In this document: piece by piece, positions 1-64,000 of the stretch | Layout of the letters: each line of letters starts with the position of its first letter | Numbering within the stretch: the stretch's first letter is position 1 | Notes under the pieces: model-generated | What the model saw: the letters and a program-made list of their open reading frames with translations, nothing else | What the model was told of the DNA's origin: nothing | Database searches by the model: none | Program-made: the position numbers and the translations under genes | From: Asterias rubens | Lineage: Eukaryota | Assembly: GCF_902459465.1 (NCBI RefSeq) | Contig: NC_047069.1 | Location: 17,236,001 to 17,300,000 of the forward strand | Reading direction: 5' to 3' | Length of the DNA: 64,000 bases

Positions 1-63
1 AAGTTAGAACCTATAAAACCTTAAATGTTCATTATTTGCAGTTATAAGGATTTGTTTTCTTGG

Positions 64-345
64 TGTGTCATGGCTGAGCAGTCTAGTAGGACACTGTACT
101 CTACAGAATCAAGGCCTTGTCAGTCAAAACACTTGTGTCCTTCAGCAAGGCACTTTATCATAATTGCTTCTCTCCACCCATGAGTACAATGGATACTGTC
201 TGCGAGAGGTGGGAAAAGACTTCGATGGACTGGCATCCTGTCTAGTTAATAGAACAGAAATATTCTCAGCCGTTTAATGCCAAGGAAACCGGATGAAGCA
301 CCGGCCTGCTGATGAACAACATTGGCTCGGGACAGACTTCACCAT
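64..345 (+). mobile_element. tRNA-derived SINE in TBCK intron
   Basis: Starts GTGTCATGGCTGAGCAG (A-box-like); contains GTGTCCTTCAGCAAGGCACTT and GATGGACTGGCATCC..GGAAACCGG motifs typical of invertebrate SINE bodies; related head on the minus strand at ~63700-63790. Confidence 0.6.
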
Positions 346-401
346 GTTTACATTGTTTTATATCATGCAAAAGAAATTGCTATGTATTTTTTTTTCCTCA
401 C

Positions 402-594
402 CATGTTTGCCTCTAACAATGTCCACATACTGACAAAGTCTTGGGTGCGAGGACAACTTCAGTTTCTGCAGACGTCCCAGGATTTTGATGGAGTTTGGTG
501 TGAGTGGCAGACCATCTGTACCACACTGATCGTGTGCGTGGGCTGCAGCGTAGAACGTTGACACACCTAGATCTGCCTTACCCAAAGGCTGCAT
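402..594 (-). CDS. TBCK: TBC domain-containing protein kinase-like, first coding exon (gene continues off the left edge)
   Basis: Translates [64 protein letters not shown], matching the recalled TBCK N-terminus ([28 protein letters not shown]). ATG at 594; GTGAGG donor after 402; 193 nt, phase 1. Confidence 0.93.
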
Positions 595-1156
595 GGTTAG
601 ATTGCAGTGTTTGACTCCAGTATTGAATCTTTGGTCATTTGGTTTGCAGTTTGGTCTGATGGTAAAAACAAATAACATTTGATTTAAAATGGACAAAATA
701 ACAATTTGGTTTGTAGTTTGTCTGATTATAAAAACAAATAACATGATTTAAAATGGACAAAATAATAAATGGCTTGACATTTCGTCCCTTAGCACTTTGA
801 AGTTGGGATTATAATTATAGTTCTTGATCATAACAACAGTCAAAAGCAGGAGAGTTTAATATGATGAACCATTGGAATATTTATTGTAATTTTGTTTGCA
901 CCTTTTTTCGTTATTGTAAAAAAATATACCCACTTGTTTTAATGGCTTTTTGGCAAATTAATTATTAATAAAACAATAAAAACAGTAGTGAGAAAGTGTT
1001 TTCAAAGCAGAGGTAAACCACGTACACTGGAAAACTGAATGAAAATTGAAATGTTAAAATGAGATAGTCACTTTGTTCATTAAAGATAATTGATATTGGC
1101 AGACTGGGTTGCTCATAATCATATATGGTCCATATGGTAAAAACCTCTTACTTCTT

Positions 1157-1510
1157 GCAGTGGACACTATTGGTAATTACTCAAAATATTTATTAGCATA
1201 AAACCTTTCTTGATTACGAGTAATGGGGAGAGGTTGATAGTACAAAACATTGTGAGAAACAGCTCCCTCTGAAGTGACGTAGTTTTCAAGAAAGAAGTAA
1301 ATTTTCACAAATTTGATTTCGAGACCTCAGATTTAGAATTTGAGGTCTCGTAATCAAGAATCTGAAGGCACACAACTTTTTGTATCTCGCAACTTCGACG
1401 ACCCATAGAGCTCAAATTTTTACAGGTTTGTTATTTTATGCATATATGTTGAGATACACCAACTGGGAAGACTAGTCTTTGACAATTACCAATAGTGTCC
1501 AGTGTCTTAA
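1157..1510. mobile_element. Kolobok-like non-autonomous element (family A, TIR AGGCAGTGGACAC)
   Basis: GCAGTGGACACTATTGGTAATT...AATTACCAATAGTGTCCAGTGTC inverted ends; many copies in window; TTAA plus RR/YY termini in intact copies. Confidence 0.8.
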
Positions 1511-1611
1511 AGTTCTTGTCTTCTTAATTAATCATTCTTAATCTTAGTTGGTTAGTGCCACATGTATGTTCTAAGTTTTAGAACCTATAGAGTAAGTAAG
1601 AAGGGGAACCG

Positions 1612-1678
1612 GTCAACTCGGTCCCAAGTCAACTCGGTCCCAAGTCAACTCGGTCCCAAGTCAACTCGGACCCAAGAC
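1612..1678. repeat. 17-bp tandem repeat (GTCAACTCGGTCCCAAG), ~4 copies
   Basis: Directly visible; no spacers between units. Confidence 0.9.
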
Positions 1679-2207
1679 AGGGAAGCTTGCACGGGCGGGA
1701 GGGAGGGAGTGGGAGGGACCGCAACCCATGTTATTGTTGTTCTTTATTATCGACCACTGTCTCAAGTCTGTTTAATGGCGGACTGTCTCTCGCAACGTAA
1801 AAACCAAAACTTTAAAAATTTCAACACACCATAAAGTGCAAGTGTTATTGTTAAAAAATTGGATAGATGATTTGAAAAAAAAAACCATTTAGTTGTTGAT
1901 TGTGAACAATTTTACCATTATCCTACTGAAAACACACGACACCAGGATAGGTTGCTCTATGGATAATCAGATAATGGTGAGAGGATGGATGTGTGTGACG
2001 TACGTGTGGTGGGCGTTGATAAACCCAGTCAGTGATTTGGACATAAAGTAAACATTGTCAAAACAAAGCAGATTTTACTCCGTCTCAGCTCTGTGGAGGA
2101 CACACTCAAAACGGATTATACAACAAAAACACACTTGTTGACTTTGCTCTTGGGAAAATTTGAAGCTTACTTCTTTAATCAAACATAACAGAAAATAAAA
2201 AACTTAC

Positions 2208-2479
2208 AAGAATTTCCATTTTCCTCCTCCCGGCCGGCTTGATGATCGAAATGTTATGACAAGTCAACACATGAGGGCGCTGTTAACTTTATCTGCGTCA
2301 AAAGTACGCGGTAACCAGACTCTTGTAACGGGTTTATTCTGTACTTGATATAAACGTACCATACTGACGGTATTCTTCGAGATTGGGTGAATTTTCACTT
2401 CGTTCTCCCGTTTTTGAGGCCAAACAAAATCATATTCTGAAGGCGTCACACAGTTTGGTCTTGGACGTACAAATCGGAG
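2208..2479. promoter_or_regulatory. Putative bidirectional promoter with divergent non-coding first exons (TBCK minus, FLYWCH-MULE gene 1 plus)
   Basis: Minus-strand donor GTAAGT (ACTTAC at 2202-2207) and plus-strand donor GAG|GTAACA at 2479/2480 flank a CpG-containing island; transcript evidence absent. Confidence 0.55.
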
Positions 2480-3232
2480 GTAACATTAAACGTATTCTTA
2501 GTCTTAATTTACGTTGTAAATCCCTTTTTTATTTCAAATTCTTACTTTATTTCCAAAATTAAAAGTCACCTTTTTGGTTTGCAGTTTCTTTCCTGTGCAG
2601 CAGGATATCTGAAATTCGTTAAAAGGGTGAAACAGTGGGCGTGACTGGGTGGGGGGTAACCTTGAAGTTGTTGGGAGACTTCATATTAAATTAATGGGAA
2701 AAGTTTCCGCATGGCGCCGCCAGTTTTTCATTCAATATGAAAAAATATAGTAGGCCTATCTAATTTACCAATGTCAATGAGATCTAGCCCTTGTAAAAAT
2801 GAGTGAAAAAATGGTGGCGCCATAGCAAATAGGGGTATGGTAATTTATCCTAAAAAATGTTTGACTTCTGCATGATGCGACATAAGGTTTATCGCGAATT
2901 GCAAAATATCAAGAGAGGGCGCTGTTAAACCCAAACAAAAGATATAAATAAGCATCAAACATACATCAGGGTAGTTGAACATGTCATTTTGACCCCTCTG
3001 CCTACCCACAACGCATTGCGGTTCCACATCGTGATAAACCTAAAGAGCACAACCTGACATGCCTTTGCAGTTTGTTCTAGTTTTATTGCGCTTTACCACT
3101 CTGGCATATTCACATAAATGGTTTTATTTGTCTGATTTTGGTTTTGAAGCAAGAAAAATGTAAAACAGTTGTCCAGTCCTCAGAGTAAGTACAGTAGTTT
3201 AGTAGTTATCAATCTGTCCTGCAGTGTAGTAT

Positions 3233-3933
3233 ATATGTTGGGCGCGATCGGTCAATCTGCGCGATCAACCGATCGCGCTGCGCTATTGAAAGATCAAATT
3301 GGTCCCACAGCAATCGGTCGATCGCGCAACAACCGGTCGATCGCGCAACAACCGGTCGATCCGGCAACAATCGGTCGATCGCACAATGAACATCTTTGCG
3401 CGATCTACGGATCGTGCAGGAACGGGTTTGGGCGATCGACCGATAGTGCAGGAAAAGTTTTGCGCGATCAACCGATCGTGCAGGAAAAGATAAGCGCGAT
3501 CTAGTGATCGTGCATGAACAGTAGGTTTGCGCGATCGACCGATCGTGCAGGAATGGTTTGGTTTTCAATATCACCATCGTGATTGTGCAAAACCATTCCT
3601 GCACAATCGGTCGATCAAGCAAAACTATTCCTGCACAATCGGCCGATCGCGCAAAACCATTCCTGCACAATCGGTCGATCAAGCAAAACCATTCCTGCAC
3701 AATCGGTGTTGCGCAAAACCATTCCTGCACAATCGGCTGATCGCGCAAAACCATTCCTGCACAATTGGCCGATCGCGCAAAGCCTTTCCTGCACAATCGG
3801 CCGATCGCGCAGAGCCATTCCCGCACGATCGGTTGATCGCGTATGTTTGTTGCCGAATGTAGCGCAGCGCGATCGGTCGATAGCGCAGCGCGATTGGTTG
3901 ATCGCGCAGATTGACTGATAGCGCCCAACATAT
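3233..3933. mobile_element. Foldback/MITE-like element with long TIRs and internal ~40-bp CGATCG-rich subrepeats in opposite orientations
   Basis: ATATGTTGGGCGCGATCGGTCAATCTGCGCGATC at 3233 is the near reverse complement of 3880-3933; GATCGTGCAGGAA units on the left vs TTCCTGCACAATC units on the right. Confidence 0.8.
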
Positions 3934-4408
3934 CTGCATTCACAGCATGTAGTTGTAACAGTACACCACAGTCGCTTCCAAGTTACAAATTACAAACTTG
4001 TCAAATCGCTAAGCCTACGTCAAAAGCAATGAGAAATGAGATACTTTTGAGATTGTACGTCACAGTAGACTTACCATGTGAATCTATTGCTGTGTGTCAT
4101 TATTATGTAAATAATTAAAAAATTACTTGTACCAACTTCTTAAAGCTGCTGTGCTGAAACACAAAATGAAGCTAAGCACAGCAGAAGTTGCCAGCCAAAA
4201 TACCAGTGACATTGCTGTGTGATTGGTATCCTGCTTATTTTTGGTTTTCGCAGAAACTTCCTTCGAAGGCAGCATTTGCTACTTAAGCAACTCTATGAAA
4301 AAAGGTACCGCCACATACTGTCTCAAAATCTCCAGTTATAAGGGATTTGTACTTAACTTCTGTATAAATTTTTCTACTTGTTCGTAGGTAGCTGTTGGAT
4401 GAAGCCAA

Positions 4409-4894
4409 ATGGATTGCATTGCCGGTTGTAAAATGGAAACCGAAGTTGCTGCCAGCTCCATCGCAATTGACATTCTCCAAGCTGAGGTTGATCTTCATCT
4501 TGGACCACAAGAAAACATCATCGAGACAGTCGTTGAGACATTGGAAGACCACCTCATTGAGACAACTGAAACCTTAGAGGATGCTGAGGCGTCGTCTGAT
4601 GATGTAGTCAGAGACAAGGGTGAGACGTCAATAACCCAGGAGCTCTCTGATGGGTTTAAGATCATCCAGTCCCAGAGGAACAGAAGGAAGTTGATGGATG
4701 GGGAGGGCTTCACATACACCCTAAAGAAGGAGAGCGAAAATAAGGTTTTCTGGAGGTGCTCTGTTCGTAATAAGAATATGTGCTGCCGAGCAACAGTCAT
4801 CCAGAATGGTGATTCATTCAAAAAGGGTAATCATGCTCACCTTCATGGTCTGGAGGTAGCCAAAAGATCCAGCAGAAAGAAAATTTCTTTTGAG
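4409..4894 (+). CDS. FLYWCH-MULE-derived gene 1, coding exon 1 (acidic N-terminus plus FLYWCH zinc finger 1)
   Basis: LMDGEGFTY..WRC..C..HAHLH FLYWCH pattern; acceptor TTCGTAG at 4387; in-frame stop upstream of ATG 4409; donor GAG|GTAAGT; 486 nt, phase 0. Confidence 0.85.
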
Positions 4895-5039
4895 GTAAGT
4901 GTACTTTTTCTATTAACTTCATTACACAGGGATGTGATTTCCGTAGTTTTAAAACGGGATTCTGTTTTTTGTTTTCCTCAAAAAAAGAAATTCCTTTGAA
5001 AGATAAAATTCTAAAAGAAACGGAGATACATGTACCTAT

Positions 5040-5228
5040 TTAAGGCAGTGGACACTATTGGTAAATACTCAAAATGATTATTATCATAAAACCTTACTTG
5101 GTAGCGAGTAATGGGGAGAGGTTGATAGTATAAAACATTGTGAGAAACAGCTCCCTCTGAAGTGGAGTAGTTTTCGTGAAAGAAGTAATTTTCCACGAAT
5201 TTGATTTCGAGACCTCAGATTTAGAATT
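5040..5228. mobile_element. Truncated Kolobok-like family A MITE (left half)
   Basis: TTAAGGCAGTGGACACTATTGG start; homologous to the 1157-1510 copy. Confidence 0.75.
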
Positions 5229-6595
5229 CCAGTTGGGCTGAAAACACGGGCAAAAATTTGATGCACGGCTTGGGTGAAGCCAGGCTGTATAATAATTTAA
5301 GTGAAAATTACTGAACTTCTTTTATTTTATTTTTTTTTTGAACAGTTTAAACAGCAGTGAGTAAAATTAGATTTGGTTTTACCAGATTTCCTTCTTCTTT
5401 TTGAATCAAAATTTCAACGACGCAACCATAAAACAATCACTCGAAGTTGCCTCGAAAACGCTGACCACATTGCGACCACACAAAACACAACGCACAAACC
5501 ACCACACATTACACAACGCACGTGCAAATTACACAACGCAAGCGAGACACGCAGACTTCGTTTTAACAGTCAGTCGTCGTCATCGACCGTCATCAGCAGG
5601 CAGCATGAACTCCATGCACACGTGGTATGATGATAGAGGCGACTTCACACGCGTTTTCGTTCAGATTATTTTAGGTACCAATCTCATCTCCACGATCCTA
5701 CAAACCATCGCGCTCTGGATTTTTCTACTATGACGTCAGTATCGGTAACTAAGTGACACGCGGGGCAGTGCACCTTTTACCGCATACATTCTGCAGTTGC
5801 TTTGTAGATTGGTTTTGCTGTAGGGGGGATAGACCTCCCAAATTTATTTTTCAATGGAACTACTTAAATGGCACTGTCTTCCGTAACTGTTTGTTCTTTA
5901 TTCTCTGCAGACTGTTTACAAATTGCCTTTGACCCAGTTTCAACAAACAACCTATAAGACTTAAACGTTATGAAACCAAAACATATACATGTACTAAGGA
6001 AAATATTAATTACCATGATCAGTCAGTTTAAATTAAGCAAACAATTATGGTACATGTAAATCACTCTTGGCATTTTGATTGGTTGCAAATACTTGTGTGA
6101 ATCATTATTTTACATTAATTAATTGATTTGTTTAAATTAAATACAAAAACTATTATCAGCTTCTTGACCTTAGGCCTATAGTTCTGAAATCGAATGGACA
6201 AGAATGGATAGAAAATTAACATTAGTAAATGATAACTCTTAATTTCTTCAATACCTCTTCATTTTTTTTTTTAGTCTTTAAGCAAAAATGTGTATCAAGA
6301 GTAACACATGCCAACAAATATTTTGTTGACAGCAACCTTGTACTGCATTATTTGATCGCTTTTGAATCATTTCAGGCTAAATGGGTCCAAGCGCAGCTCC
6401 ATGGTCCAAGTAACTGCTTTGAACTGGCCTATTGACCCAGACACATTTTATAGAGTTTAATAATGTATAGTGGACGTCGATCACCTTTACAATATCTGTG
6501 CTCTAATTTTCGAGTTGAAAACAAAACAAAAATTAAATCAAAATAGTTTACTTGTAACAGAAATAGGTACCAGAAATGCTTCCAGGGCCCTTAAG

Positions 6596-6640
6596 AGGGT
6601 GGGGGGGGGGGGGGGGGGGGGTTGGGGGGGGGGGGGGGGG
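6596..6640. repeat. Poly-G tract
   Basis: ~40 nt nearly pure G. Confidence 0.95.
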
Positions 6641-6776
6641 TGAGACAGACTTGGCGCTGCGCGCTCGTGTTGTGTGCTACGCACACGTTTCTATTTTTTT
6701 GTAGTGATTTTAGGTTGCACTCCCACTTTTTCAGTTTGCACTCCCACTTTCCAAATTCCTGGCTAAGACACTGATT

Positions 6777-6972
6777 CCAGGTCTCAAAATCAAGCATCTG
6801 AAAGCACACAACTTCATATGACAAGAGTATTTTTTCTTTTCATTATTGTCTCGCAACTTCGACGACCAATCGAGCTCAAGTTTTCACAGGTTTGTTATTT
6901 TATGCACATGTTGAGATACACCAAGTGAGAAGACTGGTCTTGACAATTACTAATAGTGTCCAGGGTCTTTAA
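6777..6972. mobile_element. Truncated Kolobok-like family A MITE (right half)
   Basis: Ends AATAGTGTCCAGGGTCTTTAA. Confidence 0.75.
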
Positions 6973-7550
6973 CCATTTAATACTGCCCAGGACTGCAGAG
7001 TGAGGCTTTAAAAACTAATGATAAATGTTAATAATTGGGCTTCATCCTTTCAAAATTTCTAGCTCGCTTTGCGCTCAGAGTTTTGTTTCTTTTCTCAACA
7101 GCCTATCAAATCCCTGAATATGTCAGAATGCGTCAGAGGTTTTATGAGCTTTAATAGTCAAAAAATATTTTTGTGATTAAGATTTTAGATTTCCCAATAG
7201 AAAATTGGGGAAATTATAATTTTCTAGTTAGAGACTTAACCTCACATTAAAATGGTGTAAAATGGTGTAAAATGCAATTTTGTCTGCCGTCATGTGTAGT
7301 TTTTTTTTATTTTACCAAAAACGTTTGATCAGATAACACATCACATAAATTAAATATATGGTCTGTACATTTAATGTACTGGGGAAATGTCAGTTCATAT
7401 CGATACCAAACAACTATAAATTTGAGCTTATGACTGGCATAGATATTCATTTTTTGAATAATACAGACATATGTGTTTTTGCAGTTTGCTGTAAATAAAA
7501 AAAACATTAAACAAAATAATAAAATCTTTTTTCTTCTTTTTGTAATTCAG

Positions 7551-9047
7551 AAATTGGGATTAACCAAGATAAAACGAGAGTCCACCAAGAATATTTTGAC
7601 GTTCCAACCTCAAGCCACTGATGGCCAAGCGCTATACGATGGACAGACTGATGAGACAGAACAAGGAGGAGGTTACACCATCATACGGAGTTCATCCCAG
7701 AGACTTCATCCCAGATTGATTGACGATGCGGGCTACACCTACACCATGAAGTCAAAAGGCAGTGAAAAAACACAGTGGAGATGTTCCGTACGAAACAAGA
7801 CCACATACTGCCGGGCGACAGTCATACAGCAAGGTAAAAACTTCAAGAAGGGGGCATTTGTGCATATTCACCCGGGCAATCCAGGACGTCATATGGTAGA
7901 GAAGATTATTGCTCAAGTTAAGACCAATGCCAAGCTGAAACCATTTCAGCCGGCAAGCAATATCGTAAATGAAGTACTCACTGCAAATGTTGGCAACCGA
8001 GAACTCCCTGGCATGCCGCATCCTACTAATCTTGCTCGTGCTGCCAATCGCATGAGGCAAAGAGTTCAAGGAAAAGGTCTTGACTTCCAAGATGGCTTAG
8101 TCCCAGAGGACTTTGTGAAGAGAGTTGTCAACCGCGGGAAGAAATGCCATTTTCTACTGGCCACCAATAACCAGTTACAAATTCTCTCCCACATGACACA
8201 GTGGTACATAGATGTAAACACAAAGATCGTGAACTCACCTTTTAAGTTGCTGTTGTCCGTGCATGGCTTTGTGAAGAAAAATCACCAAGCCAAAGTTGTG
8301 CCATTGTTCTTTGCGCTAATGTCTGGCAAAAAGCGAAAGGACTTCACAACTGTGTTTAATGCGTTGACAGAGTTAATTCCAGATGGTATCCGTGTGACAG
8401 AGTGCATGCTTGACTATGATACCAATTTGTGGAGGGGCCTTAATGACGCCATCCCAAATCTAGAATGTGTTGGTAGCGCCTACCATTGGATCCAGACCAT
8501 TTGGGGTAACATTAAAGCCTTTGGGCTTCATCTGAGTTACCTAGAAGATCCCAAGGTGTTTAAGCTGATGAGGAAACTCATGGCCCTACCATTCATCCCA
8601 GCTGAACTCGTACCAGAGATGCTCACAAAGCTACAGCAGAAGGCCACCACAGGGTTAGTGCATCAACTCCTGAACTACGTTGAGGCAACGTGGGTTGAAG
8701 GTGATAAGTGCCTGTGGTCACCATCAGCATGGAGTGTGTACATGCAGCCGTATCGAACATGCAACGACCTTCACAACTGGCATGACCGTCTGAGCAAAAT
8801 AGGCAAGAAAGGACGTCTTCCGCTGAGTGCCTTGGTGCTACAGTTGTATGGTGAAGCTAAGGTAGCATTGCAGGTTATGATCATATACGATGGGGTCCAG
8901 AAGAGGCCTCAGGAGGAATCTAACAAGGCTGTACAGAATAAAACCTCAAGATATTGGGACGATTATCAGCAACAAAGGAAGTCATTAAAACATCTCCTGA
9001 AAGCTTGTGCTGCCACTGTGGTTGACGAAGGTTATGTTGAAAACTAA
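7551..9047 (+). CDS. FLYWCH-MULE-derived gene 1, coding exon 2 (FLYWCH 2 plus MULE transposase-like domain); joined protein ~660 aa
   Basis: Acceptor TTTGTAATTCAG at 7550, phase 0, in frame with exon 4409-4894. MULE-like motifs WYIDVNT, LDYD, GSAYHWIQ, RTCNDLHNWH; ORF intact. Confidence 0.88.
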   Translation, partial: KLGLTKIKRESTKNILTFQPQATDGQALYDGQTDETEQGGGYTIIRSSSQRLHPRLIDDAGYTYTMKSKGSEKTQWRCSVRNKTTYCRATVIQQGKNFKKGAFVHIHPGNPGRHMVEKIIAQVKTNAKLKPFQPASNIVNEVLTANVGNRELPGMPHPTNLARAANRMRQRVQGKGLDFQDGLVPEDFVKRVVNRGKKCHFLLATNNQLQILSHMTQWYIDVNTKIVNSPFKLLLSVHGFVKKNHQAKVVPLFFALMSGKKRKDFTTVFNALTELIPDGIRVTECMLDYDTNLWRGLNDAIPNLECVGSAYHWIQTIWGNIKAFGLHLSYLEDPKVFKLMRKLMALPFIPAELVPEMLTKLQQKATTGLVHQLLNYVEATWVEGDKCLWSPSAWSVYMQPYRTCNDLHNWHDRLSKIGKKGRLPLSALVLQLYGEAKVALQVMIIYDGVQKRPQEESNKAVQNKTSRYWDDYQQQRKSLKHLLKACAATVVDEGYVEN

Positions 9048-9339
9048 ACCATACCTTGTTGTTATTTACCATCTATCTATCAGAAGAAATGATTTCAAAC
9101 ATAGGATTCTTTTCCTTGTTTCAGATAAACAGTGTACAGTTTTCATGGAATAAAACGGTGTCAAGTTCTACAATAGACCTTAATTTCCCAAATACTTGGT
9201 ACGCTAGCATTGGGCGTGGAATGAGGTGCATGCTGGTCTACCTAGCAGTCAAGTTTGATCGCTAGCTAGACAAGCTTGCACCTCATTCAAATGTTATCGC
9301 TTGCGAAAAGGTTTTATGTTTATCAGGATGATCATACTT

Positions 9340-9728
9340 TTAAAGCCATTAGACACTTTCGGAACAGAATTTTTTTTTTTTAGTTCACAGTTTTACAAAT
9401 AACTTACAGGGTTTACAAAAGTTAATGGTGAAAGACTTCTCTTGAAATATTTTCTCCGTTTCTCCATGAAATGCTTTACTTTTTGAGAAAACATTAAAAC
9501 AATATCAATTCTCGATATCGAGAATTACGGATTTATTTTAAACACATGTCATGACACGGCAAAACGTGCGGAAACAAGGGTGGGTTTTCCCGTTATTTTC
9601 TCCCGACTCCGATGACAATTGAGCCTAAATTTTCACAGGTTTGTTATTTTATATATACATGTAAGTTGTGTTACACGAAGTTTGGGCCTTGGACAATACT
9701 GTTTACCGAAAGTGTCCAATGGCTTTAA
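9340..9728. mobile_element. Kolobok-like MITE family B (TIR AGCCATTGGACACTTTCGG), abutting a further element (9725-~10054) at a shared TTAA
   Basis: TTAAAGCCATTAGACACTTTCGG...CCGAAAGTGTCCAATGGCTTTAA, then AGGGTCTTGGTAC begins at the same TTAA. Confidence 0.82.
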
Positions 9729-11384
9729 AGGGTCTTGGTACTTTTTGCAGGACACAAAACCAATGTCTACAGATTAACATCAAACTCACATAGTTTGTAA
9801 AAAACATTACTTCCCGAGGTCCTGTAGTTTTGAGAAGTTAAGTCGCGAAAATAGTTTTCCTCTCAGGAGTTGAACATTATGTTTGCATGTTAAACATATT
9901 TTTGTGACATTGTTTACTCGTTTCTCAAAAACTACAGCACCCCAGCAAGTAATATTTTAAGGGAAGCCTTCTAACATTATCTTCAAACTGTAAAAGTTTA
10001 ATGTAACTCTCTGGACATTGGGTTTTGTGTTATAAAAAGTACACCAATCCTGAAAAACCTGGTAGAACAATACATCACATGAATTTAAATTGTAGTATTT
10101 ATGTGCCAGTGCATGTCATCATGTGAGAGGTTGTCTTTATATATTTGTAAAGTACCTTGCAAAAGCAACCACAGTTTGTGATGCTTCATTCTTAAAAGAT
10201 TGAGGACACCAGTGCGTTTTCTCAAAGGCACCTCTGTGAAGAAATCGTATATACCAGTACATGTATTTCTGTTGGAATGTTTGCTGGGGCACCAAGGCAA
10301 TGACCAGGGACATTGTTACCGCCTTGAAGCATCAGGTCTGCCTTACAGTAGCTCATTGGTAAACAATGATACTCCCTTGGTGAAACAACTGAAATCGTTA
10401 AACTTAATTATTCTTTGACATGTACATAAGACAAGTTTTGTTATTATTTTTGTTTGTTGATCTGAGCCCAATTGCATTAACACTCAAAAGCTCTTCTAAC
10501 TGCAGAATTAGGTTGTTACGCGCCGTTTGAAAAAAAACATCATTCTATTGCTGTAAGCGCAGATTTTTCGCAGTAAGCAGAGGGATGAAGTTTGACCCTG
10601 TTTACTTCAGTAAATCAAGAAGATCATTAAAATTGCCTTCAAGATCGGGTCAAAACCCCAATAGGGTAGATTACTTTTTAAAGTTTTCCTATTTTTATTT
10701 CAAGGGTCAGATACCATGTGTGGATGTATTTTGCTTAATATTTGTCACTCTCTCTGCACATATACATTATATGTAGACTAAAGGAGATTTTGATCTGTGC
10801 TGATATGCCTGAAAAATAATCTCATGCCTGAATGGCAACAAAGATGTTACTGTTTGATTTTAAATTGTATATACATGCCTGGAATTTCATCTTTGAGTTG
10901 GCAAGAGCATTGTAATTTTGCAAAGGGCTAGTTCCATTGGAAAATGTCCAAGCTAAACGTATGGTAAAAACTATTGAAGGGGCACCAAGGCCAAGATCAG
11001 GGCAACAGAGGCAATGTCTGTCTTTATCGTATAAAAGTATTAAAACGTTCAACTTTTTTTTCTGAAAATATGATTGTTTCAAACCTGCTTGGAATATACA
11101 TGTACAATACAAGCATACTACAGATGATTAATTTAAACGAGTGTGATTCTTGTTATGAAGTATTATTGTATTGCTATTAGTTTGTGATCAATAACTGTAA
11201 AGAGTTTACACAAGTTAGCACCGCTCGGATTTGTAAAATATATACATGTAGCACCTAGCACCTAGTTTTTGTACAGATGTACAGAAGAGATATGAGGAAT
11301 TAAAAGCTTGGTTTAAAGGGAAACTTTGCAGCTGTTTTGTTGTCTATAAGCCTATTTATCAAAACATTTTCTAGGTTTAAAAAG

Positions 11385-11820
11385 TTGATTTTTAGCTGGA
11401 TTTGAACCTGAAACTTCTGTTTTTATAAGTAGATGCTCTACCAACTGAGCTTTATCTATAGACTGAATATTTGTGGTATCCCTATGTTTGTGGTTGCCAA
11501 CCTCTGTATTTACATGTAGGTGCTCTACCAACTGAGCTTCATTATTGGTGGTATCCCTATGTTTGTGGTTGCCAACCTCTGTATTTACATGTAGGTGCTC
11601 TACCAACTGAGCTTCATTATTGGTGGTATCCCTATGTTTGTGGTTGCCAACCACTGTATTTACATGTAGGTGCTCTACCAACTGAGCTTCATTATTTGTG
11701 GTCTCCCTATGTTTGTGGTTGCCAACCACTGTATTTACATGTAGGTGCTCTACCAACTGAGCTTCATTATTGGTGGTCTCTCTATATTTGTGGTTGCCAG
11801 TCGGAAGCCATTCAAGCTGT
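11385..11820 (-). repeat. tRNA-SINE head with internal 75-bp tandem amplification (~4.5 units)
   Basis: Each unit contains AGCTCAGTTGGTAGAGCA (A-box) on the minus strand; a single GGTTCAAATCC B-box at ~11398-11408. Confidence 0.8.
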
Positions 11821-12526
11821 AATTGCCATGTAGACTGGGATCGCGTCCAAATTTCAGATACAACCTGGTTCAAGTCCCACTCAGTCAGTTTTCCATGCGG
11901 TTTTTTTCTATTTGTAGTTCAAATAGTACTGTTTTTGTATGTCGCCCCCAATCTTGAAGAAAGAATGCACTTAAGATTTGTGAGAAAAATCAAAGGAACA
12001 CCAAAGGAAGTGGGTTCAACAAGGAGATTCTGCCCCCCCCCCCCTCTCTCCTCCAATACGGCGAACTGTGTACAAACTACTTCTGATAGCGCCCTCTTTT
12101 GAAACATCCTCTTTAGCCCCTGTTAGTTTTTTTTTAAATGGGTGACAGAATCTTTGGCCGACCGATTTCCCTGGGACACCGGGCCCGTATTGGATAAGGC
12201 TCGGCTCCTGCTTTCTGTTTGTTCAATGCTCGAAGAGAATGTTGCATGCAGAAGAACGTAGTGCGAATTGGGTGAATCTGCCCCAAGACCATCATCAATC
12301 CGATTGGTATATTGACAATCTCATTTCAACCGGAGTGTGTTTCGGTTACTGTTAACTGTTTCTAGGACCAATATTCAACAAATGGAAAGTTTTTGTAAAT
12401 AATTATTGTCGTCATCGAAAATCAAGACATATGACTAATTTAATGTTGGGCAATTGCCTATACTGGCTATGTGTCTGAGGAAAATACCAATTGGAGGGAA
12501 TCGTTTTGTGTGCGTAAACCTTTATA

Positions 12527-12536
12527 GGAAATCCCC
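12527..12536 (-). promoter_or_regulatory. NF-kappaB consensus site (GGGGATTTCC), cassette 1 promoter
   Basis: GGAAATCCCC on plus strand; fits GGGRNNYYCC; same position as the site in unit 2. Confidence 0.55.
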
Positions 12537-12745
12537 CCGCGTGTACACCCCATGGCTAAGTTTGGCTCTGCTTACCGCCCAATTATGCACGTACGATTCA
12601 CCGCTTATTATACTAGATTCAAGTTCTTGGGATAGGCCTATACATGGCTGCATGAGCTAAAATCATACGCATTGTGACCATTTTGAAAACGGTACATAAT
12701 TCAAAAGCGCTCGAACGAGATTGGTTGAGTGACCTTTCGCCCTAA

Positions 12746-12755
12746 CCAGGAAGTG
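12746..12755 (+). promoter_or_regulatory. Ets-family site CCAGGAAGTG (also 15281-15290 and 18685-18694)
   Basis: Identical in all three cassettes, ~140 bp upstream of each ATG. Confidence 0.55.
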
Positions 12756-12891
12756 CGGCACCATAAGATGAGTATTTTATTCGATTACAAGCAGTATAGA
12801 GTTTGTCATTCATGCTGCACGAGTTCAGCACAACTATCTGAACTAATACCGTGCAATAAACAGACTTATAGTGATCTGCATAGAGGCAACT

Positions 12892-12958
12892 ATGAAGTCA
12901 CAAATTCTTAGCTTATACTGTGATTCACGTCTCATTGCTTTGCTTATTTTTCTTGAAG
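12892..12958 (+). CDS. RTK variable cassette 1, signal-peptide exon (MKSQILSLYCDSRLIALLIFLE-G)
   Basis: ATG, hydrophobic core, donor AAG|GTAAGC; 67 nt, phase 1, matches the V1 acceptor. Confidence 0.85.
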
Positions 12959-13562
12959 GTAAGCTTGACATTATTTATAATTATAAGTTCATTGGTAAAA
13001 CTCAATTACCTATTTTGTTCAACCGCAAATAGTTTAAAAAACTTTTACCCACAGTTGAGTTTCCCTTGTGGTTTATTACTTAATATTTAATTTACAATAA
13101 AAACAGTTTGAAATTCATTTCAATTAAATCCTATGTCAAATAGGTCAAACAACAAGATCAGAACCAGAAAAAGTGCACAATATTTGGAAGCAGATAATTA
13201 ATGTACGACAATGACAACCGATTACAATCGTAAACATTCGTAAACAAAGCCTTTAAATACGTTTACCTGTGCTGTGTGTCCATACGGACCCACTTTCATG
13301 GTCAAACATAATGGCTTTAAGGCGGAATTTTGAATAACGGTTCATTGATAAAAGCAGATATTATTACAAAAACAACCACATCGAGCAATTTATTGTTGAT
13401 TTTCCTATACGAAGTAATACTAGTAATTAATCAACATAATAATGTAGGGGAGCTTTTTCAAGCCCTCTTAAAAACAATTTGCCGTAAAACGATAATTAAA
13501 AAAAAAGGGGAGCAAACAAAATAAGATTTTAAGCACGAAGCAATTGCCCTTGATTTTTGCAG

Positions 13563-13901
13563 GAGTTACTACACGGCCAGTTATTTCTGGCGAAGCATGG
13601 GCAGATATTGGAATGGACACCGTCTTGACATGCTCACCTGGAGATGGAACGTTATTACAAGTTAGATGGAGAGATAGCAGCTTCAACAATGATGATATTG
13701 ACAACACGATCACTATAGCGAGAGTTGTGTTAGCAACTGGGGATCTCATCAACAGAGATGAGACGCATTATGGATTTGATCCAAATGATCCTTTGTATCC
13801 ATTAACAATAAAACAAGTGACATTGGATGATGAGGCTAAGTACTGGTGTCAGGTGTACATTGCTGGTTTTATACATGACACAAAGGAAATGCGAATAAGA
13901 G
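13563..13901 (+). CDS. RTK variable cassette 1, V-type Ig exon
   Basis: TTTTGCAG acceptor; C..W..LTI.QV.LDDEAKYWC V-set motif; AG|GTAGGA donor; 339 nt, phase 1-1. Confidence 0.92.
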
Positions 13902-14630
13902 GTAGGAACCCAGCTATCAAATATCATTTTAATGCACATTATGTTACCATAGAAATGAAACAACTATATATGGAATTGCTACAGGAGTGTTACCTATAAT
14001 TTTATATCAGAATGCAAAGTCTCTGTCTCTTTATTCAAAGTCTATTGCGGTTAAAGCCACAGGCGTGAACCTGGCTGCAGGTGGACTGGCAAAACTCTCT
14101 AGACTTGGAGAACTGCCTAAAGAATTAACAACATATTCATGTGGAACAGTATACCTTATTATTCGTCATGCATGCTGATTGTCTAAAGTGAGTACAACGC
14201 AATGTTCCACTCAGCATACTCCCCTCATTACAACGAATGTCATTTTCTTTTCAAAAGAGAAGTGACTGGACTTTTGCCCAAAATGATCAAGAGAGCATTT
14301 TGTCATCTTCACAAAAATAATGTAGCGGAAATGCACCTGACGAACATGTGACACCAAAAATTTAACTTCTATGTTTTTGCTCCATTTTTATAAGGTGGGT
14401 CATGGAGCAAGGTCATGCGGCTATCTCCCGTACGATTGACTTTCTTTCACAAAGAGTGATGATTTATTCTACCTCAACCATACAAAAACAAAAAGTACAT
14501 AACAAGGCACAATAAAGAAAATCAAATCGAAACAGGAAAAACAAAAGAAAAGATACCCTTCCTTAATATAATCATTGAATCTCCTTTAAAACTATTGGGA
14601 ACTTCCGTATACAAACTTCTGCTTCAAGGA

Positions 14631-15017
14631 TTAAAGGCAGTGGACACTATTGGTAATTGTCAAAGACTAGCCTTCACAGTTGGTGTATCTCAACACATGC
14701 ATAAAATAACTAAACTGTGAAAATTTGAGCTCAATCGGTCATCAAAGTTGCGAGATAATAGTGAAAGAAGAAAACACCCTAGTCACACGAAGTTGGGTGC
14801 GTTTAGATGGTTGATTTCGAGACCTCGAGTTCTAAACTTGAGGTCTCGAAATCAAATTCGTGGAAAATTACTTCTATCTAGAAAACTACTCCACTTCAAA
14901 GGGAGCCGTTTCTCACAATGTTTTGTACTGCCAACCTCTCCCCATTACTCTTTACCAAGTGAGGTTTAATGGTAATAACTATTTTGAGTAATTACCAATA
15001 GTGTCCACTGCCTTTAA
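14631..15017. mobile_element. Complete Kolobok-like family A MITE at the unit 1/unit 2 junction
   Basis: TTAA-AGGCAGTGGACAC...GTGTCCACTGCCT-TTAA. Confidence 0.9.
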
Positions 15018-15078
15018 TATTCAACTGAAGGAAAAATACCAATTGGAGGGAATCGTTTTGTGTGTGTGAATGTTTATA

Positions 15079-15088
15079 GGGAATTCCC
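15079..15088. promoter_or_regulatory. Palindromic NF-kappaB consensus site (GGGAATTCCC), cassette 2 promoter
   Basis: Exact motif at the homologous position, ~350 bp upstream of the ATG. Confidence 0.55.
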
Positions 15089-15427
15089 CCGCGTGTACAC
15101 ATGGCCAAATATTTGGCTATGCATAACGCCGAATTATGCACGTACGATTCACCGCTTACTTGATTCAAGTTTGTGGGATATAGGCCTATAAAACGCATTG
15201 TGCCCATTTTGAAGAAAAAAAAATTAAGGTACAATTCAAAAGCGCTCGAACGAGATTGATTAGATGACCTTTAACCCTTACCAGGAAGTGCGGCACCATA
15301 CATTAGTTTTGTATTCGATTAAAAGCAATAGTATAGAGTTTGTCATTGCTGCACGAGTTCAGCACAACTATCTGAACTACAAAACCGTGCAATTAACAGA
15401 CTTATAGTGATCTGCATAGAGGCAAAA

Positions 15428-15491
15428 ATGAAGTCACAAATTCTTAGCCACTGTGATTCACGTCTCATTGTTTTGCTCATGTTTCTTGAAG
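15428..15491 (+). CDS. RTK variable cassette 2, signal-peptide exon (MKSQILSHCDSRLIVLLMFLE-G)
   Basis: 64 nt, phase 1, GTAAGC donor. Confidence 0.85.
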
Positions 15492-16020
15492 GTAAGCGTG
15501 ACACTATTTACAATTATAAGTACATTTGTAAAATTCAATAACCGCAAATAGTTTCAAAAAGTTAACCAGTGAGTTTCCCTTGTTGATTATTACTTAATAT
15601 CTTATTTACAATGACTACAATTTGAAATTCATTTCAATTAAATCAATGCGTCAAAAAGGTGTCACAAGATCAGACAAAAATGTACGATAATGACAATCGA
15701 TTGCAATCGTAAACATTCGCCTTTAAATACATTTACGTGTGCTGTGTGTCCATACAGATCCACTTGCTGGTCAATCAACATATTAGGCTTTAAGGCGGAA
15801 TTTTGAATAACAGTTCATTGATGAAAGCAGATATTAATACAAAAACAACAACATCGAGCAATTTATTTTTGGATTTTCTCATGCCAAGTAATACTGGTTT
15901 TTAAAACGACAAATAATTTGTATGGGTAGCTTTTTCAAGCCCCATTAAAAACAATTTGCCGTAAAACGATAGTTAAAAAAAGGGGGGAACGAAAAAGATT
16001 TAAAGCATAAGGCAAGTGTC

Positions 16021-16196
16021 TTAGGCCCTTTTCGAAACCACGGCTTCGGCTTTGGATTCGGCTTCAGGCTCCATCCTGTCGTCTGAAGCCCTGGGCGCGT
16101 ACGCAAAGCACGCGCAAATTGTCAAAACAACCGAGGGGCCAATCTAGCCTGAGCCGAATCCAAAGCCAAAGGCGTGGTTTCAAAAAGGGTCTTAAA
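16021..16196. mobile_element. Harbinger/Tourist-like palindromic MITE with TTA target duplication
   Basis: TIR GGCCCTTTTCGAAACCACGG..; absent at the homologous site of unit 3 (GTGTCTTAGAGAG). Confidence 0.75.
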
Positions 16197-16215
16197 GAGC
16201 CGTTGATTTTTGCAG

Positions 16216-16554
16216 GAGTTACTGCACAGCCAGTTATTTCTGGAGATACATGGGCAGATATTGGCTTGGACACCAGTTTGTCATGCTCACCAGGAGATGC
16301 AATATTACTACTGAGATGGGGAGATGGCAGCTTGAACAATGATAATATTTCAAGCATGTCTACTATAGTGAGAGTGGTGATACCAACTGGGGATCTCATA
16401 AATAGAGATGAGACGCATTATGGATTTGATCCAAATGATCCTTTGTATCCATTAACAATAAAACAAGTGACATTGGATGATGAGGCTAAGTACTGGTGTG
16501 AGGTGTTCGTTGGTGGTGTTTACAGAGATGACACAAAGGAAATGCGAATAAGAG
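16216..16554 (+). CDS. RTK variable cassette 2, V-type Ig exon
   Basis: 339 nt, phase 1-1; same splice contexts as V1. Confidence 0.92.
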
Positions 16555-17004
16555 GTAGGAGCTCAACTATCAGATTTGTGATGTGGATTGCTACAGGAGG
16601 GTTACCTATAAGTCAGAATGCAAAGTCTCTGTCTCTTTATTAAAAATCAATTGCGGTAGTCTCTGTCTCTTTATTAAAAGTCAATTGCGGTTAAAGCCAC
16701 AGGCGTAAACCTTGCTGCAGGTGGACTGGCAAAACTCTCTGGACTTGGAGAATTGCCTAGCAGATTCATGTGGTACAAAGGCCTACCTTATTATTCGTCA
16801 TGCATGCTGATTGTCTGAAGTGAAGTAAAACGCAATGTTCCACTCACCATACTCCCCTCATTACACCGAATGGCATTTTCCTTTCAAAGAGAAGTGACTG
16901 GACTTTTGTCCAAAATGTTCAAGAGAGCATTTTGTCATCTTCACAAAAATAATGTGGCGTATAAATGCATGTGACGAACATGTGACAGTAAAGATTTAAC
17001 TTCT

Positions 17005-17172
17005 CTTGTTGTGATTGTTGGGGTTGAACAAAGAATTGACTAGAATTGGATTCGAGCCAACGACCTCCGGATTAACGTGCCGGCGCTCTACCAACTGAGA
17101 TATCTAACCCTATGTTGGCGGTGTCCCTATTTTGTCAATGTCTTTGTTCGGGGTGCCAGTCAGAAGCCATTC
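17005..17172 (-). mobile_element. tRNA-derived SINE inserted in unit 2 only
   Basis: Reverse complement carries TCAGTTGGTAGAGCGCCGGCACG (A-box) and GGCTCGAATCC (B-box); absent at the matching site in unit 1 (~14370); a related copy lies at ~55585-55735. Confidence 0.75.
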
Positions 17173-17574
17173 TCTTATTTTGCTCCGTTTTTATAAGGTG
17201 GGTCATGGAGCAAGGTCATGCGTCTATCTCCCGTACGATTGAGTTTTTCTCAAAACAGTGATGATTTATTCGACCTCAACCATACAAAAACTAAAAGTAC
17301 ATAACAAGGCAAAACGAAGAAAATCGAATCGATCTGGAAAAAACAAAAACAAAGCAAAAAATAACCTTCCGTAGTATAATCATTGAATCTTCTTTAAACC
17401 ATTGAACTTCCGTATACAAAATTCTGCTTCTAATATTCAACAAATGAAAAGTTTCTGTAAATAATATTTGTCCTCATCGAACATCAAAACGTTAGTCATT
17501 AGTTGGGCAATTGCCCATACTGGCTATGTGTCTGAGGAAATTGGAGGGAACCGTTTTGTGTGTGTGCGCTTCAT

Positions 17575-17880
17575 ATCTGCTTATGTTCCTTCAAGTTACG
17601 CTATAATACCAAAAGGTACGCTTTCAATCCCATGTCAAGTTACGCTTACGTTCCAAGATACGCAGCTACGAATTACGTTCCAAGATATGCTTACGCTCCA
17701 AAAGATACTGTTACGTTCCAAGCTACGCAGCTACTCAGCTACGCTTATACACTCCAAGATACGTTTAGGTTACGCTACAATATCAAAAAGTACGCTTTCA
17801 ATCCCGAGTCAAGCTACGCTTACGTTCCAAGATCTGCAGCTACGGTTACGTTTCAAAATACATTCTCACAAAGACGCTTT
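17575..17880. repeat. Degenerate TACGC/CAAG tandem repeat block inserted in the unit 3 promoter
   Basis: Repeated TTACGCT..TTCCAAGA units and an internal duplication (~175 bp period). Confidence 0.8.
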
Positions 17881-18827
17881 TGAATCCCTCAAGATTTCCT
17901 TCCCCCAAGATTAAAAAACTTTCACTGTGAATAACACTACAGGGCCCACCAGTTAACATCTGTTTGGCAGAAAATACTGTACAAAATTGCTTTACTATCC
18001 AAAAATTTAGGTGGGCACTAGGCATAAGTCTACAACATTTCAAATTTAATTAAAAATTGGCTGGTCACCAGTTTCTTCTAAGCAATACTATTTTGTGCTA
18101 ACTATAAGCAAATTGTTTAGCCAATACAGGCTTCATCAGTGTGGGCCCTGGCACGTCGGGAGCATAACGCCACGATCGCATTTCAAGCTGCATCGTGGCA
18201 ATGCAGTAGTCTGGATCTGGATATTATACATAGAAAGGTTTGTGGTGGTACCGCAAACCTTTCTTTATCGTATTTCCACCATGTGGCAAAGTTTCAAATC
18301 CTACTGATCTGGACATTATTATACTCCGATAAAAACATATACCCACACACACATGCAGAGTATAGCAAAAGTCATGCAACGCAATTACTGCATGCATTGT
18401 ACACTGCATGCGCAACACTGATGAATTATTCATGAGCCAACCGCAACGCAGCCACTGTTTGGCTCCACCGGAAAGTCGGGGGAGATTTGCCGAAAAACAA
18501 TAAAAAAGTTAAGACCCGTCGTTGCAAATGTCCTAGACCTTGGTGAGCACAGGAAATCAGAGAAACAGAGCGCCCGCTAGCGTTCGTTCATTACAAGCGT
18601 GTACAGTTTTTGCCGTGCATAATCGGAACGTTGGTTTTGTGTGACCACGCAACACCAATGGTCTAGGAACCTAGACTACCCTAACCAGGAAGTGCGGCAC
18701 CATAAAATAAGTATTTTATTCGATTACAAGCAGTATAGAGTTTGTCATTCATGCTGCACGAGTTCAGCACAACTATCTGAAAAACCGTGCAATTAACAGA
18801 CTTATAGTGATCTGCATAGTGGCGAAA

Positions 18828-18876
18828 ATGAAGTCACGTGATTCACGTCTCATTGTTTTGCTTCTTTTTCTTGAAG
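18828..18876 (+). CDS. RTK variable cassette 3, signal-peptide exon (MKSRDSRLIVLLLFLE-G)
   Basis: 49 nt, phase 1, GTAAGC donor; in-frame deletion relative to cassettes 1 and 2. Confidence 0.82.
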
Positions 18877-19325
18877 GTAAGCGTGACATTATTTACAATT
18901 ATAAAGGTAGGCCTACATTTGTAAAATTCAATTACTTTTTGTGTTGAACCGTAAATAATTTTTAAACAAATTACCCGGGTGAGTTTCCCTTGTGGTTTAT
19001 TACTTAATACTTTATTTACAATAACTACCATTTGAAATTCATTTCAATTAAATCCATGTGTCAATAAGGTCCCACAACAAGATCAGAACCAGAAAAGGTG
19101 TAATTGGAAGCAGATAATTAATGTACGACAATCACAACCGATTGCAATCGTAAACATTCGTAAACAAAGCTTTTACATACGTTATCCTCTGCTATGTGTA
19201 TGGACCAACTTTCAGGTCAATCAACATATCATGCGGAACTTTGTATAATGGGAAATTCATTATTTTAAAACAGCAATTTGTTCAAAAACAACAACATCGA
19301 GCATTGTTTTAAATTTTCTTTATAT

Positions 19326-20320
19326 ACTATAGGTTTTCTCGGTCAAATTCGGCAAATGAGCAGCCAATTTCATTTTCAGGCGCTCGAATTAAAGCTATTT
19401 TGCCTCTCCGGTTTTTACTGTGTTTCAAACTCAGAATTCGGTCATTCTATTTCGTTTTGAGGCATTCAAGTACCTAGCACACTCATTCTTTTTCATGACA
19501 CACAATCAACATTCAATTTAGCAAAGCTGGTTCGACTAGAGATTTTGCTGATTTAATCATTTTCAGTTTCGTAAAGAGGCAATTAATTTCGCTCACCGAG
19601 GATTCAAATAAGTACGACTAAAGAAATACGAATACATGTAAACAGAAAAACTGTGCAAACCGTTTCGTACTTTCACAGGTTCAAGATGGAATGCTCTCTT
19701 CAAAAAGGCGAAGTCGAGTTGAACACTAAAATCAATCTTTAAAAAACTGAAGAAAAAAAATTCTTTATTTTATGTTTCCAGTAGACTTTACCTTGGGTCC
19801 CACAAGGGTTGTTTTCTTCTTTATTTTTTCGGGAGACCTACAATGGTTAACTGACCAAGACCTGACATTTGAATAGGTTTGAATGGTTTTTTAGTTTTTT
19901 TTTAAATGTTTTTAAATATTCACCAACCATCTGTGTTGGCGTGCCAGACATCTTTGGCAAATTATGTTCAAGAGTGCCAAAACATTAACCGCATGCCTTT
20001 AACATTCGTATAAGGAAACAACAAGTTAACCAAGCGTTTCTAAGACTGCAAAACTATCAGAATTGACTGCCTCAAAATGAAATCGAATGACTAAACACGC
20101 GCCTCAAAAACACTCCTGAGAATTTGAATGCAGCTTCGATGAATTGTTAAATTGAATGATTATTTTGTTAACTCGAATTACGTAAAAGTAGAATTGACTA
20201 GTCTTAAAATGAAATCGAATTACCCTTTTTTAGAAGCATTCGATTTCGTGCGAAATAGAATAGGCTGGTGGTTAAATTGGCTGCTCATTTTTCCGAAATT
20301 GACCGAGAAAACCTATAGTA
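19326..20320. mobile_element. ~1-kb non-autonomous TIR DNA transposon in cassette 3 intron
   Basis: TIR CTATAGGTTTTCTCGGTCAA.TTCGG.AAATGAGCAGCCAATTT at both ends; empty site in units 1 and 2. Confidence 0.8.
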
Positions 20321-20465
20321 ATTAAAACGAAAATTAATTTGCAGTGCAGCTTTTTCAAGCCCCCTTAAAAACAATTTGCAGTAGAACGATACGTAAAAAG
20401 AAGAGGCAATGAATACGTTTTAAAGCACAAAGCAAGTGTCTTAGAGAGTTGTTTATATTTTGCAG

Positions 20466-20807
20466 GACTGACTGCACAGCCAGTTACTACTGGCGAAGCA
20501 TGGGCAGATATTGGCATGGACACCGTCTTGACATGCTCACCTGGAGATGAAATATTACAACTGAGATGGAGAGATAGCAGCTTGAACAATGATGATTATG
20601 ACAACACATCCATTATAGTGAGATTGGTGAAAGCGTCTGGGAGTCTCGTCAACAGAGATGACACACATTATGGATTTGATCCAACTGATCCTTCATATCC
20701 ATTAACAATAAAACAAGTGACATTGGATGATGAGGCTAAGTACTGGTGTGGGGTGATAGATGTTAATGGTTTTAACAAAGATGACGCAAAGGAAGTGCGA
20801 ATAAGAG
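20466..20807 (+). CDS. RTK variable cassette 3, V-type Ig exon
   Basis: 342 nt, phase 1-1; TTGCAG acceptor; AG|GTAGGA donor. Confidence 0.92.
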
Positions 20808-21212
20808 GTAGGAGCTCAACTATCTTTGTATCATTGTCATCTAGATGCTGAACAGGCTTTGATGAGAACCAACATAGCTGTAAAATGCACATGTGATACC
20901 ATGGTAATGAAAAATATTATGAAATTGCTACAGGAAGTTAGCTATAGGTTTGTATCAGAATGCAAAGGTCTCTTTATTCAAAGTCAATTGCGGTTAAGCC
21001 ACAGGCGTGAACCTGGCTACAGGTGGATTGACTTGGAGAAATGCCTAAAGAATAATATAACCGATTCATGTGGTACATAGTTTTGTTATTCGTCATGCAT
21101 GCTGATTGTCTAAAGTGAGTAAATCGCAAGGCGAACATTATTCCACACACTGATTCCCTCATTACACTGAATAACATTTTCATTTTAAAAGGGAAAAGAG
21201 AGCATTTTTGTC

Positions 21213-22165
21213 AGTCACCTGGAAGTGGTATTTTTTCAAAATAAAACTTTTACAGATTTGTGTTTTGATGAGTGGAATGTGAATAACAATTAACTAAGGT
21301 TCTAAAAAAAATCGTCCTCATTTTATAAATACAAATTTAAGAGTAGACCCCACCCGAGAGGGCGCTGTTTGTGACGTCAATCGAGGCGCGACATTTGAAG
21401 AGAAAATGTGTAGTCTGGGCTCCTTAAACTACGTCTGGGTACCTGATTGATCGGTATGATGCCTACGTACACAACTATGGCCACGGAGCAGACTGCTGCG
21501 CGCACTACGGATGCTGTGCATGCGGACGGTCCATGAATCGCAATTCTAAAAACATGCCCTCAAAGTTAAAACTTTTAGCCGAATTATTCACGTTTGGCAT
21601 ACGCTCTTCTAGGTTCGTCACGTCTTTCAGGTACCTTCTTTGATTTCTCACTCTTGAAAAGTTGTTGGGATGGCTTCATAATCTTTCTCTTCATGTCAAA
21701 TGTGTGGTGTATTCCGGATTCGAAGCACGACGGCTCGAAGTGTTCGCTGCACAGCGCTGGAAAAGACGTCGGCCCGGACCACTGTTGCTCTTGTTAGTCC
21801 GACTTTCGCGGCCCACAACCACCCATACTTTGTATCTGCAGGAAACACATGCAACTTAACCCCATCTTTGTTGTTTTGCTGCATCCAGCAGCAATACACC
21901 TGGTCTACATTGCCGGGAAAAAAGAAGAAAAAAAAACTTTTTTCGAAACGTACAAACTCACGACTTGGACCGCATGTACTTTGCACGTGTGTTTACTCTA
22001 TACGCCTTGTAGGCAACGCCTGCCTCGATTGACGTCACAAAAGGGGTAGGCGGAGTCAGCCCCAAACAACTTTATCTATTTTTTAAACTTATAAATCGTG
22101 ACAAACAATTACTTAAATTTTGTTTTATTGTCCATAAGCTTAATACTCTTATGTTTGAAAGATTT
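21213..22165. mobile_element. Kolobok-like element (AGTCACCTGGAA family), longer inverted relative of 29911-30489
   Basis: Shared arms with TGACGTCA and CCCGAGAGGGCGCTG motifs. Confidence 0.7.
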
Positions 22166-23273
22166 TTGTTTATAAAGACAACAACGCAGTAAAGGACTTG
22201 TTATAATATGGTTATAATATGGACAACTGCTCAGAGTGAGTGCACTGCAATGGCCTCCTTCAAAGAAGTTTTTAAGAGTGCGATAATGGGGGGGGGGGGG
22301 TTGTGTCAGCGATCAAGTACGACAAAATGCATGTACAGAACGGGCATGTTCAATACCCAACATAGCTCTTGTTAATGCACACCGGGCTCTGCACTGTGGC
22401 GACCACTTCTTTTTTGCGCTGCATGTGCTGTGTCATGTTTTGTTCTGGTAAAACATGTCGGCCATTTTTAATATGAGTTTCGTCTTTTGGGGTCTGTTCG
22501 AGTGCATCATTATGTCGTCAGGCCAAGAATGTTCGTGCAATAGTTTTTCGTGTGTTATTTTATTGTGTATTTAAAGATATTTATGCACAAACCACAACCT
22601 AATGAAGTTGGCAGCTTCACGAATGCCTGAATGAATTGTGTAGCGGGACGCTTTATTAAAACTTGGTCACTTCGCCATTTTGTGACTTTCCTGAGTAAAG
22701 TAGCTACATAAAACACCGTAGGGTTGATATTGCTGCTGTTCAAAGGTCACTGAACAGGGCCAGATAGAGTTTGCGATAAGGTTCTAAAATCCTCAGGGAA
22801 CTTTCTCCGGTTTTAAGGGACCGTTTTCAGTGGTGTTCCGTTCACAGTTCCTCAAAATTTGGAAAACTGCAGATGGCATTCCTGTTGCTAAAACTTGTAA
22901 ACCTAGAGTGCTTTGACGGATTGTTAAAGATTTCATTGTTGAGCAAACTTCATCTTTCATTGATCCCTTGCATTTTGCCGATTTCACATTTTTGCAAACT
23001 AATAAAACGCTCACTGAGCGATAAACTCCAAACGGTTTTTAGGTGAAAAAAGGCAACCAAACGCATGTGTACACATAGAATGGCCAGTTTGGACGAAAAT
23101 GGCATATCTATAGCAACTACGCGAACTGGCCCCTAGAAAACTGGACCCTTTTTTACGGAGTGGCGCAATAAGGCCTCGGTAAACTTGCATTTGGCCTGTT
23201 TTCACACCAGTGAATCGTTAGAATTAAACTATATCCAAGTCCATCACATTAATGTCTGTTTTTTAATTTCCAG

Positions 23274-23618
23274 TTCCGCCTGCTACCATTTCTTTAACCT
23301 ATAAGAATACCATCTACGCCGACCAAGCTGATGTTGAAGTGATAGCAGGAGATGGTCATCAGTTTAGTTGTGAGACGCTCGGCATCAAACCTAATGCAGA
23401 CTTCACCTGGACTCTTCAGGGTACACCACTTTACCAAGGACTTCCTGGGACTGCCACTCCTAATAGTGGAGATAGCAGATTGAGTGACAGCTTGAGTGCA
23501 GTATCTGTGAATGTTCCAGAGAGTCCGGCAGTGCAGCAACTGACATGTGGTGCTACTAACAGACAAGATGGGAATACAGATACTGAGAAGGATACTTCAG
23601 TAACTATACAAGTCAAAG
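23274..23618 (+). CDS. RTK constant exon, Ig domain 2
   Basis: TTTCCAG acceptor; VPPATI..FSCE..FTW..LTCGA; AAG|GT donor; phase 1-1. Confidence 0.9.
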
Positions 23619-24205
23619 GTTCGGACTTGAATTACGTTCGAATTTAGATTTGTTTTATTGTCCGCATTATAAATACACAGAAATTTGGCTTCCATTTGCA
23701 TATACACATGTACAAGAATAAAATATTTGTTAAACAACATGCTGGCATGCATCAATCCAATTGCTTTATATCCGACACTCGTCTCTAGCGACCTAGTGCA
23801 AAAATCTTGCTGTGAAAACAGCTCGACCTAACTTAAAATGCTGACTCTTTTTAAATGATATTTTATTTTAACCCCAACTCAAGTGTTACACTGACCTAGG
23901 GATTATATTCTTTGCACCGTTGTGGTTCTGTACTTCTCGTTAAAATGTTATGTGAGTAATTATAACCGTGGTTCCATTTTCTAGCTCTCATTTCGCTGTA
24001 TACTATATAGTTATGCTCTTTTGTTTCTGAGCAGATTTTTTAATACAAGTAAGGAGAAACAAGTTTCGCAGCTAGCAATACACTGTCATCAGATTATTAT
24101 TGATTAATTTCAGTCGGTGTTATAGTGTTACGCTGTATTTGTTTTTGTGTCATCGATGTGAGAAATTCCGTTAAGATAACCCTGTTTGAGGTTGTTCTTT
24201 TCCAG

Positions 24206-24532
24206 TTCCTCCAATATCATCCAAAATGACTCTCCAAGGAACCAACTCAGACGGTACATTATCTGTAGATGAAGGTTTGATGAGCACAATCACATGCGTT
24301 GTTATGGGTACCAGACCATCTGCAGATATCAAGTGGTTTCTCAACGGTGTAATGCAGTCTGGTGGTACAGTATCCCCACCTTCAGCAGACTCTGATGAAC
24401 TATATGATACCACAGGATCTTGGTGGATTACTCCAACTAGGAACAACCATAAAGATGAGATGATGTGTCAGGCAAGCACTCCACAATCACACGGAGATCT
24501 ACCAAAGGTGACAGCAGTACTCAATGTGAATG
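24206..24532 (+). CDS. RTK constant exon, Ig domain 3 (C2/CD80-like)
   Basis: ITCVVMGTRPSADIKWF..MMCQA; phase 1-1. Confidence 0.92.
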
Positions 24533-24965
24533 GTACGTAACGAACACTCATACACCATTGGAAAAGGACGTTAGAATGAGTTGGTGAAATCGACGGCTGG
24601 TTCCTTGAATTGTTAAAGGTTTTATCACCAAAGCAGGTTCCTGTGATGTTCCCCTACATCCTCACTTGTTCTTTAGTATTAGTGTGAACGTAATAGGCAC
24701 TAATATAACGTGTATTTAAAAAAGAACAGTTCGATGTATAAATGCCCTAATAAATTGGATCGCTACATTACCGGTAGTACAACTTTTTCAGAGCCACTCT
24801 AAAGGGATTATTAATAATGCAATTCCTTTATTTAGGAAAGAGACGCAATAACAAATTTATTTACCCATGGCAGGGAGGTTGGTGTATTCTTTAGTGATCA
24901 GCAATTCTGTCTTAAATTTTCTATTGTCAAATGACGATGTTTGTTTCGTCTTCGTATGCATGTAG

Positions 24966-25268
24966 GTCCTCCAGACACTCCGAGCATAACCGGCAATACA
25001 CAAATGACTGAGAATGTACAAACTAGTCTGATGTGTGAAGCAGACATGGGGTTTCCAGACGATTGGAGTTTACATTGGTTCAGAGAAGATACAGCAATAA
25101 CACCTAACCCTACCACAACGCCTTCATCCTCAGGAACTCGCTTCATGTTCACCAGCACTCTGGACTTCACACCAATCAGAGAATATAATGGACATACCAT
25201 CAAGTGTGGTGCACAAAAGAATTCAATGAGTGGTTCAACGGCAAAGCTAGGTCCGATAGATGTTCAAT
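24966..25268 (+). CDS. RTK constant exon, Ig domain 4
   Basis: GPPDTP..LMCEA..LHWF..YNGHTIKC; phase 1-1. Confidence 0.92.
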
Positions 25269-25504
25269 GTGAGTTAAGCATTTTGTCTGTTGACCCCTAT
25301 TGACGTCTCGCGCGGCTATATTAGTGAGGTTCAGCTGCACGTTTTAAGATTAAGGTTAACAATAATTGTCATGATAAAAAAAAGAAATCTGTCTTTCCTG
25401 CAGTGTACAGGGGAACTCTACATTCCGCGTAAACGTCAGAAAATATTGTGTCGTTAAAATCTCACGTTTTTAGCATAATTATGTGAAGTTACCATTTTTC
25501 ACGT

Positions 25505-25655
25505 CAGGTTAGCCTTTAATCAAGGCGCACGCGGCGGCGGCACCCCCAGATATCACGCACGAAAGCAGACCAGCTGGTCTTTTTCGTGCTTGATATCTGG
25601 GGTTGTGCTTGACATCTGGGGTGCCGCGTGCGCCTTGACTTGAGGCTAACGTCAG
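25505..25655. repeat. GC-rich imperfect palindrome (MITE-like hairpin)
   Basis: GTTAGCCT..AAGGCGCACGCGGC / GCCGCGTGCGCCTT..AGGCTAAC centred on GACCAGCTGGTC. Confidence 0.75.
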
Positions 25656-25987
25656 GTAGGCCTACGTGCGCGTAGACGTCATACGTGAGCATGCCCAAAG
25701 TGGCAACGTGACCCAGAAACAACACCATATTTGACGTTCACGTTCACGTATTTGCTCGCTACTGTCTGCCCATAATCTGCCATTTTTGGTATGTGTAACT
25801 AAATTAAATGGTAACTTTTCTTTTTGTCTAAAAGAGAATACTGGACGTGAACAAACGTGGAATCTCAATAAAAATTGCGCAATCAGATGTACGTTTAACG
25901 ACGTCGGGTAAAAGTGTGAACAAAGTTACGTTTTCTTTTTAATCTAACAATTTAAAAACCTGTTTCCGCCATCTTTATTTATTTTAG

Positions 25988-26305
25988 TCTGTGCAAGATA
26001 TGTGACCATCATGGCATGTGCGACTGCCACTGCTGGCAACACTGCTGTATTAAGATGTGTATCTGGCAGTAGTAACCCAGGCACTACACTGACATGGTCA
26101 AGAGATGGTATGGATCAAACTAACACTAGTCCTCAACCAGACTCTGATGGTAGCAATGGAGGCATCATCACTACACTAGACATCGCAACCAACGTGTTAA
26201 CTAAAGATGACAATGGTGCTGTATTCCAATGCAGTGCGTCTAATGATGCAGTCACGTGTGGAGTCGACATTGACGTCACTGATTCATGTACACTGAATGT
26301 GCAGT
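25988..26305 (+). CDS. RTK constant exon, Ig domain 5
   Basis: LRCVSGSSNPGTTLTW..DNGAVFQC; phase 1-1. Confidence 0.92.
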
Positions 26306-26786
26306 GTAAGTACATGGGTGGTATTACTTCAAATACAATTTTAATCATTTTTCGCTAAATACGTGACATTTTGATGATTTTTTTACAGCAACCATCTATA
26401 AAAACATTATTTATGATTCTACACCCCTAAATTGTAAACGGTGAGCCGGTGTGTCCCTTTAAATTAATTGTAATGGAACAAAGAACAGCAATACTGATCG
26501 ACAACAAGATATATAACAGCCATGTTTGAGCATCCTTCCTCCATGGTTTGAGACTCAAGACTGTTCTTCAAGACTGCTCCAAGACTAGGTGCATGTCTCA
26601 TTTGACCATTTTCATATGAATATAAATATATTTATATTAAACAGTTCAACCCCAAAAGTAGAAAATTATTTCAAGGTCATTATTGCCACATGATGTGCTG
26701 TATGGACTTACACAAAAAGTTTTGTTGTTTCTTTCACAATCGCTGTCCGACTTTGGACTAGATTTACCTTTTATACTTTTTTGCAG

Positions 26787-27083
26787 ATACTCCTGAGTTT
26801 ACTGCAGCCTCAGTCAATCCCGTCACCCCAGTCATTGAAGGTGGTGAAGTCATCCTTACATGTACTGCAGATGCTAATCCTAAACCTAGTAACTTCATCA
26901 TGTGGGAGAAGCAAGACTCCCCCGGTACAGTACTTAGCAGTGTTTACAATGATGGAACCAGTACTCTAACATTGAGTGATATCCAGAGAGATCAAGCAGG
27001 GAGCTATAGATGCAAAGCTAACAACGGGATACCAACGAGTAAATCAGATGTGTTTTCGGCATCAGTGATTGTCAAAGTACACT
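26787..27083 (+). CDS. RTK constant exon, Ig domain 6 (I-set)
   Basis: YTPEF..LTCTADANP..W..DQAGSYRCKANN; phase 1-1. Confidence 0.92.
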
Positions 27084-27501
27084 GTAAGTATATGCATGTT
27101 TCTCATGTTTACTGTTTGTCTATCAAGGTTAATTTGTTTCTTTTTAAATTGACTGCCATAGGATCGAGTTGCTGTGTTTTACCCTGTAATGTTTTAGATG
27201 ATACGTCTTTTATCGTTATTTATCGCAAGTAAAGTGTTATCCAAAGCAATTGTGGCCATCGAGGATATATATATTCAGGCTGTTGTACAAACTGTTGTAT
27301 CAATATTCAATATAGAATATTTCTTCGTTAATAGTTTGGCATGTACATGTATACTGATTTAAACTTCTCTATTGACCTGCCTATAAATAAGTTATCTAAA
27401 GTGGACATTTAAACAAAATAAAAAATTGCCGTGTCACTGTGATTGTGGTTTATTTGAGAACACTGTTGCATAAGGTCTTCACGCACTTTTTTAAACAACA
27501 G

Positions 27502-27828
27502 ATGAGGTTAATGTCACCAACAAAGAGGACAATGAGATGGGTGTAAGGGATAACAATGATGCCAACTTAACATGTAAGGCAGTCGGCAATCCAGCGCCTG
27601 TCATGATGTGGTTTGATCCAGACAACGCTCTCATTTCTAGCACCAGAAATCCCGATAAGTACGCAGTAGAAGATACCACTATCGGGGATGACATCTATGG
27701 ATTCATGGTGATCAGTACCTTGACGATCAAGAGAGTGGACTCACGAGTTGACTTTGGAGTTTATACATGTCGCAGTTCTAATGGGATCGGACAGGTGGAC
27801 ATGCTGATGGTAGTTGTTAATAGAACAA
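27502..27828 (+). CDS. RTK constant exon, Ig domain 7 (I-set)
   Basis: LTCKAVGNPAP..W..DFGVYTCRSSN; phase 1-1. Confidence 0.92.
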
Positions 27829-27964
27829 GTAAGGTTATTTTGAAACCGTTATCCTTTAAGATGCCCCTTGCATAAGACTCAACCTGTGAATATGTTAAAG
27901 GTGGGGCTGTCATGCTTTCTGAAAAAAATCAGCAAATCTTAATACAATGACATGCATTTTCCAG

Positions 27965-28249
27965 GAAGACCAAATCAGCCGTCCGGTTTGGTATTGAACG
28001 GCCGTACTTCAAGCTCAATAGCAGTAAGATGGTCAGCTGGTTATGATGGTGGTGAGAATCAGTGGTTTCATGTCAGCCATAAGAAGACTGCAGACTCCTC
28101 AGAGACATTCAGCGATAGGATTGATGGAGGGGTGACTACATACAACGTGGATGGTCTCGAGTCATACACGGAGTACGAGATCAAGGTCTATGCTGAGAAT
28201 GACGTGGGGAAAAATCCCAGTCCTGCCAGCGTAGTGGAATACACATTGC
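27965..28249 (+). CDS. RTK constant exon, fibronectin type III domain
   Basis: P..L...SSSIAVRW..GLESYTEYEIKVYAEN; phase 1-1. Confidence 0.93.
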
Positions 28250-28671
28250 GTAAGTTCGTATGTTTCAATTTCAAATATTTTGCTCCCTTTATCGACACAA
28301 ATTTACAACACTTAAACTTTCTCTCTTTGTTCATGGACAAAGAGTAAACATTGTTTTTGCGTTGTACGAATGATCGAGGCGTGTGGATAAAAAACATCCC
28401 ATGAAATTGTTTTATCCAGACTTAAGGTGGTTTAAGGAGTGTTTTACTGCATAATACTCCTAACATCATTTTAAGCTGCATTTTAAGGGATTTTAATTAT
28501 AAATGTATCCTGAGTGTGCATCTTTCTATTTTATATAAACTGTACATTTGGACCAATGAGATCTACCTTTTCCCTTAAAGACTTACACAGGCTCTTTATT
28601 ATAGATTTCTATGAATATTTGTCAATATTTGTCAATAATTATACACTTTTTATCATTCGTTTCCACACCAG

Positions 28672-28692
28672 CTCAAGGACCAACAGATAAAG
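28672..28692 (+). CDS. RTK 21-nt micro-exon (PQGPTDK)
   Basis: CACCAG acceptor with pyrimidine tract; AG|GTTAGT donor; phase 1-1; not required for frame. Confidence 0.55.
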
Positions 28693-29150
28693 GTTAGTAT
28701 TATTGGTTATTGCACTTTCAAGATTCATCATCGTGTGTTTGCCATTGGATAAATAACAAGTGTTTTTTTTGTTAATTCGATTTCAACTATTGCAGTTTAT
28801 ACATTTCATGCATTTTAGTAAACATTTCTGATGAACCAACTCTGAAAACTTGATGAAGCAATCGCATTACCACCCGAACAAAACACATAATAATGGTATA
28901 ATGTTATAATAAGTTGATGTAAAATGATTTCACAAATAAAAATGTAATGCTTAAAATAGAATTTTGATGACTGTGGACATATCAAATTGTATATATAAAA
29001 AAAACATATTCTTTCAAAACAAAACATATTCTTTCTGTTTCTGTAAGAGACCTTCTTTAGCTGGAAGATTTCTACCTTTAACTATCAACTAAAACTTACC
29101 CTATTCATGGTTATTATATCGTCATGTTTATATTCTCGATTGAGCGTCCC

Positions 29151-30489
29151 TTAAAGCCATTGGACACTTTCGGTAAACAGTATTTTCCAAAGGCCCACAC
29201 TTCGTGTATCACAACTTATATATAAAATAACAAACCTGTGAAAGTTTAGGCTCAATCGATCATCGGAGTCGGGAGAAAATAACGGGAAAACCCACCCTTG
29301 TTTCCGCACGTTTCGCCGTGTCATGACATGTGTTTAAAATAAATCCGTAATTCTCGATATCGAGAATTGATATTATTTTAACGTTTTCTCAAAAAGTAAA
29401 GCATTTCTTGGAACAATATTTCAAGAGAAGTCTTTCACGTAATTATTTGTAAATCTGTGAATTTTTTAAAAAAATTTTTCTGTTCCGAAAGTGTCCAATG
29501 GCTTTAAAGGCAGTCTATATCTTTAGTTTTTGGAACCGCTTGATTGTTTTAATCCCAAATGCAGCTGAAACAACAAATTTAACTTGCTAAAATTTCCTTT
29601 CAAGAGTGGTCGCGTTTTTGAGATATCGCCGAAATTCCGGAGCGAATATAATGTCCACGCAGGAATAATCCCTAAATGAAAACACAATCTGAGAACCGTT
29701 GGGCGGCCCGATAACACTTCTTAAATTTTTGGGGACTCAAAAGTGATGTCTTTTTCTATAACCGTATATAGTCTGCGAAGTGAAATGTTTTCTCAAAATA
29801 CACTATAAGCCTATCTATAGCAATATCTGATCCAAAGGTGATGTAGGCCTTTTTCTTACCATGTAAGTTTTTATTACCGAACGTATACCGAACGTATACA
29901 GACGGGTCCTTTAAAGTCACCTGGAAATATATATATATTTTTTCAAACATAAGAGTATATGCTTACGAACAATAAAACAATTTTTTGAGTAATTGTTTGT
30001 CTTTATATGTTTAAAAAATATATAAAGTTGTTTGGGGGGCTGACTCCGCCTACCCCTTTTGTGACGTCAATCGAGGCAGACTTTGCCTGCAATGCGTATA
30101 GTAAACACACGTGCAAAGTACATGTACGTCCAAGTCGTGAGTTGGTACATTTCAAAAAGTGTTTTTCTGCATTCAGCAGCAATATACCTGGTCGGCATTG
30201 CTGGAAAAAAAAAACATTATTTTTTTTTCAAACGTACAAACTCACGACTTGGTCCGTACATGTACTTTGCAATTGTGTTTACTCTACGCATTACAGGCAA
30301 AGTCTGCCTCGATTGACGTCACGAACAGCGCCCTCTCGGGTCGGGGTCTACTCTTAAATTTGTAAATAACATAAGAACTGATTTTTTAAAACCTTAGTTA
30401 ACTGTTTATTCACATTCCACTCATCAAAACACATAATATCAGTGACAAAAGCTTTATTTTGAAAAAATACCACTTCCAGGTGACTTTAA
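29151..30489. mobile_element. Chain of three Kolobok-like elements sharing TTAA junctions (29151-29507, 29504-29914, 29911-30489)
   Basis: Each member has inverted ends, and consecutive members share one TTAA. Confidence 0.8.
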
Positions 30490-30532
30490 CTGTTTAACTG
30501 TGTCGTGTTGTCTTAATAAACTTTCACTATAG

Positions 30533-30817
30533 GTTTAATTATTGAGTTTAACATGGATGCGGGCACAGTCAAGGTTACTGGATTGCAAGGCAAAGGATGC
30601 ATTCAGCTCGAGGTGAAGTATGAAGGTGGCTCATCATACTGGACAGAGTGTGGAGGATGTTTCACAACAGACTCTGAAGTGGTTCTAGCAGATTGGTGTC
30701 CACAAACTCAGAAACGAAGACGGAGAGCTATAGGGGATGTGGATGAAGTGCAGGCAAAGTATTGCCAAGGGAGTGGCGATAGTACACTCTGTAGTGATCC
30801 AATAACTCCTGAGGAGA
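30533..30817 (+). CDS. RTK exon, Cys-rich membrane-proximal domain with furin-type site KRRRR|A
   Basis: CACTATAG acceptor; A|GTAAGT donor; phase 1-1. Confidence 0.88.
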
Positions 30818-31202
30818 GTAAGTCTAATAAAGAGATAAATGGTTTCTCAGATACCCTAGCAACCAAACAGCTTACACTATTCCCGACAATTAAAGCAATC
30901 AGTACACCTACTTTTTACCTTTAAAGGTATGGGTCAAAGTGCGTTATAGCAACCCGACAAGATATTGTTATTTTGTTATAAATATGGTAATAAGCAACCT
31001 GCGGAATCTTTTGTGTCTTAAGTGCCCGTGTTGCTTAGAAATCGATAAAAGTATTGCTTTTTGAAATGTCTGTGGAGTACGACTCAATACAGCCATGAGA
31101 CACGGTTGGAACAAATCGCATCTAAACATGGACGGATTTAACGTTCTTATTGGAAAATACTGTGACAGTATTTTTGCTGTTTTCTCAAAGAAGACACTGC
31201 AT

Positions 31203-31791
31203 TTAAAGGCAGTGGACACTATTGGTAATTACTCAAAATAATTATTAGCATAAAACCTTTCTTGGTGATGAGTAATGGGGAGAGGTTGATGGTATGAAAC
31301 ATTGTGAGAAACGGCTCCCTCTGAAGTGCCATAGCTTTCGAGAAAGAAGTAATTTTCAACTAATTTGATTTCGAGACGTCAGATTTAGAACTTGAGGTCT
31401 CGAAATCAACCATCTAAACGCACACAACTTCGTGTGACATGGGAGTTTTTCTCTTTCATTATTATCTCACAACTTCGACGACCAATTGAGCTCAAATTTT
31501 CACAGGTTTGTTATTTATGCATAATGTTGATGAGATACACCAAGTGAGAAGACTGGTCTTTGACAAATAGTGTCCAGTGTCTTTAAACGACGTCAGGAAA
31601 AGTGTGAACAAAGTTACACTTTTCTTTTGAAATCCAACATATTAAAACCTGTTTCCGCCATCTTTATTTATTTTAGTCGATGACCGATTGAGCTCAAATT
31701 TTCACAGGTTTGTTATTTTATGCATATGTTGAGATACACCAACTGTGAAGGCTAGTCTTTGACAATTACCAATAGTGTCCACTGCCTTTAA
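31203..31791. mobile_element. Family A MITE (31203-31586), a captured host fragment, and an extra MITE right end (31677-31791)
   Basis: TIRs visible; middle piece matches 25897-25989. Confidence 0.75.
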
Positions 31792-31882
31792 CTTTCAAAG
31801 TGGACTTTTATCAAACTGTCTTGGTAGTTGCAAGTATGCAGGGAAACTTAAACCTGATTTTATACCCCCATTATAGTTTCAG

Positions 31883-32014
31883 ATTCGCCTTCTACTCCTC
31901 CCAAGGCCATCAACCCTGGTGTCATTGTCGGTGTCGTTGTCGGTGTCATTCTGCTTGTCGTCATTGTCATTTTAGCTTATAGTCTGAGGAGTAGACTTCA
32001 GTGTCATATTGAAG
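31883..32014 (+). CDS. RTK transmembrane exon
   Basis: NSPSTPPKAINPGVIVGVVVGVILLVVIVILAYSLRSRLQCHIE; phase 1-1. Confidence 0.92.
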
Positions 32015-32371
32015 GTAGGGCCTTTACAAATTGATTTCTAACCAAACATGGGATGAGAGAAAAATCAAATGCTCCTGATTGGAATTTGAACCCAAGACTC
32101 CTGATACTCTGGGCAGATGCTCTACCAAAGAGCTATGAGGCACAGCGGTTTACTCTCTCAGGTTTTCCCCCGAGAACCACATTTGTTTCTCTCGGTGTTG
32201 CATTTTATTTATAACAAAATGATCTCTGTGAAAGTTGCATGCTCTCACACCGGAGTTATTGTATATCCAAAGTGACAGCCATTGACGTAGAGATAAGAGA
32301 AAAAGGGAAAAACCTTGCTTACCACATAAGAACTTATTGTCATTAAGTTTCAGAGTCATTACCAAACGTAT

Positions 32372-32748
32372 TTAAAGGGAAGGTACACGTTTGGTAATTA
32401 CTCAAAACAAATATTAACTTAAAAACTGACTTGGTAACGAACATTGGAGAGCTGTTGATAGAATAAAACATTGTGGGAAACGACTCCCTCTGAAGTAATG
32501 TAGTTTTTGAGAGAGAGAAGTAATTTCTCACTAAAATAATAAAAGACTTCTAGCTAGAAGTCTTTTATTCCTACTGAAAGCACACAAATTCGTCCAACAA
32601 TGGTGTTTTTTCTTTCATCATTTTCTCGCAACTTCGATGACCGATTGAGCCCAAGATTTCACAGGCTTGTTATTTTATGCATATGATGGGATACACTAAG
32701 TGAGAAGACTGGTCTTTGACAATTACCAAACGTGTACCTTCCCTTTAA
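32372..32748. mobile_element. Kolobok-like MITE (AGGGAAGGTACACG subfamily)
   Basis: Perfect TIR flanked by TTAA on both sides. Confidence 0.88.
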
Positions 32749-32896
32749 GACCCTTTAAATCCGCCATAAACTGGTCAAAAAAATTGGTATTTGTTCAGAA
32801 CATAACATTGAACAAACTGTAGGGATGTGTTGTGTTTTGTGTATTTCAATACTAAAACAGCAATGTTTGTTTGTTTGTTTGTTTGTTTCATTCCAG

Positions 32897-32921
32897 TCAC
32901 AAGAAAGTCATCCACGCAGAC
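32897..32921 (+). CDS. RTK 25-nt juxtamembrane micro-exon
   Basis: TTCCAG / AC|GTGAGT; phase 1-2; pairs with the next exon. Confidence 0.72.
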
Positions 32922-33288
32922 GTGAGTTTGTTTTTTTATCACATTGTAATTTGTTTTCTAAAACAATTAACAGGATTTTAGGTCATAATTTCTACAACAC
33001 ACAATAGGCCTAATGCTATAATGCGACCGAGCATATACATCTTCGAACGAAATCGAATTTGTAAAATTGAATTTGTTGCAATTTGCCGGGAAAATAAGGT
33101 AAATGCCATTACCTAATTTGTAGCAAAGTAAAACAAAAACATGATAAAGGACGTTTTCTTCATTTTCTGGTACCAACTGATTTCTATTTAATGGAAATAC
33201 ACAAATACTTAGATAGTACTCTTATAAAGAGTCCAGAATATCCTTTAAGAACCCATAACTCATAACTTGTTGTTTGTTTTATCACTAG

Positions 33289-33350
33289 TAACCGTTCTGG
33301 CAGAAATAAAACCGATTCAGATAAACAGCCCGTCTACCAAGATGTTACAG
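33289..33350 (+). CDS. RTK 62-nt juxtamembrane exon (PVYQDV)
   Basis: CACTAG / AG|GTTGGT; phase 2-1, restores frame with the 25-nt exon. Confidence 0.72.
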
Positions 33351-33420
33351 GTTGGTTTTCGTATCATGTGAATGATACTTTTAAATGTAAACCTATCAGA
33401 CTGAGACCTATGGTACTGGT

Positions 33421-33783
33421 TTAAAGGCACTGGACACTATTGGTAATTACTCAAACTAATTATTATAATAAAACCTCACTTGGTATGAGTAATGGTGAGA
33501 GGTTGATAGTATAAAACATTGTGAGAAACGGCTCCATCTGAAGTAACGTATTTTTCGAGATAGAAGTAATTTTCCACGAAGTTGATTTCGAGACCTCAGA
33601 TTTAGAACTTGAGGACTCGAAACCAAGCATCAGAAAGCACACAACTTTGTGTGACAATGGGTTTTTTATTTTCATTAATATCTCGCAACTTCCGACCAAT
33701 TTTAGCTGAAATTTTCATAGGTTTGTTACTTTATGCATGTATTGAGATTCACCAAGTGAGAAGACTGGTCTTTGACAATTACA
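33421..33783. mobile_element. Family A Kolobok-like MITE, right TIR truncated
   Basis: Homology to other copies. Confidence 0.8.
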
Positions 33784-34082
33784 AATAATGAAAGGTTGAG
33801 GTCGAGCGCAGCGTGCACTTTTCCATTGTTCTACATCCAATATGGTGGTCAACGAGGTCATGCAATCCATCCAATGCCTTAATTATTGTGCCTAGTGCGT
33901 CAACCACACAGGGCTTACTTTTTACTTGTACCTATCAATCCTTACGAAAGACCCTCGCCGAAGTATTGGTTCTTCTCAATCATCTCATTTGAAGCCTACC
34001 TTTTATCACTTTGACGACACGACTATTCGTTAGTTTTTTTTTTTTTTAACAGGCAGGTAATCCATTTCTTTTTTAACTCCAG

Positions 34083-34280
34083 AAATGGTGACAATCAGCA
34101 CAGAACAGGACACAACGATATATGCAAATATCCCAAATGCTCAAAAAGCTTTTCAGAGGAATAAGCTGCGTATTGTGAAAGAGCTTGGACATGGTAACTT
34201 CGGTAAGGTTCTCCTTGCACAAGCCGAGGGAATCTTGGAAAGGTCAAAGGTTACACTGGTGGCTGTTAAAACGTTGAAAG
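34083..34280 (+). CDS. RTK kinase exon, subdomains I-II
   Basis: IYANI; LGHGNFGKV; VAVKTLK; phase 1-1. Confidence 0.95.
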
Positions 34281-34463
34281 GTATGTTTTCTTATTAAACC
34301 TCATGGCCACTTTCCCCTCTTTCCTTTTTTGCTAACTTGTTTAGTTATGCTCATGATTTATCTTGATTATGATTTATCTTTGCATTTTGATTCTATTTGG
34401 TAGGGATATATTTGGCTGGTTTATAATTTGTTTTTCGTCGCAAAAACTATGGTTGACTTTGCC

Positions 34464-34860
34464 TTAAAGGCAGTGGACACTATTGGTAATTACTCAAAAT
34501 AATTATTAAAATAAAACCTTACTTGGTGACAAGTAATGTGGAGAGGTTGATGGTATAACACTTTGTGAGAAACGACTCCCTCTGAAGTGACATAGTTTTC
34601 GAGAAAGAAGTAATTTTTCACTAATTTGATTTCGAGACCTCAGATTTAGAATTTGAGGTCTCAAAATGTGAGAAATCAACCATCTAAACGCACACAACTT
34701 CGTGTGACAGGGGTGTTTTTCTTTCATTATATTATCTCGCAACTTCGACGACCAATTGAGCTCAAGTTTTCACAGGTTTGTTATTTTATGCATAGTTGAG
34801 ATACATTAAGTGAGAAGACTGGTCTTTGACAATATTATCAATAGTGTCCAGGGTCTTTAA
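34464..34860. mobile_element. Complete family A Kolobok-like MITE
   Basis: TTAA-flanked TIRs. Confidence 0.88.
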
Positions 34861-35113
34861 AGATAACTACCCGTTATTGTAGTGGAAGTCATCATTAATT
34901 GAAAGGGAACTATTTGCGTTTGATATGATTTCGTTGTAGAGGAAAATATTTTATAAAAAGGCATACTTGAGTCTGCGGAAATTTTTTCATTATTTCCATA
35001 AAATTTTCTGTTTAGGAAAGTTTTAGAAACCGTTGGTGCATTTTTTACTTAAACATCCATACTATTAATTTGAAGATTTTGCGTTTGCCTACATTTAAAT
35101 TAAACATTTCCAG

Positions 35114-35224
35114 ATGGTGTACCAGCAACTGAAAAGGATGGCTTAGTAAGTGAGTTGGAGTTAATGAAGAAGCTACCTGAACATTGCCATGTTGTGAAAC
35201 TTCTCGGCTACTGCATAGAAGAAG
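35114..35224 (+). CDS. RTK kinase exon, subdomains III-IV
   Basis: DGLVSELELMKKLPEHCHVVKLLGYC; phase 1-1. Confidence 0.92.
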
Positions 35225-35850
35225 GTAACAATCAAATAAGTTTGTCTGCGTATATTTTCCTACAATAATAAATGAAGTGTATTTTGTTTGGAAACAAGAC
35301 GTCGTATATTGGAATTAAATAAACGATCGTTTCATACAATGATTTGTATTGTGCGTCCATGATAAAGGCACTATAGACACGTTTGGTAATTACTCGGAAT
35401 ATTACAAAATTATTACTTGGTAACGTGCAACGGAGAGTTGTTGATAGTATGAAATATTGTGAGTAATGACTCCCACTGAAGTAAAATGGTTTTTGAGAAA
35501 GAGATTTTCTTACAAATATATTTCAATCTGAAAAAGACTTGAAGCATTTATCATGCATCAGAAAGCACACACATACAAAAACAAGGGTGTTTTTCTTTCA
35601 TTTTCTTCTTCTTGCAACTTCGTAGACAGTATGAGCCCAAATAATATTCACAGATTTGTCAGGAAGAGTTTCAAAGAAAGTACCAACAAATGACAGTCTT
35701 ATTTATAATAACCATCTCCATATCATCTCCAAATAGACAATTCAAGTGTAAGAGTGATTTAAGACGGTGTCCAATGTGAAACAAGATCAACTTAAACTTA
35801 CACAAAAACATAAACAATCGTCTTAATGATATATTTCGTCTTATCTAAAG

Positions 35851-36038
35851 ATCCTCCTTACATCATTGTTGAGTATCTATCTCGAGGTAACCTGAAAGAT
35901 CTACTGAAAGACAGTCGCAGTAAAGAAGGGCGTGTCTATGGAAACCTACACGGCGTCAGTAAATCATTCACATCCACTGACCTTATGAAGTTTGCAAGTA
36001 ACGTGGCTGATGGTATGACATTTATATCATCCCAACAA
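35851..36038 (+). CDS. RTK kinase exon, subdomains V-VIa with short insert
   Basis: PPYIIVEYLSRGNLKDLL..DLMKFASNVADGM; phase 1-0. Confidence 0.94.
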
Positions 36039-36454
36039 GTGAGTTATGCAAGTTGTAGTTTATCTTTTAGTAACGTCCCAAACGCACATAAATTATCACT
36101 CGTTTTCGGTACACGCCGATTTTAAACAATAACAACAATGAAGTTTGTGTACTGGTTTGCGGCAACACGGTGTATCTATAGGAAGATTGTTCTTTTGAGA
36201 GTTTGTCTGTTACCGTGGATTAGATTTTCGGAATTCGGGAGACTTCTCAGTTCGAAGAACTGTCCTGTGTTTTAAGTACGCCTACTACTACCAGGGCTGA
36301 AGGTAGAACATAGGCCGGGACTACTACTTTTGCGGTCGATCAAAGGGATTTCTCATTATTAACTTGCACTACCGAATTATTTTAATTAAAGTTGGTCTAT
36401 ACGTTCGGACTTGCTTATATAATGTAAAGCGATACAAATATTCTAAAAAGAACA

Positions 36455-36832
36455 TTAAAGGGACACGTTGCCTTGGATAGGACGAGTTGGTCTATAGAAA
36501 GTGCTTGTAACCGTTTGATATAAAATGCATATATGGTTAGAAAGATGTTTTAAAAGTAGAATACAATGATCTACACAAGTATGCCTCGAAATTGCGTGGT
36601 TTTCCTTTTACCTCGTCGACTAACACGTTCGGCCATTTATGGGAGTCAAAATTTTTGACTCCCATTAATGGCCGACCGTGTTAGTTCGCAAAGTAAAAGG
36701 AAACCCACGCAATTTCGAGGCAAATTTATGTAGATCATTATATTCATTACCTATCTAACCATTTCATAACAAACGGTTATAAACGCTTTTCAACGACCAA
36801 CTCGACCGATCCAAGGCAACGTGTTCCTTTAA
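36455..36832. mobile_element. Kolobok-like MITE family C (AGGGACACGTTGCCTTGG)
   Basis: TIRs flanked by TTAA. Confidence 0.85.
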
Positions 36833-36941
36833 TCTTCCTATACACACATTACCACAAACCAAACCGAACCGTGCAATGCCTCAACTCCCATAATGTGAAT
36901 TTAAAACAAAAGCATTAATTCTGAATTCTATTCACACACAG

Positions 36942-37064
36942 TGCATCCATCGAGACCTGGCTGCCCGTAATATCCTCGTAGCTGAAGACATGACTTGCAA
37001 GGTGTCTGATTTTGGACTCGCTCGAGATGTTATGAACATCAGGGTGTATGAAAGACAGTCAGAT
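36942..37064 (+). CDS. RTK kinase exon, catalytic and activation loops
   Basis: [35 protein letters not shown]; phase 0-0. Confidence 0.96.
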
Positions 37065-37792
37065 GTAAGCATAAACAGATAAAAGGTTACGTGGTAAACT
37101 TTTTTGTAATTATCAAAGACCAATATTCTCATTTTGTTATATCCCAACATACACAACAAACCCGTGTAAAGTTTGGCTCAATTATTGGTCAACAGAAAAA
37201 AACACCTTTGATGCACAAAATGTGTCAGATCTTTCAGATGCCTAAACAGGTTTCAAGCCTGAATTATTTCCTAATTCTTTCTCAAAAACTACGTTACCAC
37301 TTCAGAGGGAGTTGTTTTCTCAGAAGATTTTCACTATCAAAAGCTATCCAGTCGCTCGGCCCCAGCGCCTTGTCATAGATCTGGCCGCTGGGGCCGAGCG
37401 AAATGTTCCCAGTGCCTTTGAACTTTATACTTGGCTACCAGAAAAAAACTTCGGGGGAAATGGTTTGTGTTTCTGCTGCTACATAGTAAGTTTGGACCCT
37501 GAGAAATAATGTATGGACTTAAAACACTATACGGACTTACACACAGTGTTAAAACAAAGTAATGTCCATCAACAAACTGCAACATAGAGCTGCGTGAGAA
37601 ACCTTTGGGCGGGGCAGCGTGTGGCAAATTTTTGGTTGCATCAACAGCGCGTGTTAGTGCAGCTACAAAAATGAACTCTGCCTCGATATGACGGAATTTA
37701 AACACAAGCCTTGGCGTTGTATTGGCTCGGGGAAGACTTTGCTAGAAATTGTTCGGTGCTATTTTCGAAATGTTTGTTTTTGATATCTGCAG

Positions 37793-37904
37793 GGCTGTTT
37801 GCCTCTTCGCTGGATGGCAATGGAATCAATACTTGATGACGTGTACACAACAGAGAGTGACGTATGGTCCTATGGGATTCTTCTTTGGGAAATTGTTACC
37901 CTTG
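37793..37904 (+). CDS. RTK kinase exon, subdomains VIII-IX
   Basis: [28 protein letters not shown]; phase 0-1. Confidence 0.95.
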
Positions 37905-38090
37905 GTAGGTAGTTTCTGTTCGTATAGGCCCTAATTTAATTTAGATAAGGTATAAGATTGTTCTAATGTTTTCCCAAGCTCATTTTAGCTTCTGTTATTC
38001 ATCTGTTGTTGCACATTGTGATATTTATTTTCAAACAAAAACATATTGAATGTCAACTGAGGATTCAGTGGCGATGAATTTTGTTTACAG

Positions 38091-38187
38091 GTGCCCGACC
38101 GTATCCCGCCATGCGTGCCAAGACGATGATCAAAGAGCTTCAGAATGGATATCGTATGCCCAAACCAAGCCACTGTCAAGAAGAATT
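38091..38187 (+). CDS. RTK kinase exon, subdomain X
   Basis: GARPYP..GYRMPKPSHC; phase 1-2. Confidence 0.94.
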
Positions 38188-38749
38188 GTAAGTTATCTGC
38201 TCTAAGAATGGCGACAAATCATAATGATCTTTATGGAAACCAAAACAAGTATCAGGCACATTTAAAGTTAAGAATTGTCACATTTGAAATTAATTTACTT
38301 GTCCCATAACTGTCGCTCTGAGTGCACTGCTTTTCACAACACAGTGCCTAAAAAATCTAGGCAGAAATCTCTATGGAAAGTTTTCTTCGCTTGGAAAAAT
38401 TAAGTGGGACACCAAATACAACAATGTAAACTGAATGTAGTTTTGGCTGGTAGCCTAAATCATTTCTGTTAAGCAATATTTTTCTGTGCTTGGCAAGTTT
38501 CTATTCTAACGGGCTTTGTGAAATTGGACCCAGGTTGTATAAGATGCATAGATTTGAGGCTGAACCATACTTGGAGGTTTACGGTCGTAACTAGACTTCA
38601 TTGACCGAGTGTTATAACAACATGGTTTACCCATAATGTATACAATAGGGACAACAGACACACCAAATAATTTACACCATTAAAAATATAACAATAATAA
38701 AAACAGATGTCAATCATGTTTGTCGGCAATTTTATCTAACCATTTCCAG

Positions 38750-38849
38750 GTACCAAGTTATGCAGAAATGTTGGAAAGAAGATCCAGCGGTTCGACCTGC
38801 ATTTAAGATGATCTCTCAAGAACTGAAAAAACTGGAAAACACAGGAAAG
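38750..38849 (+). CDS. RTK kinase exon, subdomain XI
   Basis: LYQVMQKCWKEDPAVRPAF; phase 2-0. Confidence 0.94.
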
Positions 38850-39013
38850 GTAAAACACAAAAAAATATAAATACATGTACATGTGTGTTTTATAAAGGGG
38901 TTGAGTTACCGAGGAGGAAAAATCAAGTATGAGTTTCTGTAAAACTATATATGCCAGGCACACACCATGACAAAATGAATAATTTATTTATTTTTGTCAT
39001 TTGCCATTTACAG

Positions 39014-39091
39014 GACTGTATCTCTGTCAAAGTCTACGAAGAGGGAGTATATGAGGTCACAATCCCAGACGATAAATATGAAAAATTATAG
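39014..39091 (+). CDS. RTK terminal exon (DCISVKVYEEGVYEVTIPDDKYEKL*)
   Basis: TTTACAG acceptor; TAG at 39089-39091; AATAAA at 39307-39312. Confidence 0.88.
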   Translation, partial: DCISVKVYEEGVYEVTIPDDKYEKL

Positions 39092-41058
39092 TCAGTCTCG
39101 TCAAACTGTTCTGGATCTGGATATTTGATTCACAACTCTCTTAGAGCCAAACGAGAAGAGGGAAGAACATGGACATTTAAGTTTTAGATGTGGGAGAAAA
39201 ACCAACGAGAATTGCTCCAGAGAAAACCCAAGGAGGTACTCGGTTGTGGGACAAAGATTTGCGTCCGGTGTTGGGGGGTTTGTGCTACAACAACGTTTTT
39301 TAATTAAATAAATGAATACTGGAAGTAATATATACATATAATTATGTAAAATGATTCACACAAATATCGCTCGAAATTATCGTTTGGTTTTCCCTTTTCC
39401 TTTGTGAGCTAACTCTCTATATATTATTGGTAAAATTTGTATGAACGATGTAATCTCCTTATTTTGTATTTTATTTTATGAAAAGGAAAAAAGTCGTTTA
39501 GCGAAAACAAGCTTGCGAGTGCAGGTAATATTTGGCATCGTGAGGAAATATGGCGTTATTGTCCTACTATAGGCGGCGTCAAAATGTGAAATGACCTTTG
39601 TAGAGTTGTCTGTGTATTCGGTGAACTTTTCAAGAGTAAACTATTCGTTCTGTATTGTGTATGTATGGTCCTGCTGCCACAGTCTGAAAACCGAATGACT
39701 TGTTTTTGTGCAGGATGCTTTGCAGACCGGTCATATAAAACAAGCGGGGTGAACCTGACCCCGAAACCGGGATGCACTTGCACCCGAATCTGGCTCAATT
39801 TAACACCCAAAAATAGCTGCATATTTCAACCACAAACCCTATAATTTGTAAAGGCCTAAACCAGACAAATTTAAGCCGGCCTCAGGTCGACCTTGCGTCA
39901 ACAAAAAACCGTCGGCGACTGACTCTTCAGGATTACACTGCTCCTGAGCTAACACCATCGGGAACTTTTAAGACAATCTGAAACAGTCGCCGCTCGAAAA
40001 AATTAACAGTCGCAAGAGTAGAACAATTTCAACTTGAACGACGTGATCCCGACAGTCGGGAACCAATCGCAGGCGCATGATTTCTCAGTTGTTGTGACCT
40101 GAGCATTTGTCTGCGCGTTGCCGACGGTTTGTTGCGGGCGCAAGAAAAACGTAGGTCGACCCGTTGAGGCCGACTTCCACTGTGTTTTGTAGTAATTATA
40201 TTAATAATTTAAAAGTTGACAAATATAACACTCAAATGATACAGTTCCGCTTCACCCGATAAAACCTCAGTCGGAATTATCATAGCCTCCTGAAATAGTG
40301 AGCGCCATGGCAACCGGTCTATCAATAATTGGTTGTCTGAACCCTTTCAAATGTACCATTGGATCAAAAATAGTTCCAAAATAATGGAGTTAAAACATCT
40401 ATTCCAAAAGAGTGACTGTGACGAGTGAAAATAAAATTTAAAGCCCGCCAAACAAACTTCACGCGCAGGCATCCACTTTGTTACTCGATTTGCTAATTCA
40501 ATTGCAACACAGCGTGACACAGAAACTCAGGAGTGTGTTTGGGACACCATGCAGAAAGCGCAAAGTATAGATGGCCCCGCGGCCCGCCCGTACATGCTGA
40601 ACAGCCGTTGCTCTAGACCAATAGGAATGAAGAAACTGTCTTATAAGAACAGGTGAAGCTCGCGTGTCACGCCCATGTTTAAACACTTTTTACTGGTCAT
40701 TCAAACAAAGGTTTATACACACCCACGTGACTGGCTCTCCATCAATAGGAATAGCGAAACTGTCTGAGGTATTTATGAATGAATACTACTTTGTACCAGG
40801 TTTGAGTGCGGCTATCGCACTTTTCGCCCAGATAATAATGTTTATAAAGAACACGCTGCTAAATAATTGTAGTGTAAACAAAAAGCTTTATAATTATGCT
40901 GTTTTAAGATATCTCAAATAAAAGACAAAGACTAACTTAAAACCCGGCGGGTCTCAACAAAGCAATACATGTCAATTTATCCTTGCGGTATAAAGACAGG
41001 AAGAAGCCCAGTATACCCCCCCCCCCCCACAGTTGCAAAAGTTTTTGGTTTAAGCGCT

Positions 41059-41174
41059 TGGTGGCGCTATACTACAAATGACAGTCAACAAACAACAAGG
41101 AATTCAGAATGGGATGGACGACTATAGCTGCAGCAGCAAGGAAGTGAAGTTCGACTGTGAATCTTACTTTTTTA
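41059..41174 (+). promoter_or_regulatory. Promoter/non-coding exon 1 of FLYWCH-MULE gene 2, homologous to the LARGE promoter
   Basis: 18-nt TGGTGGCGCTATACTACA shared with 47695-47712; both followed by AAACAACAA and a GTGAGT donor (41175 and 47822). Confidence 0.55.
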
Positions 41175-41346
41175 GTGAGTTTATTTTGTGATTTTTAGTA
41201 GTGCAAAGGGAGACTGAAGTGATAGTGATAGATAGATTTATATTAGTATTTTTTGGTCTGTCCATTGTTGTTTATTTCTGAGAAAAATCGTCTCCACTGC
41301 TGGGGGCACTGTACTTCACAAGTTCTAGAAACTTTGATATAATTAA

Positions 41347-42261
41347 TATAAGGCTCCCCGTGAGCCTTATTATAGGGGTCTAATATTTTGGGCCTCCTTA
41401 ACGCTATACGTTTTTGAAATCGGCGTTGATAGATGAAAGTTTTACGACCGTTAGCCATTAATATAACTGAAGTTTCCTTTTAATTTTTACTACACAACCA
41501 AAACTTATCCAACACACTCGATATACATTCATGTAGCTAGGTCAGGTTGGACTCCTCCTTTGCAGTGGCACTGACCATGGAGGTACTGACTGACGTCCTA
41601 CCAGGGCTAACATTCATGATGCTTGTGTATACTATTTCTTTTTTGTAGAGTTAAATTAAAAAACATCTTCAAAAAATGAAATTTTCTGCTCGGTACTCAC
41701 TGTTGTTTTTTGGAGCATCGCACGTTTTTTGACTTCTCAATATGCTCAATGCTTTATTTTTTGACGATGTTTTTAAACTTCACTCAACAAATAGGAAATG
41801 CAAGCATTATGAATGTATATTGAGTATGTGGGGAAATATAGAAAGGTTTGCGGTAACACCATGTAATAACAATCTCTAAATGAGTTGGGGTGGTTCTGAA
41901 AAGAACCGTTGGATTAACTCTAATCCAACTGAGTTAATCCAACGGTTCTTTTCAGAACCGTTGGATTAACTCTAATCCAACTGAGTTAATCCAACGGTTC
42001 TTTTCAGAACCACCCCAACTCATTTAGAGATTGTTATTACATGGTGTTACCGCAAACCTTTCTATATCTTACTTCCACCATGCAAAGTTTCAAATCCTAC
42101 TTATGTGGGGAAAGTTTTGGTAGTGTAGTACAAAAGAAACTTCAGTTATTGCTGGCTAACGTTCGTAAAACTTTCACCTATCAACGCTGATTTGAAAAGC
42201 ATATAGCGTTAAGGAGGCCCAAAATATTAGACCCCTATAAGGGTCACGGGGGAGCCTTATA
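41347..42261. mobile_element. TIR DNA element (~110-bp TIRs) with a nested palindromic insertion
   Basis: 41347-41458 is the inverted match of 42150-42261. Confidence 0.8.
41837..42101. mobile_element. Penelope-like palindromic insertion with 12-bp target-site duplication
   Basis: TATGTGGGGAAA at 41825-41836 and 42102-42113; arms GGTTTGCGGTAACACCATG shared with 57421-57640 and 61162-61450. Confidence 0.65.
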
Positions 42262-42382
42262 GGTTCTAGAAGTACCCCCCCCCAAAAAAAAAAAAGGCCA
42301 AGCCCAGCTGATTTTCCATTCAGCGTTATTCTTTTCTGAATTGTAATACATGTTCCTTGATCAATGTTTCCTTATTCAACAG

Positions 42383-42623
42383 ATAACTAAACGGATGTTG
42401 AGACATCTGCAAGTTTAGTGACTGGAACACCCTCGGCACGCCCACATGGGATCTGTGAGGTTCAGCACTGCTCAAGACTGCCAGAGAAAGAAAAACCTCC
42501 ATATTTTTTAAAGATTCATAGCCCAGAATACAATGAGGCAATAGACTGGGTCCCCAGGAGTGCTTGGTGTTGCACTCAAAACACTGCCGGTGTCTGAGAA
42601 TGAAATCCTGACAAGTCAGGATG
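42383..42623 (+). other. 5' exon of FLYWCH-MULE gene 2 ending in ATG|GT; degenerate copy of LARGE first coding exon
   Basis: Aligns with 50705-51000 at acceptor, body and donor (AGTCAGGATG|GTAAGTCT vs AGTCAAGATG|GTAAGTCT). Confidence 0.7.
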
Positions 42624-42992
42624 GTAAGTCTGTCAAAGGTTAAAGTTCAATAAGTTGTGCTGACTGTAGACATAACTAGCAGTTTGGTAAACTAGTGGAA
42701 AGCTTGGGTAAACTAAGGGTAAACTAAGCTCTTTGCTTTATATACATAGCACTAGTTGTCAATGAAGTTTTGTCTGTGTGTGCATATTTACAGGTTTGAT
42801 GACTTTCCTATTTAAGTCTGATTTCCATTTTTTTTTCCCATTGAGAAGGCGGAAAAAATAATGTTTAGCCTCAATTGCCTGAAAAGATTGCTATTACAAA
42901 ACACCCCGAAAATAAATGCAAGTAATTGCGTGATTATGTTATAAATTACTTCTTTGCTTTTGTTGTTGTATCTTTTGTAATGAATTAAACAG

Positions 42993-44495
42993 GAGTCCAC
43001 CACCGATGTTGTGATGTTCCAACCTCAAGCCACTGATGGCCAAGTGCTATACGATGGACAGACTGATGAGACAGAACAAGGAGGCGGTTACACCATCATA
43101 CGGAGTTCATCTCAGAGACTTCATCCCAGATTGATTGACAATGCCGGTGGGTACACCTATACCTTGAAGTCAAAGAGCAAAAGGAGTACATTATGGAGGT
43201 GTTCTGTCCGGAACAAGACCACGTACTGCCGGGCTACAGTCACACAGCGTGATAAACACTTCAAGAAAGGGCCATTTGAACACATACATCCAGGCATTCC
43301 AGGACGTTATGTTGTGGAGAAAGTTATCACTCAAGTTAAGATGAAGGCCAAGAAAGAACCTTTGTCGGCAAACAAGATTGTAGATGAAGTACGCAATGCA
43401 AATGTAGGCAACCAGGAACTCCCTCATAGCATGTTGCCTCCTTCTTATATTGACCATGCCGCCACACATATGAGGAAGCGAATTAAAGAAAGAGATTTTA
43501 ACTTTCAAAATGGCTCAGTCCCAGAGAACTTTGTCACGAAAGTTGTCAATCGCGGGAAGAAAAGTCATTTTCTACTGGCGACCAATAACCAGTTACAACT
43601 TCTCTCTCATATGACACATTGGTACATAGATGTAAGCACAAAGATTGTGGAGTCACCCTTCAAGCTGTTGCTGTCTGTCCACGGCTTTGTGAATAAAAAT
43701 CACCAAGCCAAAGTTGTGCCTTTGCTATTTGCTCTTATGTCTGGCAAACGGAGAAAGGACTTTACAATTGTGTTTAATGCGTTAAAAGAGGCAGTTCCCA
43801 ATGGCATTTGTGTGACAGAGTGCATGCTTGAGTATGATACCAACTTGTGGAGGGGCCTTAATGACGCCATCCCAAATCTAGAATGTGTTGGTAGCGCCTA
43901 CCATTGGATCCAGACTATTTGGGGTAACATTAAAGCCTTTGGGCTTCATCTGAGTTACCTAGAAGATCCCAAGGTGTTTAAGCTGATGAGGAAACTCATG
44001 GCCCTACCATTCATCCCAGCTGAACTCGTACCAGAGATGCTCACAAAGCTACAGCAGAAGGCCACCACAGGGTTAGTGCATCAACTCCTGAACTACGTTG
44101 AGGCAACGTGGGTTGAAGGTGATAAGTGCCTGTGGTCACCATCAGCATGGAGTGTGTACATGCAGCCGTATCGAACAAGCAACGACCTTCACAACTGGCA
44201 TGACCGTCTGAGCAAAATAGGCAAGAAAGGACGACTTCCGCTAAACTCCTTGGTGCAAAAGTTGTACGGTGAAGCTAAAACGGTGACCTTACAGGTTATG
44301 ATCATATACGATGGAAAGCTGAGTAGACCTCAGGAGGAATCTAACAAGGCTGTACAGAATAAAGCCTCAAGACATTGGGACGATTATCAGCAAGAGAAGA
44401 AGTCACTAAAACATCTCTTGAACGCCTGTGCTACTGATCTGGTCCAGGTTGAGTCTGCATACCTACCACCTAAGGACTTAAGTGAAATTCTCTGA
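42993..44495 (+). CDS. FLYWCH-MULE-derived gene 2 main exon (~500 aa)
   Basis: AAACAG acceptor, phase 0, giving ESTTDVVMFQP (cf. ESTKNILTFQP in gene 1); intact ORF; same degenerate MULE motifs. Start is either ATG 42621-42623 or ATG 43014. Confidence 0.88.
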   Translation, partial: ESTTDVVMFQPQATDGQVLYDGQTDETEQGGGYTIIRSSSQRLHPRLIDNAGGYTYTLKSKSKRSTLWRCSVRNKTTYCRATVTQRDKHFKKGPFEHIHPGIPGRYVVEKVITQVKMKAKKEPLSANKIVDEVRNANVGNQELPHSMLPPSYIDHAATHMRKRIKERDFNFQNGSVPENFVTKVVNRGKKSHFLLATNNQLQLLSHMTHWYIDVSTKIVESPFKLLLSVHGFVNKNHQAKVVPLLFALMSGKRRKDFTIVFNALKEAVPNGICVTECMLEYDTNLWRGLNDAIPNLECVGSAYHWIQTIWGNIKAFGLHLSYLEDPKVFKLMRKLMALPFIPAELVPEMLTKLQQKATTGLVHQLLNYVEATWVEGDKCLWSPSAWSVYMQPYRTSNDLHNWHDRLSKIGKKGRLPLNSLVQKLYGEAKTVTLQVMIIYDGKLSRPQEESNKAVQNKASRHWDDYQQEKKSLKHLLNACATDLVQVESAYLPPKDLSEIL

Positions 44496-45076
44496 TTGTT
44501 AAGTTTCAACCCCCCCCCCCCCTCGAAAAAAAAATTAAGATGTTTGTTTTGTTTTGTTGTGACAATGAGAATATTTTAAAGCACGTGTCATGGATTTATT
44601 GTATTGTCACGCACCATGAATCACAAAACCTTTACCATGAGACACAGCCTCCAATTGGGCCCGTGTTGGGACCAAGGCTTGAACCTCAGTCCACTCTGAC
44701 CAGCCTCAATTCAAGTCAAAAATATGCAATTTGGCGGAAACCTTGCTATGCCATGTAATTCTCTTCTTGCTACAGCTGAAGGGCAACTGCCTGGAAGTGG
44801 GGATAGTGCAATAAAATCCTCTGGATTATGTGACCTCTGGAATGTTGTGATGTCTCTCTACAAACTGAATTATCCATTTGTTTCAAACTCATGTGCCCTT
44901 ACATGTACTTTTCAGGAAATTGAGTGTGCTTCTTGGCCCCTATTTGTGACTGAATTGTTTCAAACCCTTAGGCCTTTATCAGTAAATTATTTACCTTTCA
45001 AAGTTAGTGGCCTGACATTTTTACCTAAGCAGCTTCCGGGCAGGCTAGAAAGACTCTGCTAATTTGTTGAAACATC

Positions 45077-45317
45077 AGGGCCCAATTTCATGGGTCTGCT
45101 TACTGCCGAATTCTGCGCTTACGATCACGATTCCCCGCTTTATTGCAAGCGCCGAATTTCTGCGCTAGCCTTGTAAGCGTAGAATGCCTAGTAACGCGGA
45201 GAAGCCAAAATTCGCAGGTAACCCGTGAAATAGGCTTGCCGTAAGCACAGAATTCCCTGCTTCCGTAAGCACCGATTTTGTGCTTACGGTAAGCAGAGCC
45301 ACGAAACTGGGCCCAGG
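45077..45317. mobile_element. Harbinger-like MITE (GGGCCCAATTTCAT TIR family); relatives near 38530, 54420-54590, 55065-55260, 59140-59540
   Basis: Inverted ends visible. Confidence 0.7.
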
Positions 45318-47694
45318 TATTTTTTGCATTTATGCCATAACACCATTTTGGTTGGTGAGTAGTTTGCAACAGATAATTATCTTTTCTCAAAATAAGATAT
45401 AAGATACAATATTTTGGCTGCTATGGCATGGAATTTTATGATAAGAGCATGTTTTTTTTGCAAAGGGCTACTTCAAATAGAAAACATCAAAGCTGTGATG
45501 TTGGAGCACTTTGAGAAGCCATTCGGGTGTGAAAATCACATAATGAAAACCGACAATTATTATTTTGTATTATTGTACAAACTTAGGGGCACCAAGGCCA
45601 GGGCACCAAGGCCAGGGCAACAGGCCAGGGCAACATACAATGTAGGCAATGTTATCCAAGGCCAGGGCAACATACAACGTAGGCAATGTTATCCAAGGCC
45701 TGGCCTCGATTTAAAACATGTATAGGAGGATCGGAGAGCTAGTGCATGAGGAAGTAAGATGGGTTTAAAGGAACTGGACAAATTTGGTATTTTTCAAAGA
45801 CCTGTGTTCTCATTGGGTGTCCCAACATATGCATAAAATAACAATCTGTGTGAACATGTTTTCAAAGGGAGCCGTTTCTCAACATGTTTTATACTATCAA
45901 AAGCTCTTCAATGCTCGTTACCAAGTAAGTTTTTATGCTAAAGATTATTTGGAGTAATTACCAATACTAGCCAGTGCCTCTTAAAATGTGCCTTTTTAAA
46001 ATGTGGTCTTTGTATTGTATTCATTACCAAAAGATTTGATTAAATGGCTTTTGAGTTACAGTGGTTAAGTTCACTTTTTATTAATCCTAGCGTCAGTTTG
46101 TCTTATGGTCATCTTCCACTACTTGTTCTCTGCTCTTGATCTTCGAGTGTTCCATTACACTAGTCATGCACTTTGGTTTACAATTTTCTCACTATCATTG
46201 TCTGTGTTGAATATTGGCAGAATACACAATAAAAACAACAGTTCATCAATTAATCTTATGAGGTTCAAAAAGTGAGGACTTTATTTACTGAAAGTTTTAT
46301 TTATATTTATTTATTTTAAATCTTTCTCTAAATTAAACCAACTGATTGGATCCTCCAAAACCAGCACTGTGACACACAGACGTGAAGATATTGGGCAGAT
46401 AATGAAGACATGTTAGTTCTTGGTTGGTTGAAACAATAAGTGGGTGAATCTATGGTGAAAGTTTGCAGGGACTGAAAACCCAATTAGGCCTCTGACTTGT
46501 TTAGTGACAAGCGGAGATAACTAGCCTGTCCTTTCAGCATGAGTCCGGAAAGCTCGTCCATATTTCATAACAAAAGTAGGGTCTACGGCATGTCTGGCCA
46601 GCCGGACCATGGAGAGAAGTTTGATGGGTACTCGTCGTGTGTGTTTTCTCCATTGGCAATTGGACCACTTTTAAGGGAAGAAATTGGGGAAGAGATGAGG
46701 GAAGAAATTGACAATCCACCTGCAAGTAGTAGGTCCACGGAGGCGAATGCAGGTCGACAGAAACCACTAAACCAACCATCCATTCACTTGTCTCTATTAT
46801 CTTTTTTTGGTCATTTTCCAGTGGGCCTAAATACAAAAAAGGAAGGAGTGCTACTGCTAACTATTTTTATACAAAGAAAATTATTCGTTCAATCACCAAA
46901 AGTAGATAGGCAAAGAATACAATGGAAATTAAACATCAAATTCTGTCGTGACATTTCTTGGGTAGAGTTTTTTCACATGCAGTTTGAAGCAAAAAGGACA
47001 AGTGATTTTTAGTGTGTGCTTTATTGAATCCCAAAATAGTACAAAGTTACAGTTCAAAAGAGGAAAATGTTTTGCCGGAGAAAGTTTGGGATAAAAGCAA
47101 TAATTGGGCGATAATAAGCTCTCTCCCCCTTTTTTTTTTTGCCCCCAATTTTTTTTTGTATTGCCCTGACGTCTCACCGTCTGATGGGTCCCCGAAACCC
47201 GGAGATATAGTTATATTGACACAAAGCTTCCTCATTGCCCATCTTGACATTTTGGCCTGTTTTTCCTCATAACTTTATGTATTTTGGGGGAAAAAAGGGT
47301 CCTCAATCATAATTCGCTATAAGATAATATTTCCCACAAGCTTAGCAGATTTCCCTGGTCCTTGCTCTGTGATACTTGCGAGGCTAGAAAAGTCAGCCGA
47401 CGCTTGGCCGACAGCCTAGTGAGATGTAGACTTGACTCAAGTCACAATCCCGTGCCATCCCCGTTAAAATACTGTTTTGTGGTGCTGCATTCCAAAACCT
47501 GTTCCGCATGCTGCTGGAGCACATTTTGACGGCGAGCGCGCACTGTGTATGCTACGTGTTGTTTTATAGTGTTTTTAAGTCGGAGAATGGGACTTGAACA
47601 AGTCTAAGTGAGATGCCACTGCCTGTCTAGTCTCTCGCTCGTCGGCACCACGGCCAGCACTGTTTTAAGCATTAATTTCCCTTTTAAAGTCTCG

Positions 47695-47821
47695 TGGTGG
47701 CGCTATACTACATTCATGGATGGTTAAAAAACAACAAAAAGAGGATGGCCAATTTGCTGTAGTTCAAAACGAGCCTTTGTCACACATGTCACAAGGATTG
47801 ATTTGACCACGAATGATAAAT
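47695..47821 (+). promoter_or_regulatory. Putative LARGE promoter/non-coding exon 1
   Basis: CpG-containing region upstream of the LARGE coding exons; GTGAGT donor at 47822. Confidence 0.5.
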
Positions 47822-48004
47822 GTGAGTTTGTTTATATTCTAATTATATTTTAATGAATATGTTGATTAACTAAGGCATTGTTATTATGTGAATGAATGTG
47901 GTTTGTACGAGTACACTGACTTTTAATTTTATCTGTTGGTTTTTCGTGATCATGATCATGATGATGTTGACTGTTGTTGACTGGCTGTAGTACTAGTAGG
48001 AATA

Positions 48005-48747
48005 CCGGACACTTCGGCACCTTGCAAACTCGGCACCAGCAAACTCGGCACCCACAAACTCGGCACCCAGTTGGAAATTGAAATAAATCCCGATCCTCAT
48101 CGTGTGTATCGGCGGGTTCGACGTCGTACCGACGACGATACATACCTATTATAATAATTAATATGTATTTTCACTGTCGTGGTGAGGTTGCCCTTTTCAA
48201 AGATCTGTATCAAAATAATTAATATTTATTTTGTGTAAACTTTAAAAGACGTTTTGGAGTCGAAAATACGTAATTTCGATGTCCAAGTAATTTCGATGTT
48301 CAAGTATTTTTTGGGAACATTTATACGAAACTTTGATCCAATAAAACAATAATTCAAAATAAAGAGTACGTGTGTAAATACAGACTGTCGTGCACTGTGT
48401 TTTATTACAAGAACCCACTTTAAGATTTCACGATTCCACGAAACACCGGGTGAGCACGCTGAAGTGTCGCTGAATTATTTCAACGAAATTCAAACCAGTT
48501 TTTATGGTGTTAATACTACTCTTCGGTTGGTATTTGCTGTTGGTGCCGAGTTTGGTTAAGTGGACAAAGATAGGCCGGTGCCGAGTTTGTTTGGTGCCGA
48601 GTTTGTTGGACCAAAACAGGCTGGTGCCGAGTTTGTTTGGTGCCGACATTCTTGGTGCCGAGTGGGTGCCGAGTTTGCGAGGTGCCGAGTTTGCGAAGTG
48701 CCGAGTTTGCTGGTGCCGAGTTTGCAAAGTGCCGAAGTGTCACCCGG
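48005..48747. mobile_element. MITE with TIR GACACTTCGGCAC and subterminal AACTCGGCACC arrays
   Basis: Left ACTCGGCACC units mirror right GGTGCCGAGT units. Confidence 0.85.
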
Positions 48748-49321
48748 CTGTAGTGTAGTGTACAATGTATGTGCACTGCATTGCACTGCTGGTGGGGTGG
48801 GGTGAAGGGGGGGGAGTCTACTCATTGAAACAGAGGACTTTGAGAAAGTGAGGGCGTCCTCAGCTTGCTATACGATGCCTTCCCATGGCTGGGTGACATC
48901 AAGACTCTTGCTTGACAAGAGAAGAAAACGACCCCAACATTCAAAAAACCTTTTGTCAGTTTGTAGTTGCGATAATGTAACCCTCCTCTCCTTCGCTCAA
49001 ACTACTCAGTTTGTTGTGGGCCTGTTTTTATTTCAACACAATATCATTATCAAAAAGGACAATTCTCGATCAAAACTGTTTGTTAAGTGTAAAAGAAATT
49101 CCTTGATTATATTCAGGTGGAGTTTACAAGAGTAAATACACTAAGCAGGGACATAAATAATAACAAAAGAGGACAATTTGGGTCCAAGGTTCAGGGAAGG
49201 TCCTCAGTTGGAAAACGTGTACAAAACCATTGGGAGCTGTTGCAAAAAGTAATAAACAAAATTAAAGTGGGACAACGGGGGTCCACGGTTGTTGCAGGCT
49301 TTTAAAATACAAGCTTGTAGA

Positions 49322-50475
49322 ATCTTCTTCTTCTTCCTTATAAAGTGCAGCCTTCAAATGGTTGAAGATGTACGCACTGCGTGTGAGCGCATGTGTTGCC
49401 TTAGGCAACAGGAATTTGTGTCAGGTGCAGATAGAATTATGTACAGCCGGGGGTCCCTTAACGGCAGTTTGAAAGCGTCAAGGGACGGGTACGCCGCAGG
49501 ATCAACTGGGAGGTTGTTCCAGTCCCGGATGGTGCGTGGGAAGAAGGAGCTAGCGTAGACTGAAGAGCTGGTATGTGGGATTGTGAAACGAGAGCCATGA
49601 CCTCTTGTTGATGCGGTTGAGTGTGTGTGAAGAGTGTTCCAAGGGATGTCGACCAAGTTGAATCTTATTTTGTACATCATTTGAAGGCGGCTTTGGTAAC
49701 GACGTTCCTGAAGAGAGGGCCATTCGAGGTGATCTAGCATGGCAGTAACACTGCTGGTTCTTCTATAATCTCCCATGACGAATCAAGCTTAGCTTCGTTG
49801 GACTTGCTCTAGCTTCTTGATGTTACGTTGCGTGTGGGGATCCCATGAAGTTGTTGCGTATTCGACTGCTGGTCGAATAAAGGTGGTGTAGACAGCTTCT
49901 TTGATTTTCTGGCTGCTGTGGCTCAGATTGCGGGAGAAGAAGGCCTTGGTGCTAGTGGCTCTTTTTGAGATGTTGTCAACATGGGTGTTGAAGCTTAGCT
50001 TCGGATCAAGGTGAACTCCCAGGTATTTAGCGGAGTTGACAGCCTCCAAGGTATGCCCATGGATGGTGTAAGAGGCAGGGACAATGATCCGCTTGTTGGT
50101 GACTCTGACTACTTGGCACTGTCAGCCATTTAATTTCCCAGTCTTGGAGGGCGTTGATATCTTTCTGGAGGCTGATGGCATCGTTGATTGAAGAGATGTG
50201 TCTGTAAACAACAGTATCGTCTCCAAACAGGCTACAAGTAGTTGTTGAGCTTGAGAGGCAGTCAGGCAGGTCATTGATGTACACTAAGAAGAGTAGAGGG
50301 CCGAGTACACTGCCTTGAGGGACTCCAGATGTGACGCTGGTTTTGCTGCTCTTCTGGCCATCGACGAGAACACATTGACTGCGGGAGTGGAGGAAGTCTG
50401 TAATCCATTCCAGTGTCTTACCTCTTACACCGTAATGATGGATTTTCTTCAGCAGGTGCCGATGAGAATCTATGC
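49322..50475 (-). mobile_element. 5'-truncated, inactivated LINE (CR1/L2-group) RT fragment with (GAA)n tail
   Basis: GVPQGSVLGPLLFLVYINDLP, LFGDD, KYLGV, SSFFPRTIRDWNNLP across frameshifts and stops. Confidence 0.92.
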
Positions 50476-50900
50476 TCGTGTGTGCGTGTGTACTCTTTGG
50501 CTGCAATCTATTTCTGAAAATGGACATTAATTAAAAAATAAAAAATGAAGTGGCATGTATGATGTAGTTTGATTAGACCCCCCCACCCCCATCTCCCCCC
50601 CCACCCCCATCCCCCCCAAAAAGTGTTGGGATGTGAAACTCCGAAAACTATGTTTCTGGATTATGTGTAATAATTTCTAAATGAACTGTTTCCTCATCCC
50701 ACAGATAATGTAACTGCGATCATGAGACAGCAGCAAATTAAGTAATTGGTACGCTCACAAAAGCACAAGATCTTTTGGGGGGTCGACGCTGCTCAAGATT
50801 GTCACTCAGAGAAACTTCCACGTATGAAAGACTTGACATGATGCAATAGATACCACTGAGTCCACCAGTGTCCACACATGAGCCCTACTAATCCAGGAGT

Positions 50901-51000
50901 ATGAATGTGGTCAAAGTAAATAAAAAACCACTGGGGGTAGCACTCGTAATACTCATCGTGACGGTGGTGGGAATAAAGTACTTATTCAACAGTCAAGATG
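50901..51000 (+). CDS. LARGE: LARGE coding exon 1 (type II membrane anchor)
   Basis: MNVVKVNKKPLGVALVILIVTVVGIKYLFNSQD-G; G|GTAAGT donor, phase 1. Confidence 0.82.
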
Positions 51001-51479
51001 GTAAGTCTATACAGGGCTAGGGTTGTTTGTGAACATCAATAAGGCATACAGTACATACTTTGCACTTTACGCTTAAGTCTTGAAGCATCAAATAAGTTTT
51101 TCTCTGGTGTAGATGTATAAAGGGGCACGAGGAAAACGTGTATTTGTATTGAAACCTGGCAAAAGGGCACCACAGCAGAACCATGAGGACACCACTCTAA
51201 TTGCAGTGGGTGCCATGGGGGTAATCCCAGGCCTGGGCTAAGTTTCCTTAGCTTTAAAAGGGAACCAATTAAAGCTGTTTATCCCATTTAATCTTTCTCT
51301 AGGGATCCCAATCCAAACTGTTCACCCGGGGGAATTTATAAACTGTGGGGCACTCTGAAATATTGTAAAACGAGGTCCTCAGAAATTAATTTTTACTTGG
51401 TGTTTATCTTTGGTCTAAAGTCATACTGTTCAATTGAGGACATTCTAAATGATCTTCAAACGATTTTTATGAATCTGAA

Positions 51480-51778
51480 TTGAATCTGTGAAAATTTAGG
51501 CTCAATCGGTCATCAGAGTCGGGAGAAAATGACGGGAAAACCCACCCTTGTTTCCGCACGTTTCGCCGTGTCATGACATGTGTTTAAAATAAATCCGTAA
51601 TTCTCGATATCGAGAATTGATTATTGTTTTAATGTTTTCTCAAAAAGTAAAGCATTTCATGGAATAATATTTCAAGAAAAGTCTTTCACCATTACCTTCT
51701 GTAAACCCTGTAAAAGTTATTTGTTAATCTGTGAACTTTTTTTTCTTTCTGTTCCGTAAGTGTATACAATGGCTTTAA
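51480..51778. mobile_element. Family B Kolobok-like MITE, partial; full copies at 52932-53303 and 61833-62152; family A fragments at ~53515-53740 and 55807-55976
   Basis: Homology to 29151-29507. Confidence 0.8.
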
Positions 51779-53774
51779 TGTTTTGTTGTTTCGATTCTGA
51801 CTATGAGTACATTATAGCAGGCCTGGGATTACACAGAGGCCTTGGAGGCCGTGGCCTGCGGTGCCCCTGGTCTTGACCTTGGTGCCCCTTTAAAAGTGTC
51901 CCATGATAGACTTTCGGATTGTACATGTTGTACAGTGGCAAGTGCCCTTTGCAAAATCAAAATGGCCTTGCCCTTTCAAAGATGAAATTTCAGGCCTGAT
52001 AATAGGTTGGCTGAGTGGTTTCTTTCCCCGCTTTCACCTCTGTTGACCCAAGTTGGAATCTTACCTCAGACAGAGCCTTGCAAGTTGCATTTGGCCTACA
52101 TGTAGGTCTTAGTCCCTACCTTATTACATGGTGTTTCCTCGATCAAAGTTTTCCATCTAAAAAAAATTAAATAAATTATGGACACGTCTAATTCATCCTG
52201 TTATTTTTTGTGCAAAAATGTGCTGTTAGATGAAAACAAAATATACAAAACAAATTGAATTACTAAATTAACTGCAGGTTATGTATATAAATTGTCCGCA
52301 ATTTTAACCTGGCAAAATAAGATTGCATTGAGTTGGCAAAATATTGTGTCGTTTCAGTAGCCATTGATACAATTTGTGCAGCATTTTTATGTAGATGAAG
52401 TCATCAGTCTGACTTTTATATCTGGTTTCATTGGCAGTAATGTAAGTGACTCAGACTATTTCTGTTCCCCTGGACAGGATGCCAGTAATTGCAGGTTGCT
52501 CCCCCAGCTCATGCCTATACCCATTCGTAGTCCTGGGTGCAGAGAAGCAATCATGAAAAAGGAAGCAATGGTGCGCCTGACCAAATGTCGGGATTCAAAC
52601 CCACATTCTGTAATCTACCAAACTTGAATCTACTGCCCCAGTGTGCTCGGCCACTTTAATACACTCATGTTCAACGGGAAATCGCTCACTGCATCAGAAT
52701 AGTTACTTGTACTAAGAATTCATACATTTGTATTGTAGACAGTTACATCCATTACAGCCTGTGAATAACCTCTGGGGTTTTTCTTGAGAGCTAACATGCC
52801 CATGAATTTAAATTGATAGGTCTCCATATGATGCGAAGAAAATTACAATACATTAGGCCTATACCTACCATGCAAGTGGTACTACCTTAATGATTCTGCC
52901 TCATCAAACATGTACAGTCACACATTTTTTGTAAAGCCATTATACACTTTCGGTAAACAGTATTGTCCAAGTCCCACATTTCGTGTATCACAACTTATAT
53001 AAAATAACAAACCTATGAAAATTTAAGCTCAATCGATCATCGGAGTCGGGAGAAAATAACGGGAAAACCCACCCTTGTTTCCGCACGTTTCGCCATGTCA
53101 TGACATGTGTTTACAATAAATCCGTAATTCTTGCTATCAAGAATTGATATTGTTTTAATGTTTTCTCAAAAAGTAAAGCATTTCATGAAACAATATTTCA
53201 AGAGAAGTCTTTCACCATTACCTTCTGTAAACCCTGTAAATTATTTGTAAATCTGTGAATTAAAAAAAAAAAATTCTGTACCAAAAGTGTATAATGGCTT
53301 TAAGGGCTTGCTGCCAGAATGTCATGTTTTAAGCATCATGGTCAACGTGAGCTATGTGCACATTATCACTTTAGTTACAAATTACTGAATAATGTTTGGG
53401 GTGATCTATTTATCTAATACGTGTTTCAGATTTGTTATGTTTGCGAAACAGTAGGCAAAGTATCAAGTACATTGTATGAGAGCAATATATGTGACCATTT
53501 TACTGCATAATTTTAAAGGAACTGAACACTATTGGTAATTACTCAAAATAATTTTTAGCATAAAAAACTTACTGGGTAAAGCGCAATGGAAAGCTGTTGA
53601 TAGTACAGTGTATAATGTATGTATAACAAATTTTGAGAAATGGCTCCCTCTAAATTATGTAGTTTTTGAGACATGAGTATTTTTTCACTCAACTTATAAA
53701 CGACTCTTTGAAGCTTTTTTATTATGCATAGAACTGAATGCACACTCAACTAGAAAATCTGTTTGTGCAATCAG

Positions 53775-53886
53775 GGTACCATACAGAGGGAGAGACGGTG
53801 TATGATTTTAAGAAGCGAGAAACCATCATGGCCGACAAGCTCCTGGAGATTGAACGAGAGAACCAGATGCTCAAAAAACAACTCAG
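53775..53886 (+). CDS. LARGE: LARGE exon, coiled-coil stem
   Basis: KLLEIERENQMLKKQL; phase 1-2; alternative in-frame acceptor possible at 53754. Confidence 0.8.
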
Positions 53887-56004
53887 GTATTTGGAATATT
53901 TGAACATTAACCCTCTCACCATTTGACTTTTTTAATTTCATTCAAATGTGTTTATGATTTTTCGAAGCTGTCAGCCTAAAATTTGATATCATGCTGTCAT
54001 GTGGTGAATTCATCTATAGTACACACAGTCTGAGTAGCTAGTGTTCGACCTCAACGGTGGTCCGCTGGCCAATACCAGTGGAAACCGTGAAGGACCAGCT
54101 TGCAGACCAGTAAAAAAAATGGCTGACAGTAAAAAATATCGGCAGCGGTTCTACAGAACTATGACTATTTATTTACTATTAAGGTTCAGGGTAGACTACC
54201 CTTGCACAGTCTGACCATTAAATGTCATCCATTGTGATTCTGAAGGATACACTATGCCAGCCTGTGATATAATATAGTGAATGCATAGTACACAGTCAAC
54301 CCTCCTACTGTCCTACCATTCACTCTCATCCATTTTTTTTTTTTTTTTTTACTGATAAACGATGCCAGCGTCCATCTTCAGTTAGTACATTACACATCTT
54401 TGCCACAAACACAATAGCAGCCGATTTCACAATACGCTAGGATTAACCCTATCTCGAGTATAGGACGAGTACCTCATCCTAACTTAGGATTAATTTTAGG
54501 GTTTACATGTTACAGTGCAAGGCTGGGACTCGTCCTAAGTCCTAAGATTAATCCTAAGTTAGGAAGAGTTTGGTGAAATCGACGGCTGTGCAGTTAAATG
54601 GTGTCAAATTTTGTTCAACTCACTGGTACATGGTACCAAGTGACGTAGGGTAAAGAAAAACAATTTTGTTTCTAGATATTCAACTAAATTTTTATGAGCC
54701 ACTTTTACAATCAATCCTCTTATAAAAACTCCTGTCCTAAGAACATGAAGAATGGTCGAGGAGGATACACTTTTGATAATGGTTGCACCTTTAATGGAGA
54801 TTCAACATTAGGAGACATGTATGCTCAATGCTTACACAAGCTGGCATCAGGGTGTCAGGGAAAATAAAATGACACCATAGGGGAATTCTAAAGACCTGGG
54901 TGCTCCACATGGAATTTTGTGTACAAAGTCTATGGGGAAACTGTTAATTTCAGGGACAGAGGAAAGCACATAAAAATGCTCCACAAGGATGCATTTTTGA
55001 GAATGGTTGCACTTTTAATTGAGTTTTGACAATGCATGCTCATTGTTTACACTTGGCTGCCATCATGGCCCAATTTCATAAAGCTTGTAAGCACAAAAAC
55101 ATGCTAAAGCACTGGAAAATCTTGCTTAGCAAAAACAGGTTACCAGCCAATATTCAATACAGTTAGCACTGTTGCGAATGGTGCCCCACTCAATGTCTGC
55201 TTCGCATAGAAATGTGTCAAGCAGTATTTCCTGCTAAACAGCTTCATGAAATTGGAACCAGGAGGGAAGATTGTCCTAGTTATTGCAAACAGCTGGCCAG
55301 ACTTAATCTGAATACGGGGTCACATTGGGAATGTCTGCAATGATTGTTATAAATAGTCACAACAAGGTTATTGAATCTACATGTTGATGTTCACACACTG
55401 ATAACGCAGGATAATATCTATCTCTGAGTTACATGTTTGTTGTTCACATTGACCCAATTCACCGAAATAAAAACTTGGTTGCTCCATTTTGGGATTCACA
55501 TTTTCTCTATGGCTGTGAAGTGCACATTTTAAATAACAATAAATATTTAACCACAAGTGAAACTGACTGAGTAGACTGTCCATAACTTGGGTTGAACAAA
55601 GGCAATTTTACTAGAGCGGGATTTGAGCCTCCGGTTGAATGTGCTGGTGCTGTCTAATCCTTATTTGGCGATCTCCCTGGTTTGTCAATACTGTACCTTT
55701 GTTCTGGGTGTGGTGCCAGTCGGAAGCCATACATGTACAGCAGTGTAGCCAGGGATCACACCTAGATGTACTGTAAAACCTTGGGAGCGGCAGCCAGGGG
55801 ATAACCTTAAAGGCAGTGGACACTATTGGTAATTACTCAAAATAATTATTAGCATAAAACCTTTCTTGGTGACAAGTAATGGAGAGAGGTTGATGGTATA
55901 AAACATTGTGAGAAACGGCTCCCTCTGAAGTGCCATAGTTTTTGAGAAAGAAGTAATTTTCCACGAATTTGATTTTAAAAATATTTCTTCCCGCCACTTT
56001 CTAG

Positions 56005-56330
56005 CATATCACAAAGTCAACTCCAGCAGACCTACGAGACCTACCAAAACATTCATGTAGAAACTGGGAATGGTACCAGCTTCAACCACTCCACAGAGGG
56101 CAACAAGACCATATCAATAAGCTGTCCCAAGCAGCAACCCGCTGTCCCTAAATGTGAAGTCATCCACGTGGCTATCGTGTGTGCCGGTCACAACGCCAGT
56201 CGTGAGGTCGTCACGCTCATCAAATCAATTCTTTTCTATCGGAAGAATCCTCTACACTTTCATTTCCTGTCGGACGAGGTTGCCCAAGTCATTCTGGAGA
56301 CTTTGCTCAGAACATGGGATGTGCCGGGAG
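56005..56330 (+). CDS. LARGE: LARGE exon, start of GT8 xylosyltransferase domain
   Basis: [39 protein letters not shown]; phase 2-1. Confidence 0.96.
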
Positions 56331-56558
56331 GTAAGTTGACAATGACAGGTCTTTTTCTTCAGCTGCGCCGCACATCTGGAACTCTCTGCCACTTAATCTT
56401 AGATCTTGTCTTTGTACCACAACATTCAAATCTCGTCTCAAAACTTATCTTATGTCACAGGTTTTCAGGGACTAATTTTGTTGCGTCTGTTTTTCTTTGT
56501 TTTTTTTGTGTTTTTTTGTTTTGTTTTTACTAGGGTGTTTAAGTGCGCATTTCAAGTC

Positions 56559-56598
<40 letters not shown>

Positions 56599-57420
56599 CA
56601 ATTATGACTGACCTCTGAATGACTTCTGCTGAAATATATTTATTTCTGGTATTTATTATTATCAAGACATTGAAATTGAAACAACTGGCCCAAGGCCCAA
56701 ATCGTTTTAATGTACAAAGTTAAAAGAAAAAAAAATGCATTAAAATTCGACAAAGTTAAATTACAAAAATACCACAAACACGGCAAGAGCCAATGCAAGT
56801 CAAGTGGCTTTAGAAATACATAGCAAAGTCTGATACGGTTTATACTACCTGTAGCTACTGATAGCAAGCTCATTGGTCTGTCGGTAAGCAACTGCTTTAA
56901 AAGTGGTAAAGAGAGTGGGTTTGAATCCCACCCGAGTACTAAGCATGTTGACTTTTTTCACAGGATCCTGGAAAGTGCTTAGTATACAGTACTTCACACA
57001 CATTGGTGTCTGGGTAAAACACAAATAATGTTCTTTTTTTGACATTATTAAAAGAAACTCCAAGAAGTTTTGAATGAGTACAATGGGAGACTTTCTGGGA
57101 CGATAGAGGGCAGCAGACTTACCGGGTAAATCCATTGTTCTCAGAATTATGCGCATGTTCAGAACTACGTAAACAATGGAAATTTACCCGGTATGTCTGC
57201 TGCCACCTAGCGTTGGGAAGTCTCCTATTTGCGGGCAGTTTTCTTGACATGCATCATGTACTAGCGCCTGACAAACGCACTTAAAGTCCTTGAATGTTGG
57301 TAAACAAACTTGTGTGCAAAGCAGTCAGTTTTGTTTCGGCAAGCAGCATTTCTTTTTTAGCGTTTCCCTATCATGGGTGAGTGACAAGAGGTATCGACAC
57401 TGCCCATGGTAACAACAACT

Positions 57421-57640
57421 GGTAACACCATGTGAATACTCTTGAGTAATGGTGTTCTGAAAAGAACCGGTGGTTAAAGACTCAACGTTTCGATCAGTAT
57501 GCTCTGATCGTCTGCAGGAGAATGCTGGACTCGAGGATAGCTGATGACGATCAGAGCATACTGATCGAAACATTGAGTTGGTAACCATCTGTTCTTTTTA
57601 TAACCAACACTACTCAAAATAGATATTCTCATGGTGTTAC
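57421..57640. mobile_element. Penelope-like inverted pseudo-LTR relic with two hammerhead-like motifs
   Basis: GGTAACACCATG/CATGGTGTTACC arms; CTGA.GA-stem-GAAAC motifs on both strands. Confidence 0.6.
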
Positions 57641-57816
57641 CGCAAATCTCTCTAATTTATATTCCAAGGTTTCAAATCCAAGGTTTCATGCAAGGTTTCA
57701 AATCCTACTTTTAAAAGGCTCTGCTGGGAATCCTCTCTGCCAAGCTCTGTGTACTCTACATGTACCTCTTCATTTCTTTGAGGAGTAACTTCTTATTTTG
57801 TCTTATCTTCCTGTAG

Positions 57817-57851
57817 TTAAAGTCAGCTTCTATCTGGCAGAAGACTTCAAG
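57817..57851 (+). CDS. LARGE: LARGE exon (VKVSFYLAEDFK)
   Basis: Phase 1-0; matches LARGE VRVDFY.. Confidence 0.9.
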
Positions 57852-58271
57852 GTAAGCATTTTATATGTGTAAACGTGATGTACAATTCATTCATTCATTG
57901 GTGGTTTATTCTTTTAAAACAGAATCCCATGGCGACCAGAGGTCAAATTACAGAGATTAATAATTAGACAAAACTTCACTATTACAAATTTAAGACATAA
58001 TTGGTTAAGGAGAGGAAATAATTTATTTACAATTGTATAAAATAATTTTTTTTTCTTCAAGTTGTGACACAGTAACATGGATAAAAATATTTCAGGCACA
58101 GCCCGGTGAGATGCGAGATCAACTGTACATCCATACCACGTGACTGTCAGAATATTGAACGACGCTCAGCTGTAGATCTCTAGCGTAATTCACAAGCCTC
58201 AATATGGCTAGCATGAATGCTGTTCAATGAGGGCGCTATTCTTACTTTGTGTATTTTCTTCCCGTTGTCAG

Positions 58272-58367
58272 AGTGATGTATCATGGATTCCAAACAAACA
58301 TTACTCTGGACTGTTTGGTTTGATGAAGCTCCTCATTACCAAGATCCTTCCAGTGGACCTTGACAAG
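58272..58367 (+). CDS. LARGE: LARGE exon ([20 protein letters not shown])
   Basis: Conserved WIPNKHYSG motif; phase 0-0. Confidence 0.96.
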
Positions 58368-58920
58368 GTTAGTACACCAACATCATGAGCAAATCTACAG
58401 CGTGACTCATGTTACGTTAGTACACCAACATCATGAGCAAATCTACAGCGTGACTCATGTTACGTTAACCATGGGATAGACAAGGTTAGTACACCAACAT
58501 CATGAGCAAATCTACAGCGTGACTCATGTTACGTTAACCATGGGATAGCAATGTGACTCGCATTGCATTACTGTTATTGTTCTTCTTTTGTTTCTTTTTA
58601 TTTATTGTGTGGTTGGTTGTTAAGGTGATTAATTTCGTCCATTTGTCCTTTTATGTCATTGTTGATTTTTAGTATTTTTTTCCCGTTTTACCCACCTACT
58701 GCTAAGTCTTTTTGTGAGGGCTCTAAATGATCAGCTGTGCAAACTATACACTTACTAAACAGTTAGCTATGCTGTGTATTTGTCGTATAGTATTTATTGC
58801 TTGGCAACAGACAACTCAGGATAGAGTGAAATGGAGAACCGGTGAAGAGGCTTTCCTCCTGCAGTGGAGTGAAAAAGGCTAGAAAGAAAGAATGTATGAC
58901 TAGTTTGATTTCACTTTCAG

Positions 58921-59082
58921 ACCATTGTGCTGGATATCGATGTGACGTTTGCAACGGATATTGCCGAGCTATGGAGAATGTTTGTTAAGCTGACAGGCAA
59001 GAAGGCGATAGGCTTAGTAGAAAACCAGAGTGATTGGTACCTGGGTACGATATGGAAGAAGCATAAACCATGGCCTGCACTG
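58921..59082 (+). CDS. LARGE: LARGE exon with DXD motif (VLDID)
   Basis: [17 protein letters not shown]. Confidence 0.96.
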
Positions 59083-59954
59083 GTGAGTAATGGCTGTAGT
59101 AACGGTAGCCCAAACACATCAGGGCTGGATTTCACAACGAGTTAAGATTAGTGTATCTCGAGTAAGGAAGAGTTACTCGTCCTAACTTAGGACTACTCAT
59201 AGGTTTTGTATATCTCCTAGGACTAGTCCTAAGTGAGGACTAGTCCTAACTCTTTGTGAAATTGGCCCCAGGGCCTTTTTCACAGAGCTGCTTATAATGT
59301 AAGCAAGTTTTGTGCTTACTGTAGAAGACAAATTTGCTAAGTTGTAAATGTATTTTACAGGTAAGCAAGAAAATTTGGCGGCCATCTTGCGCGTTCACGT
59401 TGGATTTGTATTGTTACGTCATCAATTTTCGTGCAATTTTCATTAGCATGCCTTTTTGTGTGCTAACAGTGCGCTATGAAATGGAATTCGCGCAGTGAGC
59501 ACAAAATCGGACATTTAGCAACTCTATGAAATTGACCCTGATATAACTCTGAATGATGCCAGAGTCTAACCGTTTTGTGGAGTAGCAAATTTGCCCGGAC
59601 CATCTTCTGTCATGAAATTACCCAAAAACTTTACACATTGTTAAGGGATATTTTTTTCAATCTTTTAAAATAGCCGTCCAATCATGTTTCTAGACAAACG
59701 TTTTTTTATAGCCAAAGGTGCCTAATCCAAATAGTCACCATTCTAAATGGTGTTTAAAGCTGTGCATGGTGTGAGGAATAAGAAAACTCGAAACACACAT
59801 GTAGTAGACTTGCGGCTACAAACATTCTCCTGAAGATGATCAGAGTACACTGTGAAAAACATCGAGACTACACCGGCTCTTTACTCCCTCACAGAGATTT
59901 GACTCATGGTTGTACCCACAAGTCTACTATTTATAGTTATCCTTAGTCACCATT

Positions 59955-60121
59955 AGGGACTTTTCGTTTTCGACGACGGATGGTTCTGCGACGGCTTTGA
60001 GGACGGTCGTCCCTCAATTTCTACGACCGTACTTTGGATGAATCTTCGTTGTGCTGAAAACGACAACGTTTAGCTGAACAACCGTCGCAGAACCATCCGT
60101 CGTCGAAAACGAAAAGTCCCT
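59955..60121. mobile_element. Short palindromic MITE with ~43-bp perfect TIR
   Basis: AGGGACTTTTCGTTTTCGACGACGGATGGTTCTGCGACGG and its reverse complement. Confidence 0.85.
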
Positions 60122-60212
60122 AATGTGTGTAATCCAACACCAAAATATAAGATATTTATTGTGTCGACCATTCTTCAAAATGGCTGATTGTGTTCTTTGA
60201 CTGGTCTACTAG

Positions 60213-60344
60213 GGGCGTGGTTTCAATACTGGTGTGATGTTGTTTGACCTCAAGAAACTGAGGGAGCTGGGCTGGATGCAGATGTGGAGATTCACTGCTG
60301 AGAAGGAGCTCATGAGTCTTCTGTCTGTCTCGCTCGCTGATCAG
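60213..60344 (+). CDS. LARGE: LARGE exon ([13 protein letters not shown])
   Basis: GT8 motifs; phase 0-0. Confidence 0.96.
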
Positions 60345-60905
60345 GTGAGTCTCATTGTATTTGTATGTATGGTGGTTCGTTACAGTGTGAGGGCGCTCTC
60401 AATGTTTTTGTCACTTCCGGGGTATATGACTGTGACTCCGTATGCAGATTGTGTCTTCTTTCAATTGTGATCTTGACATACATGTATAATGTATGCATGA
60501 AAAACCACTAGCACCATACAGCAGCTCGGGGCTGTATATTTCTGCGCAGGGAGCTGAGAAAGATTAAAGGAATGTTATTGGCCCAATGACCAGGGCACTA
60601 ATGTAAATACATAGATTGATGTTATTAAATGCAATGTCTCTATATAGCATTTGCCTACCAGTGCAGTGTTTTTAAAAAAACAGAATAATAAACAATAATG
60701 GTGGTTTTTTCTGGTTTTTGAAGCACTTTGGGGTATTGGATCTACATGGGACAAAAGCATGTGTGTGCCTCAAAATGCCACAGTTGTGTGCCTCAAGATG
60801 CCATGGTTATGACATCATGAGGTATGGGTTGATTGTTTCTAGAAACAAGCTGATTGTAGGAGGGTTTTAATTGATTCAAACCATTTGTCTTTATTTTCCT
60901 GTCAG

Positions 60906-61001
60906 GATATCATTAATGCAGTGATTAAACAGCATCCTTATCTTGTGCACAACCTACCATGCGCATGGAATCTTCAACTCAGTGATCATACACGTAGCGA
61001 G
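60906..61001 (+). CDS. LARGE: LARGE exon ([23 protein letters not shown])
   Basis: Conserved; phase 0-0. Confidence 0.96.
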
Positions 61002-61612
61002 GTAATTATTATTAATGGTGTATTTTTTATTTTATTAATATTGATAAAAAGACACTTTTGGTAAAAATATCCAATTATGGTCTCTAATGTTCAAAAGTTA
61101 GTTAGTACAATAAAAGCTGACAACATTAAAATGTACATTTGTAACAAAACCCATATATATTTGGTTTGCGGTAACACCATGTGTGTATCTACTTGTCAGG
61201 TAGAGTTTGTTCTTAGAGAACTGTTTTTTTATTCTACTACCGCAGAGTAGATTTATCGGATGTTCGGGAGACTTCTCAGTTCTGAAAATAACCGTCCTGC
61301 TTTTTTAAAACTACTATCAGGGCGGAAGGTACAGAAAATTGGCTGGGACTATTACTTCAGCTTATAGGATCGTAATTAACTGCACTACCATGGAGTCAGT
61401 TCTTGTATTGGTCTCAACATTTCGACTAGCTTGCTCAAGTCATCGTCAGGAAACAAAACCCCCAAGATAAAAGGGCAAATGACCCAGAATTACACAAAAA
61501 GACAGTCTGATTGGGAACAGACTCCTTGCTCTTGCATCACAAGGGTTTCAGGTCCCGCAGTATATTTCGTCCCCTGTATTTTAAATAATGCTTATTCCAT
61601 TTCTGCCCTTGA

Positions 61613-61855
<243 letters not shown>

Positions 61856-62506
61856 TAAACAGTATTGTCCAAAGGCCCACACTTCGTGTATCACAACTGA
61901 TATAAAAAATAACAACACTGAAAATTTAGGCTCAATTGGTCATCGGAGTCGGGAGAAAATAATGGGGAAAACCCACTCTTGTTTCCGCACGTTTCGCCGT
62001 GTCATGACATGTGTTTAAAATAAATCCGTAATTCTCGACAATGAGAATTGATAATAGTTTAAATGTTTTCTCGAAAAGTAAAGCATTTCATGCAATAATT
62101 TTTCAAGAGAAGTCTTTCCTAAGTTATTTGTAAATCTGTATAATGGCTTTAAGAAAGATTTGTTTGTGCAGCAATGTTCGCCTGGGGGCACTTCGATGAG
62201 GACAATGTAAGCTTGTATTGAAATTTTTCAAAGGGCACCACAGCAAAAGCAAAGGGCACCACGGTAATTGCTGTGAGTGCCTCGAGTTACTTCAAGGCAT
62301 GTATACAGTAAACATTAAAGGTGAGGGTTCAAACGAAGAACGAGTCCCCATGAGTCACCTAGGAAAACCTTGTTACCCAAAATGAGTTTTCCCGAGCAAG
62401 ATCGATTGTTACATGTGGGATCTGGCTCATATAACATGAGAGAATTTTTCAAAAAGTTGGACAAGACCATCTTACTCAATTCCTATCTTTTCTGCTCCTT
62501 CTACAG

Positions 62507-62608
62507 TTCAGTAAACTTGACGAAGATGACCAGTGCTACGAGTTCCGAAGAGAGAAAATACTCACCCATAGAACTCATCTTTACTACTTAGAATATCAGT
62601 ACACGCCG
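62507..62608 (+). CDS. LARGE: LARGE exon ([19 protein letters not shown])
   Basis: Conserved linker; phase 0-0. Confidence 0.95.
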
Positions 62609-63373
62609 GTAAAGTATACATTCATCTTATATCTTGTCTCTCTTATTCTGACTGAAAGGTTCATAAACCTTCATCAAGGAATATTGATTTACTCCTATTT
62701 TAAATCACAGGCCTGTTAAACGTCAGGAGTTTTCCTGATTTCAGGAAGTTTCCATGGACCTGACTTTGCCTTCCAAATATCTTCAAAGATTTAAACTGAC
62801 CATCGAAGGAAATAATACACCTGCTAGTATATCAACACTCCTACTTTAACATTTGTTAGGGAATCATTAAACTCTCTCAAACAATACTCTCACTCAGGTA
62901 CATGTTTCATGGCTCTGCTTACCGCAAAATGGCTCTGCTTACCGCAAAAGTATATGCTTATGGTTACCCTTCTCCATTTACAGTGTAAGAGCTGAGTCTT
63001 TGTGTTAGCTGTGTATGTAGGTGAAGATTTCTTATTAAACGGCCCCAAAACCTTGCTAAAAACCTGTGATATCCTTCTATAAAGTATGGATTTGTATGGT
63101 TCCGTAAGTGTAGATTTGCTCACTTGGCTTCAAGGCTTGCCACATTTGTCCTACTTTAAGCTTCTTAATATCTACATGTATAACTATTTAAATCATTGTG
63201 AACTTTCATTTTTTTCATATCCTAAATTATTAGGTATTACTGTCAACTACTCATTATTTGAATCTAATTGACAAACTTTGTTTAAATGTGTAAATATAGG
63301 GCAGCAATCAAAATAAATGTGTAAATGACATGAAATTTGTATTTGATATTGTTTGTGTGTGTTTGTCTGACAG

Positions 63374-63461
63374 AAGCCCGATGGCAATGATGTAACCTTG
63401 ATTGCACAGCTATCCATGGACAGACTACAAATGCTAGAATCTATCTGTAAACATTGGGATG
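63374..63461 (+). CDS. LARGE: LARGE exon, start of GT49 glucuronyltransferase domain (gene continues off the right edge)
   Basis: [25 protein letters not shown]; phase 0-1. Confidence 0.96.
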
Positions 63462-64000
63462 GTAAGAACATGTTATTTATTTATTTTTTATTTTTTTGCA
63501 AGTCGCCTGACACACAAGGCCTGAAGCCCACTTCAAGGTGTGGGCTAAAATAATTTCTTCGAGAGGCCATTGCCACCTAGTCCTAGGGCTGAAACAGGGT
63601 TACCTCTTTCACAGTCCATACGAATGTAGGCTTGGATATCTTCAATTCGAAGCCTAGCCGGTAGAGCAGAAGGCACTACCTCCCCAATTTTATGTAGCAA
63701 GTGTCACGACCGGGATCCGAACCCACACCCTGCTGATCAAACACCAGTGCTTGAATCCGGTGGTCTTAACCGCTCGGCCATGACACAAGAAACCCAGCTA
63801 CATGTATCTAGCCCTTATTTGTAAGTTTCTCTTTTTTGGGGGGATATCTTTCTTCGGAGATGCTAGTCAGAAGCCAACATAATGACACCCCTGAATCTAA
63901 CTTGTCTTTATGTCTTGTTTTTGATACTGTCTTGTACCAAGCCAATCCTTTGTCGTTGCAATAAAGCATAATTGCTCCACAGCTTCTTGTAAGCCTTTAC

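Follow-up and report, generated by a model that had tools for sequence, protein, structure and literature searches.

The 5′ end of a receptor tyrosine kinase gene in Asterias rubens (LR699099.1) carries three tandem units, each made of an upstream block, a leader exon and a V exon, and these are followed by one set of constant exons. Our preferred reading, to which we give a probability of roughly 60%, is that this gene belongs to an IgSF receptor tyrosine kinase family of starfish (Asteroidea), and that its 5′ end is an array of two-exon cassettes with their own promoters, from which V-swapped receptors of ~1340 aa would be made. The anatomy put forward in the original prediction, three promoter + leader + IgV modules 5′ of a single constant RTK body, is right as judged from the DNA, with the promoters as candidates, and every position given there for the leader and V exons was recovered. 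By using the modules singly, the gene could probably swap its outermost recognition domain. Coordinates refer to the window, the whole 64 kb stretch that was analysed.

12742-13901, + strand: first variable unit
12742-12891, + strand: upstream block 1, candidate core promoter and 5′UTR, with the ETS-like motif ACCAGGAAGTGCGGCACCAT at 12745-12764
12892-12958, + strand: leader exon 1 (signal peptide), 67 nt, ATG at 12892, ending in phase 1
13563-13901, + strand: V1 exon, V-set Ig, 339 nt, phase 1/1, Pfam V-set E=7e-5
15278-16554, + strand: second variable unit
15278-15427, + strand: upstream block 2, ETS-like motif at 15280-15299
15428-15491, + strand: leader exon 2, 64 nt, ATG at 15428, 3-nt in-frame deletion relative to leader 1
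16216-16554, + strand: V2 exon, V-set Ig, 339 nt, phase 1/1, V-set the best Pfam family
18678-20807, + strand: third variable unit, the last before the constant exons begin at 23274
18678-18827, + strand: upstream block 3, ETS-like motif at 18684-18703
18828-18876, + strand: leader exon 3, 49 nt, ATG at 18828, 18-nt in-frame deletion relative to leader 1
20466-20807, + strand: V3 exon, V-set Ig, 342 nt, phase 1/1, Pfam V-set 27.0 bits

The upstream block and the leader core each occur exactly three times in the window, against a chance expectation of 0-0.05. The ETS-like motif is likewise found exactly three times, once per block, and tblastn detects only three V-like matches. As had been claimed, the V exons are intact, being open, in phase 1 at both ends and with their splice sites kept. 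Leader and V donors and acceptors are all preserved in the three units: the leaders end in AAG/gtaagc (12958, 15491 and 18876), each V exon ends in GAG/gtagga, and the V acceptors are strong (tttttgcag/G or attttgcag/G). The leader donors match the consensus at 7 of 9 positions versus 6 of 9 for the V donors and are only marginally stronger. The intron between leader and V exon measures 604-1589 nt. The signal peptides were called by eye only.

The 150-nt upstream blocks are 93-95% identical among cassettes 1-3. When the leaders are included, identity is 93-96% in every pair of units, versus 77-86% for the introns; between units 1 and 3 this amounts to ~9 mismatches in 196 aligned bases of upstream plus leader DNA and ~61 in 378 of intron. 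The homology of cassette 3 to the other cassettes begins abruptly at about -150. A separate promoter for each unit would fit the conserved block with its motif in all three and the RefSeq coding sequences that start at leaders 1 and 2. Conservation of the upstream blocks could also arise from gene conversion between cassettes, which would involve no selection.

Self-BLAST reveals a tandem triplication of ~2.5-3.4 kb at 73-83% identity that takes in upstream DNA and introns. High identity is patchy, being found in the second half of the V exon and, for units 1 and 2, over 151-450 nt past the V donor (92%), and this shows that gene conversion has occurred. Tandem repeats are in general error-prone in assemblies. 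As an artefact, the triplication would stem from a haplotype joined wrongly or from a repeat that was collapsed or expanded. Nothing specific at this locus favors such an artefact, and we regard it as highly improbable. The units are 12-25% diverged from one another, and they differ in their transposon insertions:

14630-15018: MITE, unit-specific insertion
16023-16192: palindromic element, unit-specific insertion
17037-17109: tRNA-like SINE, unit-specific insertion
19319-20326: element of ~1 kb, unit-specific insertion

Moreover, an independent marine-metagenome contig is 93.5% identical to cassette 2, intact and bounded by cassette-2-specific flanks, and homologous loci in two other assemblies share the array design.

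Downstream of the units lies the single constant set, from 23274, that the original prediction had described as six Ig domains, FN3, TM and an intact kinase. Exon borders bear this out, as does Pfam for the Ig and FN3 exons.

23274-23618, + strand: constant exon C1 (Ig), acceptor ttccag/, proposed to receive every V donor
24206-24532, + strand: constant Ig exon C2, phase 1/1
24975-25268, + strand: constant Ig exon C3, phase 1/1
25988-26305, + strand: constant Ig exon C4, phase 1/1
26787-27083, + strand: constant Ig exon C5, phase 1/1
27502-27828, + strand: constant Ig exon C6, phase 1/1
27965-28249, + strand: FN3 exon, Pfam fn3 E=8.7e-13
30533-30817, + strand: Cys-rich stalk exon, from tblastn to homologues
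31883-32014, + strand: transmembrane exon with the 21-residue hydrophobic stretch GVIVGVVVGVILLVVIVILAY
33912-34028: candidate juxtamembrane exon, 117 nt, left out of the 1340-aa V1 model
34083-34280, 35114-35224, 35851-36038 and 36942-37064, + strand: kinase exons 1-4, open frame
37793-37904, 38091-38187, 38750-38849 and 39014-39091, + strand: kinase exons 5-8, stop at 39089-39091

The constant exons have AG/GT borders throughout, and C2-C6 fall into the Pfam families C2-set_2, Ig_3 and I-set. With a signal peptide, an ectodomain, a single TM and an intact catalytic core in an open frame that includes the DFG, the product has the features of a receptor tyrosine kinase. Its kinase is 62% identical to that of Acanthaster, and over its whole length the model shows 46-48% identity to Patiria RTKs with PF07714. 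When a Patiria homologue is used as the query, the family kinase is nearest to FGFR1/2 among solved structures (E=1e-87). The ectodomain is similar to nephrin/Kirrel, and the kinase to FGFR. Spliced models of the three single-V isoforms are all open, at 1340, 1339 and 1335 aa. The predicted length of ~1379 aa for the V1 isoform is reached only with the candidate juxtamembrane exon, and our V1 model without it gives 1340 aa.

V-set is the top Pfam family for all three variable exons, with V3 above the gathering score of 26 and V1 and V2 just below it. The AlphaFold2 model of V1 (pLDDT 95.9) contains the C′ and C″ strands; in the PDB it matches VHH/VH domains and CRIg best, with TM 0.75-0.8 to VH/VHH. 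We are confident from this model that V1 adopts a V-set fold: the profile match, the Cys-Trp-Cys core and all nine strands, C′ and C″ included, are present. The differences among the V exons are concentrated in the BC, C′C″ and FG regions, where 17 of 25 positions vary, versus 27 of 87 elsewhere (Fisher p=0.001). This suggests that the three domains have distinct binding specificities coupled to one kinase output. From small counts, dN/dS is 1.5-2.0 for CDR-like codons and 0.5-0.9 for framework codons; over the whole V exon it is ~1, a value that neutral decay would also yield.

The last of these values is consistent with an alternative in which the receptor draws on a single cassette (3 or 2, for instance), the remaining ones being recent duplicates that stay silent, decay or are expressed as short secreted leader + V proteins. 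The fairly recent duplication (dS 0.14-0.18) fits this alternative too, as does RefSeq, which splits the locus and annotates leader 1 spliced to V1 as a gene of its own with a 167-aa read-through product (XP_033631696.1). We nevertheless consider partial function unlikely. ATGs, frames, Cys23/Trp35/Cys95, donors and acceptors are intact in three of three units, and all indels, in V exons as in leaders (3 and 18 nt), are in frame. In every pair of units, conservation of the upstream blocks and leaders exceeds that of the introns, and framework dN/dS is below 1. Neither the tails read through past the V donors (32, 29 and 14 aa) nor poly(A) signals are conserved, evidence against V proteins made on their own. 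Finally, the metagenome contig supplies an intact copy of cassette 2 from a second dataset, and the RefSeq models of homologues employ all of their cassettes.

At the A. rubens locus itself, no RefSeq model joins V1, V2 or V3 to the kinase. A second model there, of 470 aa, has a coding sequence that begins exactly at the leader-2 ATG. The exon combinations that we enumerated for it give 466-475 aa; one with a non-canonical donor inside C2 has exactly 470 codons, yet it is implausible as a model.

The RefSeq (Gnomon) isoform models of homologues display the proposed joining of cassettes. In Acanthaster planci, five tandem leader + V cassettes are each joined straight to the C1 homologue, an exon to which A. 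rubens C1 is 50% identical; from that exon onward, the C-terminal 1231 aa are the same in isoforms X1-X5, which differ in their leader + V N-termini. An A. rubens paralogue on LR699108.1 has three cassettes that are each singly spliced to the same constant exon. A. amurensis has more than 10 isoforms per gene, with common suffixes of 824-830 aa and differing leader + V N-termini. These models indicate a starfish-wide family trait; the RefSeq names of homologues are nephrin-like, SYG-2-like or hemicentin-like. The original prediction presented the arrangement as not known to have been described for an RTK; we likewise found no paper describing it, but the design is already latent in public isoform models from three species.

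The three cassettes arose by tandem duplication. In the mechanism that we consider most likely, one of the three upstream blocks would supply the transcription start. The leader would then be spliced to the V exon of its own cassette, and the donor of that V exon to C1 (23274), giving receptors of ~1340 aa in which the membrane-distal V domain is the sole difference. Phases and splice sites are compatible with single splicing of each unit to C1, as modelled for the five Acanthaster cassettes and three in the A. rubens paralogue. Because every ectodomain exon, V and constant alike, is phase 1/1, some transcripts from upstream promoters probably keep a downstream V exon and encode two- or three-V receptors, in line with the annotation of paralogues.

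If such retention were the norm, promoter choice would be real but would generate a nested series, L1-V1-V2-V3-C, L2-V2-V3-C and L3-V3-C, in which the number of V domains varies and no domain is swapped. Several observations are consistent with this alternative. The V1-V2-V3 combination is open in a spliced model at 1568 aa. V exons with good acceptors would lead default splicing to tandem inclusion, and no signal for mutually exclusive splicing was found: an inverted-repeat search of 12300-23400 recovered transposon termini only, with neither docking/selector RNA pairing nor shared pairing with the intron 5′ of C1. Two V exons occur together in isoform models of the A. rubens paralogue (X2, L15870-V16445-V23931-C) and of A. 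amurensis (X6 versus X11). However, most homologue models skip the downstream V exons, as do five of five cassette isoforms in Acanthaster and three of four leader + V cassette isoforms in the A. rubens paralogue, where X3 skips at least three. On balance we think it improbable that downstream V exons are normally kept. The predicted choice of one V exon per transcript is partly supported: it agrees with the singly spliced homologue models, but the two-V isoforms show that it is not the sole outcome.

The two-exon cassette raises a splicing question under our preferred reading, namely by what means downstream V exons are skipped despite their good acceptors. We hypothesize that the leader donor of each downstream cassette uses up the acceptor of its own V exon. 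After this nested splice, the cassette would have no free acceptor and may act like a protocadherin variable exon.

If transcripts bear out the proposed use of the array, variable first exons as known from clustered protocadherins and UGT1A would have a counterpart in an RTK of an invertebrate deuterostome, one whose V domains are antibody-like. Echinoderms would then have a germline-encoded, promoter-selected recognition repertoire coupled to one kinase output, which would bear on the origin of recognition diversity outside jawed vertebrates and on starfish immunity and regeneration biology. A role in immunity or self-recognition is speculation. It is possible, though doubtful, that starfish possess an undescribed diversified RTK system throughout the lineage, in which 3 to 7 or more promoter + leader + V cassettes are chosen per cell in a protocadherin-like manner, so that every cell or cell type would bear its own antibody-like tip wired directly to an FGFR-like kinase. 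In that case the V exons would be under diversifying selection and gene conversion between cassettes, with immune, allorecognition or neuronal self-recognition use.

Several known systems share parts of this design. Germline Ig/TCR V segments also combine a leader, a short intron, a phase 1 V-set exon and an upstream promoter element, in starfish a candidate one, in tandem arrays, with variation focused in CDR-equivalent loops, and the V1 fold is nearest VH/VHH. Unlike those segments, the starfish V exons end in a splice donor instead of a heptamer/nonamer RSS: direct reading found no CACAGTG within 8 nt past the V donor in any of the three units. The V exons also lack a J-like FGXG motif, and their joining would occur by RNA splicing, not DNA rearrangement. 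Arthropod Dscam1 similarly varies the ectodomain of a single receptor through duplicated Ig-exon arrays, which bears on immune or neuronal recognition. Its exons, however, are internal, number in the dozens and are chosen by docking/selector pairing, whereas the starfish cassettes number 3-7 and each V exon at the present locus has an ATG leader and an upstream block.

In FGFR1-3, which use a single promoter, mutually exclusive splicing swaps half of an internal Ig domain (IIIb/IIIc). Here too an RTK with an FGFR-like kinase would vary its ligand-binding Ig sequence through alternative exons, but the starfish exchange would involve a whole membrane-distal V-set domain together with its leader and presumed promoter. 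Nephrin, Kirrel and SYG-1-SYG-2, in which the membrane-distal domain makes the trans contact, likewise have FN3 after a series of CD80-like C2-set and I-set Ig domains; sequence identity to them is low, and they lack a kinase and are not known to have alternative N-terminal V cassettes. An RTK of the sponge Geodia cydonium is said to have a variable Ig-like ectodomain and to have been discussed as a recognition receptor, its variability reportedly being allelic polymorphism and not a cassette array.

Clustered protocadherins and UGT1A, where promoter choice selects a variable first exon ahead of shared constant exons, differ in that their variable modules are single, acceptor-less first exons, whereas the starfish unit is a leader plus a V exon with its own 3′ splice site. 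Tandem inclusion of two V exons in the paralogue models, and a constant part that comprises a tyrosine kinase as well as the greater part of the ectodomain, also set the starfish genes apart. As in those two systems, however, tandem variable 5′ modules precede a single constant set, a conserved element lies before each module, and what varies is the extracellular portion that serves recognition. The homologue models extend the likeness to splicing, since they join each module alone to the first constant exon and skip the modules in between.

Self-BLAST of window positions 10-25 kb reveals a tandem triplication at 73-83% identity, each unit carrying an upstream block, an intact leader exon and an intact V exon. 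These data bear out the anatomy put forward in the original prediction, three tandem leader plus V units before one constant set of exons. The V exons (V1, V2 and V3; 339-342 nt) have open frames with phase 1 at both ends, and their top Pfam family is V-set. All indels between units are in frame: deletions of 3 and 18 nt distinguish the leaders, and indels of 3 nt distinguish the V exons. The upstream block and the leader core each occur in exactly three copies in the 64 kb window, and tblastn finds three V-like exons only. The constant set was assembled from AG/GT borders and homologue alignments.

Exons of the receptor locus, in window positions (unit starts from self-BLAST; leader exons begin at the ATG and have donor AAG/gtaagc; V exons have a strong acceptor and donor GAG/gtagga)
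~12370, start of unit 1
12892-12958, leader exon 1
13563-13901, V1 exon
~15033, start of unit 2
15428-15491, leader exon 2
16216-16554, V2 exon
~17432/18678, start of unit 3
18828-18876, leader exon 3
20466-20807, V3 exon
23274-23618, constant Ig exon C1
24206-24532, constant Ig exon C2
24975-25268, constant Ig exon C3
25988-26305, constant Ig exon C4
26787-27083, constant Ig exon C5
27502-27828, constant Ig exon C6
27965-28249, FN3 exon
30533-30817, Cys-rich stalk exon
31883-32014, TM exon
34083 to the stop at 39089-39091, eight kinase exons

Joined to the constant set, leader 1 plus V1 gives an open frame of 1340 aa, leader 2 plus V2 one of 1339 aa and leader 3 plus V3 one of 1335 aa, and the kinase of the open model contains DFG. 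The length of ~1379 aa proposed earlier for the V1 isoform was not recovered, as it requires one extra 117-nt exon; a juxtamembrane candidate at 33912-34028 would supply it and was rejected for want of homologue support. Because the ectodomain exons are all phase 1/1, a V1-V2-V3 tandem would also be in frame (1568 aa). The Pfam domains (CD80-like C2-set, I-set and fn3) describe a nephrin/Kirrel-like ectodomain, and the solved structures nearest to the family kinase, queried with the Patiria homologue, are FGFR1/2.

The RefSeq annotation divides this locus differently. Leader 1 and V1 are annotated as an Asterias rubens protein of 167 aa whose frame continues past the V1 donor (XP_033631696.1, LOC117293461, on LR699099.1 of assembly GCA_902459465.3, where window position 12892 is approximately record position 17,248,892). 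The CDS of a second gene starts exactly at the leader-2 ATG and gives a 470-aa product reaching past 23999. The exon combinations that we enumerated for this product yield 466-475 aa; a non-canonical donor inside C2 gives exactly 470 codons, which we judged implausible as a model of it. Leaders 1 and 2 are thus the annotated starts at this locus, with no V-kinase join in the annotation, and a search of protein collections for spliced fragments across the V-to-C1 junction returned genomic read-through ORFs only. If the V exons instead encoded stand-alone secreted proteins, translation would run 32, 29 and 14 aa past the three V donors. Neither these tails nor their poly(A) signals are conserved, which argues against such proteins.

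The proposed splicing appears in the RefSeq isoform models of homologous genes. Searching with V1 by phmmer, and then with follow-up queries, identified a starfish-specific family, in which the closest full-length relatives of the window gene are Patiria RTKs (46-48% identity). In Acanthaster planci (locus L002, DF978751.1:268,730-307,936), the last 1231 aa of 'nephrin-like' isoforms X1-X5 (XP_022108588-593) are identical and start with VPPSTIALRYNG, the homologue of exon C1. Their five unrelated leader plus V N-termini are encoded by five tandem cassettes within ~9 kb, all spliced straight to the C1 exon (L002:20501) in the RefSeq models. In a paralogue of A. rubens itself (locus L005, LR699108.1:10,592,179-10,644,360), models X3, X5 and X4 join three different leader plus V cassettes to a common constant exon (L005:30312) and skip the intervening V exons, and X2 retains two V exons. 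At least seven leader-like exons are present in this paralogue, and the regions upstream of them are partly conserved. A. amurensis has two adjacent genes, each with 12-13 isoforms, that follow the cassette pattern; among the isoforms are two-V forms and one with an internal leader. The presence of the cassette design in all three makes it a family trait. Both L005 and L002 have larger arrays than the window, with two distinct V classes in them. A further RTK gene (1608 aa) comes after the L002 array, so the family is tandemly clustered. We do not claim orthology of the window gene to the five-cassette Acanthaster gene; the kinase-region tree did not resolve, and we therefore claim family membership alone.

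Since the V exons have good acceptors, their skipping requires an explanation. No docking/selector complementarity of the kind expected for mutually exclusive splicing was found. We propose that each downstream V acceptor would be consumed by its own leader donor, leaving a cassette without an available acceptor, and that an upstream V donor might occasionally compete, producing two-V isoforms. Leader donors far stronger than V donors were considered and rejected: leader and V donors match 7 and 6 of 9 consensus positions in the window, and the homologues are mixed. Because this difference is small and mixed, donor strengths lend the acceptor-consumption idea weak support, and we keep it as a proposal.

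Conservation among the units is uneven.

Identity between units, by region
Upstream block, -150 to -1 relative to the ATG, 93-95% for every unit pair
Leader exon, 94-96%
Start of the leader-V intron (400 nt), 77-86% with numerous gaps
5' half of the V exon, 80-85%
3' half of the V exon, 89-95%
Sequence following the V exon, 76-92%

The homology of unit 3 to units 1 and 2 starts abruptly at about -150, first with the motif ACCAGGAAGTGCGGCACCAT, which includes an ETS-type core. An ETS motif lies upstream of 3/3 leaders in the window and 5/7 in the A. rubens paralogue, but only 2/5 in Acanthaster; it is no universal mark, and we rejected it as a family-wide promoter element. The kappaB-like decamers GGGGATTTCC (12527-12536) and GGGAATTCCC (15079-15089) occupy homologous positions ahead of leaders 1 and 2, at a distance of ~350-365 nt; their whole-window count is no higher than chance, and none was found upstream of leader 3.

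V1 modelled with AlphaFold2 (24-sequence alignment; pLDDT 95.9) has complete V-set topology and, in the PDB, best matches VHH/VH domains and CRIg. The BC, C'C'' and FG regions contain an excess of positions that vary among V1-V3 (17/25 vs 27/87 elsewhere, p=0.001), with loop limits fixed after the model was seen. Between V exons, Nei-Gojobori dN/dS is 0.8-1.2 overall, and 1.5-2.0 in CDR-like codons compared to 0.5-0.9 in framework codons, all from small counts.

Cassette 2 has an independent counterpart in a marine-metagenome contig (L003; ENA ERZ23498370 scaffold_1440865). The contig is 93.5% identical to window 15964-16794, including the unit-specific intron element. Its V exon differs by 22 substitutions plus a 3-nt indel, every one of them in the first half; the second half has 0 differences, and the downstream intron has 3 in 240 nt. 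Of the substitutions, 18/~22 are non-synonymous, and L003 agrees with both V1 and V3 at 15/25 differing alignment columns. This pattern suggests either a conversion tract or rapid change in the CDR1/CDR2-coding half.

The leader-V introns measure 604, 724 and 1589 nt in units 1, 2 and 3, unequal because of unit-specific insertions: a 170-nt palindromic element in unit 2 (16023-16192) and a ~1 kb element with 38-nt inverted termini in unit 3 (19319-20326). Between cassettes 1 and 2 lies a ~390-nt MITE-like element with perfect 29-nt terminal inverted repeats (14630-15018), with many copies in the RTK introns and elsewhere (~31203-31586, 33421-33790, 34464-34860, 32372-32748, 1157-1511 and 55807-55975). 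An Rfam scan of the cassettes gave no match except a tRNA-like SINE (44.8 bits; 17037-17109, minus strand), within an insertion downstream of V2. This match and a 75-nt unit in 4.4 tandem copies at 11468-11799, tRNA-like by eye, probably both represent tRNA-derived SINE sequence. The RTK lies between FLYWCH/transposase-like genes, at 4409-9047 (+; a RefSeq 660-aa FLYWCH protein) and 42984-44492 (+; a 503-codon open frame with similar N-terminal sequence). Two histone 3'-UTR stem-loop matches in opposite orientation, ~80 nt apart (41866-41912, minus; 41991-42037, plus), only just exceed the Rfam gathering score.

Taken together, the homologues' isoform models make the cassette-swap interpretation plausible for the window gene. 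They show the splicing predicted from promoter or cassette choice; for the window gene itself that choice is a proposal. The 'Ig kappa' gene that Leclerc and co-workers published for A. rubens seems to be distinct from these V exons, compared by a 23-nt stretch and by eye: the published stretch has no window match at ≤3 mismatches, and no resemblance to the V exons is visible. Full-text literature searches found no description of such a cassette RTK. The array amounts to a new form of the variable-first-exon arrangement, one that is family-wide in starfish.

Follow-up and report, generated by a model that had tools for sequence, protein, structure and literature searches.

Three IgV exons that lie upstream of a single Ig6-FN3-kinase body in the starfish Asterias rubens probably act as alternative N-terminal IgV modules of one receptor, a judgement that applies jointly to the whole of the explanation given in this section. 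The receptor would consist of a V domain, six Ig domains, an FN3 domain, a transmembrane segment and a kinase, and each IgV module would be supplied by a two-exon cassette, in which a conserved upstream region precedes an ATG leader and a phase-1 V exon.

Three forces have probably shaped these V exons. Protein-level purifying selection would keep the core of the fold (A'-B, the strand-C Trp and, above all, D-E-F residues 67-95). Recurrent exchange of short tracts, by gene conversion or unequal recombination, would run through cassette exons and introns; it would recently have erased the differences between V1 and V2 in their 3' third and would also shift variable C-C'-C'' patches among cassettes, giving mosaic, highly divergent alleles. 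The third force would be relaxed-to-diversifying selection on the BC loop, the C-C'-C'' region and the FG hairpin, where replacements would build up no more slowly than expected under neutrality while indels remain in frame.

Organization of the locus and of the IgV exons

The window (the whole stretch of 64,000 nt that was analyzed) contains only three V copies according to tblastn, all on the + strand as are the other features described here: V1 (13563-13901; 339 nt, 112 codons), V2 (16216-16554; 339 nt) and V3 (20466-20807; 342 nt, 113 codons). Their limits follow the pattern cag/G...AG/gtagga, all are phase 1-1 and every one has a strong splice acceptor (ttgcag/), the cassette being made of two exons and not of a single acceptor-less exon. 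In 3/3 cassettes the V exon is preceded by a leader that has an ATG and a phase-1 donor. Leader L1 (12892-12958; 67 nt, donor gtaagc) is signal-peptide-like, L2 (15428-15491; 64 nt) marks the beginning of the next annotated gene, precisely at 15428, and L3 (18828-18876; 49 nt) is shorter in frame through deletions of 15 and 18 nt relative to L2 and L1, respectively. The duplicated units span 12481-14625 (upstream region, L1, intron, V1 and downstream intron), 15033-17430 and 18679-21212, the last with an insertion of about 1 kb at 19319-20316. Divergence is 5-10% in the cassette upstream regions vs. 13-19% in introns, and the three ATG leaders with their conserved upstream regions, together with the recovery of V1 and V3 from different runs, point to a separate start for each variable unit, the promoters being putative. 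The constant receptor body (23274-39088) starts with the phase 1-1 Ig exon C1 (23274-23618) and includes six Ig exons, FN3, a Cys-rich juxtamembrane segment, the transmembrane segment and the tyrosine kinase exons; it is collinear with the loci of Patiria (P0077) and A. amurensis (P0083).

The V exons encode a V-set fold. AlphaFold2 models (pLDDT 95.7 for V1 and 96.1 for V3) show strands A, A', B, C, C', C'', D, E, F and G, and the best Foldseek matches are VHH/VH, CRIg and the CEACAM8 N domain (TM 0.67-0.80). The V-set B-F cysteines, the strand-C Trp and the strand-F motif (C23, W35, DDEAKYWC95) are invariant in the three exons and 17 homologues. V-set (PF07686) is the top-scoring Pfam family for all three, with 27.0 bits for V3, 23.4 for V1 and 21.8 for V2, although the latter two fall below the gathering cutoff of 26. 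The peptides quoted in the earlier note are exact, both after the first Cys (PGDGTLLQVRW, PGDAILLLRW and PGDEILQLRW) and in the FG loop (CQVYIAGFIHDTKE, CEVFVGGVYRDDTKE and CGVIDVNGFNKDDAKE), as is its statement that the indels are in frame and located in loops: all V-exon indels are of 3 nt and map to the BC loop and the tip of the FG hairpin in the AlphaFold2 models. Variable residues, mapped by strand/loop topology only, also occupy strands A, C, C' and C'' as well as the CC' loop, a loop that does not correspond to a CDR. Rearranging antigen-receptor V segments were considered and rejected, since CACAGTG is absent from the + strand of 11000-24000, nothing resembling a recombination signal sequence (RSS) occurs at the V ends, and the exons end in AG/gtagga and encode their own G strand.

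Probable joining of the V exons to the receptor body

The annotated gene that starts at the L2 ATG has a 470-aa product, exactly the length of L2, V2, C1, C2 and C3 plus read-through; with V3 the product would reach 474 or 584 aa. A contig from run X5 (contig 18) stops exactly at the V2 donor and continues with 283 nt from elsewhere. Because of this product length and this spliced contig, V2 appears to be joined to C1 with V3 skipped. The fraction of sampled V3 words recovered was 0.18 in X5, 0.09 in X1 (V1 words, 0.53) and 1.00 in runs X17-X19, which are not among the runs listed for V1. L1 is spliced to V1 at 12958/13563 in X1 and X5 contigs, and RefSeq LOC117293461, a model of 167 aa separate from the receptor, has L1 as its N-terminus and consists of L1+V1. 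A V1-to-C1 splice was not found in the X1 and X5 contigs, which were compared with positions 12700-18699 and in which V1 runs through its donor into the intron, and a search with C1 for spliced fragments of proteins, limited to 63-200 aa, gave no matches. The junction of a V exon with C1 reads ..RIR-V-PP.., as in single-V homologues. From these data we infer a single V per transcript, the join of V2 to C1 being indicated and those of V3 and V1 presumed by extension.

The contigs also bear on two other arrangements. It is rather unlikely that V1 belongs to a gene of its own encoding a small secreted V-only protein, only V2 and/or V3 feeding the receptor, even though the RefSeq model is precisely this L1+V1 product, L1 is spliced to V1 in the 1190-nt X1 contig, which goes on for at least 750 nt into the intron, X5 contig 17 likewise passes through the V1 donor, and AATAAA and ATTAAA occur at 14511 and 14630. 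Against it, the V1 donor (AG/gtagga) is the same as the V2 and V3 donors, the tails read through from the three cassettes have neither sequence nor frame in common, and minor isoforms get dropped from contigs; moreover, the V1 read-through may be unspliced pre-mRNA, because V2 reads through too (in X6). Very little credence is given to a single protein that would always include V1, V2, V3, C1 and the following exons in tandem. The phase 1-1 V exons with good acceptors and an open tandem frame (698 aa through C3) would allow it, but each V has an ATG leader and donor ahead of it, the annotated product has the length given above, the X5 V2 contig lacks a continuation into V3, V1 and V3 occur in different runs, and one V of this type is present in all homologues and all A. 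amurensis isoforms examined.

Exchange among cassettes and possible selection on the variable region

Positions 13754-13849 and 16404-16499, which had been reported as identical over 96 nt, are indeed so and constitute the maximal V1/V2 run; the tract encodes the segment from the C''-D loop through the F-strand Cys and is the longest such run in the aligned cassettes (runner-up, 37 nt). Silent differences between V1 and V2 amount to 10.8/44.5 sites in the 5' part vs. 0/28.2 in the 3' part (p=0.005), where 49 consecutive third positions are identical (p=0.005). The identity of the closest pair switches along the whole cassette including introns (site-pattern clustering, 1090 columns, p=1e-4). 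V3 had been described as a patchwork, V1-like at its 5' end and V2-like after it; the mosaic is real (exon site-pattern clustering, p=0.016; V1-V3 fragment test, p=0.037) but its pattern is more complex, with alignment columns 7 and 11 V2-like, 27-75 V1-like, 84-99 V2-like and mixed affinities beyond. Sawyer's condensed fragment test on the V1-V2 tract alone gave p=0.28, a lack of significance that reflects how few sites of the region vary in any copy. The 29 core residues are also encoded, unchanged, by an exon of another asteroid (L002) that differs at about 7 silent sites; silent sites there are therefore free to change, and because the 29 residues are kept despite such changes the conserved core is also under protein-level constraint.

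Two public alleles, known from short-read contigs and protein records, carry patches of other cassettes. The V1 allele of the X1 contig has 17 differences in the 74 nt of 13681-13754, 11 of them V2 letters, vs. 2 in the 265 nt outside the patch (p=1e-10); with a twelfth V2 letter at 13850, V2 letters account for 12/19 of its exon differences. SNP density in this allele is about twice as high in the exon as in the intron (p=0.01), and the codon changes of the patch are 9 nonsynonymous and 5 synonymous, a ratio below 1. The patch of an ENA V2 allele (P0073) is partly V3-like and nearly identical to the X1 V1 patch, and both lie in the variable C-C'-C'' region, outside the framework. Through this patch exchange the V tips differ by about 10% in protein between alleles. 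Gene conversion or recombination among cassettes is thus well supported by silent sites, mosaics and alleles, whereas the earlier proposal that it homogenizes the framework needs amendment: the exchange is not confined to the framework, as the allelic patches show, and the likeness of the D-E-F core is partly explained by purifying selection.

The evidence for diversifying selection on the V exons is no more than suggestive. In their N-terminal two thirds dN/dS is about 1 (0.7-1.1), and in the FG+G region it reaches 6-8 (p=0.05-0.16), with 7-11.5 replacements vs. 0-0.5 silent changes in FG. At family-variable positions it is 1.2-1.7 (not significant) and at family-conserved positions 0.2-0.9. 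None of the dN/dS tests was significant, all p values outside the FG region exceeding 0.28. The N-terminal part shows nonsynonymous divergence of 0.16-0.20, which is no significant excess over the introns (0.13-0.16), and therefore relaxed constraint fits equally well. The reading frame is maintained, as indels are multiples of 3 in 5/5 coding cases vs. 26% of 78 noncoding ones (p=0.001) and the probability of zero stop codons under random substitution is 0.04. Of the suggestion that a ligand-binding face is under diversifying selection, the FG values offer some backing, although they fall short of significance and variable residues extend beyond CDR-equivalent loops; the variable region may bind a ligand, and selection there may be positive rather than merely relaxed.

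How far these patterns call for selection, or even for a biological cause, can be weighed on the same data. A substantial but lesser likelihood than that of the favored explanation is assigned to the absence of diversifying selection, with neutral drift, after tandem duplication, of weakly constrained surface loops and C'-C'' edge strands in a distal V domain, the fold core conserved, and occasional conversion explaining the identical tract and the mosaics. Values of dN/dS near 1 and never significantly higher, N-terminal nonsynonymous change close to that of introns, synonymous changes at a neutral proportion in the allelic patch and variation of identical positions across the whole V family agree with such drift; the excess of replacements over silent changes in FG, the active maintenance of frame and ORF in 3/3 cassettes, the twofold exon diversity among alleles and the fact that V domains of the A. 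amurensis paralogue again vary in FG-loop length and in C'-C'' speak against it. That the 96-nt identity is an assembly artefact, by collapse or copying between repeats, is scarcely credible: tandem repeats carry this risk in general and nothing more points to it, but of two independent X5 contigs record 16 (13651-13783) enters the tract from V1-specific sequence and record 18 (16404-16554) exits it into V2-specific sequence, both with no mismatches, and the P0073 allele has the same core joined to the V2 FG loop.

Significance and comparison with known systems

Allograft rejection and specific-looking immune responses occur in echinoderms, and we know of no polymorphic recognition receptor in this group. 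It is conceivable, albeit a speculative and improbable proposal, that the V cassettes form the recognition end of a germline-encoded, hyperpolymorphic sensor of self/non-self or pathogens wired to a tyrosine kinase, in which exchange of C-C'-C'' and FG patches would keep making new alleles in an MHC-like or chicken-Ig-like but germline manner and alternative promoters would pick the V displayed by a cell. If so, it would supply a candidate receptor for echinoderm allograft rejection. The A. rubens locus and a larger A. amurensis paralogue point to starfish receptor tyrosine kinases (RTKs) with exchangeable IgV tips. Even under merely relaxed selection, the three cassettes offer a compact natural system to study splice choice among acceptor-bearing alternative exons, as well as conversion that both homogenizes and shuffles variable exons, questions for which the vertebrate protocadherin and UGT1 clusters have so far been the chief subjects. 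Nothing relevant on an echinoderm V-cassette RTK was found in the literature searched. Leclerc's "sea star Ig kappa gene" was compared by eye and set aside, being a different sequence outside the starfish V family.

By analogy, the closest counterpart is the clustered protocadherin variable exons with regional conversion, in which the 3' part is homogenized down to silent sites and the 5' part stays divergent, proposedly under diversifying selection (PMC1852091; see also PMC1885805). As in protocadherin and UGT1A clusters, tandem variable 5' units, each with a start, lie ahead of shared constant exons, and as in protocadherins the 3' 49 codons of V1 and V2 lack the silent differences seen in the 5' part. 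Unlike in both clusters, there are only three starfish cassettes and the variable unit has two exons (leader and V), the V exon therefore having its own acceptor, to be skipped by upstream transcripts. In contrast to protocadherins, the domain is an IgV instead of cadherin repeats, the constant part is an RTK, and conversion also shuffles the variable region, visible as allelic mosaics.

Another invertebrate RTK, that of the sponge Geodia cydonium, has an Ig-like ectodomain which is highly polymorphic between individuals, with sites extending beyond loops, and for which self/non-self recognition has been discussed (PMC11926128). The starfish gene resembles it in having Ig ectodomain variation beyond loops; however, alternative cassettes are not reported for the sponge receptor, its Ig domains are not V-set with C'/C'', and homology is not implied. 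Germline V segments of Ig/TCR share with the starfish exons a separate leader that joins V in phase 1, a V-set fold marked by Cys23, Trp and D-x-A-x-Y-x-C (nanobodies/VH being the best structural matches) and length variation in CDR1- and CDR3-equivalent loops. They differ in that the starfish V has no RSS, carries its own G strand and a donor at its 3' end, and owes its diversity to germline and allelic variation, not to somatic processes.

Among other starfish, no V lies in the 10 kb ahead of the Patiria P0081 locus. The paralogous RTK of A. amurensis (XP_071806508-27) has the same V family and body plan, with at least nine RefSeq isoforms built on a common body, to which each adds a single leader+V module as an alternative to the others. 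It lies at another locus, whose kinase exons share about 50-83% identity with the window, with more cassettes, two V subfamilies and some modules with two extra Ig domains, and its variation is likewise concentrated in C'-C'' and a length-variable FG loop.

Leader and V cassettes of a receptor tyrosine kinase locus

The three IgV exons, V1 (13563-13901), V2 (16216-16554) and V3 (20466-20807), are each preceded by cag and followed by gtagga in phase 1-1, and tblastn found no fourth IgV exon copy in the window. Each has its own ATG leader exon with a phase-1 gtaagc donor, L1 (12892-12958), L2 (15428-15491) and L3 (18828-18876), located 590-1590 nt upstream of the V exon and encoding a signal-peptide-like MKS...LLxFLE. 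L3 is shorter than L2 by 15 nt and than L1 by 18 nt, both in frame, and specifies a 16-residue signal-like peptide. The duplicated unit (12481-14625, 15033-17430, and 18679-21212 for cassettes 1 to 3) runs from upstream sequence through the leader, its intron and the V exon to a point about 400-700 nt into the downstream intron. The leaders and the 160 nt upstream of them are the best-conserved cassette parts (5-10% divergence), and about 1 kb of the L3-V3 intron (19319-20316) is found in cassette 3 only.

The constant body (23274-39088), downstream of the cassettes, contains six Ig exons followed by FN3, Cys-rich, transmembrane and tyrosine-kinase exons, and is collinear with the homologues P0077 of Patiria ("TYRO3-like") and P0083 of A. 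amurensis. Joining any V exon to C1 (23274-23618), the first constant Ig exon, yields ..RIR-V-PP.., the same junction as in single-V homologues.

Pfam V-set ranks first for the V exons (21.8-27.0 bits; cutoff 26), and AlphaFold2 models V1 and V3 with pLDDT of 95.7 and 96.1, respectively, as a nine-strand V-type sandwich. Strand positions in the V1 model are residues 6-9 (A), 12-13 (A'), 19-24 (B), 32-38 (C), 49-55 (C'), 60-63 (C''), 69-71 (D), 80-82 (E), 91-98 (F), and 102-111 (G). The top Foldseek matches in the PDB are nanobodies/VH domains, CRIg and the CEACAM8 N domain (TM 0.67-0.80). The peptides quoted in an earlier note, made from the sequence alone, match the V1, V2, and V3 translations exactly, and the in-frame loop indels it described are placed by the AlphaFold2 models in the BC loop (the single-codon indel that follows the first Cys) and at the FG hairpin tip (the other two).

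Several repeats surround the cassettes. Immediately 5' of cassette 1, at 11393-11842, a tandem array with a 75-nt unit includes five overlapping 150-nt copies spaced 75 nt apart (64-99% identity) and has an open frame repeating ..WYPYVCGCQPLYLHVGALPTELHY... Intronic repeats at 14500-15100, 15900-16100 and 16900-17300 show summed contig depths of 1e4-1e6 in all four transcript runs. The last of these coincides with 169 extra nucleotides that cassette 2 has over cassette 1, carries an Rfam tRNA match (17037-17109, minus strand, 44.8 bits) with no ARAGORN call, and is probably a tRNA-derived SINE.

Alternative tips or tandem domains

The three V exons are read as alternative tips of one receptor and not as tandem domains, on the basis of the separate leaders, an annotated product, transcript contigs, the homologue junctions and the isoforms of an A. 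amurensis paralogue. The public annotation includes a gene that begins at the L2 ATG with a product of 470 aa, which is exactly the length of L2+V2+C1+C2+C3 plus read-through; V3-containing versions would be 474 or 584 aa long. A 434-nt contig of run X5 spans 16404-16554, reaches precisely to the V2 donor and has a further 283 nt that lie outside the compared stretch, and since only 0.18 of V3 words are present in this run, the splice partner of V2 is not V3. Run X1 contains 0.53 of V1 words and 0.09 of V3 words, and runs X17-X19, in which V3 words are complete, are not among the runs listed with V1.

L1 is spliced to V1 in contigs of X1 and X5, yet the V1 donor is read through into the intron for at least 750 nt (13902-14654; depth about 15 in X1), and the V1-to-C1 junction was not seen in the V1 contigs of these runs. 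The same L1+V1 read-through corresponds to RefSeq LOC117293461 (on record LR699099.1), the best protein match of the window, which is modelled as a 167-aa secreted V-only protein. This transcript may represent a soluble isoform or just unspliced pre-mRNA. AATAAA occurs at 14511 and ATTAAA at 14630, 3' of V1.

Exchange and selection among the V exons

The earlier note proposed gene conversion of the framework from a 96-nt identity between V1 (13754-13849) and V2 (16404-16499), which is confirmed as a maximal run and is the longest identity in the aligned cassettes (the runner-up is 37 nt). Silent differences between V1 and V2 amount to 10.8 of 44.5 sites in codons 1-64 and 0 of 28.2 in codons 65-112 (Fisher p=0.005), with 49 identical third positions in a row (p=0.005). 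Constraint at the nucleotide level is not the cause, because the 29 residues THYGFDPNDPLYPLTIKQVTLDDEAKYWC recur in the V exon of a second asteroid (L002 of assembly GCA_014845345.1), where about seven silent differences are seen. The comparison also shows that ordinary purifying selection keeps the residues of the D-E-F core and explains much of the core conservation, so that the "homogenised framework" consists of two superimposed effects. The L002 exon (73-448) is 81-82% identical to each of the three A. rubens exons alike, and has CCG at the acceptor CAG position, pointing to a pseudo-exon or to an error of assembly.

Along the sequence the closest pair among V1, V2 and V3 switches, with site-pattern clustering within the exon (p=0.016) and over the whole cassette (p=1e-4; 1090 well-aligned columns). 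Sawyer's condensed test is marginal for a V1=V3 block (p=0.037); for V1-V2 the scarcity of variable sites leaves it without significance (p=0.28). Mosaic blocks also occur inside the intron (V1=V3 at 13100-13199; V1=V2 at 13300-13399), and with those of the exon they indicate exchange across the cassettes generally, not aimed at the framework.

Alleles point the same way. A contig of X1, a run labelled as the same species, departs from the window sequence at 19 exon positions and also by a +1/-1 pair of indels that compensate each other; 17 of the 19 lie within 13681-13754 and two in the remaining 265 nt (p=1e-10), V2 letters occupy 12 of the 19, and SNP density is higher in the exon (19/339) than in the adjoining intron (18/717; p=0.01). 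The left edge of this patch cannot be a k-mer chimera, given that letters peculiar to V1 (13670 and 13676) come within 5 nt of where the patch begins; the right edge adjoins the shared 96 nt, which makes the link to the V1 FG loop less certain. In the encoded protein 12 of 112 residues are unlike reference V1 and the patch reads ..LNNNDFSNTSTIVRVVISTGDL... The ENA-derived V2 allele P0073, with V2 FG loop and V2 intron, reads ..LNNNDYDNTSTIVRVVISTGDL.., nearly equal to the X1 patch but with a V3-like DYDNT. Variable C-C'-C'' patches thus move between cassettes in the population, and conversion here both makes and removes diversity. On the silent-site, mosaic and allele evidence, exchange among the cassettes is very probably real; its restriction to the framework does not hold, as introns and C-C'-C'' are exchanged too.

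That the V exons are not drifting pseudogenes is seen from their indels and reading frames: the lengths of the five coding indel events, of which three fall in V exons and two in leaders, are without exception multiples of three, a property of 26% of the 78 noncoding indels (p=0.001), and the probability of no stop in any of the three under random substitution is 0.04. Variable positions number 10/27 in residues 1-27, 25/35 in 28-62 (BC loop, C, CC', C', C'C'', C''), 3/33 in 63-95 (D-E-F) and 9/17 in 96-112 (FG hairpin and G). By topology, this pattern would fit the C-C'-C'' half of the GFCC'C'' sheet and the top loops; the long CC' loop, which does not correspond to a CDR, is also among the variable parts. 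The dN/dS is 0.82-1.18 for the whole exon, 6-8 for FG+G (7-11.5 replacements vs. 0-0.5 silent; one-sided p=0.05-0.16) and, without significance, 0.67-1.07 for the N-terminal part, 0-0.34 for the core, and 0.2-0.9 and 1.2-1.7 for family-conserved and family-variable positions, a partition set independently from 17 homologues. Nonsynonymous divergence of the N-terminal part (0.16-0.20) matches that of the intron (0.13-0.16). Evenly spread substitutions with dN/dS below 1 everywhere, a pattern that the earlier note named as refuting its proposal, are therefore rejected, and omega above 1 is not established; judged on three paralogues and two partial alleles, the diversifying selection proposed earlier is plausible but unproven, its chances level at best. 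The observation made from the sequence is thereby confirmed and its interpretation supported in part.

Relation to known systems

Among described loci, those of the clustered protocadherin/UGT1 type come closest: regional conversion has brought the 3' parts of their variable exons to identity even at silent sites, and the 5' parts stay diverse, reportedly under diversifying selection (PMC1852091). Unlike these loci, the starfish cassette has two exons and its V exon has an acceptor, so that one defining feature of the type is missing; the variable domain is IgV and the constant part a kinase. A rearranging V segment is ruled out, as the plus strand of 11000-24000 lacks CACAGTG, no RSS was found at the V ends, and the G strand is encoded within the V exon. 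The published A. rubens "Ig kappa gene", compared by eye, is a different sequence and not a member of the V family. Literature searches found no paper on a starfish V-cassette kinase. A functional parallel is the RTK with polymorphic Ig domains of the sponge Geodia (PMC11926128). The paralogous kinase of A. amurensis (proteins P0033, P0082-P0092) has at least nine RefSeq isoforms, each with a single alternative leader+V module on a common body; the modules belong to two different V subfamilies, some with two extra Ig domains, and model P0085 fuses two leader+V modules. The V-cassette architecture is thus already displayed by the isoform models of this paralogue.

Follow-up and report, generated by a model that had tools for sequence, protein, structure and literature searches.

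Gene content and transcripts of the locus

The window analyzed here, a 64,000-nt stretch of the Asterias rubens genome, contains a transposase-derived gene (~41.1-45.1 kb; herein gene 2), the gene LARGE 3 kb downstream of it, and a further transposase-derived gene, LOC117293997 (herein gene 1). The features on which the analysis rests are as follows.

7551..9047, + strand: last coding exon of gene 1 (LOC117293997, 660 aa), parent of the gene 2 coding exon (from sequence identity and synteny)
41059..41076, + strand: 18-nt motif TGGTGGCGCTATACTACA, candidate promoter element upstream of gene 2 exon 1 (exact genome search)
41115..41174 (contig-covered part only), + strand: gene 2 exon 1, non-coding (donor GTGAGT at 41175; contig splices)
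41347..42261, no strand assigned: high-copy foldback/MITE-like element making up most of gene 2 intron 1 (inverted arms and palindrome)
42383..42623, + strand: gene 2 exon 2, a degraded LARGE exon 2 copy that now forms a 5' leader containing four upstream ATGs (uATGs); ends in ATG 42621-42623
42993..44495, + strand: coding part of gene 2 exon 3 (FLYWCH and MULE-derived; stop included); transcript contigs extend to ~45105-45124
47695..47712, + strand: 18-nt motif TGGTGGCGCTATACTACA upstream of the inferred first exon of LARGE, kept exactly in A. amurensis
47713..47822, + strand: LARGE exon 1, inferred, non-coding (donor GTGAGT at 47823; positional homology with gene 2 exon 1)
50705..51000, + strand: LARGE exon 2, comprising 5' UTR, start codon at 50901 and signal-anchor; ends GAT G|, phase 1
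53775..53886, + strand: LARGE exon 3, inferred (direct reading; frame of the ORF 53738-53926)

The first-pass annotation had described gene 2 as chimeric, and two distinct surviving parents were found, LARGE for the 5' exons and gene 1 for the coding exon, each homologous to a separate contiguous part of it (LARGE 47695-51024 to 41059-42647; gene 1 7578-9022 to 42993-44443). Gene 2 is very probably a chimera built at the DNA level out of incomplete copies of these two genes, both of which are intact within the same window.

The splices predicted for gene 2 from sequence, 41174 to 42383 and 42623 to 42993, both occur with GT..AG borders in transcript contigs of public runs, two runs each: the first in X8 and X9 (whose contigs include 60 and 57 nt of exon 1) and the second in X1 and X8. 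A single 384-nt contig carries both joints in the order exon 1-exon 2-exon 3, with intron depth near zero; the RNA label of the runs is a guess, an RNA origin being deduced from the GT..AG joints together with the empty introns. Over the foldback/MITE-like element in intron 1 (inverted arms 41370-41463/42147-42240, palindrome 41836-42067) contig depth is in the thousands.

The A. amurensis LARGE coding sequence (GT8 and GT49, 738 aa) has the same starting peptide, MNVVKVNKK..., as the gene in the window, and a downstream exon matches human LARGE1 structures (E 2e-20). The inferred exon 1 is 95-98% identical to A. amurensis. The exon 2 donor had been read as phase 1 (GAT G|gt); the G|GG supplied by the inferred exon 3 completes a Gly codon (GAT G|GG), which confirms a phase-1 junction (51000|53775).

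LARGE-derived sequence at the 5' end of gene 2

The proposed alignment of gene 2 exon 2 with LARGE exon 2, splice-site flanks included, is borne out by both blastn and shuffle tests. Blastn returns collinear HSPs of 42333-42493 against 50653-50814 (66% identity, E 6e-11) and of 42563-42647 against 50931-51024 (67%); a global alignment has 216 aligned columns, 75% of them identical, and 105 gap columns, and the similarity forms three collinear blocks with a homologous acceptor and donor. The anchors named beforehand (CAG|ATAA, TGAGACA, GCTCAAGA, GCAATAGA and CCAGGAGT) are all present in both exons and collinear, and the donor contexts are indeed one nucleotide apart (AGTCAGGATG|GTAAGTCT against AGTCAAGATG|GTAAGTCT). 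Read in the frame of LARGE, gene 2 exon 2 gives TAG...PGVLGVALKTLPVSENEILTSQDG, the dead relic of the anchor frame that had been described; the LARGE start ATG (50901) and about 10 codons correspond to a gap in the gene 2 copy. Because the copy keeps this relic and lacks the LARGE ATG, and because the A. amurensis CDS is annotated as starting at the LARGE N terminus, the direction of copying is taken to be from LARGE to gene 2. The LARGE-derived part contributes at most an initiator ATG, which makes gene 2 a promoter/UTR-recruitment chimera; it does not encode a chimeric protein in the strict sense of two coding parental segments, the LARGE-derived ORF having been lost.

Identities of only 66-75% and many gaps could indicate chance similarity or a dispersed repeat, the test that the first-pass annotation had set for its own claim. 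The local alignments of the two exon-2 halves score 38 and 23, however, against shuffle maxima of 16 and 18 (1000 dinucleotide shuffles each; z 18), so that 0/1000 shuffles reach the score for either half, and no further copy of either stretch was found in the 418-Mb genome at the sensitivity of the search tool. With significant alignment, collinear blocks, homologous splice sites and single-copy status all against it, this explanation was rejected, and we regard its probability as negligible.

The exact 18-mer TGGTGGCGCTATACTACA occurs at two sites only in the 418-Mb genome, 41059 and 47695, in identical orientation and 98-110 nt upstream of a GTGAGTTT donor in both genes. Its 14-nt core is found at 14 loci genome-wide (12 besides gene 2 and LARGE) with unrelated flanks, and a control pattern at 0. 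The promoter-exon match that had been proposed stands as regards the motif, the GTGAGT donor and their position, but does not extend to the sequence around the motif: once the 18-mer is set aside, the similarity of the exon-1 flanks is not significant (145/1000 and 363/1000 shuffles score at least as high). Collinearity with the A. amurensis assembly ends at 42264, and a search there of the 9.6 kb preceding exon 2 turned up neither gene 2 exon 1 nor the motif.

LARGE may have supplied exon 2 only, with the gene 2 promoter and first exon unrelated to it and the shared recurrent regulatory motif a coincidence, a reading in keeping with the dissimilar flanks and with the behavior of the 14-nt core as a stand-alone motif. 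Against this, the exact 18-mer is confined to the gene 2 and LARGE sites; it lies in the same orientation at ~100-110 nt before the donor, in an exon that splices (gene 2) or is inferred to splice (LARGE) to homologous second exons; and by our own arithmetic the chance of a second of 14 sites falling within 10 kb is ~6e-4. We therefore consider copying of exon 2 by itself improbable. Promoter capture may have occurred, as the one 18-nt motif would suggest by its position; no alignable promoter supports it. As a separate observation, the rare 15-18-nt motif may be a promoter element in A. rubens.

Parentage, constraint and translation start of the coding exon

Gene 2 exon 3 has 87% nucleotide identity to 7591-9022, and full copies of this coding exon number two in the 418-Mb genome. 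Gene 1 is identified as the parent because it keeps its position adjoining TBCK, as in Patiria; its orthologues adjoin TBCK in both Patiria miniata and A. amurensis. The copy begins 27 nt into the gene 1 last exon and ends 25 nt before the parental stop, and its acceptor has been remodelled from parental coding sequence, CGA becoming CAG to give a new phase-0 site. Gene 1 has the architecture FLYWCH-FLYWCH-MULE, with an upstream coding exon at 4409-4999, whereas gene 2 encodes a paralogue shortened at the N terminus, with one FLYWCH finger and a new C-terminal tail. A processed retrogene with a recruited promoter was considered and rejected: the copy covers just a portion of a single parental exon, the upstream coding exon is missing from it, and a weak match runs on into the parent's polypyrimidine tract.

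An orthologue of gene 2 lies upstream of LARGE in A. amurensis, and the two differ by 21 synonymous and 26 non-synonymous changes (dN/dS 0.34, p 4e-4). Gene 2 is under purifying selection, with an intact ORF, and is not a pseudogene; at 36 unique changes against 18 in gene 1 (p 0.014), its rate of evolution is about double that of the parent. In unconverted parts the two paralogues are separated by a dS of 0.4-0.6, compared with 0.067 between the two Asterias species, and the exon-2 distance (K 0.30-0.44) is of the same order. By these distances gene 2 predates the A. rubens/A. amurensis split ~6-9 fold in dS; it is fixed. Exon 2 itself shows ~6% divergence between the two species, as fast as introns.

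FLYWCH is regarded as Mutator-derived (PMC10027918); no paper combining "FLYWCH" and "Asterias" was found. Gene 2 matches the Pfam FLYWCH model at 24.6 bits (cutoff 23.6) and MULE at 17.7 bits, below cutoff; PF10551 is present in its homologues at E 1e-88 or lower. Key catalytic residues are missing from the copy: gene 2 has E for the second D, A replaces the third acidic residue in both Asterias genes, and S stands in place of the C of CxxH. Transposase-derived domains, low copy number and, for gene 1, a conserved orthologue position are all in evidence, and gene 1 is, as judged from sequence and synteny, apparently an old, syntenically fixed and catalytically degenerate (domesticated) Mutator-type transposase. 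The transposase-derived FLYWCH and MULE architecture and a 17-nt inverted repeat flanking the ORF (42870, 44908) could also mean that the gene 2 ORF is a Mutator-like transposon copy inside a dead LARGE fragment, read through by chance and serving no host function. Apart from that repeat, however, gene 2 has no terminal inverted repeats, and a target-site duplication is absent; homology to gene 1 ends inside coding sequence at both ends, the full copies in the genome are just two, catalytic residues had already been lost in the parent, and gene 2 is spliced, expressed and retained in A. amurensis under purifying selection. A transposon copy is thus highly improbable.

A start codon at the junction had been proposed for the chimera. 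ATG 42621-42623 is positionally homologous to the LARGE GAT-G donor in the exon-2 alignment; joined to the phase-0 acceptor at 42993 it reads in frame into the FLYWCH-MULE ORF, and the resulting 501-aa ORF (MESTTDVV...) is identical to a public 501-aa protein with the same start. As the Kozak context is best at this ATG (A at -3, G at +4), we lean, if mildly, toward it as the main start of gene 2. A plausible though less favored reading keeps the same chimera but makes exons 1 and 2 purely 5' UTR, with translation from ATG 43014, eight codons downstream (MFQPQ..., 493 aa; context G-3, T+4), and the junction ATG incidental or minor. This second ATG is itself new (ACG in gene 1), and the 24 nt between the acceptor and it are 71% identical to the parent compared with ~98% for the following 126 nt; such divergence is UTR-like, or could equally mark the edge of a conversion tract. 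The leader contains at least four uATGs, with four confirmed within exon 2 (42395, 42446, 42533 and 42600), and since a mere 9 nt separate the end of the three-codon uORF 42600-42611 from the junction ATG, reinitiation there is disfavored and reinitiating ribosomes would tend to skip it. The annotated start of the A. amurensis orthologue is yet another ATG, seven codons upstream of the junction, which suggests a labile N terminus. On the other side, the junction ATG comes first and in optimal context, so that ribosomes leaking past the uATGs should stop there, and it is retained in A. amurensis, which at 6% divergence is weak evidence.

Rather more tentatively, the junction start may be combined with the motif: the initiator codon of gene 2 would have been born from the LARGE donor-exon GAT G read one base out of frame and, with an intact 18-nt promoter element amid a decayed exon 1, would have yielded a truncated, faster-evolving FLYWCH-MULE paralogue under LARGE-like regulation.

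Route of origin and related systems

The likeliest route would be a segmental duplication that reached from the gene 1 last exon as far as LARGE intron 2 and was then reduced by deletions; a search for leftovers of a larger duplication found none. The part copied from LARGE would take in the 18-nt motif, the first two exons (exon 1 short and non-coding) and ~25 nt at the start of the next intron and, having lost the start codon and membrane-anchor frame, may now act as promoter and uORF-rich 5' leader. In the piece of the gene 1 last exon, the CGA to CAG change would have made the phase-0 acceptor, and the long ORF would open at the last three bases of exon 2, with the Asp-Gly GAT-G of LARGE read one base out of frame.

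Gene 2 cleanly exemplifies a known class, chimeric genes that arise via partial duplication; its gene model is already in public annotation, and the mechanism is a known one rather than new. Its interest is as a well-resolved case, in a non-model organism, of a partial gene duplicate becoming a working gene with both parents alongside. The borrowed LARGE exons are visibly decaying from coding sequence into leader, point changes created one splice acceptor and two candidate start codons, and the gene, though constrained, changes faster than its parent. A domesticated transposase, it appears, can itself serve as raw material for further gene birth.

Like domesticated FLYWCH/Mutator-derived genes (FLYWCH transcription factors; plant FHY3/FAR1 and MUSTANG), the genes described here combine a FLYWCH finger with a MULE core at low copy number, with syntenic orthologues and purifying selection. 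Host-transposase fusion genes such as SETMAR and KRABINER arose by transposase capture through splicing, with a host domain fused in frame. Gene 2 likewise has a transposase-derived ORF spliced to host-gene exons. Unlike in SETMAR and KRABINER, these exons give no protein domain and no host-derived coding sequence beyond the ATG, but a promoter, a leader and possibly the initiator Met.

In Drosophila, Sdic arose by segmental duplication across two adjacent genes (sw/Cdic and AnxB10), fused by deletions (PMC7475035). As in Sdic, what had been coding or intronic sequence in one parent came to supply the promoter and 5' exon of a new gene, in which the other parent's product gained a new N terminus, and both parents survive beside the chimera. 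Gene 2 differs in that its coding parent is a domesticated transposase and its 5' parent gives at most one codon; it is also single-copy rather than tandemly amplified, with no intervening-duplicate remnants found. Chimeras that join the 5' end of one gene (promoter and UTR) to the 3' coding part of its neighbor have been described (PMC5460883), and the order seen here, parent A, chimera (5' of B and 3' of A), parent B, is the one predicted by a duplication of that type. Those cases are young and polymorphic, whereas gene 2 is fixed and older, with a junction remodelled by a new acceptor and a new C-terminal tail.

Gene order and transcript structure

The first-pass annotation had reported that LARGE-like 5' exons are spliced to a FLYWCH-MULE open reading frame (ORF) in gene 2, and alignment, contig joints and the reading frame confirm this; support for the chimeric origin and for the transcript is good. 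The genes concerned are arranged as follows.

4409-9047, plus strand: gene 1 (FLYWCH-FLYWCH-MULE, 660 aa)
about 12-39 kb, plus strand: receptor tyrosine kinase gene
about 41.1-45.1 kb, plus strand: gene 2
from about 47.7 kb, plus strand: LARGE

The products of gene 1 (LOC117293997, Asterias rubens) and gene 2 are encoded on the same contig, and the gene 2 model is already in public annotation. The identity of the gene named LARGE is secure. Its exon 56168-56335 resembles the human LARGE1 structures 7zvj and 7ui6 (E 2e-20, PDB sequence search), and homologues of this exon are named LARGE1-like or LARGE2; a representative search returned mainly unnamed fragments, the named ones coming from snail, bichirs and sea cucumber. 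Pfam gave no match to LARGE exons taken singly; in A. amurensis the orthologue has the domains Glyco_transf_8 and Glyco_transf_49, and its first peptide is the same as that of 50901-50999. LARGE intron 1 contains inverted arrays of a GGTGCCGAGTTTG-like short unit (48008-48074 and 48593-48756, around ~500 nt) and, on the minus strand at 49400-50530, a reverse-transcriptase fragment (RVT_1, E 1e-11).

Logan contigs from four runs, whose RNA label is a guess, were placed on 39500-45400. Both predicted splices of gene 2 were recovered with GT..AG borders in two runs each: 41174 to 42383 in X8 and X9, and 42623 to 42993 (placed as 42622 to 42992, shifted by one base) in X1 and X8. A single 384-nt X8 contig joins 41115-41174, 42383-42623 and 42993-43075; intron contig depth is ~0 except in a repeat, and coverage spans the ORF and reaches about 45105-45124. 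Because the joints are canonical, the introns empty and exon 2 a single genomic copy, RNA origin is the only sensible reading of these contigs. Two contig 5' ends, at 41115 and 41118, would fit a transcription start just 3' of an 18-nt motif shared with LARGE, although contig ends are no proof of a start. Intron 1 is filled by a nested foldback/MITE-like element (41347-42261; arms 41370-41463 and 42147-42240, central palindrome 41836-42067), with relatives at 18.2 and 57.4-57.7 kb and very high transcriptome contig depth.

Similarity of the 5' exons to LARGE

Comparison of 40.9-43.0 kb with 47.4-51.3 kb using blastn yields three collinear blocks.

gene 2 41049-41098, LARGE 47684-47737: 78% identity
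gene 2 42333-42493, LARGE 50653-50814: 66% identity, E 6e-11
gene 2 42563-42647, LARGE 50931-51024: 67% identity

The resemblance between exon 42383-42623 and LARGE exon 50705-51000, first noticed from the sequence alone, is well beyond chance: the exon-2 region scores 38 (dinucleotide shuffles: mean 11.1, max 18; z 18), and both halves score above 1000/1000 shuffles. Globally, the exon pair aligns over 216 columns at 75% identity, plus 105 gap columns. The aligned blocks take in the upstream intron's final 50 nt, the CAG/ATAA acceptor, the donor and ~25 nt of the next intron. A dispersed repeat had been named as the explanation that would undo this match; at the sensitivity of the tool, no further copy of either exon-2 stretch was found in the 418-Mb genome, and being single-copy they are therefore not a dispersed repeat.

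The copy retains a dead relic of the LARGE anchor frame, as had been proposed: a TAG lies in LARGE's frame, followed by ...VLGVALKTLPVSENEILTSQDG opposite the LARGE hydrophobic anchor PLGVALVILIVTVVGIKYLFNSQDG, and an alignment gap removes the LARGE start ATG and ~10 codons. Loss of the start, the in-frame TAG and the decayed anchor in gene 2 therefore set the direction as LARGE to gene 2. One contig from run X2 (labelled organism A) has the A. amurensis bases at exon 2 positions 42420, 42433 and 42443; this may reflect shared polymorphism, or a sample from another species or a hybrid.

For exon 1, the claimed match to the LARGE promoter exon holds for the motif and donor and fails for the remaining flanks. 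The 18-mer TGGTGGCGCTATACTACA has exact matches genome-wide only at 41059 (41059-41076) and 47695 (47695-47712), each with a GTGAGTTT donor 98-110 nt downstream; with the motif taken out, similarity of the flanks is not significant (score equalled or exceeded in 145/1000 and 363/1000 shuffles). Only two of 11 sampled words of the putative LARGE exon 1 are present in transcriptome-sized runs. Genome-wide, 14 loci contain the 14-nt core GGTGGCGCTATACT (reversed control, 0), mostly with a T directly before it.

Other sites of the core GGTGGCGCTATACT in the 418-Mb genome (G000)
C3:5101383
C3:14855067
C4:18687898
C5:3230845
C11:100295
C12:6849348
C13:12893025
C16:157103
C17:6831115
C17:14128681
C19:8324346
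C20:4173111

As the 14 loci have unrelated flanks, the core looks like a stand-alone cis-element; (T)GGTGGCGCTATACT may be a putative binding site for a long-footprint factor. It may in part resemble the CTCF core, in its 3' half, and the ZNF143/THAP11 ACTACA box; the 5' halves misfit, and we claim no identity. By our arithmetic, the chance that two of 14 sites would share an orientation, occupy equivalent positions and be separated by 6.6 kb is of the order of 1e-3 or less. The motif was probably co-duplicated and then kept through the decay of the remaining exon 1 sequence, and it may serve a promoter function.

The coding exon and its start codon

Exon 3 of gene 2 is 87% identical to gene 1 7591-9022, and gene 1 and gene 2 hold the only full-length genomic copies of the coding exon. 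The orthologues of gene 1 in Patiria miniata (723 aa) and A. amurensis each lie head to head with TBCK, and the sequence L008 is collinear with the window start; gene 1 is therefore the ancestral locus. The first base of its last exon is 7551 (cag/AAATTGGGA..., phase 0). The gene 2 acceptor is homologous to 7578, where AAACAG/GAG replaces the parental AAAACGA GAG, so that the acceptor was newly made within former coding sequence; a weak match, TTTTGTAAT, extends into the parental polypyrimidine tract. Homology stops at 44443/9022, so the C-terminal tail and 3' UTR of gene 2 are new; the first coding exon of the parent, with its acidic N terminus and first FLYWCH finger, is missing from gene 2. 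Divergence from gene 1 and the outgroup protein P0003 is highest at 43380-43500 (gene 2 residues ~125-170), the linker between FLYWCH finger and MULE core, for example NLARAANRMRQR to YIDHAATHMRKR.

The first-pass annotation held that the LARGE donor is phase 1 and that its copied ATG enters the FLYWCH-MULE ORF in frame; both points are borne out. In LARGE, 33 codons and one G follow from 50901, and GG at 53775 completes the codon. In the spliced gene 2 mRNA, the ATG at 42621-42623, occupying the same positions as that within the LARGE GAT G/GT donor, joins GAG at 42993 to open a 501-aa ORF (MESTTDVVMFQ...) identical to the public protein of the locus.

ATG codons of the gene 2 transcript
42395: upstream ATG, short uORF
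42446: upstream ATG, short uORF
42533: upstream ATG, short uORF
42600: upstream ATG, in frame (ATG AAA TCC TGA), stopping 9 nt short of the junction ATG
42621: junction ATG, context A-3, G+4, 501-aa ORF
43014: ATG, context G-3, T+4, 493-aa ORF

The ATG at 43014 is new in gene 2 (ACG in parental gene 1); identity to the parent is 71% in the 24 nt before it and 93% across the first 150 nt. The junction ATG is kept in A. amurensis, where the annotated protein starts MKSSKVR-MESTT... (508 aa) because a sense codon there replaces the small uORF's stop. Between the species ~6% of exon 2 positions differ, a level shared by the flanking intron and by the ORF dS. Scanning rules tip the balance slightly towards the junction ATG as the start used.

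Age, selection and possible routes of origin

The two species are collinear, at 86-96% identity, through exon 2, intron 2, exon 3 and the 5' region of LARGE. Collinearity ends at 42264 (L002:9665, A. amurensis CP134955.1), where the foldback element has its right edge. On the upstream side, a HYR/kinase gene (2135 aa, minus strand) that the window lacks is present in A. amurensis; the distance between gene 1 and gene 2 is 102 kb there versus 35 kb in A. rubens, and a search of the 9.6 kb available upstream of exon 2 found neither the motif nor gene 2 exon 1. Candidate explanations are a genuine rearrangement, a long intron and an assembly problem. Intron 2 carries an A. amurensis insertion of ~385 bp (42869/42870; L002:10266-10650) from a repeat family also seen at 45765-45987 and, in many copies, in the kinase gene introns (31-35 kb).

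Between gene 1 and gene 2, dS is 0.39-0.63 in the first 250 codons and 0.016 in codons 300-400. Nucleotides 900-1200 are 99-100% identical in both species; this ~300-nt tract (43890-44190/8475-8775), flanked by coding sequence 76-80% identical, is a gene-conversion tract between the two genes. The Jukes-Cantor distance of the LARGE-derived exon, 0.30 (global) to ~0.44 (local blocks), is of the order of the unconverted dS, so a single episode may have brought the two halves together. Gene 2 dS between the species is 0.067, making the chimera roughly 6-9 times older than their split. Since then, gene 2 has accumulated 21 synonymous and 26 non-synonymous changes (dN/dS 0.34; binomial p 4e-4 versus neutrality); with P0003 as outgroup, unique amino-acid changes number 36 in gene 2 and 18 in gene 1 (p 0.014).

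Catalytic residues were read from an alignment with transposon-like homologues, in which the putative DDE/CxxH positions follow the D..D34E signature of Mutator. Of these, the first D is retained and the second has become E in gene 2; both Asterias genes have A in place of the third acidic residue, where Patiria and Acanthaster have E, and every starfish has S for the C of CxxH. Activity was thus lost before the duplication, which favours gene duplication over transposition. Movement of gene 2 as a transposon was considered on account of a 17-nt inverted repeat around the ORF (42870-42886/44908-44924, 94% complementary; about 0.01 expected by our arithmetic); it has no target-site duplication and is probably due to chance.

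Under gene duplication, a tandem copy running from the last intron/exon of gene 1 to LARGE intron 2 would give the order gene 1-chimera-LARGE; subsequent deletion would have removed the second kinase gene and trimmed the 3' end of the copy. Searches for remnants of such a larger duplication (44.4-47.7 kb versus 9-41 kb; 39.0-41.06 kb versus 44.4-47.7 kb) returned dispersed repeats only, as did gene 2 intron 2 against LARGE intron 2 and against the gene 1 intron. The data therefore fit just as well with a pair of independent small duplications or with a template-switch event.

No literature naming both 'FLYWCH' and 'Asterias' was found; chimeric gene birth of this type is well known. Tandem duplication predicts the order parent A, chimera (5' of B plus 3' of A), parent B (PMC5460883). 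Such a duplication followed by deletion is the Sdic route, in which two neighbours were segmentally duplicated and then fused by deletions (PMC7475035).
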